From positions 347,336 through 411,335 of the forward strand of contig NZ_CP162490.1 in NCBI RefSeq assembly GCF_041245805.1: DNA of 64,000 nt. Direction: 5' to 3'. The DNA comes from Xanthomonas tesorieronis. GTDB lineage: Bacteria; Pseudomonadota; Gammaproteobacteria; Xanthomonadales; Xanthomonadaceae. The notes under the pieces are model-generated. The model saw only the letters and a program-made list of their open reading frames with translations. It had not been told where the DNA came from and did no database searches. Positions 1 to 64,000 of this stretch are shown one piece after another (positions within the stretch are counted from its first letter, which is position 1; each line of letters opens with the position of its first letter). The position numbers and the translations under genes are program-made.

Positions 1-1547
1 CGCTGGCCACCCAGTTCCACACCAAGCTGGTCGCGGCCACCGCCGCCGGTGCGGTGGTGGTGGACGACAAGGCCAAGCTCGACGGCCTGTCCGAGGGTGA
101 CATCGCCTCGGCCGCGCAGGACGCCGCGGCGCGCAAGCTCGACGGCAAGTACCTGCTCGCGTTGCAGAACACCACCCAGCAGCCGGTGCTGGCCTCGCTG
201 AAGGACCGCGAGCTGCGTACCCAGGTGATGGCCGCCTCGCAGTCGCGCGCCGAGAAGGGCGACGCCAACGACACCCGCCAGACCATCCAGCGCCTGGCCC
301 AGCTGCGCGCGCAGAAGGCCAAGCTGCTCGGCTTCGACAGCTACGCCGCCTACAGCCTGGGCGACCAGATGGCCAAGACCTCGGCTGCGGCGCTGAAGCT
401 GCTCACCGATACCGTGCCGGCCGCCACCGCCAAGGCGCGCAGCGAGGTGGCCGAGATGCAGAAGGTGATCGACGCACAGAAGGGCGGCTTCAAGCTCGCC
501 GCGTCGGATTGGGACTTCTACGCCGAGCAGGTGCGCAAGGCCAAGTACGACCTGGACGAGTCGCAGATCAAGCCGTACTTCGAGCTGGACAACGTGCTCA
601 AGAACGGCGTGTTCTACGCCGCCACCGAGCTGTACGGCATCACCTTCAAGGAACGCACCGACATTCCGACCTACAACCCGGACATGAAGGTGTACGAAGT
701 GTTCGACCAGGACGGCACCTCGATGGCGCTGTTCTACACCGACTACTACAAGCGCGACAGCAAGTCCGGCGGCGCGTGGATGGACGTGTTCGTCGAGCAG
801 GACGGCCTCACCGGCGCCAAGCCGGTGGTGTACAACGTCTGCAACTTCACCAAGCCCGCACCCGGCCAGCCGGCGCTGCTCAGCTTCGACGACGTTACCA
901 CCATGTTCCACGAGTTCGGCCACGCGCTGCACGGCATGTTCTCCAAGGTGAAGTACCCGTCGATCGCCGGCACCGCCACCTCGCGCGACTTCGTCGAGTT
1001 CCCGTCGCAGTTCAACGAGCACTGGGCCTCGGATCCGAAGGTGTTCGCGCACTACGCCAAGCACTACCAGACCGGCGCGGCGATGCCGGCCGAACTGGTG
1101 GAGAAGATCAAGAAGGCGCGCACCTTCAACCAGGGCTACGCGACCACCGAATACCTGTCGGCGGCGCTGCTCGACCTGGCCTGGCACACCCAGCCGGCCG
1201 ACGCCCCGCTGCAGGACGTGGACAAGTTCGAAGCCGACGCGCTGAAGAAGTTCAAGGTGGACGTGGCCGAAGTGCCGCCGCGCTACCGCACCACCTATTT
1301 CGACCACATCTGGGGCGGCGGCTATTCGGCCGGCTACTACGCCTACTTCTGGTCGGAAGTGCTCGACGACGACGCGTTCGAATGGTTCAAGGAGAACGGC
1401 GGTCTGTCGCGCAAGAACGGCGACATCTTCCGCGCCAAGATCCTCTCGCGCGGCAACACCGTCGACCTGGCCACCCTGTACCGCGATTTCCGCGGCAAGG
1501 ATCCCAGCGTCGAACCGCTGCTGGAGAACCGCGGCCTGAAGGACTGA
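1..1547 (+). CDS. dcp: Peptidyl-dipeptidase Dcp (M3 family zinc metallopeptidase). The 5' end is truncated by the window edge; the frame is open from position 3.
   Basis: HEFGHALH zinc-binding motif. The C-terminal region is typical of the M3A oligopeptidase A/Dcp family. Confidence 0.85.
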   Translation, partial: LATQFHTKLVAATAAGAVVVDDKAKLDGLSEGDIASAAQDAAARKLDGKYLLALQNTTQQPVLASLKDRELRTQVMAASQSRAEKGDANDTRQTIQRLAQLRAQKAKLLGFDSYAAYSLGDQMAKTSAAALKLLTDTVPAATAKARSEVAEMQKVIDAQKGGFKLAASDWDFYAEQVRKAKYDLDESQIKPYFELDNVLKNGVFYAATELYGITFKERTDIPTYNPDMKVYEVFDQDGTSMALFYTDYYKRDSKSGGAWMDVFVEQDGLTGAKPVVYNVCNFTKPAPGQPALLSFDDVTTMFHEFGHALHGMFSKVKYPSIAGTATSRDFVEFPSQFNEHWASDPKVFAHYAKHYQTGAAMPAELVEKIKKARTFNQGYATTEYLSAALLDLAWHTQPADAPLQDVDKFEADALKKFKVDVAEVPPRYRTTYFDHIWGGGYSAGYYAYFWSEVLDDDAFEWFKENGGLSRKNGDIFRAKILSRGNTVDLATLYRDFRGKDPSVEPLLENRGLKD

Positions 1548-1579
1548 GCCGCGCGTCGCCGCCAGCGGTGATCGAGAAC

Positions 1580-1608
1580 GGGATGGCCCAACGGCCATCC
1601 CGTTTTTC
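1580..1608 (+). terminator. Rho-independent terminator downstream of dcp
   Basis: Hairpin GGGATGGCC-CAAC-GGCCATCCC followed by GTTTTT. Confidence 0.5.
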
Positions 1609-1609
1609 G

Positions 1610-2720
1610 TTGCGGCAACCACGGAACGCCGCGGCGCCTTTTGTAGATACCGTCTTCCGGCCTAACAGGCAATGGCCTTTTGAGGGTCGAAGGGCGTGCG
1701 CGATTTGAGCACGCCGTAGGCGATGTGCAGCAGCTTGCGCATGGCGGCGCAGATGATCTGCTTGTTGGCCTTGCCGCGTTGTCGCATGCGCTGCTTTAGC
1801 GCACGGACGACCGGATTGTGGGTCATGGCGACCAAGGCCGGCAGGAACAGGCCAGCACGCAGGCGCGAGGAGCCAGTGCGGGAGATGCAGACCTGCCCCT
1901 GGCGCTTGCCGGACTCTTGCAGGCGTGGGTTGAGCCCGGCAAAGGCGGTCACCGCCGAAGCGCGGGCGAAGCGGTCCACGTTGCCAAGTTCGGCCAGCAT
2001 CAAGGCCGCGCTGGTGTCGGCGATTCCGTCGATGCTCACCAGCAACTCGCGCTGCCCGCGCAAGGTGGGATCCTGGTCGATATGATCGTCGATGGCCCGT
2101 TCGATCTGCGCGATGCGCGCCTGCAACTGGCCGATGTTCTCCAGGATCGAGTCGCGCACCACCAGTGTAGCCACGTCCAGGCGGTTGCGCTCCATCTGCA
2201 GCATCTGCAGCAGGTCGTCCCGACGCCGCACCAGCGCCTTGAGCTGCTTGAGCGCCGGCGGATCGGGCTGCCAGCGCCGCAGCGACTCCCGGTGACGCAG
2301 GCCATAGCTGGCGATCAGCTTGGCATCGCTGCGGTCGGTCTTGACCCGGGTCAGCTGGCTGCGTGCATACAGCGCCATCTGCGCCGGGTTGAGCACGCAC
2401 ACGCGATAGCCCTCCCCATGGACAAACTCGGCCAGCGCCTCGTGATAGGTGCCGGTGGCTTCCATGACGATCCAGCTGTCCGGCTGCGCATGGGTCCGCA
2501 ACCACGCATGCAGGGCGTGGAAGCCCTTCGGATCGTTGGGTAGCTTGGCCTTGGTGCGGTACTTGCCGTTGGCCAGGTCGATGGCCAGGTCGAAACTGCG
2601 TTTGGCGACGTCGATGCCGACGACTGGGGACATGAGAATTCCTCCGTCGGATGGGGATCACGATCATCGCTGCGCCCGGTCCTGCCTTGTGGATGCGAGT
2701 TCACGCCGAGGGCGGACTCT
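1610..2720 (-). mobile_element. IS110-family insertion sequence; the boundaries are approximate.
   Basis: A single transposase ORF lies between the dcp terminator and the lepB-like gene. IS110 elements lack obvious terminal inverted repeats, so the ends cannot be fixed by eye. Confidence 0.6.
1662..2633 (-). CDS. IS110 family transposase
   Basis: N-terminal MSPVVGIDVAKRSFDLAI motif (DEDD-type transposase N-domain) and C-terminal IS116/IS110/IS902-type domain; 323 aa. Confidence 0.9.
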   Translation of the reverse strand: MSPVVGIDVAKRSFDLAIDLANGKYRTKAKLPNDPKGFHALHAWLRTHAQPDSWIVMEATGTYHEALAEFVHGEGYRVCVLNPAQMALYARSQLTRVKTDRSDAKLIASYGLRHRESLRRWQPDPPALKQLKALVRRRDDLLQMLQMERNRLDVATLVVRDSILENIGQLQARIAQIERAIDDHIDQDPTLRGQRELLVSIDGIADTSAALMLAELGNVDRFARASAVTAFAGLNPRLQESGKRQGQVCISRTGSSRLRAGLFLPALVAMTHNPVVRALKQRMRQRGKANKQIICAAMRKLLHIAYGVLKSRTPFDPQKAIAC

Positions 2721-3045
2721 GGATACCGTTCGGACACCGTGGGCCAGCATGTGGAGGGCGGGAGCCGATCTACAGCACAAGCTCGAAGCTTCAGGAGCGA
2801 CTGGACTTCCAGCACCTCCTCCGATGATCAGTCGGAAGACATAACGTCCTAACGGCGTCATGTCCAGATACAAGGAGCGGCTTCAGCCGCGACCGCCTCC
2901 CAGACGGAGGACGTATCCGCGCCTACCTTGCAACGGCGCAAGCGCGCCCCTCCATGCCTTCCGTCACTGGTCCCCGTACCGCGACGCGCGCACTGTCGCA
3001 ATCGCAGTGCCGCGCTGTGCTCCTTCCCAATCCCACAGGTGCCTC

Positions 3046-3675
3046 ATGACGTCGACCAACCCGCAAGACTCCCGCCTGCACCGCGCCGCGCGCTGGACGC
3101 GCAAGGAACTGCTGCCGATCGCGGTCATGCTGCTGTTGCTGACCGCCGCGCGCTCCTCGTTCGCCAATCACTACGTGGTCCCGAGCGGCTCGATGCAGCC
3201 GACCCTGCAACCCGGCGACCGCGTCGCCGTCGATATGAGCGCCTACGGCCTGCGCGTGCCGTTCACCGACTGGCGCGTGCTCGAGCGCGGCCATCCGCAG
3301 CGCGGCGACGTGGCGGTGTTCGATTCGCCGCGCGACGGCACCCGCCTGATCAAGCGCGTGGTGGCGGTGGCCGGCGATCGCGTGGACATGCGCGACGGCC
3401 ACCTGTCGATCAACGGCCAGCCGCTGCAGATCGGTGGCGACGGCGACAAGGAACGGTTCGGTGGGCGCGTCGCGCAGCTGGACCTGGACGCCGGCGGCGG
3501 CCCGGACCTGTACGACGTGCGCGTGCCGCCCGGCAAGCTGCTGGCGGTCGGCGACCATCGCGGCGACAGCCTGGATGGCCGCTACTTCGGTTTCGTCGAT
3601 GCCGACAGCGTCTACGGCAAGGCGCTGGCGGTGTACTACCGCCGCGGCGAAGGCCTGGAGTGGTTGCGCCTGTAG
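3046..3675 (+). CDS. Signal peptidase I (S26 family, short form)
   Basis: SGSMQPTL catalytic Ser box, the GDHRGDSLDGRYFG box, and an N-terminal TM anchor. The ATG at 3046 was chosen over the longer ORF that begins at 2860. Confidence 0.75.
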   Translation: MTSTNPQDSRLHRAARWTRKELLPIAVMLLLLTAARSSFANHYVVPSGSMQPTLQPGDRVAVDMSAYGLRVPFTDWRVLERGHPQRGDVAVFDSPRDGTRLIKRVVAVAGDRVDMRDGHLSINGQPLQIGGDGDKERFGGRVAQLDLDAGGGPDLYDVRVPPGKLLAVGDHRGDSLDGRYFGFVDADSVYGKALAVYYRRGEGLEWLRL

Positions 3676-3721
3676 ACAGCCAGCGCTCGCGGCGGCAGGC
3701 GGCGTCGTCGCCGCGTCGCGT

Positions 3722-4650
3722 TCAGAACGCGACGTCGGCGAGCGTACAGGCCACGTCCCACAGTCGCGCGGCCACCTGCGGATCGCGCGCCTGCCGGCCG
3801 ATCCTGGCCGGTGCCGGCGCGCCTTTCAGTTCGAACGCGCCATCCGGGCCGTAGTACCCGCCGCCCGGTGCCTGCGGCGAGGTGGCGGCGTAGAGCGTGG
3901 GCAGGGCCCCGGCGGCGGCGGAATGGCTGATCCATGGGGCCAGCCACTTGGTGGCCGCGCCGATCGCGGTGCGGCGCCCGTCTACAGCCGGGCCATTGGC
4001 AACCAGCGCGGTCTGGGCGATGCCGGGATGCGCGGCGAGCGCGCGCAGGCCCCAACCCTGCGCGTCGCTGCGCCGCTGCAGTTCCAGCGAAAACATCAGC
4101 ATCGCCAGCTTGGACTGCCCATAGGCCTTCCACGGCCGATAGGGACGTTCGGTCTGCAGATCGTCGAAATCGATGCGGCCTTGACGATGCGCCAGGCTAG
4201 ACAGGTTCACCACGCGTGCTTCCGGCGCGGCGCGCAGCAGCGGCAACACCCGCGCGGTCAGCGCGAAATGGCCGAGGTAGTTGCTGCCGAACTGCAGTTC
4301 CAGGCCGTCGGCGGTGGTCTGCCGCTGCGGCGGCGCCATCACTCCGGCGTTGTTGATCAGCAGATCCAGCCGCGGATAGCGCGCCGCGATGCGCTGCGCG
4401 AAGGCGGCCACCGAGGCCAGCTGCGCCAGGTCCAAAGTCTCCACGTGGACATCGGCCGCCGGATGCACGGCCAGGATGGCCTGCCGCGCGGTCTCGCCCT
4501 TGCCGGGGTTGCGCGCGGCCAGCACCACGCCGGCGCCCGCGCCGGCCAGCGCCAGCGCGGTCTCGTAGCCCAGTCCGCCGGGGCTGGCGCCGGTGACGAT
4601 GGCGATCTTGCCGCGCTGCGACGGCAGGTCGGCCAGGGTCCAGCGGCTCA
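3722..4650 (-). CDS. Short-chain dehydrogenase/reductase (SDR, retinol-dehydrogenase-like)
   Basis: TGASPGGLG cofactor motif, NNAG, and YGQSK active site. The GTG start overlaps the upstream stop (GTGA). The 613-aa ORF in the track is an over-extension. Confidence 0.8.
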
Positions 4651-5682
4651 CGGCGCCACCTCCTGCGCCAGCGCGCGCCACCAGCGCTCGCCGTTCGCCG
4701 GCTGCGCCATGTCCACCCGCTCGCCCATGCGCGGCGTCGCCAGTGGCACGCCCGCCGCCGCGGCCAACGCGACGATGCGCTCGAACGGTTCGTGCCAGGC
4801 ATGCAGGGCCAGGTCGAAGGTGCCGTTGTGGATCGGCAGCAGCGTGCGTCCGCCCACGTCCAGGTGCGCCTGCAGGCTCTGCTCCGGCTGCATGTGCACG
4901 TGCGGCCATTGCGCGTCGTAGGCGCCGGTTTCCATCAGGGTCAGGTCGAACGGGCCCAGCCGCTGGCCGATCGCCTTGAAGCCGTCGAAGTAACCGCTGT
5001 CGCCGCTGAAGAAGATCTTCAGCGCGTGGTCCTGGATCGCCCACGAGCACCACAGCGAGCGGCCGCTGTCGAACAGTCCGCGGCCGGAGAAATGCTGCGA
5101 CGGCGTCGCGGTCAGCGTCACCCCGTCCACCGTGGTCGATTGCCACCAGTCCAGCTGCCGCACCTTGGCCGGATCCACGCCCCAGCGCAGCAGCGTGTCG
5201 CCCACGCCCAGCGGCGTCACGAACACGCCGACGCGGTCGGCCAGGCGGCGAATGGTGGCGCGGTCCAGGTGGTCGTAGTGGTTGTGCGACAGGATCACCC
5301 CGGCGATCGGCGGCAGCGCGTCCAAGGCGATCGGCGGCGCATGGAAGCGCTTGGGGCCGGCGAACGCGAACGGCGAGGCGCGCTCGGAGAACACCGGGTC
5401 GGTCAGCCAGAAGCCGCTGCGCAGCTTCATCAGCACCGTGGAGTGGCCGAGCCGGAACAGGCTGTGCTCCGGCGCGGCCAGCAGCTGCGCGCGGGTCAGC
5501 GGCAGCACCGGCAACGGCAGCGACGGCACCGTGTGCGCCGGCTTGTTGAACAGGAAGTCCCACATCAGGCGCAGGGTCGGGATAACGCCCAGCGTGCTGG
5601 TCGCGGTGGGCACCGCATTGCGGAAGCGTCCGTTGCGGAACTGCGGCGAGGCCGAGTGCGGGGACGACGAACAGCGGGGCAT
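4648..5682 (-). CDS. MBL-fold metallo-hydrolase
   Basis: HNHYDHLD metal-binding motif. Translationally coupled to the downstream SDR. The start was chosen at MPRCSS and is uncertain; alternatives are 5562 or 5796. Confidence 0.65.
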   Translation of the reverse strand: MPRCSSSPHSASPQFRNGRFRNAVPTATSTLGVIPTLRLMWDFLFNKPAHTVPSLPLPVLPLTRAQLLAAPEHSLFRLGHSTVLMKLRSGFWLTDPVFSERASPFAFAGPKRFHAPPIALDALPPIAGVILSHNHYDHLDRATIRRLADRVGVFVTPLGVGDTLLRWGVDPAKVRQLDWWQSTTVDGVTLTATPSQHFSGRGLFDSGRSLWCSWAIQDHALKIFFSGDSGYFDGFKAIGQRLGPFDLTLMETGAYDAQWPHVHMQPEQSLQAHLDVGGRTLLPIHNGTFDLALHAWHEPFERIVALAAAAGVPLATPRMGERVDMAQPANGERWWRALAQEVAP

Positions 5683-5739
5683 CGGGCGGGCGGAAGCGAG
5701 CACGGCGTTGTTCCGGAAGAGGGAGGGGATCGTAGTTAC

Positions 5740-5754
5740 ACTACACAGTGTAGT
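5740..5754. promoter_or_regulatory. Candidate TetR operator: the 15-bp perfect palindrome ACTACACAGTGTAGT
   Basis: Lies in the divergent intergenic region between the MBL/SDR operon and the TetR gene. Confidence 0.4.
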
Positions 5755-5796
5755 TTCCTTTGAGGAAAAGTAAACCGCTCGGTGTAAAATGTCCAC

Positions 5797-6429
5797 ATGT
5801 CCAGTTCATCCCAGCCCGCGCCGGCCCCGATGCGCCTGACCCAGCGCAAGCGCCAGGCCATCCTGGAGGCGGCGATCGCCGAGTTCCGCAGTCAGGGCTT
5901 CGACGCCACCAGCATGGACCGGGTGGCCGCCAGCGCCGGCGTGTCCAAGCGCACCGTCTACAACCACTTCCCGAGCAAGGACGCCTTGTTCGCCGAAATC
6001 CTGCGCGGGCTATGGCAGCGCAGCGTGGACACGCTCGATGTGCCGTACCGCGCCGACCGGCCGTTGCGCGAGCAACTGCTGCAACTGCTGCAGCAGAAGC
6101 TGCGGCTGCTCGACGACCCGGCCTTCATCGACCTGTCGCGCGTGGGCATCGCCCAGGGCGTGCACTCGCCCGAGCGCGCCCGCGAACTGATCGCGCAACT
6201 GGGCAGCAAGGAAGAGGGCACCACGGTCTGGATCCGCGCGGCCCTGGCCGACGGCCGCCTGCAGCCGCTGGATCCGGAGTTCGCCTCGCAGCAGCTGCAA
6301 GGCCTGGTCAAGGGCTTCGCGTTCTGGCCGCAGATCGCCATGGGCCAGCCCGCGTTGAACGCCGCGCAGCAGGCGCAGGTGGCGGAGTCGGCGGCGGATA
6401 TGTTCCTGCGGCACTACGCGCGCGAATGA
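5797..6429 (+). CDS. TetR/AcrR family transcriptional regulator
   Basis: N-terminal HTH (SMDRVAASAGVSKRTVYNHFPSKDALF); 210 aa; divergent from the MBL/SDR operon. Confidence 0.85.
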   Translation: MSSSSQPAPAPMRLTQRKRQAILEAAIAEFRSQGFDATSMDRVAASAGVSKRTVYNHFPSKDALFAEILRGLWQRSVDTLDVPYRADRPLREQLLQLLQQKLRLLDDPAFIDLSRVGIAQGVHSPERARELIAQLGSKEEGTTVWIRAALADGRLQPLDPEFASQQLQGLVKGFAFWPQIAMGQPALNAAQQAQVAESAADMFLRHYARE

Positions 6430-6532
6430 CTGCCGCGCGCGGGCGGCGCGCCCACGCGCCAGTGCGCATTCGCCCATCGGCGGCAATGCCGCAAGCGCGC
6501 AGCGGCCTATGCGACGCTGTCGTAGTCGACCC

Positions 6533-6898
6533 TCAGCCCTCCGACCACACCGCCACCTCGTAACCGTCTTGATCGGCGAAATGGAAGCGGCGGCCCCCGG
6601 GAAATGCGAACACCGGGCGCACGATGCGGCCGCCGGCGGCTTCGATGCGCGCCTGGGTGTCGGCCAGGTCGTTGGAGTACAGCACCACCAGCGCGCCGCC
6701 AGGTTGCGCGGTGCCGTGGAAGAAGCCGCCGCTGAGGCGGCCGTCCCGGAATTCGCAGTAGTCCGGGCCGTAGTCCTGGAAGCTCCAGTCGAAGGCCTGG
6801 CCGTAGAACGCCTTGGCCGCGGCGATCGAGGCGACGGCGAATTCCAGGTAGTCGATGCGGTGGTGCTGGTCGGCGCGGCTCATGGCGGGCTCCGTCAA
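6533..6898 (-). CDS. VOC family protein (glyoxalase/bleomycin-resistance fold)
   Basis: 121 aa with composition and motifs typical of small VOC proteins. Cleanly bounded. Confidence 0.7.
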   Translation of the reverse strand: MTEPAMSRADQHHRIDYLEFAVASIAAAKAFYGQAFDWSFQDYGPDYCEFRDGRLSGGFFHGTAQPGGALVVLYSNDLADTQARIEAAGGRIVRPVFAFPGGRRFHFADQDGYEVAVWSEG

Positions 6899-6953
6899 AA
6901 GGGCCGCCAGTATCCATCGCCGCGCCGCTGCCGGCTTGGCGAAAACGGCCAGC

Positions 6954-7688
6954 TCAGCGTGCGTGCCGCTGCACCAGCTCGCGCGGGCTGAGGCCGGTCA
7001 GCTGGCGGCTGTCGCGCACCAGGTGCGGCGCGTCGCCGTAACCGGCTTGCAGGGCGGCCGCGGTCAGCGTGGCGTGGCCGGAGGCGATGCGCAGGAAGCG
7101 CTGCAGGCGCAGGATGCGCTCCAGGGTCTTGGCGCCGTAACCGAACGCGTCCTGGCAGCGGCGCCGTAGCGAGCGTTCGCTGATGCCCAGGCTACGCGTG
7201 AGCTCGGCCATGCGCGGCGCATCGTCGCCGGCCAGTTGCGCGAACACCCAGGCCATCGGCTGGTCCGCCACGAGTGGCCGGCTGGCGCATAGCGCATGCA
7301 GCACCGCCAGCGGTTCGCTGCCCTCTTCGAGCCGTGCCTGCCAGTCGCGGCCACGGCCGTTCCACAAGGCGTCCAGCGCGATGCGTTGGTCGGCGATGGC
7401 GTGCAGCGGGACGCCGAGCAGGCTTGCGCCCGCGCCGGCAGCCAGGCGCACCCCGCTCAGCACGCTGCCCGGCGCCAGGGTCGCGACGCTGGCGCCGCGG
7501 TCCGGCCCGGCCACGAACAGCACGCGTCCGTCCCAGATCAGGTCCACGCAACCATCCGGCAGCACTTGCGTCGGCAGCGGATCGGCAGCGCCCTGGCGAA
7601 AGCGCCAGCTGCAGCGCAGGCGATCGCGCAACGCCGGCGGCGCGTCGATTTCGGCGTAGCGGGAAGACGCGGGCAAGGCGCTGGTCAT
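6954..7688 (-). CDS. AraC family transcriptional regulator
   Basis: C-terminal AraC HTH (LTRSLGISERSLRRRCQDAFGYGAKTLERILRLQRF). The start was chosen at the internal Met. Confidence 0.7.
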   Translation of the reverse strand: MTSALPASSRYAEIDAPPALRDRLRCSWRFRQGAADPLPTQVLPDGCVDLIWDGRVLFVAGPDRGASVATLAPGSVLSGVRLAAGAGASLLGVPLHAIADQRIALDALWNGRGRDWQARLEEGSEPLAVLHALCASRPLVADQPMAWVFAQLAGDDAPRMAELTRSLGISERSLRRRCQDAFGYGAKTLERILRLQRFLRIASGHATLTAAALQAGYGDAPHLVRDSRQLTGLSPRELVQRHAR

Positions 7689-7820
7689 CGGCGGCTGGGC
7701 GATGCATTGCAGATTACGCCATGCACCGCTGCCCGATGGCGTTGCGCCTGCTTCGCGCATGCCGCGCAGCGCTCGCGCTGCACGCGCAACGCTGGCGGCT
7801 CGCTCGACATCGCGCGGCGC

Positions 7821-9083
7821 TCAGCGATGGGCGCGGCCCGGGTCCAGCGCGTCGGCGCCGGGCGCCTGCCGCTGCCGGTGGAACCACGCCACCATCGGCG
7901 AGGCCATCAGCGTGGTGACCAGGGTCATTCCGAATAGCAGGGTGAACAGGTCCGGGCCGATCACGCCGCTGTCCAGGCCGATCTTGATCACCACCAGTTC
8001 CATCAGTCCGCGCGCGTTCATCAGCGAGCCCACGGTCAGGCTGTCGCGCCAGTCGTGGCCGCTCAGGCGCGCGCCCAGCGTGCAGCCGACCAGCTTGCCG
8101 AGCACCGCCACGCCGACCACCAGCACGAAGCCGGCGATGCCGGCACCCGCGAACGCGCTGGGGCTGGTGGCCTGGCCGGCGACCGCGAACAGCACCGGCA
8201 TCAGCAAGGTGATCGCCAGCGGTTCGATGCGCCCCGCCAGGTGTTCCAGCAGGCGGTCCTCGCGCGGCAGGCAGATGCCGAACAGGAATGCGCCGAAGAT
8301 GGCATGCAGGCCGATCCACTCGGCCGCGGCAGCGCAGGCCAGCAGGCCGATCAGCACCCAGACCAGGGCGGTCGGCGCATAGCGGCCATCGTGCGCGCGG
8401 GGCTGCAGCAAGCGCGCGAACGCGGGGCGCAGCACGCCGAACACCACTGCGATCAAAACCAGTGCGCCGAGCGCGGTGAAGCCGACGCCGCCGTGCGCAT
8501 TGCCGCCGGTCAGGGTCAGCACCACGGCCAGGAAGATCCACACGGTGGCGTCGTCGATCACCGCCGCGCCCAGCGCCAGGCGGCCGGCCGGCGTGCGGGT
8601 CATGTTGCGGTCCTTGAGGATGCGCGCCAGCACCGGGAACGCGGTGACCGACATCGCCGCGGCGATGAACAGCGCGAACGGCCAGAAGCCGATGCCGTGC
8701 GGCGCGAAGCGCGGGTACAGCCATGGCGCCGCGGCCAGGCCGAGCAGCAACGGCAGCGCGATCCCGGACAGGCCGACCGCCACCGACGAGCGCACCTGCG
8801 CCCTGGTGCCTTCCGGCGCGCGCAGCTCCACGCCGACAATGAACATGAACAGCACGACGCCGAGGTTGGCCAGCCCGGACAGCGGCGGCAGGCTGACAGG
8901 TGCGAACAACGCGCCGTGCAGGTCCGGCAGCCATGCGCCGAACACGATCGGCCCCAGCAGCAAGCCGGCGGCCATCTCGCCGATCACCGGCGGCTGCCCG
9001 ATGCGCTGCAGCAGCACGCCGCACAGGCGCGCCGCGCCCAGGATCACCGCCAACTGCACCAGCAACAGCGTGGTTGGATTCAT
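7821..9083 (-). CDS. Cation:proton antiporter (CPA2/Kef-type Na+/H+ exchanger family)
   Basis: About 12 predicted TM segments. The N-terminus (LLLVQLAVILGAARLCGVLLQRIGQPPVIGEMAAGLLLGP) is typical of CPA2. Confidence 0.85.
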   Translation of the reverse strand: MNPTTLLLVQLAVILGAARLCGVLLQRIGQPPVIGEMAAGLLLGPIVFGAWLPDLHGALFAPVSLPPLSGLANLGVVLFMFIVGVELRAPEGTRAQVRSSVAVGLSGIALPLLLGLAAAPWLYPRFAPHGIGFWPFALFIAAAMSVTAFPVLARILKDRNMTRTPAGRLALGAAVIDDATVWIFLAVVLTLTGGNAHGGVGFTALGALVLIAVVFGVLRPAFARLLQPRAHDGRYAPTALVWVLIGLLACAAAAEWIGLHAIFGAFLFGICLPREDRLLEHLAGRIEPLAITLLMPVLFAVAGQATSPSAFAGAGIAGFVLVVGVAVLGKLVGCTLGARLSGHDWRDSLTVGSLMNARGLMELVVIKIGLDSGVIGPDLFTLLFGMTLVTTLMASPMVAWFHRQRQAPGADALDPGRAHR

Positions 9084-9334
9084 CGCCTCAGCCCTTCCCC
9101 TGGATCGAATCGGCGTGCACGTCAGGACGCGCGCGGTGTGCGCGTTCGTCGCCCCCTCCCCCTGCTGCGCCGGTCGAGCGGACCGAGAGGCGCAGCGTGC
9201 GATCAGTCTATGCCGATCGCCGCGCGCGAGTCAGCCGCTGCGGCGGACCGGGAACCCTGTCTCGGCTTCACGTGGATGCGGGCTGCCTCTGCCGGCCGAA
9301 ACACTGCGCTGCCGATACGCGCCGTAGGCACGGA

Positions 9335-10303
9335 TCAGCGCTCCGACGGCCCGCTCTCGTCGTAGCCGCGCGGGGTGAACAGGTCCGGCTGGATCAGTTC
9401 GATGAAGGCGCGCGCCTGCGGCGACAGGAACTTGCCTTTGCGCACCACCACGCCATAGCTGCGCGTGGGGAAATAGTCGCCGAGCGAGCGCGTGGCCAGC
9501 TTGCCGCGGTCGGCCTCGGTGACGCAGATCGAACTGACGATGGAGATGCCCATGCCCATCGCCACGTATTGCTTGATCACCTCCCAGCCGCCCACTTCCA
9601 GCGCCACGGTGTAAGGCACCCGCGCCTGCTGGAACACCAGGTCGACCAGGCGGTAGGTCACCTGGCGCTTGGGCGGCAGGATCAGCGGATACGGCGACAG
9701 GTCGTGCAGGCTGAGCTTGGGCGTGTTCGCCAGCGGGTGGTCGCGCGGGGCGATCAGTAATTGCTCGAAGCGGTACACCGGCGCATAGCTGAGGTCGGCC
9801 GGCACGTCGAGCATCGAGCCGACCGCCAGGTCCACCGCGTCCTCGCGCAGCAGCTCGGTGCCGTCGGCGCTGATCGCGTTGTGCAGGGTCAGGCGCACGT
9901 CCGGGTGGCGCGCGCGGAAGTTCTCCACGATCTTCGGCAGCAGGTACAGGATGGTGGAACTGTTGGCGGCGATGTTGAGTTCGCCGGCATCCAGCCCGCG
10001 CGCCTTCTCGCGGAAATCGGCCTCCAGCCGGTCCAGGCTTTCCACCAGCGGCTGTGCCATTTCGTACAGCAGTTGGCCCTCGCGGCTGGGGATCAGGCGC
10101 CGCCCGCTGCGCTCCAGCAGGACCACGCCCAGCTCGCGCTCCAGCGCCTGCAGTTGCAGGGTCACCGCCGGCTGGCTGACGAACAGCGCCTCCGCCGCCC
10201 GTGAGACCGAGCCCAGGCGTACGGTCTGGCAGAACGCGCGCAGCGGCTTCAGCCGGTCGGATTTGTAAGGAAAACGCGGAGTTGCGGTGCCGCGCGTGGC
10301 CAT
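9335..10303 (-). CDS. LysR family transcriptional regulator (divergent from aceBA)
   Basis: N-terminal LysR HTH (LRAFCQTVRLGSVSRAAEALFVSQPAVTLQLQALE) and a substrate-binding domain. Confidence 0.85.
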   Translation of the reverse strand: MATRGTATPRFPYKSDRLKPLRAFCQTVRLGSVSRAAEALFVSQPAVTLQLQALERELGVVLLERSGRRLIPSREGQLLYEMAQPLVESLDRLEADFREKARGLDAGELNIAANSSTILYLLPKIVENFRARHPDVRLTLHNAISADGTELLREDAVDLAVGSMLDVPADLSYAPVYRFEQLLIAPRDHPLANTPKLSLHDLSPYPLILPPKRQVTYRLVDLVFQQARVPYTVALEVGGWEVIKQYVAMGMGISIVSSICVTEADRGKLATRSLGDYFPTRSYGVVVRKGKFLSPQARAFIELIQPDLFTPRGYDESGPSER

Positions 10304-10411
10304 GGCGTGACAAATATAAGGTGGACTTATTTAATGCATTGATAAAACTGTATTGTCAAATACATGCCGCGGAAGCACGGTGAGGGCCCGGAAACACCGA
10401 GGAACCCCACC
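10304..10411. promoter_or_regulatory. Divergent lysR/aceB promoter region with a candidate LysR box
   Basis: An AT-rich patch in otherwise GC-rich DNA. TTTAATGCATTGATAAA contains the palindrome AATGCATT in a T-N11-A-like arrangement. Confidence 0.35.
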
Positions 10412-12055
10412 ATGTCCGCCGCCGCCTTCGCCGCTTCATCCCCGTCCGCCGACCGCTCCACCCCCGGCATCACCCTGACCGCCGCCCTGGCCGGCCAGGA
10501 CGCGCTCCTGCCGCCGGCGGCGCTGGCCTTGCTGGTGTCGCTGCACCGGGCGATCGAACCCGAGCGACAGGCGCGGCTGGCAGCACGCCGCGAACGCCAG
10601 GCCTATTTCGATGGCGGCGGCCTGCCCGACTTCCGCGCCGACACCCAGGCGATCCGCGACGGCGACTGGCGTGTGGCGCCGCTGCCGGCCGCGCTGCAGG
10701 ACCGCCGCGTCGAGATCACCGGCCCGACCGATCCGAAGATGGTCATCAACGCGCTGAACTCCGGCGCCAAGGTGTACATGGCCGATTTCGAGGACTCGAC
10801 CGCGCCGACCTGGCGCAACCTGGTCGCCGGGCAGCGCGCGCTGGCCGAGGCGGTGGCTGGCACGCTGACCTTCAGCGCGCCGCCGGCGCGCGACGGCAGC
10901 CCGGGCAAGCGCTACGCGCTCAAGCCCTACGACGAACAGGCGGTGCTGATCGTGCGCCCGCGCGGTTGGCATCTGGACGAGAAGCACGTGCTGGTCGACG
11001 GCCAGCCGCTGGCCGGCGGCCTGTTCGACGCGGCGCTGTTCGCCTTCCACAACGGCCGCGCGCTGCAGGCCAAGGACCGCGGCCCGTACCTGTACCTGCC
11101 CAAGCTGCAATCGATGGAAGAGGCCGCGCTGTGGGAGGCCGCGCTGTCGCACATCGAGGCGATGCTGGGCCTGCCGCAGGGTCAGATCAAGGTCACCGTG
11201 CTGATCGAGACGCTGCCGGCGGTGTTCGAGATGGACGAAATCCTGCATGCGCTGCGCGAGCGCATCGTCGGCCTGAACTGCGGCCGCTGGGACTACATCT
11301 TTTCCTATCTGAAGACCTTCCGCCGCCACCCCGACCGGGTGCTGCCCGAGCGCGGCCAGGTGACCATGACCCAGCCGTTCCTGAAGGCGTATTCGGAACT
11401 GCTGATCCGCACCTGCCACCGCCGCGGCGCGCATGCGATGGGCGGCATGGCCGCGCAGATCCCGATCGGCCACGACGAGGCGGCCAACGAACAGGCGATG
11501 GCGCGGGTGCGCGCGGACAAGCTGCGCGAAGTCACCGCCGGTCACGACGGCACCTGGGTCGCGCATCCGGCGCTGATCCCGATCGCCCGCGCCATCTTCG
11601 ACGAACACATGCGCGCGCCGAATCAGCACGACGTGCGCCGCGAAGACGTGCAGGCCGATCGCGACACGCTGATCGCGCCGTCCGCCGGCACCATTACCCG
11701 CGCCGGCTTCGAGGGCAACATCGAAGTGTGCGTGCGCTACCTGGCGGCGTGGCTGGACGGCAACGGCTGCGTGCCGATCCACCACCTGATGGAAGACGCG
11801 GCCACTGCCGAGATCAGCCGCAGCCAGCTATGGCAGTGGTTGCACGTGGGCGGCCTGCACCTGGACGACGGCACCGCGATCGACTTCGCACTGTTCGACG
11901 CCTGCATGCGCCAGCTGCCGGCGCGCCTGGGCGAACGCGCGCTGCTGCCCGGCGGCACGCGCCTGGACGACGCCATCGCGCTGCTGGACACGCTGACCCG
12001 CAGCGACGAGCTGGCCGAATTCCTGACCTTGCCGGCTTACCAGATGATCGATTGA
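10412..12055 (+). CDS. aceB: Malate synthase A
   Basis: NCGRWDYIFS signature and the overall malate synthase A fold. The start was chosen at MSAAAF. Confidence 0.9.
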   Translation: MSAAAFAASSPSADRSTPGITLTAALAGQDALLPPAALALLVSLHRAIEPERQARLAARRERQAYFDGGGLPDFRADTQAIRDGDWRVAPLPAALQDRRVEITGPTDPKMVINALNSGAKVYMADFEDSTAPTWRNLVAGQRALAEAVAGTLTFSAPPARDGSPGKRYALKPYDEQAVLIVRPRGWHLDEKHVLVDGQPLAGGLFDAALFAFHNGRALQAKDRGPYLYLPKLQSMEEAALWEAALSHIEAMLGLPQGQIKVTVLIETLPAVFEMDEILHALRERIVGLNCGRWDYIFSYLKTFRRHPDRVLPERGQVTMTQPFLKAYSELLIRTCHRRGAHAMGGMAAQIPIGHDEAANEQAMARVRADKLREVTAGHDGTWVAHPALIPIARAIFDEHMRAPNQHDVRREDVQADRDTLIAPSAGTITRAGFEGNIEVCVRYLAAWLDGNGCVPIHHLMEDAATAEISRSQLWQWLHVGGLHLDDGTAIDFALFDACMRQLPARLGERALLPGGTRLDDAIALLDTLTRSDELAEFLTLPAYQMID

Positions 12056-12175
12056 ACGTCGGGATTGGGGAGTCGGGATTGGGGATTCGCAAGAGCGGAT
12101 TTCCATCCTTCCCCCGAGTCGACCGCAACACCTCCACCGTTTCATCGCCGTATCCATTTCCGAGGAGAACGCAAG

Positions 12176-13471
12176 ATGAGCACCACGTTGCAGACCGCCG
12201 AACAGATCCAGCACGCCTGGGATACCGATCCGCGCTGGGCGGGGATCACCCGCAACTACACCGCCGCCGACGTGGTGCGCCTGCGCGGCACCGTGCACGT
12301 GGAGCATTCGCTGGCCCGGCTCGGTGCCGAGAAGCTGTGGAAATACCTGCACGAAAAGGACTTCGTCAACGCGCTGGGCGCGCTGACCGGCAACCAGGCG
12401 ATGCAGCAGGTCAAGGCCGGACTCAATGCGATCTACCTGTCCGGCTGGCAGGTCGCCGCCGATGCCAACCTGGCCGGGCAGATGTATCCGGACCAGTCGC
12501 TGTACCCGGCCGACTCGGTGCCGGCGGTGGTCAAGCGCATCAACAACACGCTGCTGCGCGCCGACCAGCTGCACCACGCCGAAGGCAAGGACGAGATCGA
12601 CTTCCTGCAGCCGATCGTGGCCGATGCCGAGGCCGGTTTCGGCGGCGTGCTCAACGCCTTCGAACTGATGAAGGCGATGATCGAGGCCGGCGCCGCCGGC
12701 GTGCATTTCGAAGACCAGCTGGCCTCGGTGAAGAAGTGCGGGCACATGGGCGGCAAGGTGCTGGTGCCGACCCGCGAGGCGATCGAGAAGCTCAACGCCG
12801 CGCGCCTGGCCGCCGACGTGCTGGGCGTGCCGACCCTGCTGGTCGCGCGCACCGACGCCGAGGCCGCCGATCTGGTGACCAGCGACATCGACGCCAACGA
12901 CCGCCCGTTCACCACCGGCGAGCGCACCGTCGAAGGCTTCTTCAAGACCCGCAAGGGCCTGGACCAGGCGATCAGCCGCGGCCTGGCCTACGCGCCCTAT
13001 GCCGATCTGATCTGGTGCGAGACCGGCAAGCCGGACCTGGAATTCGCGCGCAAGTTCGCCGAGGCGATCCACGCCAAGTTCCCGGGCAAACTGCTGGCCT
13101 ACAACTGCTCGCCGAGCTTCAACTGGAAGAAGAACCTGGACGACGCGACCATCGCCACGTTCCAGAAGGAAATCGCGCGTTACGGCTACAAGTTCCAGTT
13201 CATCACCCTGGCCGGCTTCCACGCGCTGAACTACTCGATGTTCAATCTGGCGCACGGCTATGCGCGCCGGCAGATGAGCGCCTTCGTCGAGTTGCAGGAA
13301 GCCGAGTTCGCCGCCGCCGACCGCGGCTTCACCGCGGTCAAGCACCAGCGCGAGGTCGGCACCGGCTACTTCGACGCGGTGACCCAGGCGATCCAGCAGG
13401 GCCAGTCCTCCACCACCGCACTGAAGGGCTCGACGGAAGAAGAGCAGTTCCACGGCGAAAAGGCCGCCTGA
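12176..13471 (+). CDS. aceA: Isocitrate lyase
   Basis: KKCGHMGGK catalytic motif; 431 aa; start ATG at 12176. Confidence 0.9.
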
Positions 13472-13517
13472 CCTGCAGCCAGGCGTCCATTGCTTGCCGA
13501 TCCCCATGGGAGGGGAG

Positions 13518-13543
13518 AGCCCGGGTTCGCCCGGGCTTTTTTT
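13518..13543 (+). terminator. Rho-independent terminator after aceA
   Basis: GC hairpin AGCCCGGGTTCGCCCGGGCT followed by T7. Confidence 0.7.
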
Positions 13544-13760
13544 GCATGCGCGGTGGCGCGCGTGTCGGCGGCGGTCCTGTGTCTACCAGGTGCGACAGGA
13601 CAGGTGCGGCGTCGCCGTACCGTTCGGCGCCATGCCGATTTCAGGTCCTTTTGCCGTCTCCGCCCGAGCGAGATTGGCTGTGATCCCATCGGCGGCGATG
13701 CGCTCAGATGCTATGCTTTGCGCAAGATGGCGGGCGACGCCAGGAGCAGTAGGGGGCTGG

Positions 13761-14807
13761 ATGAGCTGCGACAGCGCCGCGTCCAATGCACGCGAGACAA
13801 TTCCGACGGTTGCTGTGGTTGCCCCCAAGCCCAATGAGCTGACGGTGCTGACCGCGGCGGAGTTGCGTCTGTTTTCCGAGTTCGGCCGCGCGCGCAGCGT
13901 GCGCGCCGGCGACGTGCTGTTCCGGCGCGGCGACGGCGGCAGCGCCATGTTCGTGATCAGCAGCGGCGTGATCGATCTGGATTTCGGTGAGGACCTGGTC
14001 GTCAAACATCTCGGACACGGCGAATTCTTCGGCGAACTCGGCCTGCTGATCGGCAACCACATGCGCAGCGCCGACGCCATCGCCGCCAGCGACGGAGTGC
14101 TGGTGGAACTGGACCACGACGATTTCCAGCGCCTGGTGGAGCGCGATCCGGGGCTGGTCGCCTACTTCCTGCGCCGTACCATCATGCGCGTGGTGATGAA
14201 CGAACAGACCCTGATCCGCCAGTTGCGCCGCCGCAACCACGACCTGGAAGCGGCGCTGGACAATCTGTACGCCACCACCCACCAGCTCACCCAGACCGAA
14301 GAGCTGGTGCGCACCGACGAGCTGACCGGCCTGCACAACCGCCGCGGGCTGATCCTACGGCTGCAGGAATGCCGCCGCGACGGCCGTTCGCCGGGTCCGG
14401 GCCTGCTGCTGATCGACTGCGACCGCTTCAAGCGCATCAACGACGAGCACGGCCATCTGGTCGGCGACCGCGTGCTGCAGAACGTCGCCAACATCCTGCG
14501 CTCCGTCGCCGGCCAGGACGACATCGCCTGCCGCCTCGGCGGCGACGAATTCTGCCTGCTGGTGTCCACCGGCAACGCCGACGATCTGCGCCGCATCGGC
14601 GAGTTCGTGATCGCCACGGTGCAGAACCTGCTCGGCGTGCCGCACCCGTTGCCGCACATCTGCCCGGTCAGCATCGGCATCAGCCGGGTCGATCCGCAAT
14701 CGGACTGGAACGACTGGTACGCCAATGCCGATGCCGCGCTGTACGAGGCCAAACGTCTCGGTGGCAACCGCTTGTATTGGCACGACCTCGCCTCCGGCTC
14801 GCACTGA
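13761..14807 (+). CDS. cNMP-binding domain plus GGDEF diguanylate cyclase (XC_0249-like)
   Basis: CAP-family cNMP-binding motifs (FGELGLL, RSA) are followed by GGDEF (GLHNRRG, GGDEF). The start at 13761 lies after the aceA terminator; 13698 is an alternative. Confidence 0.8.
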   Translation: MSCDSAASNARETIPTVAVVAPKPNELTVLTAAELRLFSEFGRARSVRAGDVLFRRGDGGSAMFVISSGVIDLDFGEDLVVKHLGHGEFFGELGLLIGNHMRSADAIAASDGVLVELDHDDFQRLVERDPGLVAYFLRRTIMRVVMNEQTLIRQLRRRNHDLEAALDNLYATTHQLTQTEELVRTDELTGLHNRRGLILRLQECRRDGRSPGPGLLLIDCDRFKRINDEHGHLVGDRVLQNVANILRSVAGQDDIACRLGGDEFCLLVSTGNADDLRRIGEFVIATVQNLLGVPHPLPHICPVSIGISRVDPQSDWNDWYANADAALYEAKRLGGNRLYWHDLASGSH

Positions 14808-14833
14808 GCCCACCAAGAACCCTCGAGCTGCCC

Positions 14834-17431
14834 ATGAACGACGTCCACCAGCCGCAGCCCGACGCCCCGCAACTGCGGACGCTGCTGCTGACCGACCTGT
14901 GCGATTCGATGGCGCTGGTGGAACGGCTGGGCGACACCAACGCCGCCGAGCTGTTCAAGCTGCACGACTCGCTGGTGTTGGAACTGCAACAGCGCTGGCG
15001 TGGGCGCCTGATCGACCGTTCCGACGGCCTGCTGTTGCTGTTCGAGCGGCCGATCGACGGCCTCGGTTTCGCCCTGGACTACAGCCGCGGCCTGCGCGAG
15101 TTGGGCGCGCAGCGCAACCTGGAACTGAAAGTGCGCGCCGGCCTGCACGTGGGCGAGGTGCTGACCTGGCGCAACAGCGATGCCGCGGTGCAGGTCGGCG
15201 CCAAGCCGCTGGAAGTGGAGGGCCTAGCCAAGCCGACCGCGGCGCGGCTGATGACCCTGGCCCGGCCCGGGCAGATCCTGCTGTCGGCGGTGGCCGAATC
15301 GCTGACCCACCGCGCCGCGCGCGAACTGGGCGAGCGCGGCGAGCGCCTGCTGTGGAAGTCGCACGGCCGCTGGCGCTTCAAGGGCGTGCCGACGGCGCAG
15401 GAGATCTACGAAGTCGGCGAGATCGGCAACACCCCGTTGCGCGCGCCGAAACCGACGCCGAAGGCATGGCGGGACATCCCGCTGTGGCGGCGTCCGGCGG
15501 CGCTGCTGGCCGAGGCCGGCCTGATCGCCGCGGTCGCGGTCGGCGTCTGGTTCGCCACCCGTCCGCAGCCGGCCATCGCCTTCGCCGAGCGCGACTGGGT
15601 GGTGGTGGGGGATCTGCGCAATCTGACCGGCGACACGCTCTACGACGATACGATCGAGACCGGGCTGCGCATCAGCCTGGAACAGTCGCGCTACGTCAAT
15701 GTGCTGGCCGATGCGCGCGTGCGCGAGGCGCTGAAGATGATGCAGCGCGACCCCGGCGTTGCCGTGGATCGCAAGCTCGGTGCGGAAATCGCCCAGCGCA
15801 CCGGCGCGCGCGCCTTGTTGCTGCCCACCGTTTCCGACGCGGACGGAAAGGTGCGGATCAGCATCGAAGTGGTCGATCCGGCCACGGAAGCCACGGTCGT
15901 CACCGAGTCCGCGACGGCGCGCGGCCCGGGATCGGCGGTGGCGGCGTTGGGCGAGGCCGGCGACTCGTTGCGCAAGGCGTTCGGCGAGAGCGTGGCGTCC
16001 ATCAAGAAGAGTTCGGCTCCGCTGGAGCGGGTAACCACCGACAAGCTCGATGCGCTGCGTGCGTTCTCGCTGGGCCAGAAATCATTTGCGGAGCAGAATC
16101 TGCCAGCGGCGGAAATGCAGTTCAGGCAGGCGCTGAACCTCGACCCGAACTTCGCCATGGCCAAGATCGGCCTGGCGCGCGTGGCCTACAACAAGACCGA
16201 CGTGTTCAGCGCGCAGCAGCAAATGGCCATGGCGATCGGGGATACGGGCAGGCTGACCGACCGCGAACGGCTCTATGCGATGGCGCAGATGGCGCTGTTC
16301 CGATGGGAAAAGGATTATCCCGGCAAGTGGGTCGCCCTGTCGTCCCTGTATCCGGATTATCACGTGGCCGCCTTCAATGTGGCGTCCAGCATGCGCGACG
16401 GTGCACGCTTCAAGGAGATGTTCGAATACAGCGACCGCGCTTCGGCAACGCAGGCCGTTACCCGTCCGGTCGCACTGACTTTCAGGGCGATCGCACGCTC
16501 GGCCTTGGGCAACGTGGCCGAGGCCGAACGCGACTATCTCCAGGCCGAAGCCTTGGGTTACCGCAAGAATTCCGTCGAGTTTTCGCTGATCAAGGCCGCC
16601 GAATCGAAGTTCAAGGAAGCCGACGCGATGTTGCGTCCGGTTCCCGGAGAGCCGCCATTCGCGAAGAACGAGCGCGCCGCCGCGAACCTCAACGTGATGG
16701 CCGATCAAGGCGAGTGGGACAAGGCCGCGCAGCAGGCCGACGCGCTCAGGGCTGCGGTTGCCGATCCGCATACGCCGTTCGAATGGGGCGCGCGGACCTC
16801 CGCGCTGGCGATCATGCGCCATACCTCCGACAGAAAGGCGGTTGTGCGGGAAGCGCAGACGCTGGTGACGCTGGCGGACAACGGCCTGCACAACAGCGCG
16901 GGCCGGGCGCAGGAAGCGGTGGCGAACGCGGCGCTCTATGCGGGCTATGTCGCGGCGTGCGAAGGCGATATCGCCACCGCCCAGCGTGCCTTGAAAGTGG
17001 CCAAGCCGATCGCCGACATCGCCCCCTATCCTCTGCTGAAGAATTCTTCGGCCATCGTCGAGGCCCGGATCGCGATGCGGTCGGGAAAGCCCGACGCAGC
17101 GCTGGAAATCCTGAAACCCTTCGATCAGCCCTGGGCGCTGACCTTGACCAAGGTCGAGCGGCTATCCGCCGAGGCGGCGCTGGGTCGGGATGTGGGCGAG
17201 CAACTCGCCGCCATGAAAACGGTGGCCTGGCGCGGTCGCGTCTATGCCGAATGGGCGGCCGAACGGCCGCCCGTGATCGAATCGCTGTCGTCGCTGCAGC
17301 AACTCAGCGACAAAAAACCACCCAGCCAAGGCTCGCTTCGAACTGCTTCGCCAGAAGGTCCAGATTCGCTTCGATCTCTTCCTTGCTCGGGAGATTCACG
17401 CTCTCGGGCAAAATGCTCGGATCGAGGTTGA
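14834..17431 (+). CDS. Class III nucleotide (adenylate/guanylate) cyclase domain protein with a TM segment and C-terminal TPR-like repeats (XC_0250-like)
   Basis: N-terminal CHD motif LLLTDLCDSMALVERLGD matches the FTDIVGFT box of class III cyclases, followed by a TM helix and TPR-like helical repeats. The frame stays open to 17431 and overlaps the convergent small ORF. Confidence 0.75.
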   Translation: MNDVHQPQPDAPQLRTLLLTDLCDSMALVERLGDTNAAELFKLHDSLVLELQQRWRGRLIDRSDGLLLLFERPIDGLGFALDYSRGLRELGAQRNLELKVRAGLHVGEVLTWRNSDAAVQVGAKPLEVEGLAKPTAARLMTLARPGQILLSAVAESLTHRAARELGERGERLLWKSHGRWRFKGVPTAQEIYEVGEIGNTPLRAPKPTPKAWRDIPLWRRPAALLAEAGLIAAVAVGVWFATRPQPAIAFAERDWVVVGDLRNLTGDTLYDDTIETGLRISLEQSRYVNVLADARVREALKMMQRDPGVAVDRKLGAEIAQRTGARALLLPTVSDADGKVRISIEVVDPATEATVVTESATARGPGSAVAALGEAGDSLRKAFGESVASIKKSSAPLERVTTDKLDALRAFSLGQKSFAEQNLPAAEMQFRQALNLDPNFAMAKIGLARVAYNKTDVFSAQQQMAMAIGDTGRLTDRERLYAMAQMALFRWEKDYPGKWVALSSLYPDYHVAAFNVASSMRDGARFKEMFEYSDRASATQAVTRPVALTFRAIARSALGNVAEAERDYLQAEALGYRKNSVEFSLIKAAESKFKEADAMLRPVPGEPPFAKNERAAANLNVMADQGEWDKAAQQADALRAAVADPHTPFEWGARTSALAIMRHTSDRKAVVREAQTLVTLADNGLHNSAGRAQEAVANAALYAGYVAACEGDIATAQRALKVAKPIADIAPYPLLKNSSAIVEARIAMRSGKPDAALEILKPFDQPWALTLTKVERLSAEAALGRDVGEQLAAMKTVAWRGRVYAEWAAERPPVIESLSSLQQLSDKKPPSQGSLRTASPEGPDSLRSLPCSGDSRSRAKCSDRG

Positions 17432-17540
17432 ATCCATATTCGGCGAACGCCGCGGCAGGATTCTGTTCCATGGCAGCGCGGAAGGCATCGTCGCTGGCGA
17501 GGCGTTGCAGCAGGGACCGTGCATTATCTAGTGTGGTCAT
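17304..17540 (-). CDS. Candidate RiPP precursor peptide (78 aa) with a Nif11/NHLP-like helical leader and a short hydrophobic C-terminus ending GWVVFCR
   Basis: Lies 24 nt downstream of the SagB-type dehydrogenase on the same strand. Its composition is typical of a RiPP leader (LLQRLASDDAFRAAMEQNPAAAFAEYG). Local GC is lower than the flanks. Confidence 0.55.
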   Translation of the reverse strand: MTTLDNARSLLQRLASDDAFRAAMEQNPAAAFAEYGFNLDPSILPESVNLPSKEEIEANLDLLAKQFEASLGWVVFCR

Positions 17541-17564
17541 TTAGTTTGCGCTCGTGGATGGTTT

Positions 17565-18779
17565 TTATTGCCCAAGTGATTGATGCGTCGCGATCAACGG
17601 CTTGGGATTCAAGTGTAGCGTGTTTTTCGTGGCATCAATGTTGCCGACGCCGTTGGCGCCGATCACCATCGTCGTGAGCGGGTCCAGCGACAGCAGCCGG
17701 CCTGCATCGATATCGTTGATGGCGGCCGTATAGAAGGCGCCGAGATCGCGTTCCGTCGCCAGCAGGTAGAACGTCTGGCTCAGGTGGCCGGAGTCCAGCA
17801 GCACCGCCTTGTAGGCCTTGGGGTGACGGCGGTATTTCCAATGGTGCCGATCCAGCCGCGCGACATGGAAGACGAGCGCGCTGGAGTCGGCGAAGTAGGT
17901 TTGTCCGATGGTCAGGTCGGCGGCCAGCGTTCTGGCTTCGGCCTCGGTCAGGTCGATTATCTTGACGAGCCTGTGGGCATCGGATTCGTAGTGATAGAAC
18001 CCCGGCGCCAATCCTTCCACATCGATTATCAAGGGGTATGCCTCGATCGGGTGCAACGACCCGCCGGAAGGGCTGGTGCGGCGTACGGCGACATGACCGG
18101 GTGCGATTTCCTCGGCCCCGATCGCGCCGAACGTACCGAACAGCATGCGCGACAATTCGGTCAGGGCGAGTGGGCGCGTCCGATCGAAATGCCGGGTGGT
18201 GCGCCTGGCAAGCAGGACATCGGCAACGTCGCCTTGCAGCGTTTCGGTGGGAAGCGGGACCGCACCGATCCCGTCCTCGCGCTTCGGGAAATGCGGGGGA
18301 AGCGGGCCATACGTGGCAATGTGCTTGTCCAGCCGCGCGCGCTCGGCCGCATTCCCGTGCTCGCGGCTGCCTTCGTCGCCGACCACGCCCGACCACGCGC
18401 TCATGCGGTGATAGACGCTGGCCAGCGGATGCCACCCCACGGTTTCGAGCGTCGCCTGGCCGGCCAGGATGGCGGCGCTTGTGCTGTCCGGAACGTCGCA
18501 AAGCACGATTTCGTCCGCGATCATCCTGTCGATGAAGGCGGCATCGCAATTGTGCTTTTGCATGACCTCGCCAGCTTCGGTCCAGGAATTCCCCGGAAGC
18601 GAGGCGACGATGGCCAGCGCCTCGGGCGAAAGCGGAATGCGTTTGCCGCTGAGGGGGCACAGCAGGGCGGTGGCGATGCTGGTATCGAGGACGACCGAGC
18701 CGTTGAGCAGCGCGCTGATATTGGGGAAGAGCACATCCCCGATTTCGATGATGCAGTGAAGTCTTCGGCGTAATTTCAT
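17565..18779 (-). CDS. SagB-type (McbC-like, nitroreductase-fold) peptide-maturation dehydrogenase
   Basis: ARRTTRHF (the RxSxRxF box), SPSGGSLHPIEAYPL, and KAVLLDSGHLSQTFYLLATERDLGAF, with an N-terminal extension of about 170 aa. The start was chosen at MKLRRRL; the ORF is open to 18875. Confidence 0.8.
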   Translation of the reverse strand: MKLRRRLHCIIEIGDVLFPNISALLNGSVVLDTSIATALLCPLSGKRIPLSPEALAIVASLPGNSWTEAGEVMQKHNCDAAFIDRMIADEIVLCDVPDSTSAAILAGQATLETVGWHPLASVYHRMSAWSGVVGDEGSREHGNAAERARLDKHIATYGPLPPHFPKREDGIGAVPLPTETLQGDVADVLLARRTTRHFDRTRPLALTELSRMLFGTFGAIGAEEIAPGHVAVRRTSPSGGSLHPIEAYPLIIDVEGLAPGFYHYESDAHRLVKIIDLTEAEARTLAADLTIGQTYFADSSALVFHVARLDRHHWKYRRHPKAYKAVLLDSGHLSQTFYLLATERDLGAFYTAAINDIDAGRLLSLDPLTTMVIGANGVGNIDATKNTLHLNPKPLIATHQSLGQ

Positions 18780-19344
18780 CTGGATGGGTTTGATCGCTGA
18801 CGGTAATGCGGACGAAGTTGACAGACCTGGCGCTGTGTCGCGCGTAAGGGCGGACCGATGACGTATCGTTTCCACCGTTCAAGTCTTGTGCGCTGGCATG
18901 CGATCAGTATGCCGAAGGAAATGGCCGCGGCGTGGCCGTTGCGACAGTTGATCGGCATCCACCCTGGCTTGCCGCACGACCGGCCATCGGGTGCGGGGAC
19001 GAGTGCGCCGGTTTAGGTCCCGGATCGTGTCGCCATGCGGTATCGGAAGCGGGGTGCCCCGCACCGGCCGACGAAGTGGACAGCGCATGCAGCGGGCACG
19101 GATCCGTTGCGCCAAGAGCCGCTGGTGGTCTGCGGCTTCGGTTGGCCGGCGCCGGCGTTGACCACCACGGAGTTAGATCCGACCGATGCGGTGTGGCAGG
19201 CCAGCGACTCCCCATGCTCCGACAAGTACGCGTAGCAGTGGTAAGGCATCTCCCGTCAGCGTCAGCGCGGATGCCGCAGCACTGCGGCTGCGCCGCTGTA
19301 GTCGCGTTGCCGTCTGGCGCTAGTCGCTGCCGTGTTCAGCGGCC

Positions 19345-20151
19345 CTAGCGGTGCGCCGTTGCGGTTGCAGCCGCGGTCGCTTCGTCGGATGCCGCCGATT
19401 TGGCCGGCTTGTCGGTGTGTTCGAGCAGATCCAGGCGCTTGCCGCCCGGCAGCCGGTAGTCCAGTTGCTGCTCCAACGCATCGAGCTCTTTGACCTGCAC
19501 GCACAGCGCGTTGGCCCTGGCTTCCAGCACCTTGCCACGTGCCTCCATGCGCCGCTCCATGTCCTTCTCCATCGCGTCGGCACGTTTATCGATGTCGTCG
19601 GCGCGGCCGGTGAACACCGCGAACATCACCCCGCGGGTCAGCGCGCCGGCCATTTCCTCGGCGGCAGCGCTGACGTCGGCTTCGAACGCCTTGTCGAACG
19701 GTTCCTTCTGCCATTGGCCTTTGCCGAGCGTGCGATCGAGGTGGGCGAGGGCGTCGTCGCGGTGCCGCTCGATCTCGCGCGCCTTGCTGCGGCTGCCGGT
19801 GAGCGCTTCGACCACACCGCCCAAGGCGTCGAAGGTGATGCCGACCACTTCGCGGGCGATGCTTGCCACCTCGGGCATCAGTGTCTGGGCACCCTGTTCC
19901 ATCTGCCGCACGCGTTGGACGTCGGCACTGCTGAGCGGCTGCGCGACCCCGTCCACCTGCAGGCGTCCGTCGTGCAGGAACACGCTCTTCGGGGTGCCGG
20001 CGCTGCGGGTCAGGGCGACGCCGGTCCTGTCGACGATGACGTCGTAAGGCGTGGAGAAGCCGCATTGCTGCGAGGAGAACTGCGGGCCGGCGCTGGCGCT
20101 TGCGGCGGCGCCGAGCAGGGAGAGGGTGCAGACGGAAAGCAGCAGGCGCAT
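19345..20151 (-). CDS. Secreted hypothetical protein (DUF2884/YggN-like)
   Basis: N-terminal signal peptide with a charged, helical periplasmic body; 268 aa. Confidence 0.55.
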   Translation of the reverse strand: MRLLLSVCTLSLLGAAASASAGPQFSSQQCGFSTPYDVIVDRTGVALTRSAGTPKSVFLHDGRLQVDGVAQPLSSADVQRVRQMEQGAQTLMPEVASIAREVVGITFDALGGVVEALTGSRSKAREIERHRDDALAHLDRTLGKGQWQKEPFDKAFEADVSAAAEEMAGALTRGVMFAVFTGRADDIDKRADAMEKDMERRMEARGKVLEARANALCVQVKELDALEQQLDYRLPGGKRLDLLEHTDKPAKSAASDEATAAATATAHR

Positions 20152-20273
20152 GGCGGCGGTTCCTTCAACGATGGCAGCAGCATCGCGGCCCGGCCGTGCC
20201 CTGTCGTCTGCGGGAAGTCAGGGTGCGGGAAGTCATGCCCGCATCGCGGCGCGCCAGCGAGCCCACGCGGGGT

Positions 20274-20783
20274 CTAACCCGGCGGGCTCTCGGGCATTTT
20301 CCAATGCTGGAGCAGCGGGCCGTGCAGGCCGGCGACGGGGTCGCTGGACGGAAACGGCAGCTGGGCGATGCGCTGGATCGCCTCGGCGCTGGGCGCCTGC
20401 CGGCAGACGTCCCAGGCCTGCCCGGCGGGATAGGCGCCGACCACCAGGAAGTCGCTGCTGGAGGCGATGCAGCGATGGCCGGTGCCGGCAGGCAGCAGCA
20501 AGGCGTCGCCGGCCGCCAGCGTGGTGTCGGGGCCGCCCGGGCCGCCGATGACCAGCCGCGCGCTGCCGCTGGCCACGCCAAGCACCTCGTGGGCCGTGGA
20601 GTGGTAGTGGTGGTAATCGTAGATGCCATCGCGCCATTGCGGCGGCCAGCCGTGGGCGGCGAAGCGGCGTTCGAAGCCGGCAGCATCGCTCTCGGCGTCG
20701 GCCTGGCGGTACAGCAGGACCGGCAGGAACGGATGATTGGGGACCCAGTCGTGCGGTGGCAGCAGCCAGTGTTCCAGTTGCAT
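20274..20783 (-). CDS. Cupin domain protein
   Basis: Cupin beta-barrel motifs (GDALLLPAGTGHRC). The upstream part of the longer ORF looks like a non-coding over-extension, and the start is approximate. Confidence 0.5.
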   Translation of the reverse strand: MQLEHWLLPPHDWVPNHPFLPVLLYRQADAESDAAGFERRFAAHGWPPQWRDGIYDYHHYHSTAHEVLGVASGSARLVIGGPGGPDTTLAAGDALLLPAGTGHRCIASSSDFLVVGAYPAGQAWDVCRQAPSAEAIQRIAQLPFPSSDPVAGLHGPLLQHWKMPESPPG

Positions 20784-21000
20784 CGGCGATTCCTCGAGGC
20801 ATGGCGTGGCGGGCGGCGAGTGGCCGCCGTCGCGGATCATGCTAGCCAGGCCGCGTCGCCGCGACGTCATGGCGCGATGCGGCGGCATCGCCACGCTGTA
20901 TTGCGCATGCATCGGCCGATACGGAAGTGCCGAAGCCATCCGCCGGCTTGCGCCACGACCGCGAGCGCTGTCGGGATCGCCCGCGCTGCCGCTATTCGCT

Positions 21001-22623
21001 TCAGTGCAGAGGGGCCGGCCCCGCGTCGACACGATGGTGCGTGCCCAGGTCCCCGACCATGGCGGCGCTGGCGGCGTTCAGTCCCGCCACCTGCACCTGC
21101 GCGCCATGGCGGCGGAACTTCAGCACCACCTTGTCCAGCGCGCCGATGGCGCTGATGTCCCACAGATGCGCCTGCGACAGATCGAGGGTGACCCGCGCTG
21201 GCGCGTGGGCGTAGTCGAACGCGGCGGCGAAGCTGCCGGCCGAGGCGAAGAACAGCTGGCCGCTGATGCGGTAGGTGTGGCCGCCATCGGCGTCCTCGGT
21301 CCTGGCGATATCCAGCATGCGCCCGACCTTGCGCGCGAAGAACAGCGCCGACAGCAGCACGCCGGTCAGCACGCCGCGCGCCAGGTCGTGGGTGGCCACG
21401 GTCACCACCACGGTGGCGAGCATCACCAGGCTGGAGCTCTTCGGATGCGTACGCAGCTGCGCCAGCGAGCGCCAGCTGAAGGTGCCGATCGAGACCATGA
21501 TCATCACCGCCACCAGCGCCGCCATCGGAATCTGTCGCACCCATGGGCCGGCGAACACCACCAGCATCAGCAGCACACTACCGGCGACCAGCGTCGACAG
21601 GCGGCCGCGGCCGCCGGATTTCACGTTGATCACCGACTGCCCGATCATCGCGCAGCCGGCCATGCCGCCGATCAACCCGCTGGCGATGTTGGCCGCGCCC
21701 TGGCCGATGCATTCGCGGTTCTTGCCGCTGGGGGTGTCGGTCATGTCGTCGACGATCTGCGCGGTCATCATCGATTCGAGCAGGCCGACGACCGCCATCG
21801 TCGCCGACACCGGGAACACGATCTTCAGCGTTTCCAGCGTCCGCGGCACGTCAGGCAGCAGGAACGTCGGCAGACTGTCGGGCAACTGGCCCTTGTCGCC
21901 GACGGTGGGCACGGCGATGCCGAAGTACAGCGCCATGCCGGTCAGCAGCACGATCGCCACCAGCGGCGACGGCAGCGCGAGCGTGCGCGTCCAACGATGG
22001 CCGAGCAGCAGGGCCGCGGCACCGACTGCCGCCACGGCATACAGCGCCCGCGTATCGAGGCTGCCGGCGGTCAGCGCGGCGCCGAGCAACAGCAGCCACA
22101 GGCCGAGTCCGGCAAAAGTGCGCTGCGACAGCCATGGCAGGCCGTAGATCACCAGCAGGCCCAGCGCCACCAGCGGGTAGACCGGTGCGGGCACGCCGAT
22201 CAGTTCCGGCAGCTGCGCCATGAAGATCAGGATCGCCAAGGCGTTGACGAAACCGGTGATCACCGAGCGCGACACGAAGCGCATCAGCGCGCCGAGCTTG
22301 AGCAGGCCGGCGCCGATCTGCAGCACACCGGTCAGCAACGTCGCCGCGAGCAGGTACTGCAGGCCGTGTTCCTTGACCAGGCCGACCATCAGCAGCGCCA
22401 TCGCGCCGGTGGCGGCGGAAATCATGCCTGGCCTGCCGCCGACGAAGGCGATCACCACGCAGATGCAGAACGAGGCGTAAAGCCCGACCTTGGGGTCGAC
22501 CCCGGCGATGATGGAGAAGGCGATGGCCTCGGGGATCAGCGCCAGCGCGACGACCAGGCCGGCGAGCACGTCGCCACGGAGGTTGCCGAGCCATTGCTGG
22601 CGCAGCGGGGGATAGAGATTCAC
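21001..22623 (-). CDS. SulP family inorganic anion transporter with a C-terminal STAS domain
   Basis: N-terminal [23 protein letters not shown] SulP signature and a C-terminal STAS domain; 540 aa. Confidence 0.85.
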
Positions 22624-23069
22624 GAGAAAACGCTCCTGGCGCCGCGCCCGTCGCGGGGCGGCGCTACACGAATGGAAAACCAGAACACACCGGGCGTCCC
22701 GCCAGGGGACAGCGTGGAAAAGCGCGGCGCGGGTGTCAGGGTGGCGTCATGTCGTGGCGTGGGAAGCGGAAGCGGGCGGCGATGCGCTGCGTGCGGCGCA
22801 AAGTATAAAACAATCGTGCCGATGCCGGTCTGGCGCTGCTTCCCATTTGCGCGCGCTGCGATGGATGCAGCGCTGCATCTGCCGGCATGCGGCCATGCGG
22901 CGAGGAGCACGCTGCCTCCCGATGCGGCCGTGCATCGCCGAAGGCGTGCCTGCCGAGGTCTGGCCGCGGAACGCGCCGTCCCATCGCCGGAGGGGAAGTG
23001 GCTCACAATCTCCTCACTATTTGCGCGCAAAATGCACGGATCGGAGTGCGCGACGTGGAGCGCCAGCGA

Positions 23070-23489
23070 ATGAACGACTTACGCATCGACCATATCGACG
23101 CTGCCTTGTCCGCACTGGACCAGATCGACCCGCAACGCAAGGCGGCGTTATGGCAGTGGGCGTATCTGGAGATGCTGCACGAAACCCTGAGCGCGATGCA
23201 TCAGTTGTCGCACCGGGTCGGCGTGGCCGAGCTGGTCGCCGATGCCTGGCTGGCGCCAGTGGACGTGATCGCACTGGACCAGACGTTCCTGGACCGTGCC
23301 ACGCTGGCCGATCCGCGCGTGCAGGCCTTCGCGTTGGTGTTGGCCGACGCATCCTCGCGCCAGTCGCGCGCAGAGCTGTGGCGCAGCGGCTACGCCAGCG
23401 CTGTGCAGGCCACGCTGCAGGGTATGCAGGCGCTCGCCGGCAAGCACCGGATCGATGCGCAGGTCGCTGCGCCGTTGTCGTCCGCCTGA
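23070..23489 (+). CDS. Hypothetical protein
   Basis: 139 aa from the ATG at 23070 and protein-like in composition. No family was recognised. Confidence 0.4.
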   Translation: MNDLRIDHIDAALSALDQIDPQRKAALWQWAYLEMLHETLSAMHQLSHRVGVAELVADAWLAPVDVIALDQTFLDRATLADPRVQAFALVLADASSRQSRAELWRSGYASAVQATLQGMQALAGKHRIDAQVAAPLSSA

Positions 23490-23628
23490 GCGCTGCCTCG
23501 AACGGTAATGCGGCGCGGAGAACGTTGCTGGTGACGTGCGCGTAGCGTGCGCGCCCGCTGCAGGCAAAACTGTTGGTTGCATTTCGTCACCAGATGCCAG
23601 CTAACGCGCTCGGCACGCAGCGTTCACC

Positions 23629-23868
23629 TTGGTGCAACGCCGTTGCCGACAGTCTTGGACCATGGTCGACCCCCACCGCCAGTCCCCAACGCAGGCGACG
23701 GCCAGGCATCAGGCGCCGCCTGCGAACGACATTCCCGACAACGCTCCAGGCGTTTCGGAAGCGGGTGCCTGGTGGCGGCAATTGTTCGCCGCAGTGCCGC
23801 GCTGGCTGCTCATAACGGTCGCGCTGTTCGCGCTGGGCCTGCTGCTGTTCTGGTACGCCCGTGCTTGA
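23629..23868 (+). CDS. Small hypothetical membrane protein
   Basis: C-terminal TM segment (WLLITVALFALGLLLFWY). Overlaps the downstream gene start. Low confidence. Confidence 0.3.
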   Translation: MVQRRCRQSWTMVDPHRQSPTQATARHQAPPANDIPDNAPGVSEAGAWWRQLFAAVPRWLLITVALFALGLLLFWYARA

Positions 23869-24991
23869 CCTCCTGTCCCCCTCGCGTGGAGAGCCGTGTA
23901 TGGCGCCATCTGCCGCACACGACCATGTCCGCCGCTGCAGCGTTCGCCTGCATCCGCCCGGTGGGCACGAGGTCGCCACGCACGCCTGGATCGCCGCCGA
24001 AGTCGCGCGGCTGATGCGTCTGCCGTTGCGGGAGGCTGACCCGGCACAGAGCGGTTTCTACGTGCCCGACGACACCCTGACCGCAGCGCAGGCGCAGCAG
24101 CTGGGCATACGCGCGGCGGCCGACCTGCTTGGTGGCGTGGTCCCGCATGCGTTCGTCGCCACCAAGGCGATTAGCCATCCGCTGGTCGATCCCGACGCGG
24201 CCGCGCCGCAAGGCTGGAACCCTGCGCTAGGCAGCGCATTGGCCGAAGCAACGGTACCCGGCTACACCGCATTCGCGGCGGACGATGCGCGCGCGGCGTA
24301 TGCACGCCTGTGCGGCGGCGGACAGGTGCGCTTGAAGTTGCCGCATGGCATCGCCGGACGCGGCCAGCTGTTGCTGCACGACCCGCAGGCATTGGATACC
24401 GCACTGGACGCATTGGCGGCGGCGGATCTGGCGCAGCAGGGCGTGGTGCTGGAGCGGCAACTGGACCGCTCCACGACCTTCAGTGTCGGCGAAGTGGACT
24501 GCGCCGGCATGACCATCGCCTATTACGGCACGCAATCGGTCACCGGCGACGCTGCCGGCCACGAAACCTACGGCGGCTCGCAACTGTTCGTGATCCGCGG
24601 CACCCTGGACGCGCTGCTCGAACGCACGCTGCCGGCGCCGCAGCGCGCAGCGGTGCTGAAGGCGCGCCATTACGATCGTTGCATCGCCCACGCCTATCCC
24701 GGCTTCTACGCGTCGCGCCGCAATTACGACGTGATCGACGGCATCGCCCAGGACGGGACGCGCATGAGCGGAGTGCTGGAGCAATCCTGGCGCGTCGGCG
24801 GCGCCACGCCGGCAGAACTGGCCGCGGTCGATGCCTTCCAGCGCGATCCGGCGTTGCACGCGGTGGTTGCGGCGACGGTCGAGCGCTACGGCGTGCCGGC
24901 GTTGCCCGCGGACGCCGAGGTCTATTACATGGGCGAGGATCCGCGCGCGGGCCGCCTGACCAAATACCGCTACGTGAGCGCTGCGGACTGA
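23861..24991 (+). CDS. Hypothetical protein (possibly DUF3182-like)
   Basis: 376-aa ORF with clean codon-position bias. The start may be the internal Met at about 23900. Coupled to the downstream hydrolase, which starts 2 nt after its stop. Confidence 0.55.
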
Positions 24992-24993
24992 CG

Positions 24994-25881
24994 ATGGAAA
25001 CCAAGCTCTCCAGCATCGATATCGCGGTGGACGGCGATGCCTTGAGCGGCACCTTGCTGACCCCGACCAACGGCATGCCCGGCGTGCTGTTCGTGCATGG
25101 CTGGGGCGGCAACCAGCATCACAACCTGGTGCGCGCGCGCGAAGCGGTCGGTCTGGGCTGCGTGTGTCTGACCTTCGACCTGCGCGGCCACGAAGGCATG
25201 GCGTCGATGCGCGAAACGGTGACGCGCGCGCAGAATCTGGACGACATCAGGGCGGCGTACGATCGGCTGGTGGATTCGCCGCAGGTGGATCCGGAGTCGA
25301 TCGCGGTGGTGGGCCTGAGCTACGGCGGCTACCTCGCCTCGCTGCTGACCCTGGAACGGCCGGTGGAGTGGCTGGCGTTGCGTTCGCCGGCGCTGTACAA
25401 GGACGCGCAGTGGGATGACCCGAAGGTGGCGTTGAACCGCGATCCGGACTTGATGCCGTATCGGCACCGCGCCATCGCGCCGGAGGACAACATCGCGCTG
25501 GCGGCATGCCAGCGCTTTCGTGGCGACGTCTTGCTGGTCGAAGCCGAGCAGGACGTGATCGTGCCGGGGCAGGTGCTGAAGAATTACGCCGCCGCGTTCT
25601 CCAATGCGCGTTCGCTGACCTCGCGGGTGATCAAGGGCGCCGACCACGCGCTGACCCGCAAGGAGCATCAACTCGAGTACACCCGCTATCTGGTCGACTG
25701 GCTCACCGAGATGGTGGTCGGGCGCCGCGTGGCGCTGGCCAAGAACGTGGTCGAACGGCGCAAGCAGCAACTCAAGAGCACCCAGGGCGATGCCGCGACA
25801 TCGCCCGGCCAGGGGTCGAAGGAATTCCAGGGCCGCATCGAGGCCAAGGAACGCACCTCCGACGCCACGCCGTCGCGGTGA
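24994..25881 (+). CDS. Alpha/beta hydrolase (dienelactone-hydrolase-like)
   Basis: GLSYGG nucleophile elbow and the overall alpha/beta-hydrolase fold. The start METKLSS lies immediately after the upstream stop. Confidence 0.8.
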
Positions 25882-25962
25882 AGCGGCGCCGCGACGACGC
25901 GACAATTCGGTCGCGCTGCGGCTTGCAGCGCGACCCCGAACGCATTGCGCTCGCGGATGCCG

Positions 25963-26280
25963 TCAGTGGCTGCGCCCGGATTGCTCCAGATGGTGCCAGG
26001 CGTGGCGGACCAGCCAGCGCGCCTCATCCCACGGCACCGACAGCGACGGCGCCAGATGGTGATAGGACTCCTGCAGCACGCGGTACAGCTGCGCTTCGCT
26101 GGCGCGCGGATAGGCCAGATAGACGTCGTAGCCCATCTTCAGCAGCGAGGCATAGTCAGCGAAGCCATGGCGGCCGAGCTGGCCATTGGCATGCGCATGT
26201 CGCCAGTAGGCCATTTCGGCCTCCAGATCGACGGCGCGACGAGCGTGGGCAGGACGAGCGAGAGCGGGAGCGGTCTGCAT
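25963..26280 (-). CDS. Hypothetical small protein (105 aa, rich in His, Trp and Tyr)
   Basis: Aromatic-rich, non-repetitive composition unlike the GC-frame artefacts. No family was recognised. Confidence 0.35.
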   Translation of the reverse strand: MQTAPALARPAHARRAVDLEAEMAYWRHAHANGQLGRHGFADYASLLKMGYDVYLAYPRASEAQLYRVLQESYHHLAPSLSVPWDEARWLVRHAWHHLEQSGRSH

Positions 26281-26561
26281 GGGTAGGACTCCTCTCGAAG
26301 CTACCCCCCTGTCGCTCCGATCCTAGCGGATAGTTGCCGCGATTTGCGCCTACAGCGCGATATCGTGCGCGAATTGCTGAACCGATAAGCGAGGTGAGCG
26401 TACAAACGCCCTGAGGCGTCTGCAGCGCTTGGAGAGGGCGTACCGCTCGAGGCCGCATGCCGCATGCCGCGTGCCCGGCGGCGATACGTGATGCGACGGG
26501 GCACCAGGCCCGCGTCGCATATCTTGCCCCGCGTCACATGCCGAACATGCAGGCCGCAGCT

Positions 26562-27365
26562 TCAGTCCCAATCCGGGGCGATACCGGCCGGGTTCGCCAG
26601 TCGCTCGCCGCGGTCCAGCGTGGCGATCTGCGCCATGTCCGCTTCCTCCAGGCGCAGCGATTGCGCGAGCAGATTGCTGGCCAGGTTTTCGCGTTTGGTC
26701 GAGGACGGAATCACCGCATACCCTTGCTGCAGCGCCCAGGCCAACGCCACCTGCGCCGGCGTGGCGGCATGGCGCTTGGCGATGGCGACGATCAGCGGGT
26801 CCTGCAGCACCTTGCCGTACGCCAGGGTCATGTAGGAGGTGACGTGGATGCCCTGTTGCTGCAGATAGCCGATCAGCGTGCGGTTCTGCAGGTAGGGATG
26901 CACTTCGATCTGCTGGGTGGCGATCGCCTCGGCACCGAGGATCGCGATCGCCTGCTCGGTCAAGGCGATGGTGAAGTTGGACAGGCCGATCTGCCGGGTG
27001 AGGCCTTGCCGCTGCGCATCGGCGAGCGCATGCAGATACTCGGTCATCGGCACCGCATCGCGCGGCGAGGGCCAATGCACCAGGGTCAGGTCCACGTAGT
27101 CGCTGCGCAGCTTGTCCAGGCTCTGGCGCAGGCTCGGCAGCAGCTTGTCGGGGGCCAGGTTGTCGGTCCACACCTTGGTGGTGACGAACAGCTCCGCGCG
27201 CGGCACGCCGGAGGCGGCGATGGCCTCGCCGACCTCGGCCTCGTTGCCGTAGATCTGCGCGGTATCGATGGCGCGGTAGCCGAGTTCGAGCGCGTTGCGG
27301 ACCGAGTCGACGACGACCTGGTCCTTGAGCCGGAACGTGCCCAGGCCGAAAGCGGGAATGCTCAT
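26562..27365 (-). CDS. Aldo/keto reductase (2,5-diketo-D-gluconate reductase-like)
   Basis: N-terminus GLGTFRLKD…[11 protein letters not shown] is typical of the AKR family; 267 aa. Confidence 0.85.
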
Positions 27366-27650
27366 GCGGTGACTCCTTGCGTGGAAAAGGGGAGAGCGTT
27401 GGATTTCAGTATGCGAGCGGCGCGGTCACGCCGGCGTCGCCGCGGCGCGCATCGCACCGGGTTTGCCGACCGGGAGTGCGCTGAGGAAGGCGCTCACCCG
27501 CAGGCGGAGCAAAAGCAGAAGCGCGAACACGACCGAAGAAAACAGGGATGCAGTCTGGACCCGTCCCCGGCGCCGAAAAACCCATCGCCAGACCAATCAC
27601 CTTTGCGTTCTGGTCAATAATCGAGGCCCGATTCCGCCATCCGCCTTGCC

Positions 27651-28553
27651 ATGAAGACGACACTGGACGAACTGCAGGCCTTCATCGCCGTGGTCGACAC
27701 GCATTCGATCACCGCGGCCGCCGACGCATTGGGGCAGACCGCTTCCGGGGTCAGCCGCGCGCTGGCGCGGCTGGAAGAGAAGCTGCAGACCACGCTGTTG
27801 CGGCGGACCACCCGGCGCCTGGCGCTGACCGAGGAAGGCCAGGTCTTCCTGCAGCGCGCCCGCGAGATCGTGGCCGCGGTCGAGCAGGCCGAAGAGCAGA
27901 TGGTCGCGCGCCGCCAACGCCCGGCCGGGCGCCTGCGCGTGGATGCGGCCACGCCGTTCATGCTGCATGCGATCGTGCCGCACGTGGCCGGCTACCGTGC
28001 ACGCTATCCGGACGTGGAGCTGGAGCTGACCAGCAACGACGGCATCATCGACCTGCTCGAACGCCGCACCGACCTGGCGATCCGCATCGGTACGCTGCGC
28101 GATTCCAGCCTGCATGCGCGCGCACTGGGCAGCAGCCGCGTGCGCGTGCTGGCCAGTCCAGACTATCTGGCCCGGCGCGGCGTGCCGCGCCGCGTGGACG
28201 CGCTGGCCGGGCACGACCTGCTCGGGTTCACGCAGCCCGAGTCGCTCAACGAATGGCCGCTGCGCCGCAGCGATGGCACTGCGCTGCACATCCGCCCGAC
28301 GCTCGCCTGTTCCAGCGGCGAAACCCTGCGCCAGCTGGCGCTGGCCGGCGAGGGCATCGTCTGCCTGTCCGATTTCATGACCACGGCCGATCGCCGCGAC
28401 GGCCGCCTGGTGCAGCTGTTGCCCAAGCAGACGCTGGACGTGCGCCAGCCGATCCACGGCGTCTACTACCGCAACACCGCGGTGTCGGTGCGCATCGCCT
28501 CGTTTCTGGACTACCTGGCCAACGCGCTGGGGCCGACGCCCTTTACGGCCTAG
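27651..28553 (+). CDS. LysR family transcriptional regulator
   Basis: LysR HTH (LQAFIAVVDTHSITAAADALGQTASGVSRALARLE); 300 aa. Confidence 0.85.
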   Translation: MKTTLDELQAFIAVVDTHSITAAADALGQTASGVSRALARLEEKLQTTLLRRTTRRLALTEEGQVFLQRAREIVAAVEQAEEQMVARRQRPAGRLRVDAATPFMLHAIVPHVAGYRARYPDVELELTSNDGIIDLLERRTDLAIRIGTLRDSSLHARALGSSRVRVLASPDYLARRGVPRRVDALAGHDLLGFTQPESLNEWPLRRSDGTALHIRPTLACSSGETLRQLALAGEGIVCLSDFMTTADRRDGRLVQLLPKQTLDVRQPIHGVYYRNTAVSVRIASFLDYLANALGPTPFTA

Positions 28554-28727
28554 TGCCGCCGCGCGCCATGCACGCGACGCGGGCGGCGGCGCGGACGGCG
28601 GCGCCGAGACCTGGCATGCGGTGCACACGGCACTGCGCGCAGCATTCGCGCGTGCCGGCGAGCAGGCCCGGCACTGGCGTGGCATCGCCACTGGACGCGC
28701 CTTCGGATATGTAACTATGATGGTTAC

Positions 28728-29171
28728 ATGAAGCGAAACACGCAACTCTCCGACGTCCTGCATTTGCTGGTCCATATGGCGCAGCACGGCGAACCGATGA
28801 CTTCCGAGCAGATGGCGGCCTGCCTGCAGAGCCACGCGGTGGTGGTGCGGCGGTTGCTGGCGCGACTGCGCGAAGCGCAACTGGTCGATTCCAGCCGCGG
28901 CCATGGCGGCGGCTGGCAGTTGGCGCGTGCGCCGGAGGCGATCAGCCTGTACGAGGTCTATGTCGCCCTGGGCGAACCGCTGCTGCTCGGCCATGGCGTG
29001 CGCGGCCCGCATCCGGGCTGCGCGATCGAGCGCGCGGTCAACGATGCGCTCGACGACGGCTATCGGCAGGCGCAGGCCGCCTTGGCCGCCCAGTTGCAGG
29101 CATTGACGCTGCGCAAGCTGGTCCAGCGCGTACAACGCAAGCACAAGCAGGAGAAGACTCATGCAGCATGA
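28728..29171 (+). CDS. Rrf2 family transcriptional regulator
   Basis: N-terminal Rrf2 HTH (LSDVLHLLVHMAQHGEPMTSEQMAACL); 147 aa. Confidence 0.8.
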   Translation: MKRNTQLSDVLHLLVHMAQHGEPMTSEQMAACLQSHAVVVRRLLARLREAQLVDSSRGHGGGWQLARAPEAISLYEVYVALGEPLLLGHGVRGPHPGCAIERAVNDALDDGYRQAQAALAAQLQALTLRKLVQRVQRKHKQEKTHAA

Positions 29172-30093
29172 CGCAATCGTCATCGGCGGCAGTTTTGCCG
29201 GCCTCTCGGCGGCCCTGATGCTGGCGCGCGGGCACCGCAAGGTGCTGGTGGTCGACGCCGGCCTGCCGCGCAACCGCTACGCCACGCATTCGCATGGCTT
29301 GCTGGCGCTGGACGGCCTGCCGGGCAGCGCAGTGCTGGCCCAGGCCAGGACGCAGTTGCTGGCCTATCCCACCGTCGAATGGTGGGACGGACAGGTCGAG
29401 GATGCCACGGCCTTGCCCGGCGGCTGGGAGGTGGCGCTGGCCGATGGCCGGCGGGCAAGCACGCGCGGCATGGTGCTGGCGACCGGCGTCGCCGACCAGT
29501 TGCCGGACCTGCCGGGCGTGGCCGAGCGCTGGGGGCGCACGGTCATGCACTGCCCCTACTGCCATGGCTACGAACTGGGCCGGCAGGCGCGCATCGGCGT
29601 GCTCGGCAACGGTACCCACATGTCGGCGGAACAGGCGCTGATGCTGGCCGACTGGGGCCGGGTGACATTGTTCGCGCAAGGCATGCCGCTGGACGACGCC
29701 GAACTGATGGCCAAGCTGGCCAGACGTGGCGTGCAGCTGGAAACGCGGCGTGCGGTTGCGCTGGAAGGCGAGGGCACCGCCATCGACGCCATGCGCGTGG
29801 ACGACGGCGCTCGGGTGGAGATCCAGGCGCTGTTCCTGTCCGCGCCGACACGCATGGCCAGCCCGCTCGCCGAGCGCCTGGGCTGCCGCTTCGACGAAGG
29901 CCCGCTCAGCCCTTATCTGAGCGTGGACGAGAAGAAGCTGACCAGCCTGCCGCGGGTCTACGCGGCAGGCGACGCGGCGCGCATGCACGGCAACGCGACG
30001 CTGGCCTCGGCCGACGGCATGCTGGCCGGCATCGGTCTGCACCATGCATTGATTGCCGAAGACAGCGGGCAGGACACGGTCGCCGCGGCATAA
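29161..30093 (+). CDS. NAD(P)/FAD-dependent oxidoreductase (thioredoxin-reductase-like)
   Basis: GGSFAG dinucleotide-binding motif and a CxxC-like (CPYCHG) segment. Overlaps the Rrf2 stop. Confidence 0.8.
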   Translation: MQHDAIVIGGSFAGLSAALMLARGHRKVLVVDAGLPRNRYATHSHGLLALDGLPGSAVLAQARTQLLAYPTVEWWDGQVEDATALPGGWEVALADGRRASTRGMVLATGVADQLPDLPGVAERWGRTVMHCPYCHGYELGRQARIGVLGNGTHMSAEQALMLADWGRVTLFAQGMPLDDAELMAKLARRGVQLETRRAVALEGEGTAIDAMRVDDGARVEIQALFLSAPTRMASPLAERLGCRFDEGPLSPYLSVDEKKLTSLPRVYAAGDAARMHGNATLASADGMLAGIGLHHALIAEDSGQDTVAAA

Positions 30094-30120
30094 AAAAAGG
30101 CCGTCCGCGAACGGACGGCC
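30093..30120 (-). terminator. Rho-independent terminator after rtcB (minus strand)
   Basis: GGCCGTCCGCGAACGGACGGCC hairpin with a flanking A7 on the plus strand, which is a T-tract on the minus strand. Confidence 0.6.
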
Positions 30121-30162
30121 TGCCATTGGCGCATGCGCCGCCGCACATGCGGGTATGCGGCC

Positions 30163-31382
<1,220 letters not shown>

Positions 31383-31439
31383 TGTCTTTCATTCCTTCGA
31401 GGCCACGCGCGGCGCTTCCTTGCGCCGCGCATGGCGGTC

Positions 31440-32561
31440 CTACTTCATCGTCACCAACTGCTTCAGCACGCCATCCAGGCCGCCGAACACGGTGAGCTTG
31501 TCGATCTTCTCGGTGACCTTCTCCAGCGCCTCCAGCTCCTTCAGCCGCATCAGCACCGGGTTGTCCTCGATCAGCTTGGCGGTGTTGAGCAGCGAGCGCG
31601 TGGCGTTGGCCTCCTCGCGCCGGCGGATCACGTTGGCCTGCGCCGACTTCTCCGCCTGCACCACCGCGTTGAGGATGTCCTTCATCTCGCCGGGCAGGAT
31701 CACGTCCTTGACCCCGACGCCCAGCACCTCGATGCCGAAGCCGGCGACCTGCTCGCGCACGTAGCCGAAGATGTCCGCATCCAGCGACGCCTTGTCGCCC
31801 AGCAGTTCGTCCAGCGTCTTCGCCGACACCGCACGGCGCAAGCCGTACTGCAGCTCGCGATACAACTGGTCGCCGTACTTGGCCACCCGCGTCCGCGCGG
31901 CGACCGGGTCGGCCACGCGCATGCTTGCGGCCAGGTTGACGCGCAGGCTGACCTTGTCGCGGGTCAACAGCTCCTGCCCGGACACCTCCACCGACTGGAT
32001 GCGCAGCTCGATCACCTCGGCGACGATGTTCTTGCGGAAGTTCCAGAACGCATAGTGCCCAGGCGCCAGGGTCTGCTGCAGGCGCCCGTCGACGAACACC
32101 AGTCCCGCCGACTCGGCCGGAACATCCAGCGCCACCGCGAAACGCGACAGCAGACCGAGCTGACGCAGCCGCTGGGCGACATCCGCCGGCACCGCCAGGC
32201 TCTCGCCCAGCGGCAGGCGCATCACCTCCACCGCGATCAGCCCGCGCCAGTACAACCGGCGCGTGCCGGGCGCCAGCACGTCTTCGAGCTTGCCCTGCTT
32301 GAACACCAGGCCGACCTCGTCGCTGCCCAGGTCGGCCAGCACGAAGACCTCGTGCAGCTGTGGGTCCAGGCGTGCGATCAATGCATCGACATCGGTGTCG
32401 GCGTATTCCGGCATGGCGATATTGCAGGTCTTCACTTCGATCCGCTGCGACGGGTCGAACAGACGGTAGACGCCGGGCGCGAGCACGCGCTCGAAACGCC
32501 GGTTGCGATACATCAGGCCGCGCTCGCTGTCGCCGATCACGATCCGCTTGGTCCAGAACAT
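31440..32561 (-). CDS. SPFH/band-7 domain protein (slipin-like)
   Basis: SPFH domain with a coiled-coil C-terminus. Strong AAGGAG RBS before the ATG at 32561. Sits upstream of rtcB in the same operon. Confidence 0.85.
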   Translation of the reverse strand: MFWTKRIVIGDSERGLMYRNRRFERVLAPGVYRLFDPSQRIEVKTCNIAMPEYADTDVDALIARLDPQLHEVFVLADLGSDEVGLVFKQGKLEDVLAPGTRRLYWRGLIAVEVMRLPLGESLAVPADVAQRLRQLGLLSRFAVALDVPAESAGLVFVDGRLQQTLAPGHYAFWNFRKNIVAEVIELRIQSVEVSGQELLTRDKVSLRVNLAASMRVADPVAARTRVAKYGDQLYRELQYGLRRAVSAKTLDELLGDKASLDADIFGYVREQVAGFGIEVLGVGVKDVILPGEMKDILNAVVQAEKSAQANVIRRREEANATRSLLNTAKLIEDNPVLMRLKELEALEKVTEKIDKLTVFGGLDGVLKQLVTMK

Positions 32562-32932
32562 GGCACGTTCTCCTTGTGGCTCTGGTGGTCCGGTCCGGTG
32601 GATGAAGTCGCCGCGCCGGACCGACGAGCGCGAGGACGCCGCGTTGCCAGCGCCATGGGCGCGGCAACGCGGCAGGAGAAGTGCAAGTGCGCGCACGACG
32701 TCGTCACGGCGGCCAGCGGGCGCTGTCGGTGCGGAGGCCTGCGCGTGTGGTCGGCATCGCGTTGCACTGCGATACGCCCGTCGGCGCAGGCGCGCACGTC
32801 CAAGGCGGCGCGGCGGCGGCAGCGACGCTGCGGCGCATGCCGCACGCAACGCCGGTGGCGATGCGTGCGGCGTGTCCGCGCGGCGCGACTTGCTGGGCTT
32901 GCGCCCGGTATTGCACATGACGTGAAAGGTCA

Positions 32933-33009
32933 TGGTTCTCGGAGCGGGAATCGAACCCGCAACCCTCGGATTAAGTTTCCGATGCTCTAACCAATTGAGC
33001 TATCCAAAA
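32933..33009 (-). tRNA. tRNA-like gene, best read as tRNA-Lys(CUU), with non-canonical features
   Basis: Manual cloverleaf fold: D arm GCTC-AATTGGTTA-GAGC; anticodon arm TCGGA-AACTTAA-TCCGA; T arm GCGGG-TTCGATT-CCCGC; encoded CCA. U1-A72, two G-U pairs in the acceptor stem, and A instead of U at position 33. Confidence 0.5.
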
Positions 33010-33010
33010 G

Positions 33011-33076
33011 CGACGTGCCGGAGTCGAACCGGCGACCAGTGGACAAGCCACCGCTCTACCTCTGAGCTAACGTCTG
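33011..33076 (-). tRNA. Degenerate tRNA-like sequence (probable pseudo-tRNA)
   Basis: Good D arm (GCTC-AGAGGTA-GAGC) and T arm (GCCGG-TTCGACT-CCGGC). The anticodon region is 3-4 nt too short to fold, and acceptor pairing is imperfect. Confidence 0.3.
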
Positions 33077-33921
33077 GTGGAACTGCGCGTCCCGGCCGCA
33101 GGCATACGCGACGGCAGCGCCGTGCGCACCGGACGGGATGGCATCCCGTACCGCTAGCGGCCATTAAGTGCAGTTTCCCATTGCCGTCTCCTTCGAAACG
33201 GCAAATTCTGCGTCGATTCCATTCCCGCCGCCCGCGTCCGGCACCTGGACGCAGCGCTTGTGCGCCTCACGAGCGAAACTTCCCTGTTTCCGGGCATTCC
33301 ATGCCCGGGTGCCTTGGGATTTTGAATCGACAAAACAAAAAAACATACGAACGCGCAAAGCAAAACGCCCCCGGCATGGTGTCCGAGGGCGTTCGCGTTC
33401 CTCGGAGATCGATGCAACCGATCTCCGCAACGGGCGATCAGTCGATCAGGTGGTGGGATCCAGCCGCAGCGCGGTATCGCACAGCGCACGCAGTGCCGCT
33501 GCGCGCGTTTCGCGCTGCAGGCTGGGCAGATGTGCGTTGAAGGGTCGGAAGTTCATGGTCGTCTGATTCGTCGCTGCCGAACGTGTCGGCTGATGGGCGC
33601 GCACATTACCCGTGTTGTTTTCATTGCGCAAGAGGTTTGTCGAATTATTTTTATCGCGTCGATGTCGATCGCGCGCCTTCCTCGGCCGAAAGATTCGCAG
33701 TGGCCGGGAAGGCATTTCCAATTCTGGTGTTTTGGTTACTGTGGGCGGCTGCTCAGAGCGGGAAGATTTATCGATGCATCGTCGAATTTTCTCTGGCGAT
33801 CGCCGCTCTGGCGCAATGCGCGCTGATAGGCTCGCGCTGCGTCTTCCGTCAGCCAGACACTTACTTTCCGGTTGCTGGATGGCGCCTGCGATCAAGTCAC
33901 TTCCCCGACGGAGTCATCGAA

Positions 33922-34410
33922 ATGAAAATTCGCCTGCATGCCTCTCTGCTCGCATTGCTGCTCGTGCTTCCCGTTGCTTCGGCATTCGCGCAAACCGCGG
34001 TCACCGCCAATCCCAACCACCAGCAGCTGCTGCAGGGATCGGATTGGCGTACCGAGGCGAACAAGCGCCTGGTCTACGACTTCTGGCGCATCGTGTTCGA
34101 AGCCGGGCACACCGAGTACGCGCCGATGTACATGGCCAAGGACTACATCCAGCACAATCCGACCGTGGCCAACGGCCGCGATGCGTTCCTGCAGTTTCTG
34201 ACCGCCTTCGTCAAACCGCAGCCGATCAAGCCGCGGGTGCAGCTGCCGCTGGTGGCGATCCTCGCCGAGGGCGATTACGTGACCCTGGTATCGGTGCGCA
34301 CGCTGCCCGACCCCAAGGACGCGACCAAGACCTATACGACCACCTGGTTCGACATGTTCCGCATCCACAACGGCAAGATCCAGGAGCATTGGGACCCGGC
34401 GACCAAGTGA
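33922..34410 (+). CDS. Secreted NTF2-like/SnoaL-like family protein
   Basis: Signal peptide MKIRLHASLLALLLVLPVASAFA followed by an NTF2-like fold of about 140 aa. The upstream 340 bp of the ORF is non-coding. Confidence 0.6.
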   Translation: MKIRLHASLLALLLVLPVASAFAQTAVTANPNHQQLLQGSDWRTEANKRLVYDFWRIVFEAGHTEYAPMYMAKDYIQHNPTVANGRDAFLQFLTAFVKPQPIKPRVQLPLVAILAEGDYVTLVSVRTLPDPKDATKTYTTTWFDMFRIHNGKIQEHWDPATK

Positions 34411-34664
34411 CCTCGGCCGCGACGTAGGCCGCCGCGGTGCCGTCGTCGCTGCAGCGGTGCCGCGGCGATGGCGCGGCGCGGCCTGCGCGCAATCGGCCGT
34501 CGCGTTGGTGCGTTGGTCCGGCCGGATGCCCTGTGTCCGGGCATGCGCCGCGCAGCAGTGTTCCGCTGCGCGCCGGCCTGGTGTGCCGACGGGGCACGAG
34601 GAGGCTAGACTCCAAGGGCGGCCGACGGTCGCGCGCGCCTCCTTCACCAGCCGACATCGCCGCC

Positions 34665-35444
34665 ATGCCCTTCCTCGAACTTCCGACGCATCGCCTGCAT
34701 TACCGCATCGACGGCAGCGAAGGCCGTCCGTGGCTGACCTTCTGCAATTCGCTCGGCACCGACCTGCACATGTGGGACGCGCAGATCGATGCGCTGGCGC
34801 CGTACTACCGGGTGCTGCGCTACGACCGCCGCGGCCACGGCGCCTCCAGCGCCGCGTCTGGCCCGTATCGGATCGAGGCGCTGGCCGGCGATGTGCTGGC
34901 GCTGCTCGATGCGCTGTCGGTGGAGCGCACCCATTTCTGCGGCCTGTCGATCGGCGGCCTGACCGGGCAATGGCTGGGCCTCCACGCCGGCACGCGCCTG
35001 CATACGCTCACCGTGTGTGCGACGGCGGCCAAGATCGGCAACGAGGACAGCTGGCAGGCACGCATCGCCCAGGTGCAGGCCGATGGGTTGGCGCCGCTGC
35101 TGGCCGGCACCCGCGAGCGCTGGTTCACTCCGGCCTTCGCCGAGATGCAGCCGGCAACGGTCGAGGCGATCCTCGCGACCTTCCTGGGCACCGATGCGCA
35201 GGCCTATGCGGCCTGCTGCGCCGCAGTGGCCAGTGCCGACTTCCGTGGCGCGCTGGGCGAGATCGACACGCCGCTGCTGGCGCTGGCCGGGCATGACGAT
35301 CCGGTCTGCCCGCCGGCCGATCTGCAGGCGATCGCCGCGCAGGTGGCGCGCGGCAGCTTCGCCGAGGTGCATGGTCGGCATCTGTGCAATGTGGAATCGC
35401 CGCACGCCTTCAACGACGCGCTGCTGCGCTTCCTGTTGCAGTAG
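34665..35444 (+). CDS. Alpha/beta hydrolase (3-oxoadipate enol-lactonase-like)
   Basis: GLSIGG nucleophile elbow and the HGRHLCNVESP His region; 259 aa from the ATG at 34665. Confidence 0.8.
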   Translation: MPFLELPTHRLHYRIDGSEGRPWLTFCNSLGTDLHMWDAQIDALAPYYRVLRYDRRGHGASSAASGPYRIEALAGDVLALLDALSVERTHFCGLSIGGLTGQWLGLHAGTRLHTLTVCATAAKIGNEDSWQARIAQVQADGLAPLLAGTRERWFTPAFAEMQPATVEAILATFLGTDAQAYAACCAAVASADFRGALGEIDTPLLALAGHDDPVCPPADLQAIAAQVARGSFAEVHGRHLCNVESPHAFNDALLRFLLQ

Positions 35445-35511
35445 CCACGCTCAGGGCGGCGGCACCGGTCGCCGCGCGATCCGCGCGGCCCAGGCTGCTT
35501 AACCGCCAATC

Positions 35512-36558
35512 CTAATCCCGGCTCTCGTCCAGCTGCACGACCAGCTTGCCGAAATTGCCGCCGCCGAGCATGTCGATGAAGGCCTGTGGCGCGTTCTCCA
35601 AGCCGCGCACGACATGCTCGCGATAACGCACGCGGCCGTCGGCCAGCCACGCGCCCATCTCGCGCAGGAACTCGGGATAGAGCTTGATGAAGTCGCCGAC
35701 GATGAAGCCGCGCAGGGTCAGCCGCTGGCGCAATACCTGGCCCATCAGCGCCGCCAGGCGGTCCGGCCCCGGCGGCAGCTCGCCCTTGTTGTTGTAGGTG
35801 GCGATGGTGCCGCACACCGGCACGCGTGCGAAATCGTTGAGCAGCGGCAGCACCGCGTCGAACACGTGGCCGCCGACGTTCTCGAAGTAGACGTCGATGC
35901 CGTCCTTCGCCGCGGCACGCAGTTGCTCGGCGAAATCCGCGGCGCGATGGTCCAGCGCCACGTCCACGCCCAGTTCCTCGCGCAGGTAGCGGCATTTCTC
36001 GGCGCCACCGGCGATGGCGATCACCTTGGCGCCGCGGAGCCGGGCGATCTGCGCCACGCTGGCGCCGACCGGGCCGGTGGCCGCGGCGACTGCCACGGTT
36101 TCGCCGCTCTGCGGCTTGCCGATCTCATGCAGGCCTGCATAGGCGGTGAAACCGGGCATGCCGTAGACACCGAGTGCGGTGCTGGGCGGCAGCGGCGATT
36201 GCGGGTCGAGCTTGCGCCGCAGGCTGGCGCCGTCGGCGAGCAGATGCGTCTGCCAACCGCCGTTCTGCACCAGCACCAGATCGCCTGGCTTGACGTCGGG
36301 GTGATGGGAGTCCAGCACCTCGGCGACGGTGCTGCCGACCATCACCTCGTCCAGTTGCACCGGTGGCGCGTACGAGGGCGCATCGCTCATGCGCCCACGC
36401 ATGTACGGATCCAGCGACAGCCAGCGGTTGCGCAGCAGCACCTGGCCGGGACCGGGCGCGGCCAGCGGCGCCTGTTCGATTCGGAAATTCTGCGCGGTCG
36501 GCGCGCCCTGCGGGCGCGAGGCCAGGACCACGCGGGTGGTATGGGACGCGGTGCTCAT
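35512..36558 (-). CDS. NADP-dependent oxidoreductase (MDR superfamily, YncB/CurA-like)
   Basis: AAATGPVGASVAQIARLRGAKVIAIAGG Rossmann motif; 348 aa. ATGA overlap with the upstream AKR. Confidence 0.85.
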   Translation of the reverse strand: MSTASHTTRVVLASRPQGAPTAQNFRIEQAPLAAPGPGQVLLRNRWLSLDPYMRGRMSDAPSYAPPVQLDEVMVGSTVAEVLDSHHPDVKPGDLVLVQNGGWQTHLLADGASLRRKLDPQSPLPPSTALGVYGMPGFTAYAGLHEIGKPQSGETVAVAAATGPVGASVAQIARLRGAKVIAIAGGAEKCRYLREELGVDVALDHRAADFAEQLRAAAKDGIDVYFENVGGHVFDAVLPLLNDFARVPVCGTIATYNNKGELPPGPDRLAALMGQVLRQRLTLRGFIVGDFIKLYPEFLREMGAWLADGRVRYREHVVRGLENAPQAFIDMLGGGNFGKLVVQLDESRD

Positions 36559-37514
36559 ACGGTTTCCTTGCTGGCGGTATCCAGTTGCGCGATATCGTCG
36601 GTCGACAGCGCCAGGCGCGCGGCGGCCAACAATTGCTGCAACTGCTCGATGCTGGTGGCGCTGGCGATCGGCGCGGCGATGCCGGGACGCGCGATCAGCC
36701 ACGCCAGGGCGACCTGGGTCGGCGTGGCCGCATGCTTGCCGGCGATGTCGTCGAGCGCGGCGAGGATGCGCAGGCCGCGCGCGTTGAGATAGCGCGCGAT
36801 CACGCTGTCGCCGCGCGCCTGGCTCTTCGCCGCATCGGCCGGACTGCGGTACTTGCCGCTGAGGAAACCGCGGGCCAGCGCGTAGTAGCAGATCGTGCCC
36901 AGGCCCTGCTCGCGCACCAGCGGTTCCAGGCCGGCTTCGTAACCGGCGCGATCGTACAGGTTGTATTCGGGCTGCAACGTCTCGTAGCGCGGCAAGCCGT
37001 ACTGCGCCGACACCTTCAGCGCTTCGGCCAGGCGTTCGGCGCTGTAGTTGGAGGCGCCGATCGCGCGCACCTTGCCTTGCTCGATCAAGCGTCCGAAGGC
37101 GGCCAGCGAGGCTTCCAGCGGCACCGACTCGTCGTCCTCGTGGGCCTGGTACAGATCGATTACGTCGGTCTGCAGGCGCTGCAGCGACTCGTCCACCGCC
37201 GCGGCGATATTGTCGGCCGCAAGGCCAGGGCGTTCGGCCCATTTGCCGACCTTGGTCGCGATCAACACCTTGTCGCGCTTGCCGCTGCGTTTGAGCCACT
37301 GGCCGATGATGGTTTCCGACTCGCCGCCGCGGTTGCCGGGTACCCAGGCCGCATACGCATCGGCGGTGTCGATCAGGTTGAAGCCTGCTTCGACGAAGGC
37401 GTCGAGCAAGGCGAAAGAGGTCTTGGCGTCGGCACTCCAGCCGAACACATTGCCGCCGAAGGCGAGCGGCGCCGCGTGCAGGCCGGAACGGCCGAGTTCG
37501 CGCGTGTGCAGCAT
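36555..37514 (-). CDS. Aldo/keto reductase
   Basis: AKR family (LIDTADAY, and IGASNYS); 319 aa. Confidence 0.85.
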   Translation of the reverse strand: MLHTRELGRSGLHAAPLAFGGNVFGWSADAKTSFALLDAFVEAGFNLIDTADAYAAWVPGNRGGESETIIGQWLKRSGKRDKVLIATKVGKWAERPGLAADNIAAAVDESLQRLQTDVIDLYQAHEDDESVPLEASLAAFGRLIEQGKVRAIGASNYSAERLAEALKVSAQYGLPRYETLQPEYNLYDRAGYEAGLEPLVREQGLGTICYYALARGFLSGKYRSPADAAKSQARGDSVIARYLNARGLRILAALDDIAGKHAATPTQVALAWLIARPGIAAPIASATSIEQLQQLLAAARLALSTDDIAQLDTASKETV

Positions 37515-37688
37515 GGGAGCGCTCCGCTGTGGGGAAGGGCGACAGGATAGTCGCCGCAGGTTTCGGTATCGCGGCGATGGTCGCGAAAACAGCGTTCCGT
37601 TTGCGTGATTCGCGCTAACGCGAAGACAACATTCGGCTGTGCGCGTATGCGTGCTAGGCTCGCGTCACACCGACAACGGACGTACGCC

Positions 37689-38546
37689 ATGCGCCTTTGC
37701 ACCACGCTTGCCTGCGCTTGTACCCTTGCCATCGCCGCGACGCTGGCGATCCCCGCCGCACAGGCGATCAAGCCTGCCGACAGCGCCAGCCTGCCCGCGC
37801 CCGATGCGGCCTTGCAGAAGGCCATCGACGGCAGCTGGCGCGACCGCGTCTACGTCGAGCGCGATGCCTATCGCCACCCGGGGCAGACCCTGGCGTTCTT
37901 CGGCATCACGCCGACCCAGACGGTGATCGAGATCACCCCCGGCGGCGGCTGGTATTCGGAAATCCTGGCGCCGTACCTGCGCGAGCGTGGTCAGTACATC
38001 GCCGCGGTGGTCGATCCGGCGGCGGTGCCCGAAGGGCGCACCCGCGAGTACCAGCAGAAGGCGCGCGCGACGCTGGAGCAGAAGTTCGCCGCCGCGCCGG
38101 CGCAGTACGACCACGCCAAGCTGGTGGCGTATTCGCCGACTGCGCCGGTGTTTGGTCCGGCAGGTTCGGCCGATCTGGTGCTGACCTTCCGCAACGTGCA
38201 CAACTGGCGCATGTCCGGCCAGGCCGAGGGCATGTTCAAGGGCTTCTATGAGGTGCTCAAGCCCGGCGGCGTGCTCGGCGTGGTCGAACACCGCGCCAAG
38301 GCCGATGTGCCGGCCGACGACAAGAGCGGTTACGTCGGGCAGGCGCAGGTGATCGCGATGGCCGAGGCCGCCGGCTTCAAGCTGGCCGGCAAGAGCGAGG
38401 TCAACGCCAACCCGCGCGACACCAAGGATTATCCCGGCGGCGTGTGGACGCTGCCGCCGAGCAACAGCCACGATGCCGCCGACGACGCCAAGTACAAGGC
38501 GATCGGCGAGAGCGATCGGATGACGCTGAAGTTCGTCAAGCGCTGA
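37689..38546 (+). CDS. Class I SAM-dependent methyltransferase with an N-terminal signal peptide
   Basis: Signal peptide MRLCTTLACACTLAIAATLAIPAAQA followed by an MTase fold (VIEITPGGGWYSEIL, and VLKPGGVLGVVEH). Confidence 0.7.
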   Translation: MRLCTTLACACTLAIAATLAIPAAQAIKPADSASLPAPDAALQKAIDGSWRDRVYVERDAYRHPGQTLAFFGITPTQTVIEITPGGGWYSEILAPYLRERGQYIAAVVDPAAVPEGRTREYQQKARATLEQKFAAAPAQYDHAKLVAYSPTAPVFGPAGSADLVLTFRNVHNWRMSGQAEGMFKGFYEVLKPGGVLGVVEHRAKADVPADDKSGYVGQAQVIAMAEAAGFKLAGKSEVNANPRDTKDYPGGVWTLPPSNSHDAADDAKYKAIGESDRMTLKFVKR

Positions 38547-38658
38547 GAGCGGCCGGCGCGGGGGCGGGAAAAGGAATCCGGCGTGGGAGAATTGCCCGCG
38601 TCGCGCGCGGCGCCGAGGCTCGCCAATCCCGAATCCCCACGCTCCCTTCCCCGCTTCC

Positions 38659-39195
38659 ATGCTGATCGCGTTCAACAAGCCGTTCAATGTGCTGTGCCAG
38701 TTCACCGATCACAGCGAACCGCCGCGGCGCACGCTGGCCGAGTTCGGCTTGCCCGCCGACGTGTACGCGGCGGGGCGACTGGACTACGACAGCGAAGGCC
38801 TGCTGCTGCTCACCGACGACGGGGCGCTGGCGCATCGCTACACCGACCCGCGGCACAAGCAGCCGAAGACGTATTGGGTGCAGGTGGAAGGCGTGCCGCA
38901 GCCGGAACAGCTGCAGCGCCTGCGCGATGGCGTGGTATTGAACGACGGCCCCACCGCGCCGGCGCAGGCCAGCGTGCTGGAGACGGCGCCGGACCTGTGG
39001 CCGCGCGACCCGCCGGTGCGCTTCCGCAAGACGGTCGCCGATGCGTGGCTGCAGATCGTGCTGCGCGAAGGGCGCAACCGCCAGGTGCGGCGCATGACGG
39101 CCGCAGTCGGCTTGCCGACCCTGCGCCTGGTCCGCGTGGCGATCGGCACGCACCGGCTGGACGGGTTGGCGCCGGGCGCGTGGCGGGCGCTGTAA
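38659..39195 (+). CDS. rluE: 23S rRNA pseudouridine synthase RluE-like (RsuA family)
   Basis: GRLDYDSEGLLLLTDDG catalytic Asp motif; 178 aa. Confidence 0.85.
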   Translation: MLIAFNKPFNVLCQFTDHSEPPRRTLAEFGLPADVYAAGRLDYDSEGLLLLTDDGALAHRYTDPRHKQPKTYWVQVEGVPQPEQLQRLRDGVVLNDGPTAPAQASVLETAPDLWPRDPPVRFRKTVADAWLQIVLREGRNRQVRRMTAAVGLPTLRLVRVAIGTHRLDGLAPGAWRAL

Positions 39196-39215
39196 GCCTT
39201 CCGGCAACGCCCCCT

Positions 39216-39300
39216 TGTAGGAGCGGCTTCAGCCGCGACATGGTCTTGCCGAAGACACGGTCTCGCCGGAGTGCCTGTCGCGGCTGAAGCCGCTCCTACA
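39216..39300. repeat. REP-like palindromic element pair (inverted copies of TGTAGGAGCGGCTTCAGCCGCGACA)
   Basis: Two inverted 25-bp copies separated by about 35 bp. The same unit recurs at 43944-44009. Confidence 0.65.
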
Positions 39301-39526
39301 GAACGGAGCAGGCTGATCACCAATCCCGGATCGAGAAGCGCGTACCGCGTTGCGTATCCGCAGGCGTTGGACGATCGCTGTCGCAGCGGCTTCGTGGCCC
39401 CGCTGAAAATCGCCGGGACATCGCGTCCTCCGAAGCCCTTAAACGAAAACAGCGGCCGGATACGATCCGACCGCTGTTTTCGAAAGCGCTGCTGTCGTCG
39501 CTGTCGCGGCGACACTACGGCAATGC

Positions 39527-39928
39527 TTATTCTTCGGTGGCGTCCTGCGCGGCCGCGGCACGGCGCGAGCTGCGTGCTGCCGAACGACGGGCGCCGGCGT
39601 TGCCGCGCTTGCTGGCGGCGATGCGCTGCGAGTCGCCTTCGATCGGTGCGGTGTTGTCGCGCTGGCGCTTGCGGTAGATCGCGTAACCGAGCAGGCCCAC
39701 GCCCACCGCCGCGGCGGCGATCGCGATGACCGGATTGCGGCGCACCGCCGTCCGCGCGACCTTGGTGCCGGTCTTCACCGCACCCAGCGCCGCGCCGGTC
39801 TTCAGCGCACCCATGGCGGCGCCGGACTGCAACCACTTGTTGGCCTGCGGCCCGATGTGACGGAGGCTGTCGCCGGCATGGCTGGCGAGATCCAGCGCGC
39901 GATCGGTGATGATGGTCAGCTTGCTCAT
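39527..39928 (-). CDS. DUF883 family (ElaB/YqjD-like) membrane-anchored protein
   Basis: Helical N-terminal region and a C-terminal TM anchor (IAIAAAAVGVGLLGYAIY); 133 aa. Confidence 0.7.
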   Translation of the reverse strand: MSKLTIITDRALDLASHAGDSLRHIGPQANKWLQSGAAMGALKTGAALGAVKTGTKVARTAVRRNPVIAIAAAAVGVGLLGYAIYRKRQRDNTAPIEGDSQRIAASKRGNAGARRSAARSSRRAAAAQDATEE

Positions 39929-40322
39929 GGGCGTCCCTACTGGCAGGAATAAGGGCTGCAGTGTCCCTCGGGTTCCGTATAGACCGTGTTAGCGCGGCGG
40001 CGTGGAGTCGTCTGCCGGCTGAATGCGCGGGCGGTTCGGATGCGGCGTGTGCTGCGATTGCCGCAGTGGGGGTCTCTGGAGGGACGGCGTGCCGGTGCTG
40101 GCCGCTTTGCCGCACGCGACGCTGGCCGGTCATCGGTCGCGCCGAGCCCGTCGGCCTTCGCCATCCATGGCCAGCCGCGGGTAACGCGGCGCTCGCCGGG
40201 ATCCGTGCCGGGCGCGCTCGCAGGATCCGGGCAGAAGCGCGGCATGAGGCGGCACGTCCTGCTCGCCGCTGTCGCGCGGCTCCAATGGCTGCGACCCCGC
40301 GGCACGGCGGGCAATGCACCGC

Positions 40323-42904
40323 TCAGGTGCCGCGTGGCTTGGCGCGATGGCTGGCGGTGGCGGTCCACGGATCGTCCGGCCACGGGTGGCGGGGATAGCG
40401 GCCCTTCATTTCCTTCTTCACTTCCGGATAGGTGCTGGACCAGAAGTTGCGCAGGTCCTGGGTCACCTGCAGCGGGCGCCCGCCCGGCGAGAGCAGGTGC
40501 AGCAGCAGCGGCACGCGGCCGTCGGCGACGCGCGGGGTGTCGGCCAGGCCGAACAGTTCCTGCAGCTTCACCGCCAGCACCGGCGGTTGCGCCTGGCCGG
40601 CGTGGTCGAGCGCGTAGTCGATGCGCCGCTCCATGCCCGAGGGCACGCTGATCCGCGTCGGCGCATGCCGATCGACGGCCTGCCGCTGGTCCCATGGCAG
40701 CAGCGACTTCAGCGCCTCGCCCAGCTCGTCTTCGCCCAGCGCGTCGAGCCGGGTCTTGCCGGCAAAGGCCGGTCGCAGCCAGCCGTCCAGGGTTTCCAGC
40801 AACGCCGCGTCGCCGAGATCGGGCAATCCCAGCTCCGGCATCCATGTGCGCAGTGCGACCACGCGCGCGCGCCACTGGGTCAGCGGCTCGCTCCACGGCA
40901 GCGCCTGCAGGCCGAGTTCGCGCACCGCCTCGGTCAGCGCCGCTGCCGCATGCGCCGGATCGACGCGGCCGGCGGGGCGGCTGTCGAGCACGATGCGGTC
41001 GAAGCGGGTTTCGCGCAGCGCGCTCAGCGCGCGCCGTTCGGCGTCCCAGCGCACCACGTCCTGCTGCACGAAGCGCTGCGGGAAATCCGCGCGCAGCCGC
41101 GCCTCGTCCACCGGCGCGGCGCGCAGCAGCAGCGCGTCCTTGGCTTCGTAGCGCAGTTCGGTGGCGACCAGCCACGGCTCGCCGCGCAGGTCGCTGTGCT
41201 CGAACAGGCGTGCGCTGCGGCCGTTGGCCAGCAGATAGCGCAACGGATCGGCCGGATGCCGGGTGGCGATGCGGTCGGGGAAGGCATGGGCGAGCAGGTC
41301 GCCCAGTTCGTGCGCTTCCACGCTGTCCGGCGCGGCGGCGTCGCTGCGCAGGCGCCGCCGCCACTGCTTGGCCGCCGCGTCGATCGCGGCCAGGCCGCCG
41401 CGGTTGGCGTCGTGCGGGGCGCGGCCGCGGCGGAACCCGGCCAGTGCGCGCCAGCGCGCCGCCAGCGCGTCGCCGCCCTGACGCAACGGGTCGCGCGCCT
41501 CGACCAGCGCGGCCAGGTCGCAGGCCAGCGCCTGCGCCCGTGGGTCCGGCGCAGCCAGCAACATCGCCGCCAGTCGCGGGTGGGTGCCCAGCGCGAGCAT
41601 GCGCCGCCCGTTCGCGGTGATCGCATGGTTCTCGCTCAAGGCGCCCAGCCGCTGCAGCAGTTCGCGCGCGGCGGCCAGCGCGCCGGGCGGCGGCGGATCG
41701 ACGAAGCGCAGCGTGTCGCTGCCCCAGGCCGCCAGTTCCAGCGCCAGCCCGGCCAGTTCCACCTGCAGCATTTCCGCGCGTCGCTGCGCCTCCAGGCGCT
41801 GCGACTGCGGCCACAGCCGGTAGGCCCAGCCGGAGGCGACACGGCCGGCGCGGCCGGCGCGCTGGTCGGCCGAGGCCTGGGCGATGGCGGTGACGTCCAG
41901 CCGCGAGAAGCCGCTGTTGGGGTCGTAGTGCGGCTCGCGCGCCAGGCCGGCGTCGATCACCACGCGCACGCCGGGCAGCGTCACCGACGATTCGGCCACG
42001 TTGGTCGCCAGCACCACGCGGCGGCGGCCGTGCGGATCGGGCTGCAACACCTTGCTCTGCTGCTCGACCGGCAACTCGCCATGCAACGGCAACACGTCGA
42101 CACCGTTCCCTTCTCCCCCCGGGAGAAGGTTGCGCGCAGCGCCGGATGAGGGTACGGCAGAAGCGGTGCCTGACGGCGCACCCGACCCCACCCCGGCCGC
42201 CTCCAACGCCGCCTGCACCCGCGCGATCTCGCGCTGTCCGGGCAGGAACACCAGCACGTCGCCGGGATGCTGTTGCAGCGCGTGCTCGACCGCGCGGCGG
42301 GTCTGCGCTTCCAGCGCCTCGTCGCGCCGCGCCGGGAAATGCGCGATCTCCACCGGATAGCTGCGGCCGGCACTGGACAGGCGCGGCGCGTCCAGGAACT
42401 GCGCCAGGCGTTCGCCGTCCAGCGTCGCCGACATCACCACGATGCGCAGGTCCTCGCGCACCTGCGCCTGCACGTCCAGCGCCAGCGCCAGGCCCAGGTC
42501 GGCGGCCAGATGGCGTTCGTGGAATTCGTCGAACAGCAGCGCACCGACGCCGTCGAGCATCGGATCGTCCTGGATCATCCGGGTCAGGATGCCCTCGGTG
42601 ACCACTTCGATGCGGGTGCGCGCGGAGACCTTGTTCTCGAAGCGGATGCGGTAGCCCACGGTCTCGCCCGGCGCTTCGCCGCGCTGCCTGGCCATGAACG
42701 TGGCGGCGCTGCGCGCGGCGACCCGGCGCGGCTCCAGCATCACGATGCGGCGGCCCTGCAGCCAAGGCGCCTCCAGCAACGCCGGCGGCACCTGGGTGGT
42801 CTTGCCGGCGCCGGGCGGGGCTTCCAGCACCAGCCGCGGATGCGCGGCGAGGCTGTCGCGGATCTGCGGCAGCAGCGGATCGATCGGAAAAGCGGGAGAG
42901 GCCA
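40323..42904 (-). CDS. hrpB: ATP-dependent RNA helicase HrpB
   Basis: DEAH-box helicase motifs (APPGAGKTTQ, DEFHER, SATLD) and the HrpB C-terminal domain; 860 aa. Confidence 0.9.
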
Positions 42905-43015
42905 TCGGCCAAGGATACGGATCGGCTGCGCCGCTGTAGAGCGCAGCCCGCTCGCCGGCAGCGCCGGCCCCGTACAATCTCCGGCTTTGCTGCCCGGCTT
43001 TCTCGGCATTTCCGC

Positions 43016-43813
43016 ATGACTCTGATCGATATCGGCGCCAACCTCACCCACGATTCCTTCGATCGCGACCGCGACGCGGTGCTGCAGCGCGCCCGCGATG
43101 CAGGCGTCGCGCAGTTGGTGGTCACCGGCGCCAGCCGCGAGCATTCGCCGCTGGCGTTGCAGCTGGCGCAGCAGCATCCCGGCTTCCTCTACGCCACGGC
43201 GGGCGTGCATCCGCATCACGCCGTCGAATACACCGCCGAGTGCGACGCGGAACTGCGCGCGCTGCATGCGCATGCCGAGGTGGTGGCGGTGGGCGAGTGC
43301 GGGCTCGACTATTTCCGCGACCTCGCGCCGCGCCCGGCGCAGCACCGCGCCTTCGAGCGCCAACTGCAGTTGGCCGCCGACACCGGCAAGCCGCTGTTCC
43401 TGCACCAGCGCGACGCGCATGCGGATTTCCTGGCGCTGATGCGCCAGTTCGACGGCAAGCTCGGCCCGGCGGTGGTGCATTGCTTCACCGGCACCCGCGA
43501 GGAGCTGTTCGACTACCTGGACCGCGACTGGCATATCGGCATCACCGGTTGGCTGTGCGACGAGCGCCGCGGCGCGCACCTGCGCGAGCTGGTCAAGAAC
43601 ATCCCGGCATCGCGGCTGATGATCGAGACCGACGCGCCGTACCTGCTGCCGCGCACGCTCAAGCCGCTGCCCAAGGACCGGCGCAACGAGCCGGCGTTCC
43701 TGGCGCACATCGTCGAGGAACTGGCGCGCGACCGCGGCGAGGACGTGGCGGCGACCGCGGCGGCGACCACCGCCACCGCACGCGGGTTCTTCCACCTGCC
43801 CGACGCCGGGTGA
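43016..43813 (+). CDS. TatD family hydrolase
   Basis: N-terminus DIGANLTH…VHPHHA…ECGLDY…ETDAPYLLP is typical of TatD. Confidence 0.85.
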   Translation: MTLIDIGANLTHDSFDRDRDAVLQRARDAGVAQLVVTGASREHSPLALQLAQQHPGFLYATAGVHPHHAVEYTAECDAELRALHAHAEVVAVGECGLDYFRDLAPRPAQHRAFERQLQLAADTGKPLFLHQRDAHADFLALMRQFDGKLGPAVVHCFTGTREELFDYLDRDWHIGITGWLCDERRGAHLRELVKNIPASRLMIETDAPYLLPRTLKPLPKDRRNEPAFLAHIVEELARDRGEDVAATAAATTATARGFFHLPDAG

Positions 43814-43943
43814 GCGGCGTCCGTCGCTGGCTGCGGCTATCGCCGGCGGGCGTGGCGATGCGCCTTTGTCTTGCACGGATCGAATTGCCGGTGGCAGGCG
43901 CGCTGCCGCAGGGTTCGAACGCGTCCTTGCGCCAGCCATGCCC

Positions 43944-44009
43944 TGTAGGAGCGGCTTCAGCCGCGACAGGTATTTTCGGTAGAGCGTTGCGGCTGAAGCC
44001 GCTCCTACA
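43944..44009. repeat. REP-like palindromic element pair (the same family as 39216-39300)
   Basis: TGTAGGAGCGGCTTCAGCCGCGACA with an inverted near-identical copy. Confidence 0.65.
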
Positions 44010-44055
44010 GGGGCGTTCACTGCGTAGCGCCGGTTTTTCGTGGCGCGGAGCGGCG

Positions 44056-44559
44056 CTATTCGATCTGCGCGTCCTCGCGCTTGGCTTCGGCCATCGCTTC
44101 CGGCTCCAGCTCCTCGGCGCTGCGGTTGAGCTTGACGAACACGCCCCAGGCGACCAGCAACAGCGCCGCGCACAGGCCGACCGCGGTGGCGTAGGGCAGC
44201 TTGGCCGGGTCGTCGTGCATCAGCTCGAAGATCGACACCAGCGTTTCGATCGCCAGGGCGATGACGATGACCACGAAGAACCGCGACAGGTAGCGGCGCA
44301 CCCGCGTCGGGCCACTGACCTTGACGTCGCGCTGCACTTCTTCCTCGAAGATGGTCTGGCCCAGCTCCAGGGTCACCAGCGCCACGGTGAGCAGGCCGAT
44401 CGCCTCCAGCACCACGTTGAAGCGGTCGCGGATCACCAGGTCGCCGCCGGGGGTGAGGCCGTGCCACAGCTCCAGCACCGCCATCGCCACCAGGCCGGCG
44501 GCGCACAGCAGGAACAGCAGGATGATCAGAAAATGGCCGCCGCGGAATAGTTTTTCCAT
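44056..44559 (-). CDS. psiE: Phosphate-starvation-inducible protein PsiE
   Basis: Four-TM PsiE family; 167 aa. Confidence 0.75.
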   Translation of the reverse strand: MEKLFRGGHFLIILLFLLCAAGLVAMAVLELWHGLTPGGDLVIRDRFNVVLEAIGLLTVALVTLELGQTIFEEEVQRDVKVSGPTRVRRYLSRFFVVIVIALAIETLVSIFELMHDDPAKLPYATAVGLCAALLLVAWGVFVKLNRSAEELEPEAMAEAKREDAQIE

Positions 44560-45027
44560 GAACTTCGTCGCCGCTTGCCGGGATCAGGTCGGCGAGCATA
44601 GGCGCGGCGGGCGTCAGCGGCGCGCGAAGAGGCGAGATGGACGAGGGGGCCGGGCCGCAAGCGAGAAGTGGCTGGCACGCAATGCGGTCCGCGGGACCCC
44701 CAGGGAAGCTGGCGTCCGGCGGTGTTGCACTGCTCGGTCGGGTTGGTCAGGGACTGCAGGCGGGACGCTGACCTGGCCGGTCGCTGGTCGCTGGTCAAGA
44801 TTGAAACCACTACTCGCCGGGCAACGGATGGCCGGCCGAGTGCACTGTGGGAGGGACTTCAGTCCCGACGCCTGTCCACTGCAGCCGACCCAGCCCTGCT
44901 GGTTGCGGTCTGCCAGCTCGCACAAAACGAATGGCGGGCATGGCGATGTGCCGGAAAAACCTGCGGGGGCCTGAGCCTCCCGCTGCCACTTTCGCGACTG
45001 CCAGGGTGTGGCCCCGCCGCCCCGCTT

Positions 45028-45972
45028 TCAGCCCTGCGCCAACCCGGCCTGGTAGGCCTGCAGATGGCAATAAGCGGCCATCAGCCATGGCGCGGTATGG
45101 CCGGCAGCGCGGGCGCGCGCCAGCATGTCGCCGACGATGTGCTGCGCTTCCACCTGCTGCCCGGCTTCCAGGTCGCGCAGCATCGACGCCTTCATCGGCG
45201 AGCCGGGCTGGGTCAGCAACTGCAGCGCGTTGGCCTGCGCCGCTTCCGGCACCGGCTCGCCCGCGGCGGCGGCGACCGCCGTGCATTCGGCATACAGTCC
45301 GCGCAGCAGCGCCACGCCGTCGTCGCTGGCGACGATGCGGCCGGTCGGCGCGCGCATCAGGCAGGTGGCCGCGGCCAGCGCGGTCAGGAAGGTGTACTTG
45401 ATCCACTGTTCCTGTGCGATCCGCGGCGTGGCCAGGTGATCGATGCCGGCCTGCGCGCAGGCGGCGGCCAGCTCGCGCACGCGCGCGCTGTCGGCGCCGC
45501 GCCCGTCGCGCTCGCCGAAGGTCAGCGAGGCCGGCTTGGCCAGGTGCTGGATGCTGCCGTCCGCGTCCAGCGTGGCGCTGATGAAGCACAGGCCGCCGAG
45601 AACGCGTTCGGCCCCGAAGCGGGTGTCCAGCAGCGGATAGTGGCGCAGGCCGTTGAGGATCGGCAGCAACGCGGTGTCGCGGCTCATCGCCGGCGCCAGC
45701 GCGTCCAGCGCGCTGTCCAGGTCGTAGGCCTTGCAGCTGAGGATCGCCAGGTCGAACGGCTGCGCCGCGGCGGTGGCCGGCAACGTATCGGCGGTCAGCG
45801 CGGCCACCGCGATGTCGGCGTCGCCGCGCGGGCTGCGGATGCGCAAGCCGTCGTGCTGCAGGCGCGCGGCCCGCGCCGGACGGACCAGGAAGGTGACGTC
45901 GGCGCCGGCCTGGGCCAGACGTCCGCCGAAGTAGCCGCCGGTCGCGCCGGCGCCGAGGATCAGGATGCGCAT
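45028..45972 (-). CDS. panE: 2-dehydropantoate 2-reductase (ketopantoate reductase)
   Basis: N-terminus ILILGAGATGGYFGGRLAQAG Rossmann fold plus the ApbA C-terminal domain; 314 aa. Confidence 0.8.
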   Translation of the reverse strand: MRILILGAGATGGYFGGRLAQAGADVTFLVRPARAARLQHDGLRIRSPRGDADIAVAALTADTLPATAAAQPFDLAILSCKAYDLDSALDALAPAMSRDTALLPILNGLRHYPLLDTRFGAERVLGGLCFISATLDADGSIQHLAKPASLTFGERDGRGADSARVRELAAACAQAGIDHLATPRIAQEQWIKYTFLTALAAATCLMRAPTGRIVASDDGVALLRGLYAECTAVAAAAGEPVPEAAQANALQLLTQPGSPMKASMLRDLEAGQQVEAQHIVGDMLARARAAGHTAPWLMAAYCHLQAYQAGLAQG

Positions 45973-46059
45973 GCGCCGATGGTAGCAGCGGCGCCGGCCG
46001 GCTTCAGCGTGGCGTGCCGCGTGCTTCCGGTGTGCGCAAGCCGTCCGGCGCCGCGAAGC

Positions 46060-47088
46060 CTAGCGCTTGACCAGCTCGACCCTGCGGTTTTGCGCCTTGC
46101 CCGCTTCGTTCGCATTGTCGGCTACCGGATCGGCGTCGCCAAACCCGGCAGAAGACAATCTGGAGGCATCGATGCCCTGGGCTGTAATGGCAGCGGCGAC
46201 GGCCTTGGCGCGGCCTTCCGACAGCGTCTTGTTGTGCGCCGGGTCGCCGGTGTTGTCGGTGTAGCCGTTCACGGCCAACTTCAGCGACGCATCCTGCCTG
46301 AGCAACTGCACGACCTGCTCGATCTGCGGCTGCGAGTCCGGCAGGATGTCGGTCTTGTCGGTGGCGAAGTTGACGTGCAATGCCACCTTGCCGGTCTTGT
46401 CGATCTGCGCCTTCAGTTCGCTGGCCGGCAGCACGCTGGCGGTGATTTCCAGCGGCTTGGTTTCGGCGATCAGCAGTCCGCCGCCGAACTGGTAGCTGCA
46501 CAGGTGGATCCAGATGTCGCGATCGGCGCGATGCACGACGAATACCTGCGTGGGATTGTTCCAGACATCGCCCAGGCCGCTGTTGTACTTGACCGCGAAG
46601 TCGCGCGGCCATTCCTTGATTTTCTGCCCGGCCTGCTCGGGAATCTTGCCGTCGAAGATCTTCTTGCCGCCCAGCGAAGCGACCACCGCTTCGATGTTGC
46701 GTTCCAATTCCACGTCCGAGAAGGTCTTGCCTTGCGCGGCATCGATGTGCGCCGACCAGACCTTGCCTTCCACCGTTTCCAGGCGATCGCCTGTCCAGAA
46801 CGGCACCTGGTCGAAATCGGCGAGATCCGGCGTGCTTCCGGTGACGTAGCCGTTGGGAAGGGCGATATACGGGAACGCGCCCAGCGGTACGCTCGACACC
46901 GGCAGGCTGGACGCATCGAAGCCCTTGGCGGCTGCCTCCTGCTGAGGTTGCGACGCCGGCGGACTGCTGGCCGCAGCCGCGGACGCGGCGGCATGCCCGT
47001 CGTTTTGCGCCGGTTGCTGCTGCTTCTTGCAGGCACCAAGACCCAGGGTGATCGCTACAACCAACGTCGCCGCTACTGCCTTTTTCAC
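46060..47088 (-). CDS. OmpA-family lipoprotein
   Basis: Lipobox LGAC after the GTG start (AGGAG 7 nt upstream) and a C-terminal OmpA domain (NGYTDNTGDP…NRRVEL). Confidence 0.8.
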   Translation of the reverse strand: MKKAVAATLVVAITLGLGACKKQQQPAQNDGHAAASAAAASSPPASQPQQEAAAKGFDASSLPVSSVPLGAFPYIALPNGYVTGSTPDLADFDQVPFWTGDRLETVEGKVWSAHIDAAQGKTFSDVELERNIEAVVASLGGKKIFDGKIPEQAGQKIKEWPRDFAVKYNSGLGDVWNNPTQVFVVHRADRDIWIHLCSYQFGGGLLIAETKPLEITASVLPASELKAQIDKTGKVALHVNFATDKTDILPDSQPQIEQVVQLLRQDASLKLAVNGYTDNTGDPAHNKTLSEGRAKAVAAAITAQGIDASRLSSAGFGDADPVADNANEAGKAQNRRVELVKR

Positions 47089-47218
47089 AGAGGTACTCCT
47101 TGCCGGGGGACGAAAAAACAGTGTAGCCGCGAACCCGGCCGATCTTCCTGCGCCACGATGAACACCGATCGATCGACGACGCGAAATGGCACGCGGCGCA
47201 AGCCGCCGGCGCGCGCGA

Positions 47219-47827
47219 CTAGCGGGTCGGCTCGGGCGGCTGGAACAGCGCATCGGGTTGCGGGCGGTATTCCACGCGCTGGATGTCCCACTGCTGCTGT
47301 TGTTGCAGGCCGGTCTTGCCGCGATATGCGAGCACCAGGCCGGTGTCGCGATCCAGCCACATCGTGCCCTGCCGGGTCATGCCGGGGCCGCCCGCATTGG
47401 AAAGCCGGTATCGCCACTGCACCGCGGGCCGGCCGGCATGGACGCCGATATCGGCACGTTGGCAGTCGGCGAACATGCCCAGGCCGGCGCACGGCTGTTC
47501 CGGGTCGAAGCGCAGCGGCCAGCGCATGCCGGGCACCGGCATGCCGTCGCCCTGCTGTCCCACGATCCAGCCAACGGGTGCGTCCTTGGTCAGGATCAAC
47601 GCGTACGGCGTACCGCTGGCGTCCTTGAACTGCACGCGCAGCGCATCGTCGCGGAAATACAGGGTCACCGGCTGCGGCGCGTCCTTGGGGCGGATCCGGC
47701 TCAATCCGCTCAGCTGGTTGGTCGTCACCTCGGCCACGCCGGAGAACGGAAACTCCTCGGCGCGCGTGCTTTGCGCAAGCGCAGGGGAGATCGCGAGCGC
47801 ACATGCCAGCACCGAACGCCAAAGCAT
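47219..47827 (-). CDS. Secreted hypothetical protein (last gene of the Tad-like operon)
   Basis: Signal peptide MLWRSVLACALAISPALA. The start overlaps the upstream stop (TGATG). Confidence 0.5.
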   Translation of the reverse strand: MLWRSVLACALAISPALAQSTRAEEFPFSGVAEVTTNQLSGLSRIRPKDAPQPVTLYFRDDALRVQFKDASGTPYALILTKDAPVGWIVGQQGDGMPVPGMRWPLRFDPEQPCAGLGMFADCQRADIGVHAGRPAVQWRYRLSNAGGPGMTRQGTMWLDRDTGLVLAYRGKTGLQQQQQWDIQRVEYRPQPDALFQPPEPTR

Positions 47828-48501
47828 CACTTGTCCAGATTGCCCTGTTTGTAGATCGGCGATTGCATGCGCACGATCGCATAGCTTTCGATCGGCAAGC
47901 GATTGGTCAGCGGTTGCAGCGTCGAGGATTCGAAGGTGCCTGGCTTGAGGTACTGGGACTTCCCCCCCAGTACCCAGCCAACGAACGGCACTACCAGCGG
48001 CGCGTCGTAGACGACTTTGACTTTCAGGATGTTGGCGTCCTGGACATTGACGCCGCTGCTGCCGACCGCGGTGCTGCGATAGGCGAGCGTATCGTTGGGC
48101 AGGGCGTACTGGCCGTTGTACTGCCGCTCCTTGAAGTTGCCCCATGCCGCGCGCGTCGGGTTGATCACGGTGATGTGCCCGCGCCTGAGCACGTTCAAGT
48201 CCGCATACGCCTTGCCATACGCGACTTCCAATGCGACCTGCCCGGTCTCATTGGAGTAGAGCGGCATCATGCCCTTGGCGAAGCTCCTCTGCATTTCGCC
48301 GCGGTCCACGCCGGTTACCGCGCCTGTGCGCGCGACCATCAGCGCGGCGTAATCGAGCGTCGTCTTCATTCGGTACAACAGCACCGCCTGGATGACCGCC
48401 AGCAGCAGGAACAGCAGGACCGGGGTGATGATCACCAGTTCCACCATGGATTGGCCGCGCATCGAGCGCCGGCTGCGCAATTCCCGCATACGTGTTTTCA
48501 T
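47827..48501 (-). CDS. TadE/TadG-like pilus assembly protein (pseudopilin)
   Basis: N-terminus RGQSMVELVIITPVLLFLLLAV is a TadE-like motif. ATGA overlap with the upstream DUF192 gene. Confidence 0.7.
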   Translation of the reverse strand: MKTRMRELRSRRSMRGQSMVELVIITPVLLFLLLAVIQAVLLYRMKTTLDYAALMVARTGAVTGVDRGEMQRSFAKGMMPLYSNETGQVALEVAYGKAYADLNVLRRGHITVINPTRAAWGNFKERQYNGQYALPNDTLAYRSTAVGSSGVNVQDANILKVKVVYDAPLVVPFVGWVLGGKSQYLKPGTFESSTLQPLTNRLPIESYAIVRMQSPIYKQGNLDK

Positions 48502-48887
48502 GACCATGCTCCGGTGTCGGGCGGCGGCGCGACCGTTGCGGTGCGCCAGCGCCACTGTTCGCCTTGCTGCGGCTGCAGCCGGTCCAGCGCGCCGCCATGG
48601 AATTCGACGGTGGCCACGGCGCGCCGGCAGGCCGCGGCGCGGTACGGCCTGACGTTCTCGCGCCATTCCAGCACGACGTCGTCGCGCGCGAGGAACACCA
48701 GGTCCAACGGGTAGGCCATGCCGATGGTGTGCACACTGGCGCAGGGCCGGATCAACAGGGCTTCCGATCCGTCCTCGGCCAGTGCCGGCCGGGCCAGCAA
48801 GCCGCGCATCCGCGACCACCAGGTGTCGGCGGACCACACGTGCGGGATGGGAGCGCCCCCGCTGCGCTCGATGTGCCCGTGCTTCAC
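48498..48887 (-). CDS. DUF192 domain protein
   Basis: SVHTIGMAYPLDLVFLARDDVV…ENVRPY…VEFHGG is typical of DUF192. The GTG start overlaps the tadC stop (GTGA). MRGLL is an alternative start. Confidence 0.55.
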   Translation of the reverse strand: MKHGHIERSGGAPIPHVWSADTWWSRMRGLLARPALAEDGSEALLIRPCASVHTIGMAYPLDLVFLARDDVVLEWRENVRPYRAAACRRAVATVEFHGGALDRLQPQQGEQWRWRTATVAPPPDTGAWS

Positions 48888-49774
48888 AGGATTCCCTCCT
48901 GCAACATCTTCAAGTAGATGAAGTAGCCCAGGAACAGGAAGATCAGCGGGAAGAAGAACATCACCAGCGGCAGCATCATCTTCACCGGCGCCTCCAGCGC
49001 CAGCTTCTCCGCGCGCAGGAAGCGCTCTTCGCGGCGCTGGTTGGCCTGCGCGCGCAGGGTGTCGCTCAAGTTGGCGCCGACCTTGTCTGCCTGAATCAGC
49101 GCGCTGGTGAAGCTGGTGATCTGGCCGATGTCCATGCGCTCGGCCATGCGCCGCAGCGCTTCGGCCCTGGGAAGTCCGGCACGCAGATCGCGGAGCATGC
49201 GCGAGAACTCCTGCGACAGCGCACCGGCCGGGCCCTTGGCCACGGCCTGCTCGATGCCGCCGGTCACATTCAAGCCGGCTTCCACCGACATGGTGATGAA
49301 ATCCAGGTAGACCGGCAGGTCGCGCACCACTGCCTTCTGCCGCGCCTTGCGGCGTTCGCCCAACCACAGCACGGGGTAGAGCCAACCCAGCACGCCCCCG
49401 AAGAACAGGCACATCAGCCCCGCGCCGACCGCGAGCTTGCCGAGCATCGCCGTGCACAGCAGGAACACCGCGGTCACCACGATCGCGCTGGCCATGCGCA
49501 GGCCGTAGAACTCTTCCGGGGTCAGGGTGAAGTCCTGTCCGGCCGCCTGCAGTTGGCGATGGGTCTGCTCGAGCTGGGTGACGCTGAGGTGCGGCGCGAT
49601 GCGGCGCGTCAGCACCGTCACCAGTGGCCACATCAACTGCATCAGGCGCGGCAGCGGGTCGTAGTAAGTACGGTCCTCCAGCTCGACTTCGCGGATCACC
49701 CCGCGCGTGCCGATGATCACCAGCGCGACGGCGCCGGCAGCCAGAAGAGCGACGAGGGCGAGCATCCAGGTCAT
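48884..49774 (-). CDS. tadC: Flp pilus assembly protein TadC (T2SS-F domain)
   Basis: Type II secretion F-domain membrane protein. ATGA overlap with tadB. Confidence 0.8.
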   Translation of the reverse strand: MTWMLALVALLAAGAVALVIIGTRGVIREVELEDRTYYDPLPRLMQLMWPLVTVLTRRIAPHLSVTQLEQTHRQLQAAGQDFTLTPEEFYGLRMASAIVVTAVFLLCTAMLGKLAVGAGLMCLFFGGVLGWLYPVLWLGERRKARQKAVVRDLPVYLDFITMSVEAGLNVTGGIEQAVAKGPAGALSQEFSRMLRDLRAGLPRAEALRRMAERMDIGQITSFTSALIQADKVGANLSDTLRAQANQRREERFLRAEKLALEAPVKMMLPLVMFFFPLIFLFLGYFIYLKMLQEGIL

Positions 49775-50619
49775 ACGTCGATCGTCATGATCTTCTTGCA
49801 GAGGCGATAGCCCAGATATTCCATGATCAGGCAGATGGTGATCACCACCCATCCGTGCCAGCTGTGGAACATGGGCTGCATGGTTTCGCTGTACATCAGG
49901 CTCAGATAGCCGATCAGGAAGACCGGCAGCATCGCCATGACGATGCCCTGCAACCGGCCTTGCGCGGTCAGCGACTTGACCTTCTTTTCCATGGTCAGGC
50001 GCCGGCGCAGCGTTTCGGCCAGCGTCGCCAGGGTTTCGGCCAGGTTGCCGCCGACCTCGCGCGAGATGTTCACCGCCGACACGAACAGCTCGGCGTCGGT
50101 GATCGGCACCCGCTTGCTGAAGTTTTCCATCGCCTCTTCGGCGCGGATGCCCATGTGCTGCTCACGCAGCACCAGCGCCAGTTCCTGCGCCAGCGGCGGC
50201 TGGCCGTCGTGCACCAGCACTTCCATCGCCGGCGCGAAGCCCACGCCGGCACGCAGGCTGCTGGACAGCATCTGCAACGCATCCGGGAGCTGCTCCTGGA
50301 TCCTCTCCAGCCGCCGCCGGCGCAGATACGCATAGATCTTGCGGGGCGCGAAGATCAGGAAGATGCCGATCAGCACCGCGATGACCAGGCTGCCGGTCAG
50401 CATCCAGATGAGCAGCGGGATGATCACCATCACCACGGCGCTGACCATGTAGACCTGCGCGGGGTCCATGAACAGGAACATGTCCGCCAGGTTCATGCGC
50501 GCCTGGTCCATGAAGCTCTCGCGGTAGCGCTTCATGAACCGCTCGCCGGAACGCGCAACCAGCAGAACGCCCATCAAGGCGCCGCCGAACACCAGCAAGG
50601 CGATCAACCACAGGGCCAT
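49771..50619 (-). CDS. tadB: Flp pilus assembly protein TadB (T2SS-F domain)
   Basis: T2SS-F-domain polytopic membrane protein; 282 aa. Confidence 0.8.
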   Translation of the reverse strand: MALWLIALLVFGGALMGVLLVARSGERFMKRYRESFMDQARMNLADMFLFMDPAQVYMVSAVVMVIIPLLIWMLTGSLVIAVLIGIFLIFAPRKIYAYLRRRRLERIQEQLPDALQMLSSSLRAGVGFAPAMEVLVHDGQPPLAQELALVLREQHMGIRAEEAMENFSKRVPITDAELFVSAVNISREVGGNLAETLATLAETLRRRLTMEKKVKSLTAQGRLQGIVMAMLPVFLIGYLSLMYSETMQPMFHSWHGWVVITICLIMEYLGYRLCKKIMTIDV

Positions 50620-52361
50620 CAGCGCGTACTTCCCTGGTTGCGGAAAATATCCAGATTCACCGGCACGCCGCGTTCGGCCAGCTCCTCGTAGAATTCGGGC
50701 ACCGCGCCGGTCGCCACGAAATTGCCGGCGACCTTGCCGTCCGGTCCGTGGTAGGTGGTCGGCTTGAACAGGAACAGGTCCTGCATCTGGATGGTGCCGC
50801 TTTCGATGCCGGTGATTTCGGTGATGTGGCTGACCTTGCGCGACCCGCAGGGATAGCGGCGCTGATGCACGATGAGGTTGACCGCCGAGGCGATCTGCTC
50901 GCGCACGACCGTCATCGGCAGCTCCATGCCGGCCATCATCACCATCACTTCCAGACGCGACAGCGTTTCGCGCGGATTGTTGGCGTGCGCCGTGGTCAAC
51001 GACCCTTCATGGCCGGTGTTCATGGCCTGCAGCATGTCCAGGCTCTCGCCTCCGCGACACTCGCCGACCACGATCCGGTCGGGGCGCATGCGCAACGCGT
51101 TCTTGACCAGGTCGCGGATGGTGATCTGGCCCTTGCCTTCCATGTTCGCGGGGCGGGCCTCCAATGCGACCAGGTTCGGCTGCACGAGCTTCAGTTCGGC
51201 CGCGTCCTCGATGGTGACGACGCGGTCGCCATCGGGAATGAAGTTCGACAGGATGTTCAACAGCGTGGTCTTGCCCGAGCCGGTACCGCCGGACACCACG
51301 ATGTTGCGGCGCTCGCGCACGGCCATGATCAGGAAGTCCAGCATCGGCTGGTTCAAGGAGCCGTATTTCAACAAGTCTTCGCCCATCAAGCGGCGCGTGG
51401 CGAATTTGCGGATGCTGATGCTCGGCCCGCGCAGGGCCACCGGCGGGATCACCGCGTTCACACGCGAGCCGTCCTTCAGGCGCGCATCGACGAGCGGCGA
51501 GCTTTCGTCGATGCGCCGGCCCAACGGGGTGACGATGCGTTCGATCGCCGCCAGGCAGGCGCGTTCGTTGGAGAACACCACCTCCGACTTCTGGATGCGC
51601 CCGGCCCGCTCGATGAAGATATCGTCGTGGGCATTGACCATGATTTCGGTGACGGTCGGATCCTCGATCAGATCTTCCAGCGGCCCCAGACCGATGGCTT
51701 CGTCCAGCACCTGTTTGGCCAGGCGGCGCGGATTGATGTCAGAGGGCAGGTCGGCGAACTCGCGCGCGAGGATGTCGTCGATCAGATTGATGGTGCTGTC
51801 GCGAAGCGCGCTGTCGTCCATGCTGCGCACGTCCATCCGGCGCAGGTCCATTTGCCGGACCAGCGCCATGTGCAGCTTGGTGCGCCAGGTGGCGATATCC
51901 GGCGGTGGCGGGCCGGCCAGCACCAAGTCGGTGGACGCCGGCGCGGCCGCCTGGGCTGCGGACGCCGCGTCGGCCGACGTCGTTGCAGGTTCGGCTACAC
52001 GCGCGGCGATGCCATCGTTGGCTGCCGGGGTGTGCTTGGCGATCCGCGCATCGTCGCCACTGACCTTGAGCACGTAGTGTCCGATGCGGATCTCGTCCTT
52101 GCCGTCGATCGGACCCTGCTTGGCCAGGACGACCTTGCCGTTGAGCGTGATCGGCTCGCGCCCGCCCAAGGGCAGGATGAAGACACCCTCGTCTTCGCGC
52201 AGCAGCGTGGCATGCTTGCCGGCGATATTCCAGCCCTGGAGCATTACCAGGTTCGCGTCGGCGCGCCCGATGCCGCACTCCCGATGCATGCATTTGACCT
52301 GGCGAGTATCGCGGCCCGGCGTATTGATCAGCACTGTGAACATGACGATGACCTTCCGCAC
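50619..52361 (-). CDS. CpaF/TadA-type pilus assembly ATPase with an N-terminal FHA domain
   Basis: FHA motifs (GIGRADANLV, KHATLL, NGKVV, GDEIRIG) occupy the first ~100 aa. These are followed by a CpaF ATPase (GGTGSGKTT Walker A, with Asp and His boxes); 580 aa. Confidence 0.85.
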   Translation of the reverse strand: MRKVIVMFTVLINTPGRDTRQVKCMHRECGIGRADANLVMLQGWNIAGKHATLLREDEGVFILPLGGREPITLNGKVVLAKQGPIDGKDEIRIGHYVLKVSGDDARIAKHTPAANDGIAARVAEPATTSADAASAAQAAAPASTDLVLAGPPPPDIATWRTKLHMALVRQMDLRRMDVRSMDDSALRDSTINLIDDILAREFADLPSDINPRRLAKQVLDEAIGLGPLEDLIEDPTVTEIMVNAHDDIFIERAGRIQKSEVVFSNERACLAAIERIVTPLGRRIDESSPLVDARLKDGSRVNAVIPPVALRGPSISIRKFATRRLMGEDLLKYGSLNQPMLDFLIMAVRERRNIVVSGGTGSGKTTLLNILSNFIPDGDRVVTIEDAAELKLVQPNLVALEARPANMEGKGQITIRDLVKNALRMRPDRIVVGECRGGESLDMLQAMNTGHEGSLTTAHANNPRETLSRLEVMVMMAGMELPMTVVREQIASAVNLIVHQRRYPCGSRKVSHITEITGIESGTIQMQDLFLFKPTTYHGPDGKVAGNFVATGAVPEFYEELAERGVPVNLDIFRNQGSTR

Positions 52362-52374
52362 TACGTGGGGTGGA

Positions 52375-53955
52375 TTACTTGATCAACTTTTCCTGCCTGG
52401 GGCTGATCTCGTCCTGCAGGCCCTTTTCCATCGCGTCGCCGCGCTGCAGGTCCTGCAGATTCTCCGGCGAGGTCGGACTGACGATGCGCGGGGTCACGAA
52501 GATCACCAGTTCGGTCTTGTTGCCGCGAAACCCGTCGGAGCGGAACAGCTTGCCCAGGATCGGGATGTCGCCGAGGATCGGCAGCTTGTCCACGGCTTTG
52601 GAGGCCTCGCGGTCGAGCAGGCCGGAGATGACGATGGTCTGGCCGGCGTTGACGTTGATTTCGGTCTCGGCACGCCGCGTCAGGAAGCCCGGCACGCCCT
52701 GCACCGACACCGAAGGATCGATCCTGCTGACCTCCGCCATGATCGAGGTGTTCACCTGATTGGAAGAGTTGACCGTCGGGTTGATGTTGAGGCGGATGCC
52801 GTATTCCTTGTATTCGATCTGGGTCTGCCCTAGCACCGACGGCACCACGATCGGCACTTCGCCGCCGACCAGGAACGAGGCGCTGCTGCCGCTCTTGGCG
52901 CTGAGTTTCGGCTGGGCCAGCACCCACGCCTTGCCACGGCTCATCAGCAGGTTGATCTGCGAGCCGATGGTGGTGGCGATGCCGAAGTAGCCCTGCGGTC
53001 CGGGCAGCTTGGTGGGCAATGTGTCCTTGACGTCCTGAAACGTCTGGTTGTTCTCGGGAAGCACGCGGAAGTAGCCGTTGCTGGTGACATCGCGGATCAA
53101 TCCGCCGATCGGACCGTCGATCGTGGTGTCCCAACGGATACCCAGGTCTTCCACCGCGTTCTTGTTGAACTCCATGATGGAAACGTCCATCTGGATCATC
53201 GGCCGCATGCCGACCGGATCGGCGCCGGCAAAGTTCAGGACCTGCGGATAGAGCTTCTGCAATGCCTGGATCTTTGCGGTGGTGGCCGCATCGATGTCGT
53301 TGCCCGAGATGACGACATTGGAGCCGATCGCCCGCACGGTGACCCCAGGCGTATTGCCCAGCAGCTCGCGCACGGTCTCGGCCACGCCTTCCGACTTGCC
53401 GCCCGTCACCGTCACGCTGACGTCGCGCTGGCTGCCGTCCGCCATCCACAGATGCACATTGGTGTCGCCGGGTTTGGTGCCGATCATGACCAGTTCGGAC
53501 TTGCCGACCGAGAACACGCTGAGCACTTCGCCATCGCCGACCGCGATGCGGCGCAGGGCGCCGTGCACGCGGCGAACCACGGCCTCGCCCGCATAGACGG
53601 TTTGGGCAGGCTGCAACGGCGGCGCCACGGACGGCTTCTTGTCGCCAGCCAGGGCGACGCCGCCCGAGGCTGTACCCGCTCCCAGTTCCTGGATCTGCGA
53701 TTCGGCCGCACGCTTGAGCTGGTCGACCTGGCGACCTTGCGCGATCAACCGCGCCTGTTCGGCCGCCGCCTCGTCCGACGGTGCGCCGGCGGCGGGTGCC
53801 GCTGCAGGATGCGCGGTCTTTGCCGTGGCTGGTGTGGCGGCCTGCTGGGCCGACGCATTGAGGCCTCCAATTCCCGCCAACAGGAGGCCGGCCAGCCACG
53901 CCGCCGATCTACCTGCCTTGTTTCCGCTACGTCCTGTTGCTTGCCTCATGCTCAA
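52375..53955 (-). CDS. cpaC: CpaC/RcpA-type secretin
   Basis: C-terminal secretin domain (LVGGEVPIVV…VNVNAGQTIVISGLL…TELVIFVTPRIV) and a signal peptide. Confidence 0.85.
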   Translation of the reverse strand: MSMRQATGRSGNKAGRSAAWLAGLLLAGIGGLNASAQQAATPATAKTAHPAAAPAAGAPSDEAAAEQARLIAQGRQVDQLKRAAESQIQELGAGTASGGVALAGDKKPSVAPPLQPAQTVYAGEAVVRRVHGALRRIAVGDGEVLSVFSVGKSELVMIGTKPGDTNVHLWMADGSQRDVSVTVTGGKSEGVAETVRELLGNTPGVTVRAIGSNVVISGNDIDAATTAKIQALQKLYPQVLNFAGADPVGMRPMIQMDVSIMEFNKNAVEDLGIRWDTTIDGPIGGLIRDVTSNGYFRVLPENNQTFQDVKDTLPTKLPGPQGYFGIATTIGSQINLLMSRGKAWVLAQPKLSAKSGSSASFLVGGEVPIVVPSVLGQTQIEYKEYGIRLNINPTVNSSNQVNTSIMAEVSRIDPSVSVQGVPGFLTRRAETEINVNAGQTIVISGLLDREASKAVDKLPILGDIPILGKLFRSDGFRGNKTELVIFVTPRIVSPTSPENLQDLQRGDAMEKGLQDEISPRQEKLIK

Positions 53956-54785
53956 CCCTTTCCGCCAATGATGAACTCAACGCGGCTGCTTCCGGTGCCG
54001 GTGCTTTCCGGATCGCCCGATCCCAGCGATCGCAGTAATTGACTCTCGCTCATGCCTGTCGCCGCGCCGGGCGAGGTGTCCTGAAGTTCGCGCAGCAGTA
54101 CACGCACTGCGCCCACCTTCGAGGCCATGGCCAACTGCTTGGCCTGGTACTGGTCCAGTTCCAGGGTGACGCTGGAGAATCCGGCCGATTCGTTCGACTC
54201 CTCTCCCTCCTTCGGCGTCGGCACATCGCCGATCCGGCTGCCGGCGGCCAGGACCTTGATCTTCTGCAGCAGCGGAAATACCTGGGCGCCGCTGCCCGAA
54301 CCGGGGGCGCCGCTGGTGGAGGCATCCTTCACGAAGAAGATGTCGATGAGGTCGCCCGGGGCGATCATGCCGGAGATCGAGTTGTTCTCGTCCACGCTCA
54401 TCGTGTAGGCGACCTTGCCCTTGGGAATCAGCCGGGAGAACTGTTCGTACAAGGGCACCAGCGCGCTGGCGCTCAGCGGTGCGCCGCCACGGGCCGGAGC
54501 GCGCAGCATGCGGCCTTCGTACTGGCCGTGGTTTTCCGGCGTGACCGCATCGGCAGGCGCGAATTCGGCAGGAATCGGCCGCGATGCCAGATCGCTGCCC
54601 TGCAGGATCGCGCCCTGCGGCAGGTCATTCACCGGCACGGCCACCTCGACCATGGGCCGCGTGTCCTGGGTGCGCTCGGCGACGGTGTTGCGGATGTAGC
54701 TCACTGCGATGAAGGCGGCGAAAGCCGCCATCACCACGGCGATCAGGATGAACAGGACGTTCTTGCTGAGTTTTGGTTTCTGCAT
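53952..54785 (-). CDS. cpaB: CpaB/RcpC Flp pilus assembly protein
   Basis: N-terminal TM anchor, then SAF/CpaB domains. ATGA overlap with cpaC. Confidence 0.8.
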   Translation of the reverse strand: MQKPKLSKNVLFILIAVVMAAFAAFIAVSYIRNTVAERTQDTRPMVEVAVPVNDLPQGAILQGSDLASRPIPAEFAPADAVTPENHGQYEGRMLRAPARGGAPLSASALVPLYEQFSRLIPKGKVAYTMSVDENNSISGMIAPGDLIDIFFVKDASTSGAPGSGSGAQVFPLLQKIKVLAAGSRIGDVPTPKEGEESNESAGFSSVTLELDQYQAKQLAMASKVGAVRVLLRELQDTSPGAATGMSESQLLRSLGSGDPESTGTGSSRVEFIIGGKG

Positions 54786-54827
54786 GAAGAGTTGCCGTCG
54801 AGGCAGGCCGTGGCGAGGGAATGGAGG

Positions 54828-55022
54828 TCAACCCACCAGGATGTCGGACGCCGAGATGGCGTAGACAAAGGCGGCATAGAGGTCTTTCAGGGCGGTGACC
54901 ACGTCGGTGATCACGTTCGGGTTGGCGATCAACACGATCACCAGCGCCATCACCACCACGGTGTATTCGATCGTGGATTGACCGCGTTGGGTGCGCTTGC
55001 GGGGCATGGCGGCGCGGATCAT
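54828..55022 (-). CDS. Small Flp-motif protein (64 aa, candidate minor pilin or pseudopilin)
   Basis: QRG/QSTIEYTVVVMALVIV matches the G-x4-EY Flp/TadE processing motif followed by a hydrophobic helix. ATGA overlap with the upstream gene. Confidence 0.5.
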   Translation of the reverse strand: MIRAAMPRKRTQRGQSTIEYTVVVMALVIVLIANPNVITDVVTALKDLYAAFVYAISASDILVG

Positions 55023-55711
55023 TCGACCACCGCCACGACCACGGTGCCGGTCTTGCCGCGGCTGGACGTCACCGTCACGCGGTCTTCCTGGCGGATGAAG
55101 CGGCCGACGCAATGCGGACTGGTCGCCGCGCAGGCCGACGAGGAGCCATCCCGCACGTAGCCTTGCGCTGCGAAGTAGCGGGTGTAGTACTGCTGATTCT
55201 GCAGCGGCGTATAGCGGTTGAGCATGCTCAAGGTCCTGACATGGCGCGGCGTGTCCATGTAGACGATGTCTTCGGCGACCTGCGTATCCGGCAGCCGTCC
55301 GAAGCCCTTGCCGACGCCGTCCGCCGGCAGGTCTTTCTTCGGCAGCTGCATGACGCCGATCTGGCCGCGCGTGCTGGTGGCGTCTCCGCTCAATTCGACA
55401 GTGACGTAATAGCCGCCTGCTTCCATGTGGCCGAGCACGGTCTTGTTGCCCATGGGAGTGGCCACGACCCCCTTGCCCCATTCCTGTCGATAGAACTGTT
55501 CCACCTGACGCGGCGGTGCGGCCACGGTGAAACGGCTGGCGCGCATCGAAACGCCGTTGTAGACCATGTGCTCGGACACGATCTCGCCGGAGGCCTGATC
55601 CGGCACAGGCACATCCGGCCAATCCGCAGCGCGTGCAGGGTGGGCGGCGAGCCCCAACAGGACCGGGCCCACCATCTGCGCGAGCAGGCGGCTGGAAGGT
55701 CGCCCGCTCAT
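55019..55711 (-). CDS. Secreted hypothetical protein (Tad locus)
   Basis: Signal peptide (LLAQMVGPVLLGLAAHPARAA). Coupled by ATGA overlaps on both sides. Confidence 0.5.
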   Translation of the reverse strand: MSGRPSSRLLAQMVGPVLLGLAAHPARAADWPDVPVPDQASGEIVSEHMVYNGVSMRASRFTVAAPPRQVEQFYRQEWGKGVVATPMGNKTVLGHMEAGGYYVTVELSGDATSTRGQIGVMQLPKKDLPADGVGKGFGRLPDTQVAEDIVYMDTPRHVRTLSMLNRYTPLQNQQYYTRYFAAQGYVRDGSSSACAATSPHCVGRFIRQEDRVTVTSSRGKTGTVVVAVVE

Positions 55712-56529
55712 TGCTTGACCGGGTAATTGGCCAGCTTGTCCGCGGGGACGACATCCGGCTCGATCGTGCCGATTTCCAGATCGCCGAGCGATCCCACCAT
55801 CGGCATGATCGGCTCCAGCACCTTCAGGGTGTCGAAGATGCCGTCCAGCCCTTCGAAATACGACAGCGGCGCCAACGGCTTCACGGTGCTGACCACGCTG
55901 CGCGGTCCGCTGCGTGGGCCGGACGCATTCCAGGCATCCGCCAGCAGGGTCTGGTGGCGTTTGTCGACCAGGTTGAGGCTGTCCAGCGGCTCCAGGAAAT
56001 GCGCCGGCCGGCCATCGGCGGTCTTCAGGTCGCGGTAGTTCAGCGATACTTCTGCGCTGACGTAGCCCTTCCGATTGGGCGGGAAGGCATTGTCGAAATA
56101 ATTTTTCGGCAACAGCGTCGCCGCTTCGTCGACGTAGCCGGGTGAATTGGCGTTGGCGGTCCGCGTGATCGACAGGTCGTTCTTTTCCAGCAACTTCCTG
56201 TTCGAAAACGTATTGAGCATCTGGTCGCCGAACGCACCGCTGCTGTTGCCGGAGGTGGCCGATTTGATCGGCGCATCGGCATCGGCGAAATTGCGGTCGA
56301 GCGCCTTGCTCTGCAATGCGCCCCGGCTGGGCGGCTGGTAGTTGTTGGCTACCGTGGCTTCCCAGGCGGCATTGCGCGCGGCCTGCATTGCCATCTGCTT
56401 GCCGTGCCCGAGCTTGGCCACGACCGGGATCAGCAGAAAGAGCGGGACCAGCACGGCGGCGCAAACGGCCAGTTCCACCATGCCTTGCCCGCGCATGCTG
56501 CGCGGCGACGCAACGGACATCGTTTTCAT
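55708..56529 (-). CDS. TadE/TadG-like pseudopilin
   Basis: MRGQGMVELAVCAAVLVPLFLLIPVV is a TadE-like N-terminus; 273 aa. Confidence 0.65.
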   Translation of the reverse strand: MKTMSVASPRSMRGQGMVELAVCAAVLVPLFLLIPVVAKLGHGKQMAMQAARNAAWEATVANNYQPPSRGALQSKALDRNFADADAPIKSATSGNSSGAFGDQMLNTFSNRKLLEKNDLSITRTANANSPGYVDEAATLLPKNYFDNAFPPNRKGYVSAEVSLNYRDLKTADGRPAHFLEPLDSLNLVDKRHQTLLADAWNASGPRSGPRSVVSTVKPLAPLSYFEGLDGIFDTLKVLEPIMPMVGSLGDLEIGTIEPDVVPADKLANYPVKQ

Positions 56530-57332
56530 CCTGCCTGCTCCTTGCCCGTCACCTCGCCGGCGGGGTCCTCGGGAAGCAGCCCCTTGCCGAGGCTGAACGA
56601 CTTGACCTGCAGCAGGCAGCCATTCCCGCCTTGCAGCGGCTTGGCTTCCAGCGGAATGGAATTCAGGTAGCTGCCCGCGCTGTCCACCGTGCAACCCGCC
56701 ACGTCGGCCGGCGCCTCGCCGAACCCCCACTTCATGCCGCCGGACCACATGCAGACCTCCTGCTGACCGTTTTGCCAGCGTGTGCACGGCTGGCCCTTGA
56801 TCTGGCCCTCGCCCATGAGCTTCCAGCCGGTGCCCTGTACGTCCTGGCGTTCCTGGGAACGTGCGCCGCTGTCGATCGCCTGGTACATGCCGGTCGCGTC
56901 TTCGATCGCGTCGTGGTCCTCGTGTTGCTCAAGCTTGGCGAGGCAGGCGCTTCGCCCGTCTTCGCCATCGGCGCCAAGCGTCCAGCTGACCTGATGCGCG
57001 AACTGGCGCCGCGCGTCGATCATGATCTCGACTTCGCCGGTCCCCAGCTTGGCTTCTTCCTGCGGCGATAGCGCGCGCATCGGCATGCCGGAGCCGCTGC
57101 AGGCGTCCATCTTGGCGTGATAGTTCTTGCGCTCCATGTTCTCGCCGCCCAGGCGCGATTCCCAGGCCAGAACGACATGCAGCGCGGGCAGTGACTTGGC
57201 GCCGTCGTCGGATGCCGAGGCGTCCGTCAGGCCGCCTTCGGCTGCATCGCGCGAATGGCAGCCGCCGGTGAAGGCAAGCAACGCAACGCAGCCTGCGGCC
57301 AGGACGCGGAATCTTTGTTCGAACAACATCAT
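56526..57332 (-). CDS. Hypothetical lipoprotein (Tad locus)
   Basis: Lipobox-like AFTGGC after the ATG at 57332. ATGA overlaps with neighbours on both sides. Confidence 0.5.
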   Translation of the reverse strand: MMLFEQRFRVLAAGCVALLAFTGGCHSRDAAEGGLTDASASDDGAKSLPALHVVLAWESRLGGENMERKNYHAKMDACSGSGMPMRALSPQEEAKLGTGEVEIMIDARRQFAHQVSWTLGADGEDGRSACLAKLEQHEDHDAIEDATGMYQAIDSGARSQERQDVQGTGWKLMGEGQIKGQPCTRWQNGQQEVCMWSGGMKWGFGEAPADVAGCTVDSAGSYLNSIPLEAKPLQGGNGCLLQVKSFSLGKGLLPEDPAGEVTGKEQAG

Positions 57333-58771
57333 GGAGCGGCCACCAAAAGAGTGCGATCCGCCACTGGCGTCTGCACCAGGCGGGCCTGCCAATACGGACT
57401 GAACAAACTGCCCTTTTCGAATTTCCCGTCGCCTTTGCCCCAGACCGAACGCCGGAAGGCGGCCAGTTCATAAGGGCGGTTGAAATAGACCTGCGCGCTG
57501 GCCATCGCGCGCAACTGGTTTCCGCGCGCCTCGTCCTTCAGTTCCATGCGGCCACGCCCGATCTTCAGCGTGGAACTGGTGCGCGCCTTTTCGATCTTGG
57601 TACCCACCTCGACCGTGTAGATCGGCCCGGCATTGGCGCCTTCGGGGGTCTGCGAATAGGTGCTCTTGACATCGTGATACTGCGGGCTGATGCCATAGCG
57701 GTAGCCGTTGAAGAAGGCCTTGTCGCGCTTGAAGTCCTCCCTGACGGCTGGATCGGCTTCGATGAACCGGCCGGCGATGTCGCTGCGCTTGGTGCCGTTG
57801 TAGGCCTTGTAGGTCCGGTTGTCGTACGGCGATTTCCATCCACGCCCGTTATTCATCCCGCCGAAGAAATTCGGCTTGCGGCCATCGACGGCCTGGGTGC
57901 CGCCCCAGCCGAGCGGAATCTTGACGTCGTCGAGCGGCCAGGGAAGCGGCAGCTTGAACTGAAATGCATCCACGGCCGACCAGCGATCGTATTCGACCAT
58001 GTCCGTGCCGCCGTTGTTGTTGAACACCCCGAAGGCCGTGCCGTCGCGGGCTCGCGTAAAGGTGTCGCGCGATGCCATGACCACGTTGCGGTAGCGCTCG
58101 CCGCCGGGATTGGTGCTGGTCAGGCCTTTACGCTGGCCGGGGCTGTAGCGTTCCAGCTGGTTGCCCGCCGAGACCACGTTCTTGGCCAGCACGCCCTTGC
58201 CGACCAGGGTCAGCTCCGCATCCGGTGCGTTGTCCTTGACCACCTTGTTGGCGAGGAGGAAGACGTTGGCTTCCGAAGCGAGCGTGCCGACCGCCGCGTC
58301 CGCCGCGAGCGCATACGGGTGATCCAGCACCTGGTCCAGTACGCGGATTTCGCCGTTCGCCACTTCCATGAAGCCTTGCCGGAAGACCTTCAGCGCCTTG
58401 TTGATCGCGGTCATGGCGCGGTCGAGTGCGATCAGCACCTCGCCCAGGCCGGGCACCCAGAACAACAAGGTTTCGGCGACCTTGGTGAATTCCCCGAAAT
58501 GCACGGAGGTGGAGTGCACCATGGTCAGCCACGAATTCAGACTGACCGTTTGCGCGATCGCCACTTCGTTGGCGACGCGTCCGCGGTTCAAGTAAGCGGC
58601 GAAGTTGCGCGCGCGTGCCTGCTCGACCGCAATGCTGTACGCAGCGGCATCGGCGGCATTGGTGATTTCCACCTTCTTGCCGACGACCTGTCCGGTGTTG
58701 AAGGTCACCAACAGGCCGACGCACAGCACCATCAAGAATGCCAGCACCATCGGCATCGACTGCCCCGACAT
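57329..58771 (-). CDS. TadG-like large pilus assembly protein or pseudopilin
   Basis: N-terminus SGQSMPMVLAFLMVLCVGLLV is a TadE/G-like motif; about 480 aa with a VWA-like body. Confidence 0.65.
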   Translation of the reverse strand: MSGQSMPMVLAFLMVLCVGLLVTFNTGQVVGKKVEITNAADAAAYSIAVEQARARNFAAYLNRGRVANEVAIAQTVSLNSWLTMVHSTSVHFGEFTKVAETLLFWVPGLGEVLIALDRAMTAINKALKVFRQGFMEVANGEIRVLDQVLDHPYALAADAAVGTLASEANVFLLANKVVKDNAPDAELTLVGKGVLAKNVVSAGNQLERYSPGQRKGLTSTNPGGERYRNVVMASRDTFTRARDGTAFGVFNNNGGTDMVEYDRWSAVDAFQFKLPLPWPLDDVKIPLGWGGTQAVDGRKPNFFGGMNNGRGWKSPYDNRTYKAYNGTKRSDIAGRFIEADPAVREDFKRDKAFFNGYRYGISPQYHDVKSTYSQTPEGANAGPIYTVEVGTKIEKARTSSTLKIGRGRMELKDEARGNQLRAMASAQVYFNRPYELAAFRRSVWGKGDGKFEKGSLFSPYWQARLVQTPVADRTLLVAAP

Positions 58772-58963
58772 GTCGGAACGGACGCGTCCCAGCCGTGGCG
58801 TAACGCCCCTGGTAGACGGATCGGCGGCGGCGATGATCCCCATCTGGTGTCCTTCCGGAAAAACGCCGTGCGAAGAACGCCATGGATGCGTTCAGCTCGG
58901 CTGGGTCCATTTAGAGGTGTTTGAAAAAACGCCGAGGCGTGCCCACGGCGGTGACGACGACAG

Positions 58964-58995
58964 GCCACCATCTGCCCGGCCGGGCAGATGGTGGC
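58964..58995 (-). terminator. Perfect 16-bp stem hairpin immediately downstream of the flp pilin gene (candidate attenuator)
   Basis: GCCACCATCTGCCCGG paired with CCGGGCAGATGGTGGC, with no clear U-tract. Confidence 0.4.
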
Positions 58996-59002
58996 GAAGG
59001 CC

Positions 59003-59281
59003 TTACTTGTTGCCGTTGTACGCGGCCATGCCCTTGTCCTTGTCGGCCTGACTCTGCGCCTTGCCGGCGTTGGTACCGGCGCGGTTGATCATCTGGCTAG
59101 CGTCCTGCTTGCCAGACAGCTCCTGCGCCATGCCGGCGACCTGGCTGCGGACGGTGCCGCCGAAGAAGGTAAACACGCCGATGGCGGCGATCGCGATCAG
59201 GGCCACGATGATGATGTACTCGGTCATGCCCTGGCCGAGCTGCTTACGGCCGAAACGAATATGCCTGCGTTGGTTCTTCAT
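59003..59281 (-). CDS. flp: Flp-family type IVb pilin (92 aa, with a C-terminal extension)
   Basis: GQGMTEYIIIVALIAIAAIGVF matches the G-x4-EY Flp motif. AAGGAGAGG RBS. First gene of the locus. Confidence 0.75.
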   Translation of the reverse strand: MKNQRRHIRFGRKQLGQGMTEYIIIVALIAIAAIGVFTFFGGTVRSQVAGMAQELSGKQDASQMINRAGTNAGKAQSQADKDKGMAAYNGNK

Positions 59282-59770
59282 TGAATCCTCTCCTTGGCTC
59301 TGGCGCCCACTGGACCGGCAGCACACTTACGTCCGCGCGGCGCGTGTAGGCGTGTGGGTTGCATACGTGAAAAGTGCACAGATTATGAAACTGATCCTTG
59401 GCCCGCATTTGACATCGGCTGACAAATGTATCTCGGACGGCGCCACTTTAGCGTCAACAAATTGCCGGAACAAGAAAACTAGCGTTAATGTTTTGACACA
59501 TTGTGGAATGCATATCCCGGAACTGAGTCAAACTCTAGGCGCACCGTTCTATGAATTGATTCACTCTGTGCTGATTCCGGGATGCCGGGATGCAGAGTCG
59601 ATTTAAAAGCGCGTCGCGTTCGACGTCGCGAGTTCTTGACTAAACAAAACAGCCGGCCGGTTTTTATTTTTTATGAATAGGGAATCCAAGCCGGATTCAC
59701 CGAGATCGGCTGGATAAATCTTGCGTAATAATAGGGATAAATATCCCAAAATTTAGCGGTCTGCCAAAAG
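59282..59770 (-). promoter_or_regulatory. AT-rich promoter/leader region of the flp-tad operon
   Basis: About 490 bp of non-coding DNA with much lower GC than the flanks and several TTGACA-like hexamers. Confidence 0.3.
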
Positions 59771-60127
59771 GGCGATTGCCATGTGCATCACCGCTCGCCG
59801 CCGCCTGCGACGCGGCGGGCCTAAATGCCAACGTCGTATCGGCCAGCGAGCATAGGGCCGCCGCTAGCGCGGCATTGGCGCTAAGGAAATGGAGCGTTGT
59901 CGGACGCACGCTACGGCCGCCACGAGGTCGCTACGAGGGAGCGTGGGCATTGCAACTGCGCCTCCGGCACCAGCGGATGTTTTGCCGACGCCGGCGATGC
60001 CTTGCGCCGAGCGCGTTCAAGCGGCTCCCGCCGCCAGCCGTCTCGCTGCTTGCGAGGCAGGACTTGTCTTGGATCTTGATGTGCAGCCCGCTGCATGCGG
60101 GCTGCACACGTCAGAGCAGCGCTCCGA

Positions 60128-60943
60128 TCAGCTGCGCAACCCCACCCCACGCCGCAGCAACCACAGCGCCAGCGCGCTGAGCACCGCGACGAAACCCAGC
60201 ATCAGCGCGTAGGCCACCCAGACCGGGACGTCGCTGCTGCCGAGCAGGCCGTAGCGGAAGGCGTTGACCATGTAGAAGATCGGGTTGGCGTGGGTCGCGG
60301 CCTCGGCCCAGCCGGGCAGCAGCTTCACCGAATAGAACACGCCGCCCAGGTAGGTCAGCGGGGTCAGGATGAAGGTCGGCACGATCGCCACGTCGTCGAA
60401 CTTCTTCGCGTACACGGCGTTGATGAAACCGGCCAGCGAGAAGATCGTCGCGCCCAGCAGCACCGTGGTCAGCGTCACCAGCGGGTGCGGGATGCGTACC
60501 GGGGTGAAGAACATGGCGATGATCAGCACCAGCACGCCGACCATCAGGCCGCGCAGCACCGCGCCAGCCACGTAACCCCACAGGATCACCCAGTTCGGCA
60601 TCGGGCTGACCAGCAGTTCCTCGACGTGGCGCCCGAACTTGGCGCCGAAGAAGCTGGAGCTGATGTTGCCGTAGCTGTTCTGGATCACGCTCATCATCAC
60701 CAGCCCGGGGACGATGAACTGCATGTAGCTGTAGCCGCCCATGTCGCCAACGCGCGAGCCGATCAGCCCGCCGAAGATCAGGAAATACAGGGTCATGGTG
60801 ATCGCCGGCGGCACCAGGGTCTGGCCCCAGATGCGCAGGATGCGCTTGACCTCGCGGCGCACCACGGTGCCCAGCGCGACCCAGTTGCGCTGGGCCGGCG
60901 TGGTCTCGGGAAGAACGGATTGCGGTTTGGTGGTGGTGTTCAT
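60128..60943 (-). CDS. ABC-2 family transporter permease (NodJ-like)
   Basis: Six TM segments and an ABC-2 signature; 271 aa. Confidence 0.85.
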   Translation of the reverse strand: MNTTTKPQSVLPETTPAQRNWVALGTVVRREVKRILRIWGQTLVPPAITMTLYFLIFGGLIGSRVGDMGGYSYMQFIVPGLVMMSVIQNSYGNISSSFFGAKFGRHVEELLVSPMPNWVILWGYVAGAVLRGLMVGVLVLIIAMFFTPVRIPHPLVTLTTVLLGATIFSLAGFINAVYAKKFDDVAIVPTFILTPLTYLGGVFYSVKLLPGWAEAATHANPIFYMVNAFRYGLLGSSDVPVWVAYALMLGFVAVLSALALWLLRRGVGLRS

Positions 60944-60963
60944 TGGTGTCCAGCGAATAGGGG

Positions 60964-61971
60964 TCAGGCGGCGGCGGGCGGCTGCTTCGGCGAGCCCGGG
61001 GCCGAGGCCGGGCCGCTTGCGCCGTCCCGGTTGTCTCCGGTGAGGCGCACGAACAGCTCTTCCAGGCGGTTGCTCTTGGTGCGCATCGAGCGCACGCGGA
61101 TGCCGGCGGCGCCGAGCGCGGCGAACACGCGGTTGAGGTCCATCGCCCGCGGCATGTCCAGGTCCAGGGTGTGCGCGTCCTGCGCGAGCAGGGTGGTGCC
61201 CTCGATCGCCGGCAGCTGCGGCGGCAACTCGCCGTCGATGTCGAGCAGGAAGCCTTCCACGTCGAGCTTGGCCAGCAGTTCGCGCATCGGGCCCTGTTCG
61301 ACGATGCGGCCGCGGTCGATGATCGCCAGGTTGCGGCACAGGCTCTCCGCTTCCTCCAGGTAGTGCGTGGTCAGGATGATGGTGGTGCCGGCGGCGTTGA
61401 TCTCGCGCAGCACGCGCCACATGTCGCGGCGGATCTCGATGTCCACGCCGGCGGTGGGTTCGTCCAGGATCAGCAGGCGCGGCTGGGTCATCATCGCGCG
61501 GGCGATCATCAGCCGCCGCTTCATGCCGCCGGACAGGGTGCGGCTCATCACCTGCGCCTTCTCCCACAGGTGCGCGCGCTTGAGTTCCACTTCGGCCTGG
61601 CGCTCGGCCTCCGCGCGCGGCACGCCGTAGAAGCCGGCGTAGTTGACCAGGATGTCGAAAGGCTTCTCGAACAGGTTGAAGTTGATCTCCTGCGGCACCA
61701 GGCCGAGCAGGCGCATCGCCGCGCTGCGCTGGGCGGTCAGGTCGGTGCCGAACACCTCGACCTGGCCGGCGCTGAGGTTGACCAGCGAGCTGATGATGCC
61801 GATCAAGGTGGACTTGCCGGCGCCGTTGGGGCCGAGCAGGGCGAAGAAATCGCCGGGCAGCACGTCCAGCGACACGCCATGCAGCGCCTGCACGCCGTTG
61901 TCGTAGGTCTTGCGCAGCTCGCGCACGCGCAGCGCGGGCACCGGGGAGGAGAGCGGGGAGGCGATATTCAA
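60964..61971 (-). CDS. ABC transporter ATP-binding protein (NodI-like, ABC-2 type)
   Basis: Walker A GPNGAGKST, LSGGMKRR signature, and Walker B LLILDEPT. The start (a candidate TTG at 61971 with AAGGG upstream) is uncertain. Confidence 0.8.
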   Translation of the reverse strand: MNIASPLSSPVPALRVRELRKTYDNGVQALHGVSLDVLPGDFFALLGPNGAGKSTLIGIISSLVNLSAGQVEVFGTDLTAQRSAAMRLLGLVPQEINFNLFEKPFDILVNYAGFYGVPRAEAERQAEVELKRAHLWEKAQVMSRTLSGGMKRRLMIARAMMTQPRLLILDEPTAGVDIEIRRDMWRVLREINAAGTTIILTTHYLEEAESLCRNLAIIDRGRIVEQGPMRELLAKLDVEGFLLDIDGELPPQLPAIEGTTLLAQDAHTLDLDMPRAMDLNRVFAALGAAGIRVRSMRTKSNRLEELFVRLTGDNRDGASGPASAPGSPKQPPAAA

Positions 61972-62035
61972 GGCGGACCCTTTCGCGCCCTGTTGACGGC
62001 GCAGGAGAAATGCAGCCGCTATTATAGAAGACCTC

Positions 62036-62821
62036 GTGGGCTCGGCCCCGGCCATAGACTGTTGCATCCGCGTGCCTGCCCAATTCCCGTTGAAACTGGT
62101 CGACCGCCACATGCTGGCCCCGGCCGTCGGCCACTACCGCTTCGTCCGCGACGACGGCCAACCGCTGCCGTTCGTACCCGGCCAGTTCGTGCAGGTGCAC
62201 TTCCACTACGCCGATGGCATGGCGACCAAGCGCAGCTATTCGCTGGCCACCCGCCACGATCCGGCGCAGCCGGCCGATGCGACGGTCGAGATCGCGGTCA
62301 GCTTCGTCGCCGGCGGCGCGGCCACGGCGCTGTTCGAAGGCCTGGAGATCGGCGGCCAGGTCTGCGCCAGCGGTCCGTACGGCCGCTTCTGCCTGAACCA
62401 GGGCGACAGCAACCGCCGCTACCTGCTGATCGCCACCGGCACCGGCGTCACCCCGTACCGTTCGATGTTGCCGCTGCTGGAAGCGGCGATGGCCGAGCGC
62501 GGCGTGGAAGTGGTGTTGCTGCTCGGCGCGCGCACGCCGGCCGAGCTGCTGTACGGCGACGAGTTCCGCGCCTTCGCCGACGCGCATCCGGGGTTCCGCT
62601 TCGTCCCGTGTTTCTCGCGCGAACTGCCGGAGGCGCCGCATGCCGACGTGCGTCACGGCTACGTGCAGCAGTTCCTGGGCGAGTTCGCGCCGCAGGCCGA
62701 TGGCGATATCGCCTACCTGTGCGGCAATCCGAACATGGTCGATGCCTGCTTCGAGGCGCTGAAAGAGGCGGGTCTGCCGGTGCCGCACATCCGCCGCGAG
62801 AAGTACGTCAGCAGCAAGTAG
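62036..62821 (+). CDS. fpr: Ferredoxin--NADP(+) reductase (Fpr-like)
   Basis: RSYSLA FAD-binding motif and GTGVTP NAD(P)-binding motif. The C-terminus is typical of Fpr. Confidence 0.75.
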   Translation: MGSAPAIDCCIRVPAQFPLKLVDRHMLAPAVGHYRFVRDDGQPLPFVPGQFVQVHFHYADGMATKRSYSLATRHDPAQPADATVEIAVSFVAGGAATALFEGLEIGGQVCASGPYGRFCLNQGDSNRRYLLIATGTGVTPYRSMLPLLEAAMAERGVEVVLLLGARTPAELLYGDEFRAFADAHPGFRFVPCFSRELPEAPHADVRHGYVQQFLGEFAPQADGDIAYLCGNPNMVDACFEALKEAGLPVPHIRREKYVSSK

Positions 62822-62845
62822 CGATCGCCGTCGGCGCCGGTCTCG

Positions 62846-62990
62846 TCGGAGCGGCTTCAGCCACGATCGCCTCGCGGGAAGTTCCTGTCGAAGGTGCGTC
62901 GCGGGCGAAGCCGCGTGCTCTCGAAGCGGCGAGTGCGCTTCGCGCCCTTACCCTCACCCCAACCCCTCTCCCGGTGGGAGAGGGGCTAGC
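62846..62990. repeat. Degenerate REP-like or palindromic intergenic repeats
   Basis: GGAGCGGCTTCAGCC fragment plus a hairpin CCCCTCTCCCGGTGGGAGAGGGG. Confidence 0.3.
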
Positions 62991-63157
62991 CGCGTCGGTT
63001 TGTCGATGTTTTGGACTCGTCTGTAAAGGACGCTTGACAGGCGTTCCCGCGACGCGCATTCTCCTGTCAAGCGTGCTTGACAGGGGAAAAGTCAGCACGA
63101 CATGGGGCGCAGCGGAACGGGCGCCGGATCGGGTGGGACTGACATTGGGGGCATGGG

Positions 63158-63736
63158 ATGGTCAACTGCAGGCGCAACGCGATCGCAGTGCTGTGCGTGA
63201 GTCTGGCGCTGCTTGCGGCGGCGGCCTCGCTGCCGTTCGGCCGCAGCGACTATCTGCGTGGACTGTGCATGGGCGTCGGTATCGCCGGCCTGTTCATGGC
63301 GCTGCTGCTGTGGTGGTCGCGGGGCAGTTTGCGCGACAGCGCGCCGCGGGCGCTGGCGCGACGCTACTACCGCGAGTTCCTGCCGCCGATGGGCGCCTAC
63401 GTGGTCGTGATGCTGTTCTGGAGGCGCCTACTCGACGATGTCGACGCGCTGTGGCTGCGGACGTTGGTCGCACTGCTGCCGGCCGTACTGCTGGCGCTGG
63501 TGATCCGGGCGGTGGCGCGCTTCGTGCGCGACTCCGACGAACTGCAGCGGCGCATCGAGCTGGAGTCCATCGCCATCGCCGCCGGGCTGACCTGCGGCGT
63601 CTACATGGCCGCCGGGTTCCTGCAGGCGGCGCAGGTCATCGCGCTGTCGGCCTCGAGCGCGATGCTGTGGGTGTTTCCCGCGCTGTGCATGACCTATGGG
63701 GTGGTCAAGGTCGCGAACGCGCGCCGCTACCTATGA
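63158..63736 (+). CDS. Hypothetical membrane protein (DUF2975-like) paired with an XRE regulator
   Basis: Four or five TM segments. ATGA overlap with the downstream HTH gene. Confidence 0.55.
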   Translation: MVNCRRNAIAVLCVSLALLAAAASLPFGRSDYLRGLCMGVGIAGLFMALLLWWSRGSLRDSAPRALARRYYREFLPPMGAYVVVMLFWRRLLDDVDALWLRTLVALLPAVLLALVIRAVARFVRDSDELQRRIELESIAIAAGLTCGVYMAAGFLQAAQVIALSASSAMLWVFPALCMTYGVVKVANARRYL

Positions 63737-63933
63737 ACAGCCGCATCCGCGAACTGCGCGAGGCCCGCGGCTGGTCGCAGGGCGAGCTGGGCGAGCGGCT
63801 GGGCGTGTCGCGGCAGACCATCAATGCGCTGGAAACCGGCAAGTACGATCCGAGCCTGCCGCTGGCGTTCCGTATTGCGCGGCTGTTCGCGCACAGCATC
63901 GAGCAGGTGTTCCTGTTCGACGATTCAGAGTAG
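63733..63933 (+). CDS. XRE family HTH transcriptional regulator (66 aa)
   Basis: IRELREARGWSQGELGERLGVSRQTINALETGK is an HTH_3 motif. Confidence 0.8.
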   Translation: MNSRIRELREARGWSQGELGERLGVSRQTINALETGKYDPSLPLAFRIARLFAHSIEQVFLFDDSE

Positions 63934-64000
63934 TCCTTCCGACCTGCCATCGGTCACCTACGACGCCATGCTCCGGCATGGCATCCTGCAAGCCATGAAC

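What the first reader, a model, noticed from the sequence alone, without database searches (positions are those of the whole stretch)
13494..18880. Lower-GC compositional island joins the cNMP/c-di-GMP signalling pair to the RiPP-like pair
From about 16.2 kb to 18.9 kb the sequence is visibly less GC-rich, with runs such as AATCCATATTCGGCGAA and GTTTTTATTGCCCAAGTGATTGATG. This affects the 3' half of the cyclase/TPR gene, the peptide ORF and the dehydrogenase, against a window background near 70%. That is consistent with horizontal acquisition of at least the peptide/dehydrogenase module next to the signalling genes. The physical linkage suggests a testable link in which the peptide is a signal or effector under cyclic-nucleotide control.
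Basis: inference. Interest (0 to 1): 0.55.

Follow-up and report, generated by a model that had tools for sequence, protein, structure and literature searches.

The report
Swappable peptide–sensor cassette in cGMP locus
The low-GC stretch is real and is the interchangeable half of a conserved Xanthomonas signalling unit: the outer sensor part of a cGMP-making enzyme, a small peptide and a peptide-modifying enzyme are swapped together between strains, which suggests (not proven) that the peptide is the enzyme's long-unknown input signal.

Summary
Observation confirmed. Window 15988-19070 has GC 0.633 against flanks of 0.681 and 0.687, and the most atypical dinucleotide signature in the 64 kb.

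Interpretation partly right. The four genes are not joined by the island. The order aceA, cNMP-GGDEF, cyclase, peptide, dehydrogenase is conserved at this site across Lysobacterales.

- The cNMP-GGDEF and cyclase genes match the characterised X. campestris XC_0249/XC_0250 pathway (cGMP to c-di-GMP).
- The cyclase, peptide and dehydrogenase are the curated cassette TIGR04510/04509/04511.
- The low-GC segment is the hypervariable half of this unit. It starts at the cyclase's transmembrane helix and covers the periplasmic TolB-N/TPR domain, the peptide and the SagB-like dehydrogenase.
- Xanthomonas cyclases with catalytic domains 91-98% identical carry at least 8 sensor types (29-54% identity). 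Five types examined each have their own peptide and dehydrogenase.
- Sensor, peptide and dehydrogenase co-vary (partial Mantel r 0.82-0.85).
- A 42-codon relic of another type's dehydrogenase (19086-19211) shows the window's cassette replaced an earlier one.

Best mechanism (inferred): the dehydrogenase-matured peptide is the type-specific ligand of the receptor guanylate cyclase, resembling pherotype-type peptide signalling.

The parts
12176..13471 (+). aceA (isocitrate lyase), the conserved left neighbour of the module
   Evidence: NF011645 at 813 bits. It sits next to the cNMP-GGDEF gene in the Lysobacterales loci that extend that far.
13761..14807 (+). cNMP-binding + GGDEF diguanylate cyclase (348 aa); counterpart of the X. 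campestris cGMP receptor XC_0249; conserved half of the module
   Evidence: PF00027 and PF00990. The cNMP domain matches PDB 5h5o at E = 1e-46. Homologues are 347-348 aa. The gene is 93-97% identical in DNA between carriers of different cassette types.
14834..17431 (+). Receptor-type class III cyclase (865 aa; TIGR04510); counterpart of the guanylate cyclase XC_0250; a mosaic gene
   Evidence: TIGR04510 at 943 bits against a cutoff of 400. The six residues essential in XC_0250 map with one unique offset (paper read). Domain-wise mosaic identity is shown.
14864..15463 (+). Cytoplasmic cyclase catalytic domain (aa 11-210); conserved part
   Evidence: 90-96% identical to congeneric cyclases of other types and about 80% to Lysobacter. 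Matches the Rv1900c and Ma1120 cyclase domains in the PDB.
15491..15559 (+). Single predicted transmembrane helix (aa 220-242); left edge of the variable region
   Evidence: Kyte-Doolittle 19-residue maximum of 2.04 at the same position in types A and B and in X. maliensis. DNA identity to the type-1 allele falls from 0.93-0.98 to 0.78 at nt 15480.
15566..17263 (+). Extracytoplasmic sensor domain (aa 245-810): TolB-N/LpoB-like alpha/beta domain followed by a TPR superhelix; type-specific
15988..19070 (.). Core variable / low-GC segment, with no detectable DNA homology to the type-1 allele at the same locus
   Evidence: blastn against L081 gives 91.2% up to 15987, nothing for 15988-19070, and 87% from 19071. 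GC is 0.633 against 0.681 and 0.687. delta* is in the top 0.4%.
17304..17540 (-). NHLP-related precursor-like peptide (78 aa; TIGR04509), ending in ...GWVVFCR; overlaps the last 128 nt of the cyclase ORF in antisense
   Evidence: TIGR04509 at 53.6 bits against a cutoff of 34. Conserved in the relatives aligned. In the overlap there are 16 synonymous and 11 non-synonymous changes in this frame, against 6 and 21 in the cyclase-tail frame.
17565..18779 (-). SagB-related FMN dehydrogenase (404 aa; TIGR04511)
   Evidence: TIGR04511 at 303 bits against a cutoff of 240, and TIGR03605. The closest solved relatives by sequence and by fold are the azoline oxidases ThcOx, BmdC and McbC. Homologue lengths support the ATG at 18779.
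19086..19211 (+). Relic (42 codons) of the 3' end of a type-1 dehydrogenase gene in the opposite orientation; a remnant of the replaced cassette
   Evidence: tblastn gives 74% identity to residues 351-392 of 395 of the L081 dehydrogenase, E = 7e-14. A better-preserved relic is in X. bonasiae (94% over 70 aa). The 275-bp stretch 18947-19221 is absent from L083.
19345..20151 (-). DUF2884 gene, the conserved right neighbour in most clade-1 Xanthomonas loci examined
   Evidence: PF11101. Present to the right of the cassette in L001, L081, L083, L086 and L088.

Best explanation
The low-GC stretch is the exchangeable 'specificity' half of a conserved four-gene signalling unit.

Conserved half: a cGMP-activated diguanylate cyclase (cNMP-GGDEF) and the cytoplasmic catalytic domain of a membrane guanylate cyclase. 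These are the counterparts of X. campestris XC_0249 and XC_0250.

Variable half: it begins at the cyclase's transmembrane helix. It comprises the periplasmic TolB-N/TPR domain, an NHLP-related peptide of about 80 aa, and a SagB-like flavin dehydrogenase. These three parts are inherited and replaced together. Xanthomonas carries at least 8 deeply divergent versions of the sensor domain, and five of them were confirmed at this one site. In the window's lineage the present version replaced a 'type-1' version, leaving the tail of the old dehydrogenase gene behind.

Inferred mechanism: the dehydrogenase modifies the peptide in the cytoplasm. The product reaches the periplasm and is recognised by the matching TPR sensor domain. 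This sets guanylate cyclase activity. cGMP then activates the cNMP-GGDEF enzyme, and c-di-GMP controls biofilm and virulence traits.

What is shown: gene identities, synteny, the mosaic structure, co-variation and the relic. What rests on orthology with published work: cGMP synthesis and the activation of c-di-GMP synthesis by cGMP. What is inferred only: peptide modification, peptide export, and peptide-sensor binding.
For: - Family assignments all exceed the curated cutoffs: TIGR04510, TIGR04509, TIGR04511, and cNMP_binding + GGDEF. The other types score in the same families.
- Published function: XC_0250 makes cGMP, and XC_0249 binds cGMP, which enhances its c-di-GMP synthesis (PMC3770947). 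The window's cNMP domain matches PDB 5h5o at E = 1e-46. All six essential XC_0250 residues map with one offset and are invariant or nearly so in 24 cassettes.
- Synteny: aceA, cNMP-GGDEF, cyclase, peptide and dehydrogenase are co-located in more than 20 Lysobacterales loci. The same module is seen in X. maliensis (L084) and in CP069267 (L089).
- Mosaic structure: the catalytic domain is 90-96% identical to congeneric cyclases while the sensor is 27-35%. The breakpoint is at the TM helix. DNA homology is lost over 15988-19070.
- At least 8 sensor types occur among 27 cyclases whose catalytic domains are 91-98% identical. Five types were confirmed at the same locus, each with its own peptide and dehydrogenase.
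- Both X. translucens-labelled and X. sacchari-labelled genomes carry different types.
- Co-variation: sensor-peptide r = 0.91, sensor-dehydrogenase 0.83, peptide-dehydrogenase 0.85. The partial Mantel r controlling for the conserved half is 0.82-0.85, p <= 0.0005. There are no mismatched cassettes among 276 pairs.
- Replacement: relics of a dehydrogenase 3' end are present in the window, in X. bonasiae and in L087.
- Topology and fold: one TM helix follows a K/R-rich stretch. Periplasmic-type folds (LpoB, LpoP, TolB-N, PelC) and a TPR superhelix follow it.
- The lower GC3 of the variable half recurs in 23 relatives: 0.72, 0.76 and 0.78 against 0.88-0.90 for the conserved half.
Against: - Co-variation could result from physical linkage alone, if the block is swapped as a unit. 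It does not prove that the peptide contacts the sensor.
- No exporter, signal peptide or leader protease is encoded in or next to the cassette. How a cytoplasmic peptide would reach a periplasmic domain is therefore unexplained.
- The peptide is conserved along its whole length and has no universally conserved Cys, Ser or Thr target. No YcaO-type cyclodehydratase is nearby. The dehydrogenase's chemistry is unknown, and the 'peptide' might be a small folded protein.
- Sensor domains generally evolve faster than catalytic domains.
- Within the window's own type, divergence roughly tracks species divergence, so exchange is not frequent on short timescales.
- I could not retrieve the XC_0250 sequence itself. 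Orthology rests on the residue mapping, the domain architecture, the conserved neighbourhood, and X. maliensis as a proxy.
Confidence: 0.55

Rival explanations
1. A foreign peptide/dehydrogenase island landed recently next to an unrelated cNMP/c-di-GMP signalling pair and created a new linkage. The peptide is an output controlled by cyclic nucleotides.
For: The low GC and atypical dinucleotide signature are real. The segment has no DNA homology to the same locus in a close relative.
Against: All four genes are already linked, next to aceA, across Lysobacterales. The cyclase belongs to the peptide cassette by curated family. The boundary is inside the cyclase gene. The previous occupant was another version of the same cassette. 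There is no integrase, tRNA or flanking repeat. Within this type, divergence tracks species divergence, so the event is not recent.
Confidence: 0.07
2. No transfer at all. The lower GC only reflects weaker selective constraint and weaker codon bias on fast-evolving, weakly expressed genes that were inherited vertically.
For: The same GC3 step is seen in 23 relatives. Codon usage of the periplasmic part and the dehydrogenase lies within the native range. Within type A, divergence follows the flanks, only faster.
Against: It cannot explain sensor domains at 29-54% identity beside catalytic domains at 91-98% in the same genus. It cannot explain the inverted gene layout of the window's type. It cannot explain the dehydrogenase relics or two types within one named species. 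It probably contributes to the composition but is not the whole story.
Confidence: 0.08
3. The block is swapped together, but the peptide is not the cyclase's ligand. One possibility is that the peptide and dehydrogenase make an antagonistic or otherwise secreted product. The surface-exposed sensor domain would then diversify for its own reasons (a host or plant cue, phage or immune pressure, or sensing of a competitor's product), and linkage alone would produce the co-variation.
For: Co-variation is confounded by linkage. No exporter or cleavage site is evident. The TPR fold matches are generic. More distant taxa keep the dehydrogenase and peptide without a detectable cyclase.
Against: The left boundary sits at the TM helix in the type comparison mapped at nucleotide level, and the domain-wise identities of the other types fit the same position, so the sensor travels with the peptide and dehydrogenase. 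No mismatched combination appears among 276 pairs. The three-gene association extends beyond Lysobacterales to betaproteobacterial and other MAGs and is curated as one system.
Confidence: 0.22
4. The TPR domain is a scaffold that takes part in modifying the peptide, in line with the curated name 'peptide modification system cyclase'. The cyclase domain would then act in or regulate maturation rather than sense the product.
For: The family name and the conserved three-gene adjacency. TPR domains commonly hold peptides.
Against: A single TM helix places the TPR domain on the opposite side of the membrane from the GTP-using cyclase domain. Its first subdomain has a periplasmic-type fold. The dehydrogenase has no signal sequence. 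The catalytic domain of the X. campestris counterpart makes cGMP on its own.
Confidence: 0.08

Closest known systems
X. campestris XC_0250 / XC_0249 pathway, cGMP to c-di-GMP (An et al. 2013, EMBO J, PMC3770947)
   Same: Adjacent genes with the same architectures: a class III cyclase with TPRs, and a cNMP-binding + GGDEF protein. All six essential cyclase residues are conserved. The cNMP domain matches the solved 5h5o domain at E = 1e-46. The aceA-side neighbourhood is the same in X. maliensis, whose cNMP domain is 85.6% identical to the 5h5o chain.
   Different: The paper calls the TPR domain uncharacterised, and my term search of it found no mention of XC_0251. It does not describe the transmembrane helix either. 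I found no description of the sensor domain's hypervariability in the searchable library. The window's sensor type is the most divergent of the Xanthomonas types.
NCBIfam/TIGRFAM three-gene cassette: TIGR04509 (NHLP-related RiPP peptide), TIGR04510 (putative peptide modification system cyclase), TIGR04511 (putative peptide maturation dehydrogenase)
   Same: All three window proteins exceed the curated cutoffs and are adjacent. The other Xanthomonas types score even higher.
   Different: The family names predict peptide modification and no function has been tested. They do not connect the cyclase to the published cGMP signalling work, to the fourth gene (cNMP-GGDEF), or to allelic cassette replacement. 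In the window's type the layout is inverted and the peptide gene overlaps the cyclase ORF.
Pherotype-type peptide quorum-sensing loci, such as Staphylococcus agrBDCA and Bacillus comQXPA (from my own knowledge)
   Same: A hypervariable block (modifying enzyme + peptide + the sensor part of the receptor) sits next to a conserved signalling part. The boundary lies inside the receptor gene, and several types occur within a species.
   Different: The receptor output is cGMP from a class III cyclase, not a histidine kinase. The modifying enzyme is a SagB-like flavoprotein. No exporter is evident. Type-specific activation is untested.
Azoline oxidases of TOMM/cyanobactin/NRPS pathways (SagB, McbC, ThcOx, BmdC)
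   Same: They are the closest solved relatives of the dehydrogenase by sequence and by fold. A W-K-Y stretch is invariant in the alignment; from memory, a Lys-Tyr motif is catalytically important in TOMM dehydrogenases.
   Different: There is no YcaO or cyclodehydratase partner in the locus. The peptide has no Cys/Ser/Thr-rich core, and its single Cys is not conserved across lineages.
Animal peptide-activated receptor guanylate cyclases, such as natriuretic-peptide receptor GC-A and guanylin/STa receptor GC-C (from my own knowledge)
   Same: The proposed logic is the same: an extracellular domain, one TM helix, and an intracellular class III cyclase that makes cGMP in response to a peptide.
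   Different: The extracellular domains are unrelated and there is no kinase-homology domain. For the bacterial protein, the ligand is only inferred.

Membership tests
TIGR04509/04510/04511 peptide-cyclase-dehydrogenase cassette | Each protein scores above the curated HMM cutoff | tested here: met
   943.5 bits against a cutoff of 400; 53.6 against 34; 303.3 against 240.
TIGR04509/04510/04511 peptide-cyclase-dehydrogenase cassette | The three genes are adjacent | tested here: met
   Window 14834-18779. The same adjacency is seen in more than 30 loci.
XC_0250-type guanylate cyclase | Class III cyclase domain carrying the residues shown to be essential (D41, D71, L73, A150, L157, A161) | tested here: met
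   A unique offset of 7 gives D34, D64, L66, A143, L150 and A154. The residue list comes from PMC3770947. The XC_0250 sequence itself was not available.
XC_0250-type guanylate cyclase | C-terminal TPR-containing domain, and adjacency to a cNMP-GGDEF gene | tested here: met
   TPR superhelix in the model. The GGDEF gene ends 26 nt upstream of the cyclase start.
XC_0250-type guanylate cyclase | Makes cGMP and not cAMP | not testable with these tools
   Needs an enzyme assay. It is inferred from orthology.
XC_0249-type cGMP-activated diguanylate cyclase | cNMP-binding domain homologous to the solved cGMP-binding domain, plus a GGDEF domain | tested here: met
   5h5o_A at E = 1.2e-46 over 125 residues. 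PF00027 and PF00990. I assume from the sequence match and the molecule name that 5h5o is the XC_0249 domain. The individual ligand-contact residues were not checked.
TOMM / azol(in)e RiPP system (SagBCD-like) | A YcaO-type cyclodehydratase encoded with the dehydrogenase | tested here: not met
   No such gene lies between aceA and the sulfate transporter in the window or in L081-L089. The Pfam tables show only a nitroreductase-family protein.
TOMM / azol(in)e RiPP system (SagBCD-like) | A core peptide rich in Cys, Ser or Thr | tested here: not met
   There is a single C-terminal Cys. In other lineages it is replaced by M, K, H, R or T.
NHLP/Nif11-type RiPP precursor | NHLP-like leader followed by a Gly-Gly cleavage site and a C39-peptidase ABC exporter | tested here: not met
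   The leader-like N-terminus is present (TIGR04509; NF038399 below its cutoff). Type A has no GG motif and there is no transporter in the locus.
Pherotype-type peptide signalling locus | Sensor part of the receptor, peptide and modifying enzyme are hypervariable and co-vary, next to a conserved signalling part, with several types per species | tested here: met
   Species labels are those given by NCBI.
Pherotype-type peptide signalling locus | Type-specific activation of the receptor by the secreted peptide | not testable with these tools
   Needs genetics and biochemistry.
Classical integrative genomic island | Integrase, tRNA target and flanking direct repeats | tested here: not met
   No tRNA in 8-26 kb. 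Only short, imperfect repeats. No integrase in the window locus.

The most novel reading that the evidence does not exclude
Xanthomonads and their relatives use a self-made, dehydrogenase-modified peptide as the extracellular ligand of a receptor guanylate cyclase. This would be a bacterial counterpart of the animal peptide to receptor-GC to cGMP pathway. The ligand, sensor domain and maturation enzyme would diversify together into many mutually exclusive 'pherotypes' that gate cGMP, c-di-GMP, biofilm and virulence decisions by strain type.
Probability: 0.3. Interest if true: 0.9.

Novelty: new variant of a known kind. Interest (0 to 1): 0.7.

Why it matters
The cGMP pathway of Xanthomonas affects virulence and biofilm formation, but its input signal has not been identified. 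The 2013 paper calls the TPR domain uncharacterised.

This analysis connects two threads that I found nowhere connected in the searchable literature: the experimentally studied XC_0249/XC_0250 pair, and the annotation-only 'peptide modification system' cassette. It shows that the cyclase's outer domain, the peptide and the dehydrogenase form a multi-allelic unit that is replaced as a block. That gives a concrete candidate for the input, and simple genetics can test it.

If the inference holds, it would be the first peptide-gated receptor guanylate cyclase that I know of in bacteria, and a strain-type recognition system in important plant pathogens.

There are also practical points for annotation. 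The peptide gene is missed by gene callers in the three type-A genomes whose gene tables I saw. The curated name 'peptide modification system cyclase' obscures a published guanylate cyclase function.

Tried and rejected
- Classical island markers: no tRNA, no meaningful flanking repeats, and no integrase in the window.
- RNA elements: no Rfam match in 12-21 kb at E <= 0.1.
- Promoter and terminator scans were at chance level.
- Retrieving XC_0250 or XC_0249 directly failed. X. campestris was not among the 120 listed hits of either protein search. X. maliensis was used as a proxy, chosen with the 5h5o sequence.
- I looked for alternative cNMP effectors beside the cyclase in non-Lysobacterales cassettes and saw nothing informative.
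- One literature query was useless because 'RiPP' matched an author's name.
- The N-terminal region of the dehydrogenase has a beta-strands-then-three-helices topology reminiscent of a RiPP recognition element. Foldseek only showed a full-length alignment to ThcOx at modest TM-score, so I do not claim an RRE.
- A first MAFFT run timed out and was repeated with faster settings.
- I considered and rejected a simple two-allele (A/B) picture. The 'B' layout itself contains several deeply divergent types.

Full report
**1. The observation**

The window averages 67.6% GC. Both quoted AT-rich strings are present.

Phase-specific GC shows the real genes:
- aceA, 12176-13471 (+)
- cNMP-binding/GGDEF gene, 13761-14807 (+). 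The ORF from 13494 has no coding signal before about 13750, and homologues are 348 aa.
- cyclase/TPR gene, 14834-17431 (+)
- 78-aa peptide ORF, 17540->17304 (-)
- dehydrogenase, 18779->17565 (-)
- a 565-nt spacer
- DUF2884 gene, 19345-20151 (-)

GC3 is 0.87-0.92 for aceA, the GGDEF gene and the 5' part of the cyclase gene. It is 0.83, 0.67 and 0.79 for the rest of the cyclase gene, the peptide and the dehydrogenase.

The dinucleotide signature of 15988-19070 is the most atypical in the whole window: delta* is 105 against 54 +/- 19, the top 0.4%. Codon usage is only mildly unusual. It is a moderate anomaly, and shorter, deeper GC dips exist at 33-34.5 kb and 59-60 kb.

**2. What the genes are**

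NCBIfam places the cyclase/TPR protein in TIGR04510, 'putative peptide modification system cyclase' (943 bits, cutoff 400). The peptide falls in TIGR04509, 'NHLP-related RiPP peptide' (53.6 bits, cutoff 34). The dehydrogenase falls in TIGR04511, 'putative peptide maturation dehydrogenase' (303 bits, cutoff 240). The cyclase is therefore already curated as a partner of the peptide and the dehydrogenase.

The upstream gene has cNMP_binding and GGDEF domains. Its cNMP domain matches PDB 5h5o at E = 1e-46.

An et al. 2013 (PMC3770947) studied this gene pair in X. campestris. XC_0250, a class III cyclase with TPRs, is required for cGMP synthesis, and its isolated catalytic domain makes cGMP from GTP. 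The adjacent XC_0249 (cNMP + GGDEF) binds cGMP, which enhances its c-di-GMP synthesis. Mutants in either gene lose virulence and biofilm.

The six residues they found essential (D41, D71, L73, A150, L157, A161) map onto the window protein with one unique offset, as D34, D64, L66, A143, L150 and A154. These positions are invariant or nearly so in 24 related cassettes. The paper calls the TPR domain uncharacterised, and my term search of it found no mention of XC_0251.

In the searchable library no paper mentions the TIGR accessions, the family names in this context, or XC_0251/XC_0252.

**3. Synteny: the linkage is old**

A scan of species-representative genomes with a dehydrogenase profile returned 80 loci. 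Mapping the window proteins onto them shows the order aceA, cNMP-GGDEF, cyclase, peptide, dehydrogenase in many genera. These include X. bonasiae, Lysobacter, Novilysobacter, Vulcaniibacterium, Oleiagrimonas, Coralloluteibacterium, Tahibacter, Dokdonella, Rudaea and several MAGs.

Betaproteobacterial and other MAGs keep the cyclase, peptide and dehydrogenase without the cNMP-GGDEF gene. Actinobacterial and Duganella loci show only the dehydrogenase, with or without a peptide.

This also means the island did not create the linkage.

The lower GC3 of the sensor part, peptide and dehydrogenase recurs in 23 relatives. The means are 0.72, 0.76 and 0.78, against 0.88-0.90 for aceA, GGDEF and the catalytic domain.

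**4. The cyclase gene is a mosaic and the low-GC segment is a replaceable cassette**

The closest cyclases are 95% and 82% identical to the window's. Other X. translucens, X. sacchari, X. cerealis and X. sontii proteins are 90-96% identical over residues 1-200, 64-75% over 200-330, and only about 32% and 27% beyond that. This is less than the 50% and 40% seen against Lysobacter-type proteins.

Genomic context shows these divergent cyclases sit at the same chromosomal site, running from LysR, malate synthase, aceA, GGDEF and cyclase to DUF2884, the sulfate transporter and DUF3182. In them the peptide gene is on the minus strand and the dehydrogenase gene on the plus strand (L081, L082). Other assemblies carry the window's layout (L083, L085, L086).

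By NCBI labels, both X. translucens (L081 against the P0001 cluster and L083) and X. sacchari (L082 against L085) contain different types.

At the DNA level, the window and L081 are 91% identical up to 15987, share nothing over 15988-19070, and are 87-88% identical beyond. Fine mapping shows identity of 0.93-0.98 through the catalytic domain, falling first at nt 15480. That is where the single predicted transmembrane helix (aa 220-242) begins.

The other types also belong to TIGR04509/10/11, with higher scores than the window's type.

**5. Evidence of replacement**

Window 19086-19211, in the 'spacer' and on the plus strand, encodes 42 residues that are 74% identical to residues 351-392 of 395 of the L081 dehydrogenase (E = 7e-14). 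The window's intact dehydrogenase is only 32% identical to that protein.

X. bonasiae keeps a longer relic, 94% over 70 residues. L083 has lost the 275 bp that hold it. L087 carries a different relic, 77 residues and no more than 60% identical to any intact type, beside an integrase remnant.

The window's cassette therefore displaced a type-1 cassette. No tRNA, integrase or flanking repeats are present. This fits replacement through the conserved flanks better than site-specific integration, but the mechanism itself is inferred.

**6. Many types, co-varying parts**

Among 27 cluster representatives whose catalytic domain is at least 88% identical to the window's, the extracytoplasmic domain falls into at least 8 types. 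The types share 29-54% identity with each other, while the catalytic domains are 91-98% identical. The window's type is the most divergent. Two 'layout-B' alleles differ as much from each other as from other types: 39% in the sensor, 38% in the peptide and 54% in the dehydrogenase, against 94% in the catalytic domain. Types 1, 2, 3, 4 and 5 were each confirmed at the same locus with their own peptide and dehydrogenase.

Across 24 single-cassette loci, the identity matrices form two blocks:
- GGDEF with the catalytic domain, r = 0.93.
- Sensor with peptide, 0.91; sensor with dehydrogenase, 0.83; peptide with dehydrogenase, 0.85.
- Between the two blocks, 0.37-0.67.

The partial Mantel r after controlling for the conserved block is 0.82-0.85, p <= 0.0005. 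No mismatched sensor/peptide/dehydrogenase combination occurs among 276 pairs.

Within the window's type, divergence tracks the flanks but runs faster. Against X. sacchari L085, DNA identity is 78-86% in the cassette and 90-95% in the flanks. The types are therefore old, and they are either maintained or exchanged across species.

**7. Structure and topology**

The dehydrogenase model (pLDDT 86.7) and sequence profile are closest to the azoline oxidases ThcOx, BmdC and McbC. There is no YcaO partner, and the peptide lacks a conserved heterocyclisable residue, so the enzyme's chemistry is unknown.

The peptides are conserved along their whole length. They share an N-terminal NHLP-like helix, an 'LPSKEEI' or 'LASKEEI' motif and a short hydrophobic C-terminal tail. 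That tail is ...GWVVFCR in the window's group and ...H.VVHCFEAG... in several layout-B types.

**8. Mechanism**

Shown: a conserved cGMP/c-di-GMP signalling half is fused, at the membrane-spanning helix of the cyclase, to a block-exchanged half that holds the sensor domain, the peptide and the dehydrogenase.

From established work on the X. campestris counterparts: the cyclase makes cGMP, and cGMP activates the GGDEF enzyme.

Inferred: the dehydrogenase-matured peptide is the type-specific ligand of the sensor domain. This is the arrangement seen in pherotype loci such as agr and comQXP (my own knowledge).

Main weaknesses: linkage alone can produce the co-variation, no export route is evident, and the modification is unknown.

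I put the structural and evolutionary part at about 0.85. I put the ligand-receptor part at about 0.35-0.4.

**9. Verdict**

The components are known: a published cGMP pathway and a curated cassette. What appears to be new is their unification, the multi-allelic replaceable sensor-peptide-dehydrogenase block, and the resulting candidate for the pathway's input.

Noticed in passing
window 17304-17431 (overlap of the cyclase ORF tail and the peptide gene); L083, L085, L086: The 865-aa cyclase ORF runs 128 nt antisense into the peptide gene. Its last 55 residues lie beyond the TIGR04510 profile match. Gene callers called no peptide gene in the three type-A genomes whose gene tables I saw. Substitution counts (16 synonymous and 11 non-synonymous in the peptide frame, against 6 and 21 in the tail frame) suggest the peptide frame is the selected one.
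   Followed up: partly
window 18947-19221: This 275-bp stretch holds the dehydrogenase relic. It is present in the window and in X. bonasiae but absent from the otherwise 96%-identical L083.
   Followed up: partly
window 33000-34500 and 59000-60000: Shorter but deeper GC dips (0.596-0.616 and 0.57) than the one in the finding. The 49.5-50.3 kb region has the second most atypical dinucleotide signature.
   Followed up: no
window 40300-43050: Very GC-rich region (0.75-0.76) covered by a 906-aa minus-strand ORF.
   Followed up: no
L011 11604-12998 and L015 11694-13081: Four tandem copies of the peptide gene lie between the dehydrogenase and the cyclase.
   Followed up: no
L013, L014, L016, L027, L044, L069: Two cyclase + dehydrogenase sets lie in tandem at one locus, so some genomes hold two cassette versions side by side.
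   Followed up: no
L082 8921-14404 (X. sacchari CP191184): The variable region here is 5.5 kb at only 56.3% GC, against flanks of about 70%. It contains a second peptide-like ORF (12839-13285, minus strand), and the DUF2884 gene is missing.
   Followed up: no
L087 11607-12870 (Xanthomonas sp. A2111): An rve-family integrase remnant lies next to an 83-aa dehydrogenase C-terminal fragment of a type not seen intact. This is a second independent trace of cassette turnover.
   Followed up: partly
L084 (X. maliensis) and L089 (CP069267.1, unnamed gammaproteobacterium): Both carry the same four-gene module next to aceA, in the layout with the peptide on the minus strand and the dehydrogenase on the plus strand. 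The right-hand neighbours differ (a peptidase, or biotin carboxylase genes).
   Followed up: partly
L030-L080 (Actinomycetota, Duganella, Rugamonas and others): TIGR04511-like dehydrogenases, with or without a nearby NHLP-like peptide, occur without any detectable cyclase. The peptide-dehydrogenase pair therefore also exists outside the cGMP context.
   Followed up: no

What the first reader, a model, noticed from the sequence alone, without database searches (positions are those of the whole stretch)
17304..18875. Uncharacterised RiPP-like module: a 78-aa leader-type peptide directly downstream of a SagB-type dehydrogenase
The 405-437 aa protein carries the hallmark motifs of SagB/McbC-type FMN dehydrogenases, which oxidise azolines in thiazole/oxazole-modified peptides. 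It also has an extra N-terminal domain of about 170 aa that could dock a leader peptide. Twenty-four nucleotides downstream on the same strand is a 78-aa ORF with a Nif11/NHLP-like amphipathic leader and a short hydrophobic C-terminus (…SLGWVVFCR). No cyclodehydratase (YcaO or E1-like) is present in the window, so this is not a standard TOMM cluster. As I recall, this two-gene pair corresponds to the TIGRFAMs models 'putative modified peptide' and 'putative peptide maturation dehydrogenase' described from Xanthomonadaceae, for which no product or function has been demonstrated. A lone SagB-like enzyme with a single-Cys peptide implies chemistry other than azole formation.
Basis: partly seen in the sequence, partly recalled or inferred. 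Interest (0 to 1): 0.8.

Follow-up and report, generated by a model that had tools for sequence, protein, structure and literature searches.

The report
Peptide-dehydrogenase pair linked to cGMP cyclase
The small peptide gene and its SagB-type flavin dehydrogenase are real and already catalogued as families of unknown function, and they evolve as one swappable unit with the sensor half of the neighbouring guanylate cyclase that drives a known Xanthomonas cGMP virulence pathway, which suggests the peptide is that pathway's missing signal.

Summary
A 78-aa gene (17304-17540, minus) lies 24 nt downstream of a SagB-type dehydrogenase (17565-18779, 404 aa). They pass the curated cut-offs of TIGR04509 and TIGR04511.

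The dehydrogenase's N-terminal domain has a RiPP recognition element (RRE) fold. The FMN and Lys-Tyr motifs are invariant. The window has no YcaO or E1-like protein, and the tail Cys is not conserved.

The cyclase and the upstream cNMP-GGDEF gene are orthologues of X. campestris XC_0250/XC_0249, the characterised cGMP to c-di-GMP pathway. The X. campestris locus also carries a peptide and a dehydrogenase.

Across 19 loci, sensor domain, peptide and dehydrogenase co-vary (r 0.85-0.89). The catalytic domain and the GGDEF protein follow species. Strains of one species carry different cassettes, with the break inside the cyclase gene.

My best reading is inferred, not shown: the dehydrogenase matures the peptide into the cognate ligand of a receptor guanylate cyclase, in a pherotype-like arrangement. 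The chemistry and the export route are unknown.

This is a new member of a known but uncharacterised kind, and the link to cGMP signalling is testable.

The parts
17304..17540 (-). 78-aa precursor-like peptide of family TIGR04509. It has an NHLP-related helical leader (LLQRLASDDAFRA...NPAAAFAEYGF...LPSKEEI...) and a short hydrophobic tail, ASLGWVVFCR, at about 17307-17339.
   Evidence: It scores 53.6 bits on TIGR04509 against a cut-off of 34. It is conserved next to the dehydrogenase in 22 of 22 loci. dN/dS is 0.11-0.35.
17565..18779 (-). SagB-type FMN dehydrogenase of family TIGR04511, 404 aa from the ATG at 18779. The ORF extends to a GTG at 18875.
   Evidence: It scores 303.3 bits on TIGR04511 (cut-off 240) and 101.5 bits on TIGR03605 (cut-off 78.4). 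Homologues are 396-404 aa. The AlphaFold2 model has pLDDT 93.4. The best PDB folds are ThcOx, BmdC, 3eo7 and McbC.
18504..18779 (-). N-terminal RRE-like domain of the dehydrogenase (residues 1-92), with strands followed by three helices (winged helix). A helical linker follows, residues 93-180 (18240-18503).
17832..17840 (-). The invariant Trp314-Lys315-Tyr316. It aligns with the FWKY of ThcOx. From my own knowledge, this is the Lys-Tyr motif needed by azoline dehydrogenases.
   Evidence: W314, K315 and Y316 are invariant in 74 homologues, as are R192/T194/R196 and S236/S238/G240.
14834..15493 (+). Class III nucleotidyl cyclase catalytic domain of the receptor cyclase. It is the orthologue of the XC_0250 guanylate cyclase domain.
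   Evidence: The catalytic domain is 80% identical to that of the 886-aa X. campestris protein. That protein carries D41, D71, L73, A150, L157 and A161 at the published XC_0250 numbering. The alignment printed shows D71, L73, A150, L157 and A161 identical in the window protein, and D41 aligned with an Asp (PMC3770947 section 6). It also matches PDB class III cyclases.
15494..15556 (+). The single predicted transmembrane helix of the cyclase (ALLAEAGLIAAVAVGVWFA). The N-terminal flank is basic (KAWRDIPLWRR).
   Evidence: It is the only segment with a Kyte-Doolittle 19-mer mean above 1.6 (value 2.04). The N-in, C-out topology is inferred.
15557..17431 (+). Predicted periplasmic sensor region of the cyclase. 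It comprises a juxtamembrane domain and TPR repeats. The last 128 nt overlap the peptide gene tail to tail.
   Evidence: TIGR04510 scores 944 bits on the whole protein. This part co-varies with the peptide and the dehydrogenase, not with the catalytic domain.
13761..14807 (+). cNMP-binding plus GGDEF diguanylate cyclase, 348 aa from the ATG at 13761. It is the orthologue of the cGMP receptor XC_0249.
   Evidence: The cNMP domain matches PDB 5h5o at E=2e-46. 5h5o is 100% identical to the X. campestris pv. raphani protein. The Asn-Glu cGMP diad (N145/E146 in XC_0249) is conserved as VMNEQ. The start codon was checked.
15898..19398 (.). The exchangeable cassette: the TPR part of the cyclase, the peptide, the dehydrogenase and its 565-nt upstream spacer. 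It has no nucleotide similarity to the same chromosomal site in Xanthomonas sp. GW, although both flanks are 92-93% identical.
   Evidence: blastn of the window against L031 gives homology at 9861-15897 and 19399-22543 only. GC3 is 0.80, 0.66 and 0.79 inside the cassette, against 0.85-0.92 for the flanks and the catalytic domain.

Best explanation
The two genes are the peptide and maturase of a conserved four-gene signalling module: cNMP-GGDEF effector, receptor guanylate cyclase, peptide, SagB-type dehydrogenase.

Steps shown here:
- The pair belongs to TIGR04509/TIGR04511.
- The dehydrogenase has an N-terminal RRE fold fused to an FMN nitroreductase domain with intact catalytic motifs.
- The adjacent cyclase and GGDEF protein are orthologues of XC_0250 (makes cGMP) and XC_0249 (binds cGMP, makes c-di-GMP).
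- The sensor half of the cyclase, the peptide and the dehydrogenase are inherited and diverge together as a cassette. That cassette is exchanged independently of the catalytic half and of the GGDEF gene.

Steps inferred:
- The RRE docks the NHLP-like leader.
- The FMN domain oxidises the short hydrophobic C-terminal tail. The most likely reaction is a 2-electron dehydrogenation (-2 Da), for example a C-alpha/C-beta desaturation, and not azole formation.
- The matured peptide reaches the predicted periplasmic TPR domain of its cognate cyclase by an unlinked route.
- Binding sets cGMP output, and through the GGDEF protein it sets c-di-GMP, biofilm formation and virulence.
- The discrete cassette types act like pherotypes.
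For: Membership: scores of 53.6/34, 303.3/240 and 944.3/400 bits against cut-off for TIGR04509, TIGR04511 and TIGR04510.

Synteny: in 22 loci anchored on the dehydrogenase, from Lysobacterales, Burkholderiales and one myxobacterium, the peptide is present in 22, the convergent cyclase in 21 and the GGDEF gene in 15. In 8 of 8 Xanthomonas loci anchored on the cyclase, the peptide and dehydrogenase are present.

Precursor-like behaviour: four tandem peptide copies in L009 and L012.

Link to the characterised pathway: the X. campestris pv. raphani locus L024 has a GGDEF protein 100% identical to PDB 5h5o over 125 aa. Its 886-aa cyclase carries all six published XC_0250 residues at the published numbers, and a TIGR04509 peptide and a TIGR04511 dehydrogenase follow it.

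Cassette behaviour in same-species pairs:
- L024/L026: GGDEF 100%, catalytic domain 100%, sensor 40%, peptide 37%, dehydrogenase 43%.
- L028/L029: 99, 99, 43, 37, 48.
- Window/L031: 99, 96, 38, 39, 34.

Same cassette type in different species: sensor/peptide/dehydrogenase 82/75/78 and 82/79/81.

Across 19 loci: r(sensor, DH)=0.86, r(sensor, peptide)=0.89, r(GGDEF, catalytic)=0.92. Cross terms are 0.15-0.41. The partial Mantel correlation is 0.87, with 0 of 2000 permutations reaching it.

DNA breakpoints fall inside the cyclase gene and just beyond the dehydrogenase in three independent pairs. The GC3 drop matches those borders.
Against: - No modification has been observed.
- The tail has no conserved Cys, Ser or Thr, and no obviously oxidisable conserved residue apart from a Phe.
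- The peptide has no signal peptide and no GG/GA cleavage motif.
- No exporter or protease is conserved in any locus. Delivery to a periplasmic domain is therefore unexplained.
- The periplasmic location rests on one predicted TM helix.
- The three co-varying parts are physically contiguous, so block replacement alone would produce co-variation without any direct interaction.
- One locus (Pyxidicoccus, L015) has the pair without a cyclase.
- Three Burkholderiales loci lack the GGDEF partner.
- The XC_0250 paper reports activity of the isolated catalytic domain and mentions no peptide.
Confidence: 0.5

Rival explanations
1. This is the reader's view: a self-contained two-gene RiPP module. The dehydrogenase modifies the peptide into a secreted natural product, such as an antimicrobial or a metallophore. 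The cyclase is merely a neighbour.
For: The RRE plus an FMN domain with intact motifs indicates a genuine peptide-modifying enzyme. The Pyxidicoccus locus L015 has the pair with no cyclase nearby. Tandem precursor copies (L009, L012) are typical of RiPP products.
Against: The cyclase is adjacent and tail to tail with the peptide in 21 of 22 and in 8 of 8 loci, in both gene-order classes. The sensor domain co-diverges with the pair while the catalytic domain does not. No immunity, export or protease genes are conserved.
Confidence: 0.15
2. This is the reading implied by the family name 'peptide modification system cyclase'. The cyclase would itself be a tailoring enzyme acting on the peptide, for example by nucleotidylation or by being regulated by it in the cytoplasm, and not a signal receptor.
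For: It is a curated three-gene co-occurrence. Class III cyclase folds can catalyse other nucleotidyl transfers (my own knowledge).
Against: The X. campestris orthologue's catalytic domain makes cGMP from GTP in vitro and is needed for cellular cGMP. A dedicated cGMP receptor is encoded next to it (PMC3770947). The catalytic domain evolves with the GGDEF effector (r=0.92) and not with the peptide (r=0.24). All six catalytic residues are conserved in the window.
Confidence: 0.07
3. The peptide is not chemically modified. It would be a small folded partner that the dehydrogenase binds through its RRE. The flavoprotein acts as a redox or metabolite sensor, and the complex, or the released peptide, modulates the cyclase through its membrane-proximal region.
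For: The tail has no conserved modifiable residue. No export machinery is present. The leader makes up most of the peptide and is the best conserved part.
Against: The FMN-binding and Lys-Tyr catalytic residues are invariant across 74 homologues that are 40-89% identical to the window protein, which argues for catalysis on a substrate. Four tandem peptide genes fit precursors better than a stoichiometric partner. The variable part of the cyclase is the distal TPR region, not only the membrane-proximal part.
Confidence: 0.15
4. The co-variation is hitch-hiking only. The 3' half of the cyclase, the peptide and the dehydrogenase are contiguous, so any horizontally replaced block carries all three. 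No ligand-receptor relationship exists.
For: The three parts are adjacent in every locus. The cassette has a distinct GC3, as expected for imported DNA.
Against: Adjacency itself is preserved across orders of bacteria and through an inversion of the dehydrogenase gene. Left breakpoints recur inside the cyclase gene, downstream of the catalytic domain, in three independent species pairs. The same cassette types persist across species at 75-82% identity, and several types coexist within species. This pattern is typical of maintained specificity alleles.
Confidence: 0.13

Closest known systems
NCBIfam/TIGRFAMs three-gene system: TIGR04509 (NHLP-related RiPP peptide), TIGR04510 (putative peptide modification system cyclase), TIGR04511 (putative peptide maturation dehydrogenase)
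   Same: All three window proteins pass the curated cut-offs. Close relatives are annotated with exactly these names.
   Different: The window carries a divergent subtype:
- The peptide is 78 aa and ends two residues after the hydrophobic run, against 101-112 aa in X. campestris.
- The dehydrogenase is co-directional with the peptide, not divergent from it.
- Model scores are about half those of the X. campestris type (53.6 against 85-114 bits; 303 against 485-561 bits).
No product or function has been published for the system.
XC_0250/XC_0249 cGMP to c-di-GMP pathway of Xanthomonas campestris 8004 (An et al. 2013, EMBO J, PMC3770947)
   Same: The gene pair, order and chromosomal site (next to aceB-aceA) are the same. 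The six catalytic residues and the Asn-Glu cGMP diad are conserved.
   Different: The paper treats the pathway as two genes. It does not mention the peptide, the dehydrogenase or a ligand for the TPR region. The window's sensor domain is only about 35% identical to the X. campestris 886-aa type.
Azoline dehydrogenases of thiazole/oxazole-modified peptides (SagB, McbC, BcerB) and the cyanobactin oxidase ThcOx
   Same: Both have the FMN nitroreductase fold, the R-x-T-x-R and SPSGG motifs and the W-K-Y motif. As in ThcOx, an RRE-type domain sits N-terminal to the oxidase domain.
   Different: The window and the 31 loci have no YcaO or E1-like cyclodehydratase. The peptide tail has no conserved Cys, Ser or Thr to heterocyclise. 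Sequence identity to ThcOx is about 20%.
NHLP/Nif11 leader peptide families (TIGR03793 and relatives)
   Same: The leader is long and helical, with the L-x-x-L-A-x-D-D-x-F-R signature. It is distantly related to NHLP and Os1348-type models. An HMM of the peptide finds 468 representative proteins that share the leader.
   Different: It scores below the TIGR03793 cut-off (17.1 against 50.9 bits). It has no Gly-Gly cleavage site and no C39 peptidase-ABC exporter.
Polymorphic peptide-pheromone/receptor cassettes (staphylococcal agr, Bacillus ComQXP, streptococcal ComCD pherotypes). The comparison rests on my own knowledge.
   Same: The peptide, its maturase and the sensor domain of the receptor diverge together into discrete types. 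These types coexist within species and are shared between species, while the signalling output domain stays conserved.
   Different: The receptor output here is a guanylate cyclase and not a histidine kinase. The maturase is a flavin dehydrogenase. Secretion and sensing have not been demonstrated.
Animal receptor guanylyl cyclases activated by peptides (NPR-A/ANP, GC-C/guanylin and heat-stable enterotoxin). The comparison rests on my own knowledge.
   Same: The proposed logic is the same: a single-pass membrane protein with an extracellular peptide-binding domain and an intracellular class III cyclase domain that makes cGMP.
   Different: The ligand-binding domains are unrelated (TPR against a periplasmic-binding-protein-like fold). 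The orientation is opposite, with the catalytic domain N-terminal. The resemblance is by analogy only.
Cyclic dipeptide oxidase AlbA/AlbB (albonoursin). The comparison rests on my own knowledge.
   Same: It is a nitroreductase-fold flavoenzyme that desaturates the C-alpha/C-beta bond of Phe or Leu residues. This is a precedent for -2 Da chemistry without an azoline.
   Different: Its substrate is a diketopiperazine and not a leader-bearing peptide. No sequence relationship was tested here.

Membership tests
TIGR04511 putative peptide maturation dehydrogenase | Whole-protein score at or above the curated cut-off of 240 bits | tested here: met
   303.3 bits, covering model positions 9-380 of 380.
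TIGR04509 NHLP-related RiPP peptide | Whole-protein score at or above the curated cut-off of 34 bits | tested here: met
   53.6 bits, residues 3-76. X. campestris-type peptides score 85-114 bits.
TIGR04509/04510/04511 system | The three genes occur together as a cassette | tested here: met
   The window cyclase scores 944.3 bits on TIGR04510 against a cut-off of 400. The trio is adjacent in 21 of 22 and in 8 of 8 loci.
SagB family peptide dehydrogenase (TIGR03605) | Domain score at or above 78.4 bits, with FMN-binding and Lys-Tyr motifs present | tested here: met
   101.5 bits. R192/T194/R196, S236/S238/G240 and W314-K315-Y316 are invariant. The fold matches ThcOx, BmdC and McbC.
SagB family peptide dehydrogenase (TIGR03605) | FMN-dependent oxidation of a peptide substrate | not testable with these tools
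   This needs protein purification, a flavin spectrum and mass spectrometry of the co-expressed peptide.
Thiazole/oxazole-modified microcin (TOMM) cluster | A YcaO cyclodehydratase, with or without an E1-like partner, in the cluster | tested here: not met
   None was found among about 50 window ORFs scanned with Pfam. None is among the conserved neighbours in 24 loci.
Thiazole/oxazole-modified microcin (TOMM) cluster | A core peptide rich in Cys, Ser or Thr at conserved positions | tested here: not met
   Tails vary (GWVVFCR, TWVIFMR, GIIVFKA, VVKVFHI and others). No Cys, Ser or Thr column is conserved.
NHLP leader peptide family (TIGR03793) | Score at or above 50.9 bits, with a Gly-Gly type leader cleavage site | tested here: not met
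   17.1 bits. The alignment shows no GG or GA motif before the tail.
RiPP recognition element (PqqD-like winged helix) | A beta-strand sheet followed by three helices, structurally matching known RREs | tested here: met
XC_0250-type guanylate cyclase | A class III cyclase domain with D41, D71, L73, A150, L157 and A161 | tested here: met
   The residues sit at exactly these numbers in the 886-aa X. campestris protein. In the printed alignment D71, L73, A150, L157 and A161 are identical in the window protein, and D41 aligns with an Asp.
XC_0250-type guanylate cyclase | Makes cGMP from GTP | not testable with these tools
   This was shown only for XC_0250 residues 1-220 (PMC3770947). The window's catalytic domain is 80% identical to the X. 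campestris one.
XC_0249-type cGMP-responsive diguanylate cyclase | A cNMP-binding domain with the Asn-Glu guanine-contacting diad, fused to a GGDEF domain | tested here: met
   E=2e-46 to PDB 5h5o, the diad is conserved, and GGDEF-domain structures match. The motif reads RLGGDEF in the sequence.
Pherotype-type peptide signalling cassette | Peptide, maturase and receptor sensor domain co-diversify into discrete types within species | tested here: met
Pherotype-type peptide signalling cassette | The peptide is secreted and activates only its cognate receptor | not testable with these tools
   No export signal or exporter was found. This needs supernatant peptidomics and cross-activation assays.

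The most novel reading that the evidence does not exclude
Bacteria of the Xanthomonas/Lysobacter group use a ribosomal peptide, matured by an RRE-bearing SagB-type flavin dehydrogenase through non-azole chemistry, as the specific ligand of a single-pass receptor guanylate cyclase. This would make it a bacterial peptide/receptor-guanylyl-cyclase system. Its interchangeable peptide-maturase-sensor cassettes define pherotypes that gate the cGMP to c-di-GMP virulence and biofilm pathway.
Probability: 0.4. Interest if true: 0.88.

Novelty: new member of a known kind. Interest (0 to 1): 0.7.

Why it matters
The input signal of the Xanthomonas cGMP pathway (XC_0250/XC_0249) has been unknown since the pathway was described in 2013. 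That pathway controls biofilm formation and virulence.

The analysis here shows that the cyclase belongs to a curated but uncharacterised 'peptide modification' system. It also shows that the cyclase's sensor half is swapped together with a peptide and a flavin dehydrogenase. This provides a concrete candidate signal that can be tested genetically.

If the reading is confirmed, three things would follow:
- It would be, as far as my literature searches and my own knowledge go, the first peptide-ligand receptor guanylate cyclase described in bacteria.
- SagB-type enzymes would gain a new, non-azole reaction.
- Plant pathogens would gain a strain-specific (pherotype-like) communication layer, of possible use for strain typing or for interfering with virulence.

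If the reading is refuted, the pair remains an ordinary member of an annotated family of unknown function.

Tried and rejected
Antisense artefact of the cyclase gene: rejected. The peptide is under purifying selection, and in many loci it does not overlap the cyclase ORF at all.

Standard TOMM cluster: rejected. There is no YcaO or E1-like protein and no heterocyclisable core.

Conserved single Cys as the reactive residue: rejected. The penultimate position varies (Cys, Met, Lys, His, Gln, Arg), and the Cys is absent or elsewhere in many tails.

Tat signal on the dehydrogenase: its N-terminus reads M-x-x-R-R-R, so I considered this. It is rejected, because no hydrophobic region follows and these residues are confidently modelled strands of the RRE.

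Linked exporter or protease:
- Clustering of all ORFs in 24 loci found only housekeeping neighbours: aceB, aceA, LysR and ComM/YifB.
- An S9 peptidase sits next to the dehydrogenase in several Xanthomonas loci (L023, L026-L030). It lies outside the variable cassette (98% identical between L024 and L026) and is absent from the window.

RNA elements and simple signals: Rfam found nothing in 13000-20500. Promoter and terminator scans found nothing beyond chance.

Literature: searches for the TIGR numbers, the family names, XC_0251/XC_0252, and RiPP plus guanylate cyclase plus Xanthomonas found nothing relevant.

Sequence search of the sensor region against the PDB gave only generic TPR hits.

The word-indexed protein search with the 78-aa peptide found only 5 relatives. 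The exhaustive HMM search was needed to find more.

Full report
**1. What is in the sequence**

The minus strand carries a 78-aa ORF at 17304..17540. Twenty-four nucleotides upstream of it, a long ORF ends at 17565. The long ORF is 436 aa from a GTG at 18875. Its homologues are 396-404 aa and align from residue 33, so the real start is most likely the ATG at 18779, giving 404 aa.

A class III cyclase gene converges from the plus strand. I place it at 14834..17431, starting MNDVHQ. Its last 128 nt overlap the peptide gene tail to tail. A cNMP-binding/GGDEF gene lies directly upstream of the cyclase, at 13761..14807.

**2. Family assignment**

All three core proteins pass curated cut-offs:
- The peptide scores 53.6 bits on TIGR04509 'NHLP-related RiPP peptide' (cut-off 34).
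- The 404-aa protein scores 303.3 bits on TIGR04511 'putative peptide maturation dehydrogenase' (cut-off 240). It scores 101.5 bits on the SagB domain model TIGR03605 (cut-off 78.4).
- The cyclase scores 944.3 bits on TIGR04510 'putative peptide modification system cyclase' (cut-off 400).

Full-text searches for these accessions and names found no paper on the system.

**3. The peptide is a real gene**

A genome scan with the dehydrogenase returned 22 loci. They come from Xanthomonas, Lysobacter and relatives, Rhodanobacteraceae, two Burkholderiales MAGs, an uncultured betaproteobacterial MAG, and a Pyxidicoccus.
- A homologous peptide follows the dehydrogenase in all 22. Twenty-one were found by tblastn and one by ORF inspection.
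- dN/dS between orthologues is 0.11-0.35 where dS is not saturated.
- The overlap with the cyclase ORF ranges from a 115-nt gap to a 257-nt overlap. The peptide reading frame therefore does not depend on the cyclase frame.
- Two loci carry four tandem peptide genes.

**4. The dehydrogenase**

An AlphaFold2 model built on 74 homologues is confident, with pLDDT 93.4.

The C-terminal half is a nitroreductase fold. Its best matches are ThcOx, BmdC, 3eo7 and McbC. The R192-x-T194-x-R196 motif, the S236-x-S238-x-G240 residues of the SPSGG motif, and W314-K315-Y316 are invariant. The last of these aligns with FWKY of ThcOx. From my own knowledge, that is the Lys-Tyr pair required by azoline dehydrogenases.

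**5. Not a TOMM**

A Pfam scan of about 50 ORFs across the window found no YcaO, E1/ThiF-like or C39-ABC protein. Clustering of all ORFs from 24 loci found only housekeeping neighbours.

The peptide tail varies between loci: GWVVFCR, TWVIFMR, GIIVFKA, VVKVFHI, VIVMFQI, SFLPFKC and others. No Cys, Ser or Thr is conserved. In the window's subtype the most conserved tail feature is a hydrophobic run ending in Phe (His in L018) three residues, or in L019 four, from the C-terminus.

**6. The neighbours are a known signalling pathway**

The cNMP domain of the window's GGDEF protein matches PDB 5h5o at E=2e-46. 5h5o is 100% identical over 125 aa to the GGDEF protein of X. campestris pv. raphani (loci L024 and L026).

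In L024 the next gene is an 886-aa cyclase, the same length as XC_0250. It carries D41, D71, L73, A150, L157 and A161 at exactly the residue numbers reported for XC_0250. The GGDEF protein has N145/E146 as reported for XC_0249 (PMC3770947).

That paper showed three things. XC_0250 residues 1-220 make cGMP. XC_0249 binds cGMP and makes c-di-GMP. The pathway affects biofilm formation and virulence. The paper does not mention a peptide, a dehydrogenase or a ligand.

The window's catalytic domain is 80% identical to the X. campestris one and keeps these residues. Its GGDEF protein keeps the Asn-Glu diad.

In X. campestris the cyclase is followed by a 103-112-aa TIGR04509 peptide (85-114 bits) and a TIGR04511 dehydrogenase (485-561 bits). 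The characterised locus therefore contains the same four-gene module.

**7. Two evolutionary modules**

I compared 23 Xanthomonas cyclases. The catalytic domain tracks species, at 88-100% identity within group 2. The post-TM region falls into discrete types that are 31-58% identical to each other.

Same-species pairs carry different types:

| Pair | GGDEF | Catalytic | Sensor | Peptide | Dehydrogenase |
|---|---|---|---|---|---|
| L024/L026, both pv. raphani | 100 | 100 | 40 | 37 | 43 |
| L028/L029, X. euroxanthea | 99 | 99 | 43 | 37 | 48 |
| Window/L031, Xanthomonas sp. GW | 99 | 96 | 38 | 39 | 34 |

The same type in different species stays similar. Sensor/peptide/dehydrogenase identities are 82/75/78 for L024/L029 and 82/79/81 for L026/L030.

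DNA comparisons show 92-98% identity on both flanks and essentially none across the cassette. The cassette spans:
- window 15898-19398;
- L024 9092-12419;
- L028 5899-9349.

The left border lies inside the cyclase gene, downstream of the catalytic domain.

GC3 drops at the same borders. In the window it is 0.92 for the catalytic domain, 0.80 for the sensor, 0.66 for the peptide and 0.79 for the dehydrogenase, against 0.85-0.91 for the flanking genes. Three other genomes show the same pattern.

Over 19 loci the correlations between pairwise identities are:
- GGDEF with catalytic domain, 0.92;
- sensor with dehydrogenase, 0.86;
- sensor with peptide, 0.89;
- dehydrogenase with peptide, 0.85;
- cross terms, 0.15-0.41.

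The partial Mantel correlation of sensor with dehydrogenase, controlling for the catalytic domain and the GGDEF protein, is 0.87. None of 2000 permutations reached it.

**8. Anatomy of the receptor**

The cyclase has one strongly hydrophobic segment, ALLAEAGLIAAVAVGVWFA (Kyte-Doolittle mean 2.04), preceded by a basic flank. The cyclase domain must be cytoplasmic, so I infer that the roughly 620-aa juxtamembrane-plus-TPR region is periplasmic. Sequence searches give only generic TPR matches for this region.

In both gene-order classes the peptide gene is always tail to tail with the cyclase gene. One class reads DH> pep> <CYC, as in the window. The other reads CYC> <pep DH>, as in X. campestris. 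A Tahibacter MAG carries one cassette of each class side by side.

**9. Interpretation**

The best-supported reading is as follows. The peptide and dehydrogenase are the ligand-producing arm of a receptor guanylate cyclase module. The RRE binds the leader. The FMN domain oxidises the tail. The product is recognised by the cognate TPR domain and sets cGMP and then c-di-GMP output. The cassette types act as pherotypes.

What is shown:
- family membership;
- the folds and motifs;
- orthology with XC_0250/XC_0249;
- conserved adjacency;
- cassette co-inheritance.

What is inferred:
- that any modification occurs, and its chemistry. I favour a -2 Da dehydrogenation, such as a C-alpha/C-beta desaturation, by analogy with the nitroreductase-fold cyclic dipeptide oxidase. 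That analogy rests on my own knowledge;
- export of the peptide;
- binding to the TPR domain.

The main weaknesses are:
- no export signal or exporter has been found;
- contiguity alone could explain the co-variation;
- one locus (Pyxidicoccus) has the pair without a cyclase.

Rival readings remain open and are scored separately. They are a stand-alone RiPP product, the cyclase as a tailoring enzyme, an unmodified regulatory partner, and pure hitch-hiking.

**10. Verdict**

The locus is a divergent member of an already catalogued but functionally uncharacterised system, so strictly it is a new member of a known kind. The added value lies in two points: the link to the characterised cGMP pathway, and the pherotype-like cassette structure. 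Neither appears in the searchable literature. Together they turn the open question of what signal controls XC_0250 into a directly testable one.

Noticed in passing
window 17304-17431: The cyclase and peptide ORFs overlap tail to tail by 128 nt. Across loci this junction ranges from a 115-nt gap to a 257-nt overlap. There is little or no room for terminators, so convergent transcription could give antisense interference between receptor and ligand genes.
   Followed up: partly
window 15494-19398; also L024, L026 and L031: GC3 of the sensor half of the cyclase, the peptide and the dehydrogenase is 0.60-0.80. This is consistently below the catalytic half of the same gene and the flanking genes (0.81-0.94).
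   Followed up: partly
L011 (Tahibacter MAG), about 8000-17040: Two complete dehydrogenase-peptide-cyclase cassettes lie side by side, one of each gene-order class.
   Followed up: no
L009 9700-11016 and L012 9733-11135: Four tandem, nearly identical peptide genes lie between the dehydrogenase and the cyclase. These peptides have a longer N-terminal extension (MFDFDIQN...).
   Followed up: partly
L015 (Pyxidicoccus sp.) 7896-9417: The dehydrogenase and peptide occur without any cyclase. The neighbours are an FBA/NAGPA-domain protein and a Kelch-repeat protein.
   Followed up: partly
L025 4652-5847 (Logan assembly of X. campestris): The dehydrogenase is split into two ORFs (181 aa and 192 aa). 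This is either a frameshift pseudogene or an assembly error.
   Followed up: no
L024 12419-14621, compared with L026 12374-14467: An S9 peptidase gene is called in L026 but not in L024, although the DNA is about 98% identical there. It may be a pseudogene in L024. The gene lies just outside the variable cassette.
   Followed up: no
proteins P0141, P0144, P0200 and many of P0131-P0280: The same leader (L-x-R-L-A-x-D-D-x-F-R ... L-P-S-K-E-E) heads hundreds of other small proteins. They have longer hydrophobic or W-x-G-F-x-G-type C-termini, and a few carry two leader copies. Their partner enzymes were not examined.
   Followed up: no
window 1662-2633 (minus): An IS110-family transposase (DEDD_Tnp_IS110 plus Transposase_20).
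   Followed up: no
window about 47200-58850 (minus): A Tad/Flp pilus gene cluster. It comprises a TadE-like protein, TadB/TadC, a CpaF-type ATPase with an N-terminal FHA domain, a secretin, RcpC and a TadG-like protein.
   Followed up: no
window 18780-19344: A 565-nt non-coding spacer lies upstream of the dehydrogenase and belongs to the exchanged cassette. It has no Rfam match and no consensus sigma-70 promoter.
   Followed up: partly

Follow-up and report, generated by a model that had tools for sequence, protein, structure and literature searches.

Two abutting tRNA-like elements, A and B, precede the genes for a Band-7/SPFH protein and the RNA ligase RtcB in the 64-kb window of Xanthomonas tesorieronis DNA (the whole stretch that was analysed), and they are probably non-decoding tRNA mimics, embedded in a conserved leader, that serve as partners of a Band-7/RtcB RNA-repair module. 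Each element folds as a cloverleaf, the pair is retained with compensatory base changes and stays linked to the Band-7 gene, and the loop of B that corresponds to an anticodon loop does not evolve as that of a tRNA. A first-pass annotation of this DNA had listed non-standard tRNA-like RNAs tied to the SPFH–RtcB RNA-repair operon among its explanations, and this one, as opposed to ordinary tRNA genes, is upheld here. The substrates of bacterial RtcB and the workings of its accessory factors are still largely open, and the branch with Band-7 and the so-called b7a-tRNA has been predicted from genomes only. The locus is a clean and widely conserved example with a testable anatomy, consisting of A, the bait-like B, an anticodon-loop-like hairpin and a covarying leader.

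The locus and its genes

The two elements and the two genes are arranged on one strand as follows.

33011..33076, minus strand: tRNA-like element A (RF00005 match at 33012-33074, covariation, cap statistics)
32933..33009, minus strand: tRNA-like element B (ARAGORN, Rfam RF00005, family alignment, covariation)
31440..32561, minus strand: Band-7/SPFH ("slipin family") protein, 373 aa (Pfam PF01145, 109 bits)
30163..31392, minus strand: RtcB RNA ligase, directly after Band-7 (Pfam PF01139, 412 bits)

The gap between the 3' end of B and the Band-7 ATG (32561) is 371 nt, in agreement with the distance of about 370 nt upstream of the SPFH–rtcB operon given in the first-pass annotation. There are three candidates for the RtcB start codon (31392, 31383 or 31377). 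The Band-7 protein has 7691 homologues at E ≤ 1e-10, the closest being "slipin family" proteins of Lysobacterales. A stomatin-type SPFH domain covers residues 147–359 approximately, as indicated by matches to stomatin in the PDB, and the N-terminal region of about 150 aa is without family assignment. In an AlphaFold model of low confidence (pLDDT 62.7), the protein resembles cage- or ring-forming SPFH proteins, and the longest structural alignments of the same model are those with the major vault protein, a predicted likeness that we take as a lead only.

The flanking genes in the window encode, according to Pfam, an aldo-keto reductase, LysR, Rrf2, a pyridine-nucleotide oxidoreductase, SnoaL, a hydrolase and ADH. 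Across 80 Lysobacterales loci, the conserved neighbours of the pair are Band-7 and RtcB only, the other flanks varying by clade. No conserved third gene (Rsr/Ro60, RtcA or other) was found near the pair across these 80 loci, and no Rsr/Ro60 (TROVE) gene is present among the Pfam-scanned neighbours in the window.

Conservation and covariation of the pair

The comparison set comprised 80 fetched genome loci with Band-7 relatives that are 73–97% identical, the nearest being that of Xanthomonas bonasiae; Xanthomonas, Pseudoxanthomonas, Luteimonas, Lysobacter, Thermomonas, Dyella, Rhodanobacter and other genera are represented. The T-arm signature of B was found upstream of Band-7 in 78 of the 80 loci, the two exceptions having less than 400 nt of upstream flank, and the abutting A+B pair is present in every Lysobacterales locus with sufficient flank (78/78). 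In most of the 80 loci, ARAGORN reports a tRNA-like call, or two that abut, some 350–650 nt before Band-7; the upstream one is usually labelled "tRNA-???" and its loop is abnormal, and the anticodon of the downstream one differs nearly each time. The T-loop motif GGTTCRANTCC occurs in just two copies in 64 kb, which, together with the conservation in 78/78 loci, places the pair far beyond chance.

Two adjacent cloverleaves were obtained de novo by RNAalifold from an alignment of 79 sequences. Standard pairs make up 98.4% of the cells in the A+B alignment, compared with merely 32–48% in a slid-register control, and 18 of the 34 base pairs change on both sides, compared with 8.9±1.4 in shuffles (0/500 reach the observed count).

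tRNA genes are common integration sites, and an integration-site remnant, adjoining a patch of low GC, had been among the first suggestions for this region. Lower-GC DNA does lie upstream of the pair (0.50–0.62 versus 0.68 for the window), but the difference is modest, and the patch begins about 170 nt beyond A, not immediately next to it. A search for the tRNA 3' end at up to 3 mismatches returned one match in 64 kb, so that the direct repeat expected of an integrated element has no second copy in the window; the region lies outside all repeat families, and a scan of ten flanking ORFs gave no match to an integrase family. Throughout an order and outside it, the pair persists next to Band-7 without exception and shows compensatory changes, while the other flanks differ. 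Pseudogenes would not retain 98% pairing. The conservation and covariation effectively refute an origin from an integration site or from decaying tRNA genes of a mobile element, to which we give next to no weight.

Element B: a constant tRNA body with a variable loop

B is the only tRNA that ARAGORN calls in the 64-kb window (tRNA-Lys, anticodon CTT (CUU), 32933-33009, minus strand); of the two elements that the first-pass annotation had proposed to check in this way, A received no call. B matches RF00005 with 56.4 bits (E=1.8e-09 for the 64-kb window; 32936-33009, minus strand; gathering score 29), whereas the same model gives 68.9 bits on a bona fide tRNA. The cloverleaf is complete. Its acceptor stem consists of 7 bp (UUUUGGA/UCCGAGA) with U1-A72 and the wobbles U2-G71 and U4-G69, the anticodon-like loop is the 7-nt AACUUAA on a 5-bp stem, the T loop (UUCGAUU) and the GG of the D-loop are as in ordinary tRNA, and the 3' end in the window has a discriminator A followed by an encoded CCA (ACCA). 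ARAGORN, RF00005 and the minus-strand reading therefore agree with the earlier description of B as a cloverleaf with anticodon CUU (Lys), an encoded CCA, U1-A72 and two G-U pairs. The A at position 33, which had been pointed out as unusual, is indeed present, but it is no peculiarity of this copy: among 74 loci, position 33 is U/A/G/C in 54/8/7/5 (U33 = 73%).

The 74 orthologues with a 7-nt loop carry 27 anticodons, among them the stop-codon-reading UUA, and 44 distinct loops, while Y32 is kept in 70/74 and A37 in 69/74. In most species the acceptor stem has 4 bp (UGGA/UCCA) and is not followed by CCA. The 7-bp stem with ACCA on B is found in the window and in Xanthomonas bonasiae only, one further locus having the stem alone, and in the window the "CA" of this CCA also belongs to the stem of the conserved hairpin that follows B. 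Throughout the family, the D, T and acceptor stems hardly change in sequence, and strong covariation is seen in the anticodon stem, where one pair, for example, is AU in 43, UA in 25 and CG in 9. The Levitt pair 15:48 is G:C in 66 loci and A:U in 10, with 2 exceptions, and this covariation supports an L-shaped fold.

The divergence at loop positions 32-36 was 0.36 and 0.54, compared with 0.08 and 0.15 at the four-fold sites of Band-7, an imperfect yardstick in that these sites belong to a genome with GC3 of about 0.9 (codon bias) and that the pairs are not phylogenetically independent. In the same comparison the divergence of the T loop is about 0.1. From these alignments, the rate of change in the anticodon-like loop of B appears to be no lower than that of synonymous sites.

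A further 108 copies of B from metagenomes, among the matches listed, carry 30 anticodons and 65 loops, in which C/U32 is kept, U36 is found in 80/108, A37 in 103/108 and A38 in 92/108, and positions 33-35 vary freely. Of the NNU "anticodons" in this set, among the matches listed, about 20% (AGU, AUU, AAU, ACU) are not normally used by bacteria, and thus the loops of B are not strict copies of those of real tRNAs. The unused NNU anticodons weaken a precise-decoy model, which bears against the explanation that we favour, and fit a simple lack of constraint. An enrichment of real tRNA anticodons in the loops was also considered, and it was unconvincing (62/80 NNU loops are real ones versus about 69% at random).

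For the copy in the window by itself, a decoding tRNA would be a natural reading: it has a 7-bp acceptor, a discriminator A, an encoded CCA and an ARAGORN call as tRNA-Lys, and it might be a rare tRNA-Lys(CUU) isoacceptor or, as had been suggested, a suppressor, accompanied by a second unusual tRNA. This reading is very improbable. As a family, B cannot be a decoding tRNA, because it has 27 anticodons in 74 loci, no more than 73% of which have U33, and because its acceptor is in most cases of 4 bp and lacks CCA. Already in the window A33 and the score below that of a bona fide tRNA are at odds with decoding, the anticodons placed on one body include UUA and bacterially unused ones, and A lacks a 7-nt loop in most species. 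The same variety of anticodons on a constant body, mostly with the short acceptor and no CCA, speaks against the suppressor. B will go on being annotated in error by gene callers as one tRNA or another (Lys, Asn, Met, "Stop" and others), and tRNA repertoires are distorted as a result.

Element A: a tRNA-shaped partner

A single nucleotide separates A from B. A matches RF00005 with 39.9 bits (E=6e-05; 33012-33074, minus strand), which exceeds the gathering score of 29. The D and T arms are normal, and the acceptor stem, of 5-6 bp in general, has 5 bp in the window. The anticodon arm is replaced by a 4-5-bp stem, capped in the window by the 5-nt loop CUUGU. The good D and T arms and the shortened anticodon region that had been read from the letters are thus present. 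The conclusion once drawn from them, a decayed duplicate, does not hold, since all four stems covary and the cap is a 4-nt loop in 50 of 79 loci, a strict GNRA in 27. In most species, N-CCA follows A and not B. A is a conserved partner of B, a tRNA-shaped structural module and not a decayed copy.

The structured leader

The pair is held in a conserved structured non-coding region of about 640 nt, which extends from a hairpin, P1, to the Band-7 ATG. No Rfam family matched the leader outside A+B. Its other parts, all on the minus strand, are as follows.

33093..33201, minus strand: conserved 5' block upstream of A (alignments, per-helix compensatory counts)
33201-33184, minus strand: hairpin P1 of the 5' block, covarying
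33163-33158 / 33098-33093, minus strand: long-range helix P2, enclosing P3, covarying
33153-33130, minus strand: P3, inside P2, covarying
33129-33104, minus strand: helix P4, with the conserved motif GGUGCGC...GCGUAUGCC
32916..32934, minus strand: hairpin directly after B, CAUGAC-CUUUCAC-GUCAUG, with three covarying stem versions
32895..32906, minus strand: GNRA-capped hairpin GGGC-GCAA-GCCC, covarying (GGGAC-GCAA-GUCCC, GGAAC-GAAA-GUUCC)
32685..32890, minus strand: GC-rich "rod" domain of about 200 nt with three nested helices and compensatory pairs
32890-32881 / 32694-32685, minus strand: outer long-range helix of the rod, 10 bp, 5 compensatory pairs
32828-32811 / 32715-32698, minus strand: enclosed helix of the rod, 15 bp, 9 compensatory pairs
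32797-32789 / 32737-32729, minus strand: enclosed helix of the rod, 8 bp, 8 compensatory pairs
32590..32624, minus strand: helix UCGGUCC/GGACCGG just upstream of the Band-7 RBS AAGGAG, 7 bp, 4 compensatory pairs

The conserved GC-rich sequence directly upstream of A measures about 125-160 nt, and the P4 motif recurs in Photobacterium, Burkholderia and a Firmicute. The hairpin after B has an anticodon-loop-like 7-nt loop in 66/79 loci (CUGUCAC in 25, CUGUAAA in 11, CUUUCAC in 9). A match of the 5' block, on the opposite strand, to the Burkholderia sRNA ncS037 of Rfam (20.1 bits versus a threshold of 112, E=1.3) is taken as chance, because the Burkholderia Band-7 locus itself is without such a match.

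Spread beyond Lysobacterales

In plasmid and chromid records, tblastn with the Band-7 protein gave homologues from Burkholderia, E. coli/Citrobacter, Photobacterium and a Firmicute. The Photobacterium locus, whose Band-7 is 39% identical, has an abutting A+B pair too (RF00005, 54.1 and 46.4 bits), and reduced or rearranged tRNA-like modules with T arms and GNRA-capped arms are found in Burkholderia, E. coli and Subdoligranulum. The related leaders in other phyla are 300-500 nt long. The E. coli island encodes a slipin and an RlaP nucleotidyltransferase, and a related leader without annotation occurs in 30% of complete genomes of E. coli, a species in which genetics is easy.

A metagenome scan with the tandem signature gave at least 120 contigs. 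Among the matches listed, a Band-7 homologue lies downstream on the same strand in 72 of the 73 with at least 1 kb of downstream sequence, many of these homologues being just 35-50% identical, and RtcB is present in 17 of the 33 with enough sequence. The RNA thus tracks Band-7, not RtcB, among these matches. The absence of RtcB beside half of the metagenomic instances, among the matches listed, counts against the explanation that we favour. On viral contigs, 13 matches to the B signature proved to be ordinary phage tRNAs: none of the 10 that could be parsed has a Band-7 or RtcB homologue, and one comes after a T-arm-like motif.

Promoters and the possibility of control in cis

In the window, no sigma-54 sequence TGGCAC-N5-TTGC with up to 2 mismatches was found near the leader, and no convincing sigma-70 consensus was found around it. 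The invariant CCGGTGCGCGCGGC was considered as a sigma-54 site; it has the GG-N10-GC spacing, but the other consensus bases are absent. RtcR/bEBP motifs (GAFTGA, Walker-A) were found neither in the window nor within ±6 kb in the 80 loci. On the other hand, the leaders of E. coli, Burkholderia and Photobacterium have a clear sigma-54-type TGGCAC-N5-T(T/C)G(C/A) upstream of their tRNA-like modules. For Xanthomonas, the literature search yielded no expression data on this locus.

As the main alternative, A and B might be modules of a long 5' UTR that controls band7-rtcB, not components of a trans-acting RNP, either as signals for processing by RNase P/Z/E and for stability or as a damage sensor that refolds the leader in cis upon cleavage. 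Several features are in line with such a role: conservation spans all of the roughly 640 nt between P1 and the ATG, and helices that covary extend as far as the RBS; the sigma-54-type promoters in E. coli, Burkholderia and Photobacterium place the modules in the Band-7 5' UTR unless a terminator intervenes; and the Lysobacterales loci, which are without an RtcR-type activator motif within ±6 kb, need another control. However, no terminator, anti-terminator or RBS-sequestering pairing was found in the leader, and the RBS lies outside the nearest helix. The invariance of the D and T arms of B also exceeds what folding or RNase P would need, since the stems of A covary freely. We regard purely cis-regulatory modules as unlikely, while noting that such a leader is compatible with a trans role after processing, so that the two readings are not exclusive.

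A proposed role for the pair

As non-decoding mimics that partner the Band-7/RtcB module, A and B are most likely transcribed together with the leader. In this view A is a structural tRNA-shaped module with a capped hairpin for an anticodon arm. The invariant body of B, with its elbow and Levitt pair, may be a handle for an oligomeric Band-7 scaffold, by analogy with Ro60 and Y RNA, and its exposed loop may stand in for the anticodon loops on which ribotoxins (by cutting) and RtcB (by resealing) act, as a mimic of their substrate or as a bait. Such a particle could absorb toxins, or it could gather tRNA-shaped substrates together with the ligase.

A bolder version, which we consider distinctly improbable, is that A+B are the working part of a large, structured, multi-domain RNA, which would have a soluble, cage-forming SPFH protein as its partner and, in lineages without RtcR, would act as a cis-encoded sentinel. 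The bait loop of B would be cut by ribotoxins, as might the anticodon-loop-like hairpin after it, and the cut would switch on band7-rtcB expression or recruit RtcB. An arms race with the toxins would then impose diversifying selection on positions 33-35 of B. If this were true, the locus would encode a vault-like or Ro-like RNP for sensing RNA damage, built of tRNA mimics.

Comparison with known systems

B shares with a canonical tRNA-Lys(CUU) the cloverleaf, the T loop, the D-loop GG and, in this lineage, the 7-bp acceptor with CCA, whereas it differs from it in A33, in the weak acceptor (U-A, U-G, U-A, U-G), in the unconserved anticodon and in the lack of CCA in most relatives. The rtcBA operons controlled by RtcR and sigma-54 in E. 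coli and Salmonella are likewise RNA-repair modules centred on RtcB; in contrast to them, the present locus has no sigma-54 match in the window and no bEBP motif, and RtcA is not conserved across the 80 Lysobacterales loci.

YrlA is a tRNA mimic whose gene neighbours that of RtcB in Salmonella, and near-invariant D and T stem sequences and covariation of the Levitt pair are reported for it. The likeness lies in a tRNA mimic that is co-encoded with RtcB and for which a cofactor role in RNA repair is proposed. A+B might even be a bacterial Y RNA of this type whose tRNA-like domain is detected by the tRNA model, as a weak match to RF02553 (YrlA; 25.9 bits, 32983-33038, minus strand) could suggest. 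However, the gathering threshold is 69, the match merely bridges the T arm of A and the D arm of B, the hairpin that the model expects between those arms is flagged as non-canonical, and no Rsr/Ro60 is conserved. YrlA consists of a permuted tRNA-like domain that a Ro60-binding stem closes, with Rsr as its partner, whereas both cloverleaves in the window are complete and non-permuted, their partner is Band-7 and an Rsr gene is absent. An identity with YrlA is scarcely credible and is effectively refuted.

The closest known counterpart is b7a-tRNA, a predicted ncRNA beside Band-7 and RtcB. In a later preprint, it is described as unvalidated as of 2018, the prediction is credited to Burroughs & Aravind (2016), and functional redundancy with the tRNA-mimicking Y RNA YrlA is proposed (bioRxiv 10.1101/312249); b7a-tRNA has also been proposed as the cognate RNA of a Band-7 scaffold. 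Rfam has no family for it. The pair in the window resembles it in lying beside Band-7 on the same strand, in the tRNA cloverleaf and in the RtcB operon, and by its gene context and shape it matches the predicted b7a-tRNA class as later described. Beside b7a-tRNA as far as this later description goes, the tandem of A and B, the loop that evolves faster than synonymous sites and the leader of about 640 nt without RtcR/sigma-54 are possibly new.

Conserved elements of the leader

The structured non-coding leader of the gene for the SPFH/slipin-family protein (Band-7) extends beyond the two abutting tRNA-like elements, A (33011-33076, minus strand) and B (32933-33009, minus strand). The approximately 125 nt on the 5' side of A (window 33093-33201, minus strand) are conserved in all Lysobacterales loci, and no Rfam family matches this block. 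Its hairpins covary, as in ATTGCCGG...CCGGCAAT versus ATTGGCGCC...GGCGCCAAT. The helix GGUGCGC...GCGUAUGCC is invariant and is also found 5' of tRNA-like modules in Photobacterium, Burkholderia and one Firmicute.

B is followed directly by a further element:

32916-32934, minus strand: hairpin immediately 3' of B, with a covarying stem of 5-6 bp and a 7-nt loop

This hairpin overlaps the CA of the 'CCA' of B. The loop, which has UGU or UUU at its core, is similar to an anticodon loop; its versions include CUGUCAC (25 loci), CUGUAAA (11 loci) and CUUUCAC (9 loci, including the window).

The 370-nt 'spacer' preceding the Band-7 gene (window 32562-32932, minus strand) is non-coding and not neutral: within it lie a GNRA hairpin, a GC-rich rod of about 200 nt composed of three nested helices, and a helix adjoining the ribosome binding site of Band-7. 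Compensatory changes are numerous in the rod, for example GGAAACGCCCC/GGGGCGUUUCC to GCAAGUCGCGC/GCGCGCACUUGC in the window.

Promoters and upstream boundary

Sigma-54-type promoters open the distant Band-7 leaders of E. coli, Burkholderia and Photobacterium:

L082:3679-3694, E. coli locus: sigma-54-type promoter TGGCACGCTTCTCGCA
L081:3484-3499, Burkholderia locus: sigma-54-type promoter TGGCACGCTCCTCGCT
L083:3567-3582, Photobacterium locus: sigma-54-type promoter TGGCACACCAATTGAA

The leader of the window itself has no match to such a promoter, and neither the window nor the 80 Lysobacterales loci have, within ±6 kb, a motif for the sigma-54 activator class including RtcR (bEBP). Some 165 nt on the 5' side of the conserved leader block is a hairpin that, together with a T run, resembles a terminator (window 33365-33377, minus strand). 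It probably terminates the upstream ORF (33446-33895, minus strand), which has no Pfam match, and limits the possible location of the leader promoter.

Band-7 protein and its neighbours

The N-terminal region of about 150 aa of the Band-7 protein (window 31440-32561, minus strand) has no family assignment. A low-confidence structural model suggests that it may form two five-stranded beta repeats that precede the SPFH domain and the long helices. The major vault protein is among the Foldseek matches of this model, with the longest alignments. No obvious transmembrane segment was seen in the protein by eye. In five loci (L033, L035, L039, L056 and L070), an extra ORF of about 270 aa (cluster 30) is inserted between the Band-7 and RtcB genes.

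Related leaders in other lineages

In E. coli, a related leader is found with a slipin-RlaP nucleotidyltransferase in an island between yjbD and lysC, which is present in 1632 of 5426 complete genomes, with a zeta-toxin family gene on the opposite strand:

L218:5001-5355, E. coli: island leader, with the same island type in L082

RefSeq leaves this leader unannotated, and a T arm (TGGGTTCGATTCCCA) and a hairpin are all that it keeps of the tRNA-like modules. In Burkholderia cenocepacia (L081:3622-3744), the modules stand in a different order: the first tRNA-like element lacks the D arm and has an acceptor stem of 7 bp, the second has its anticodon arm capped by GAAA, and a GNRA hairpin comes after them. 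The leader architecture is thus lineage-variable.
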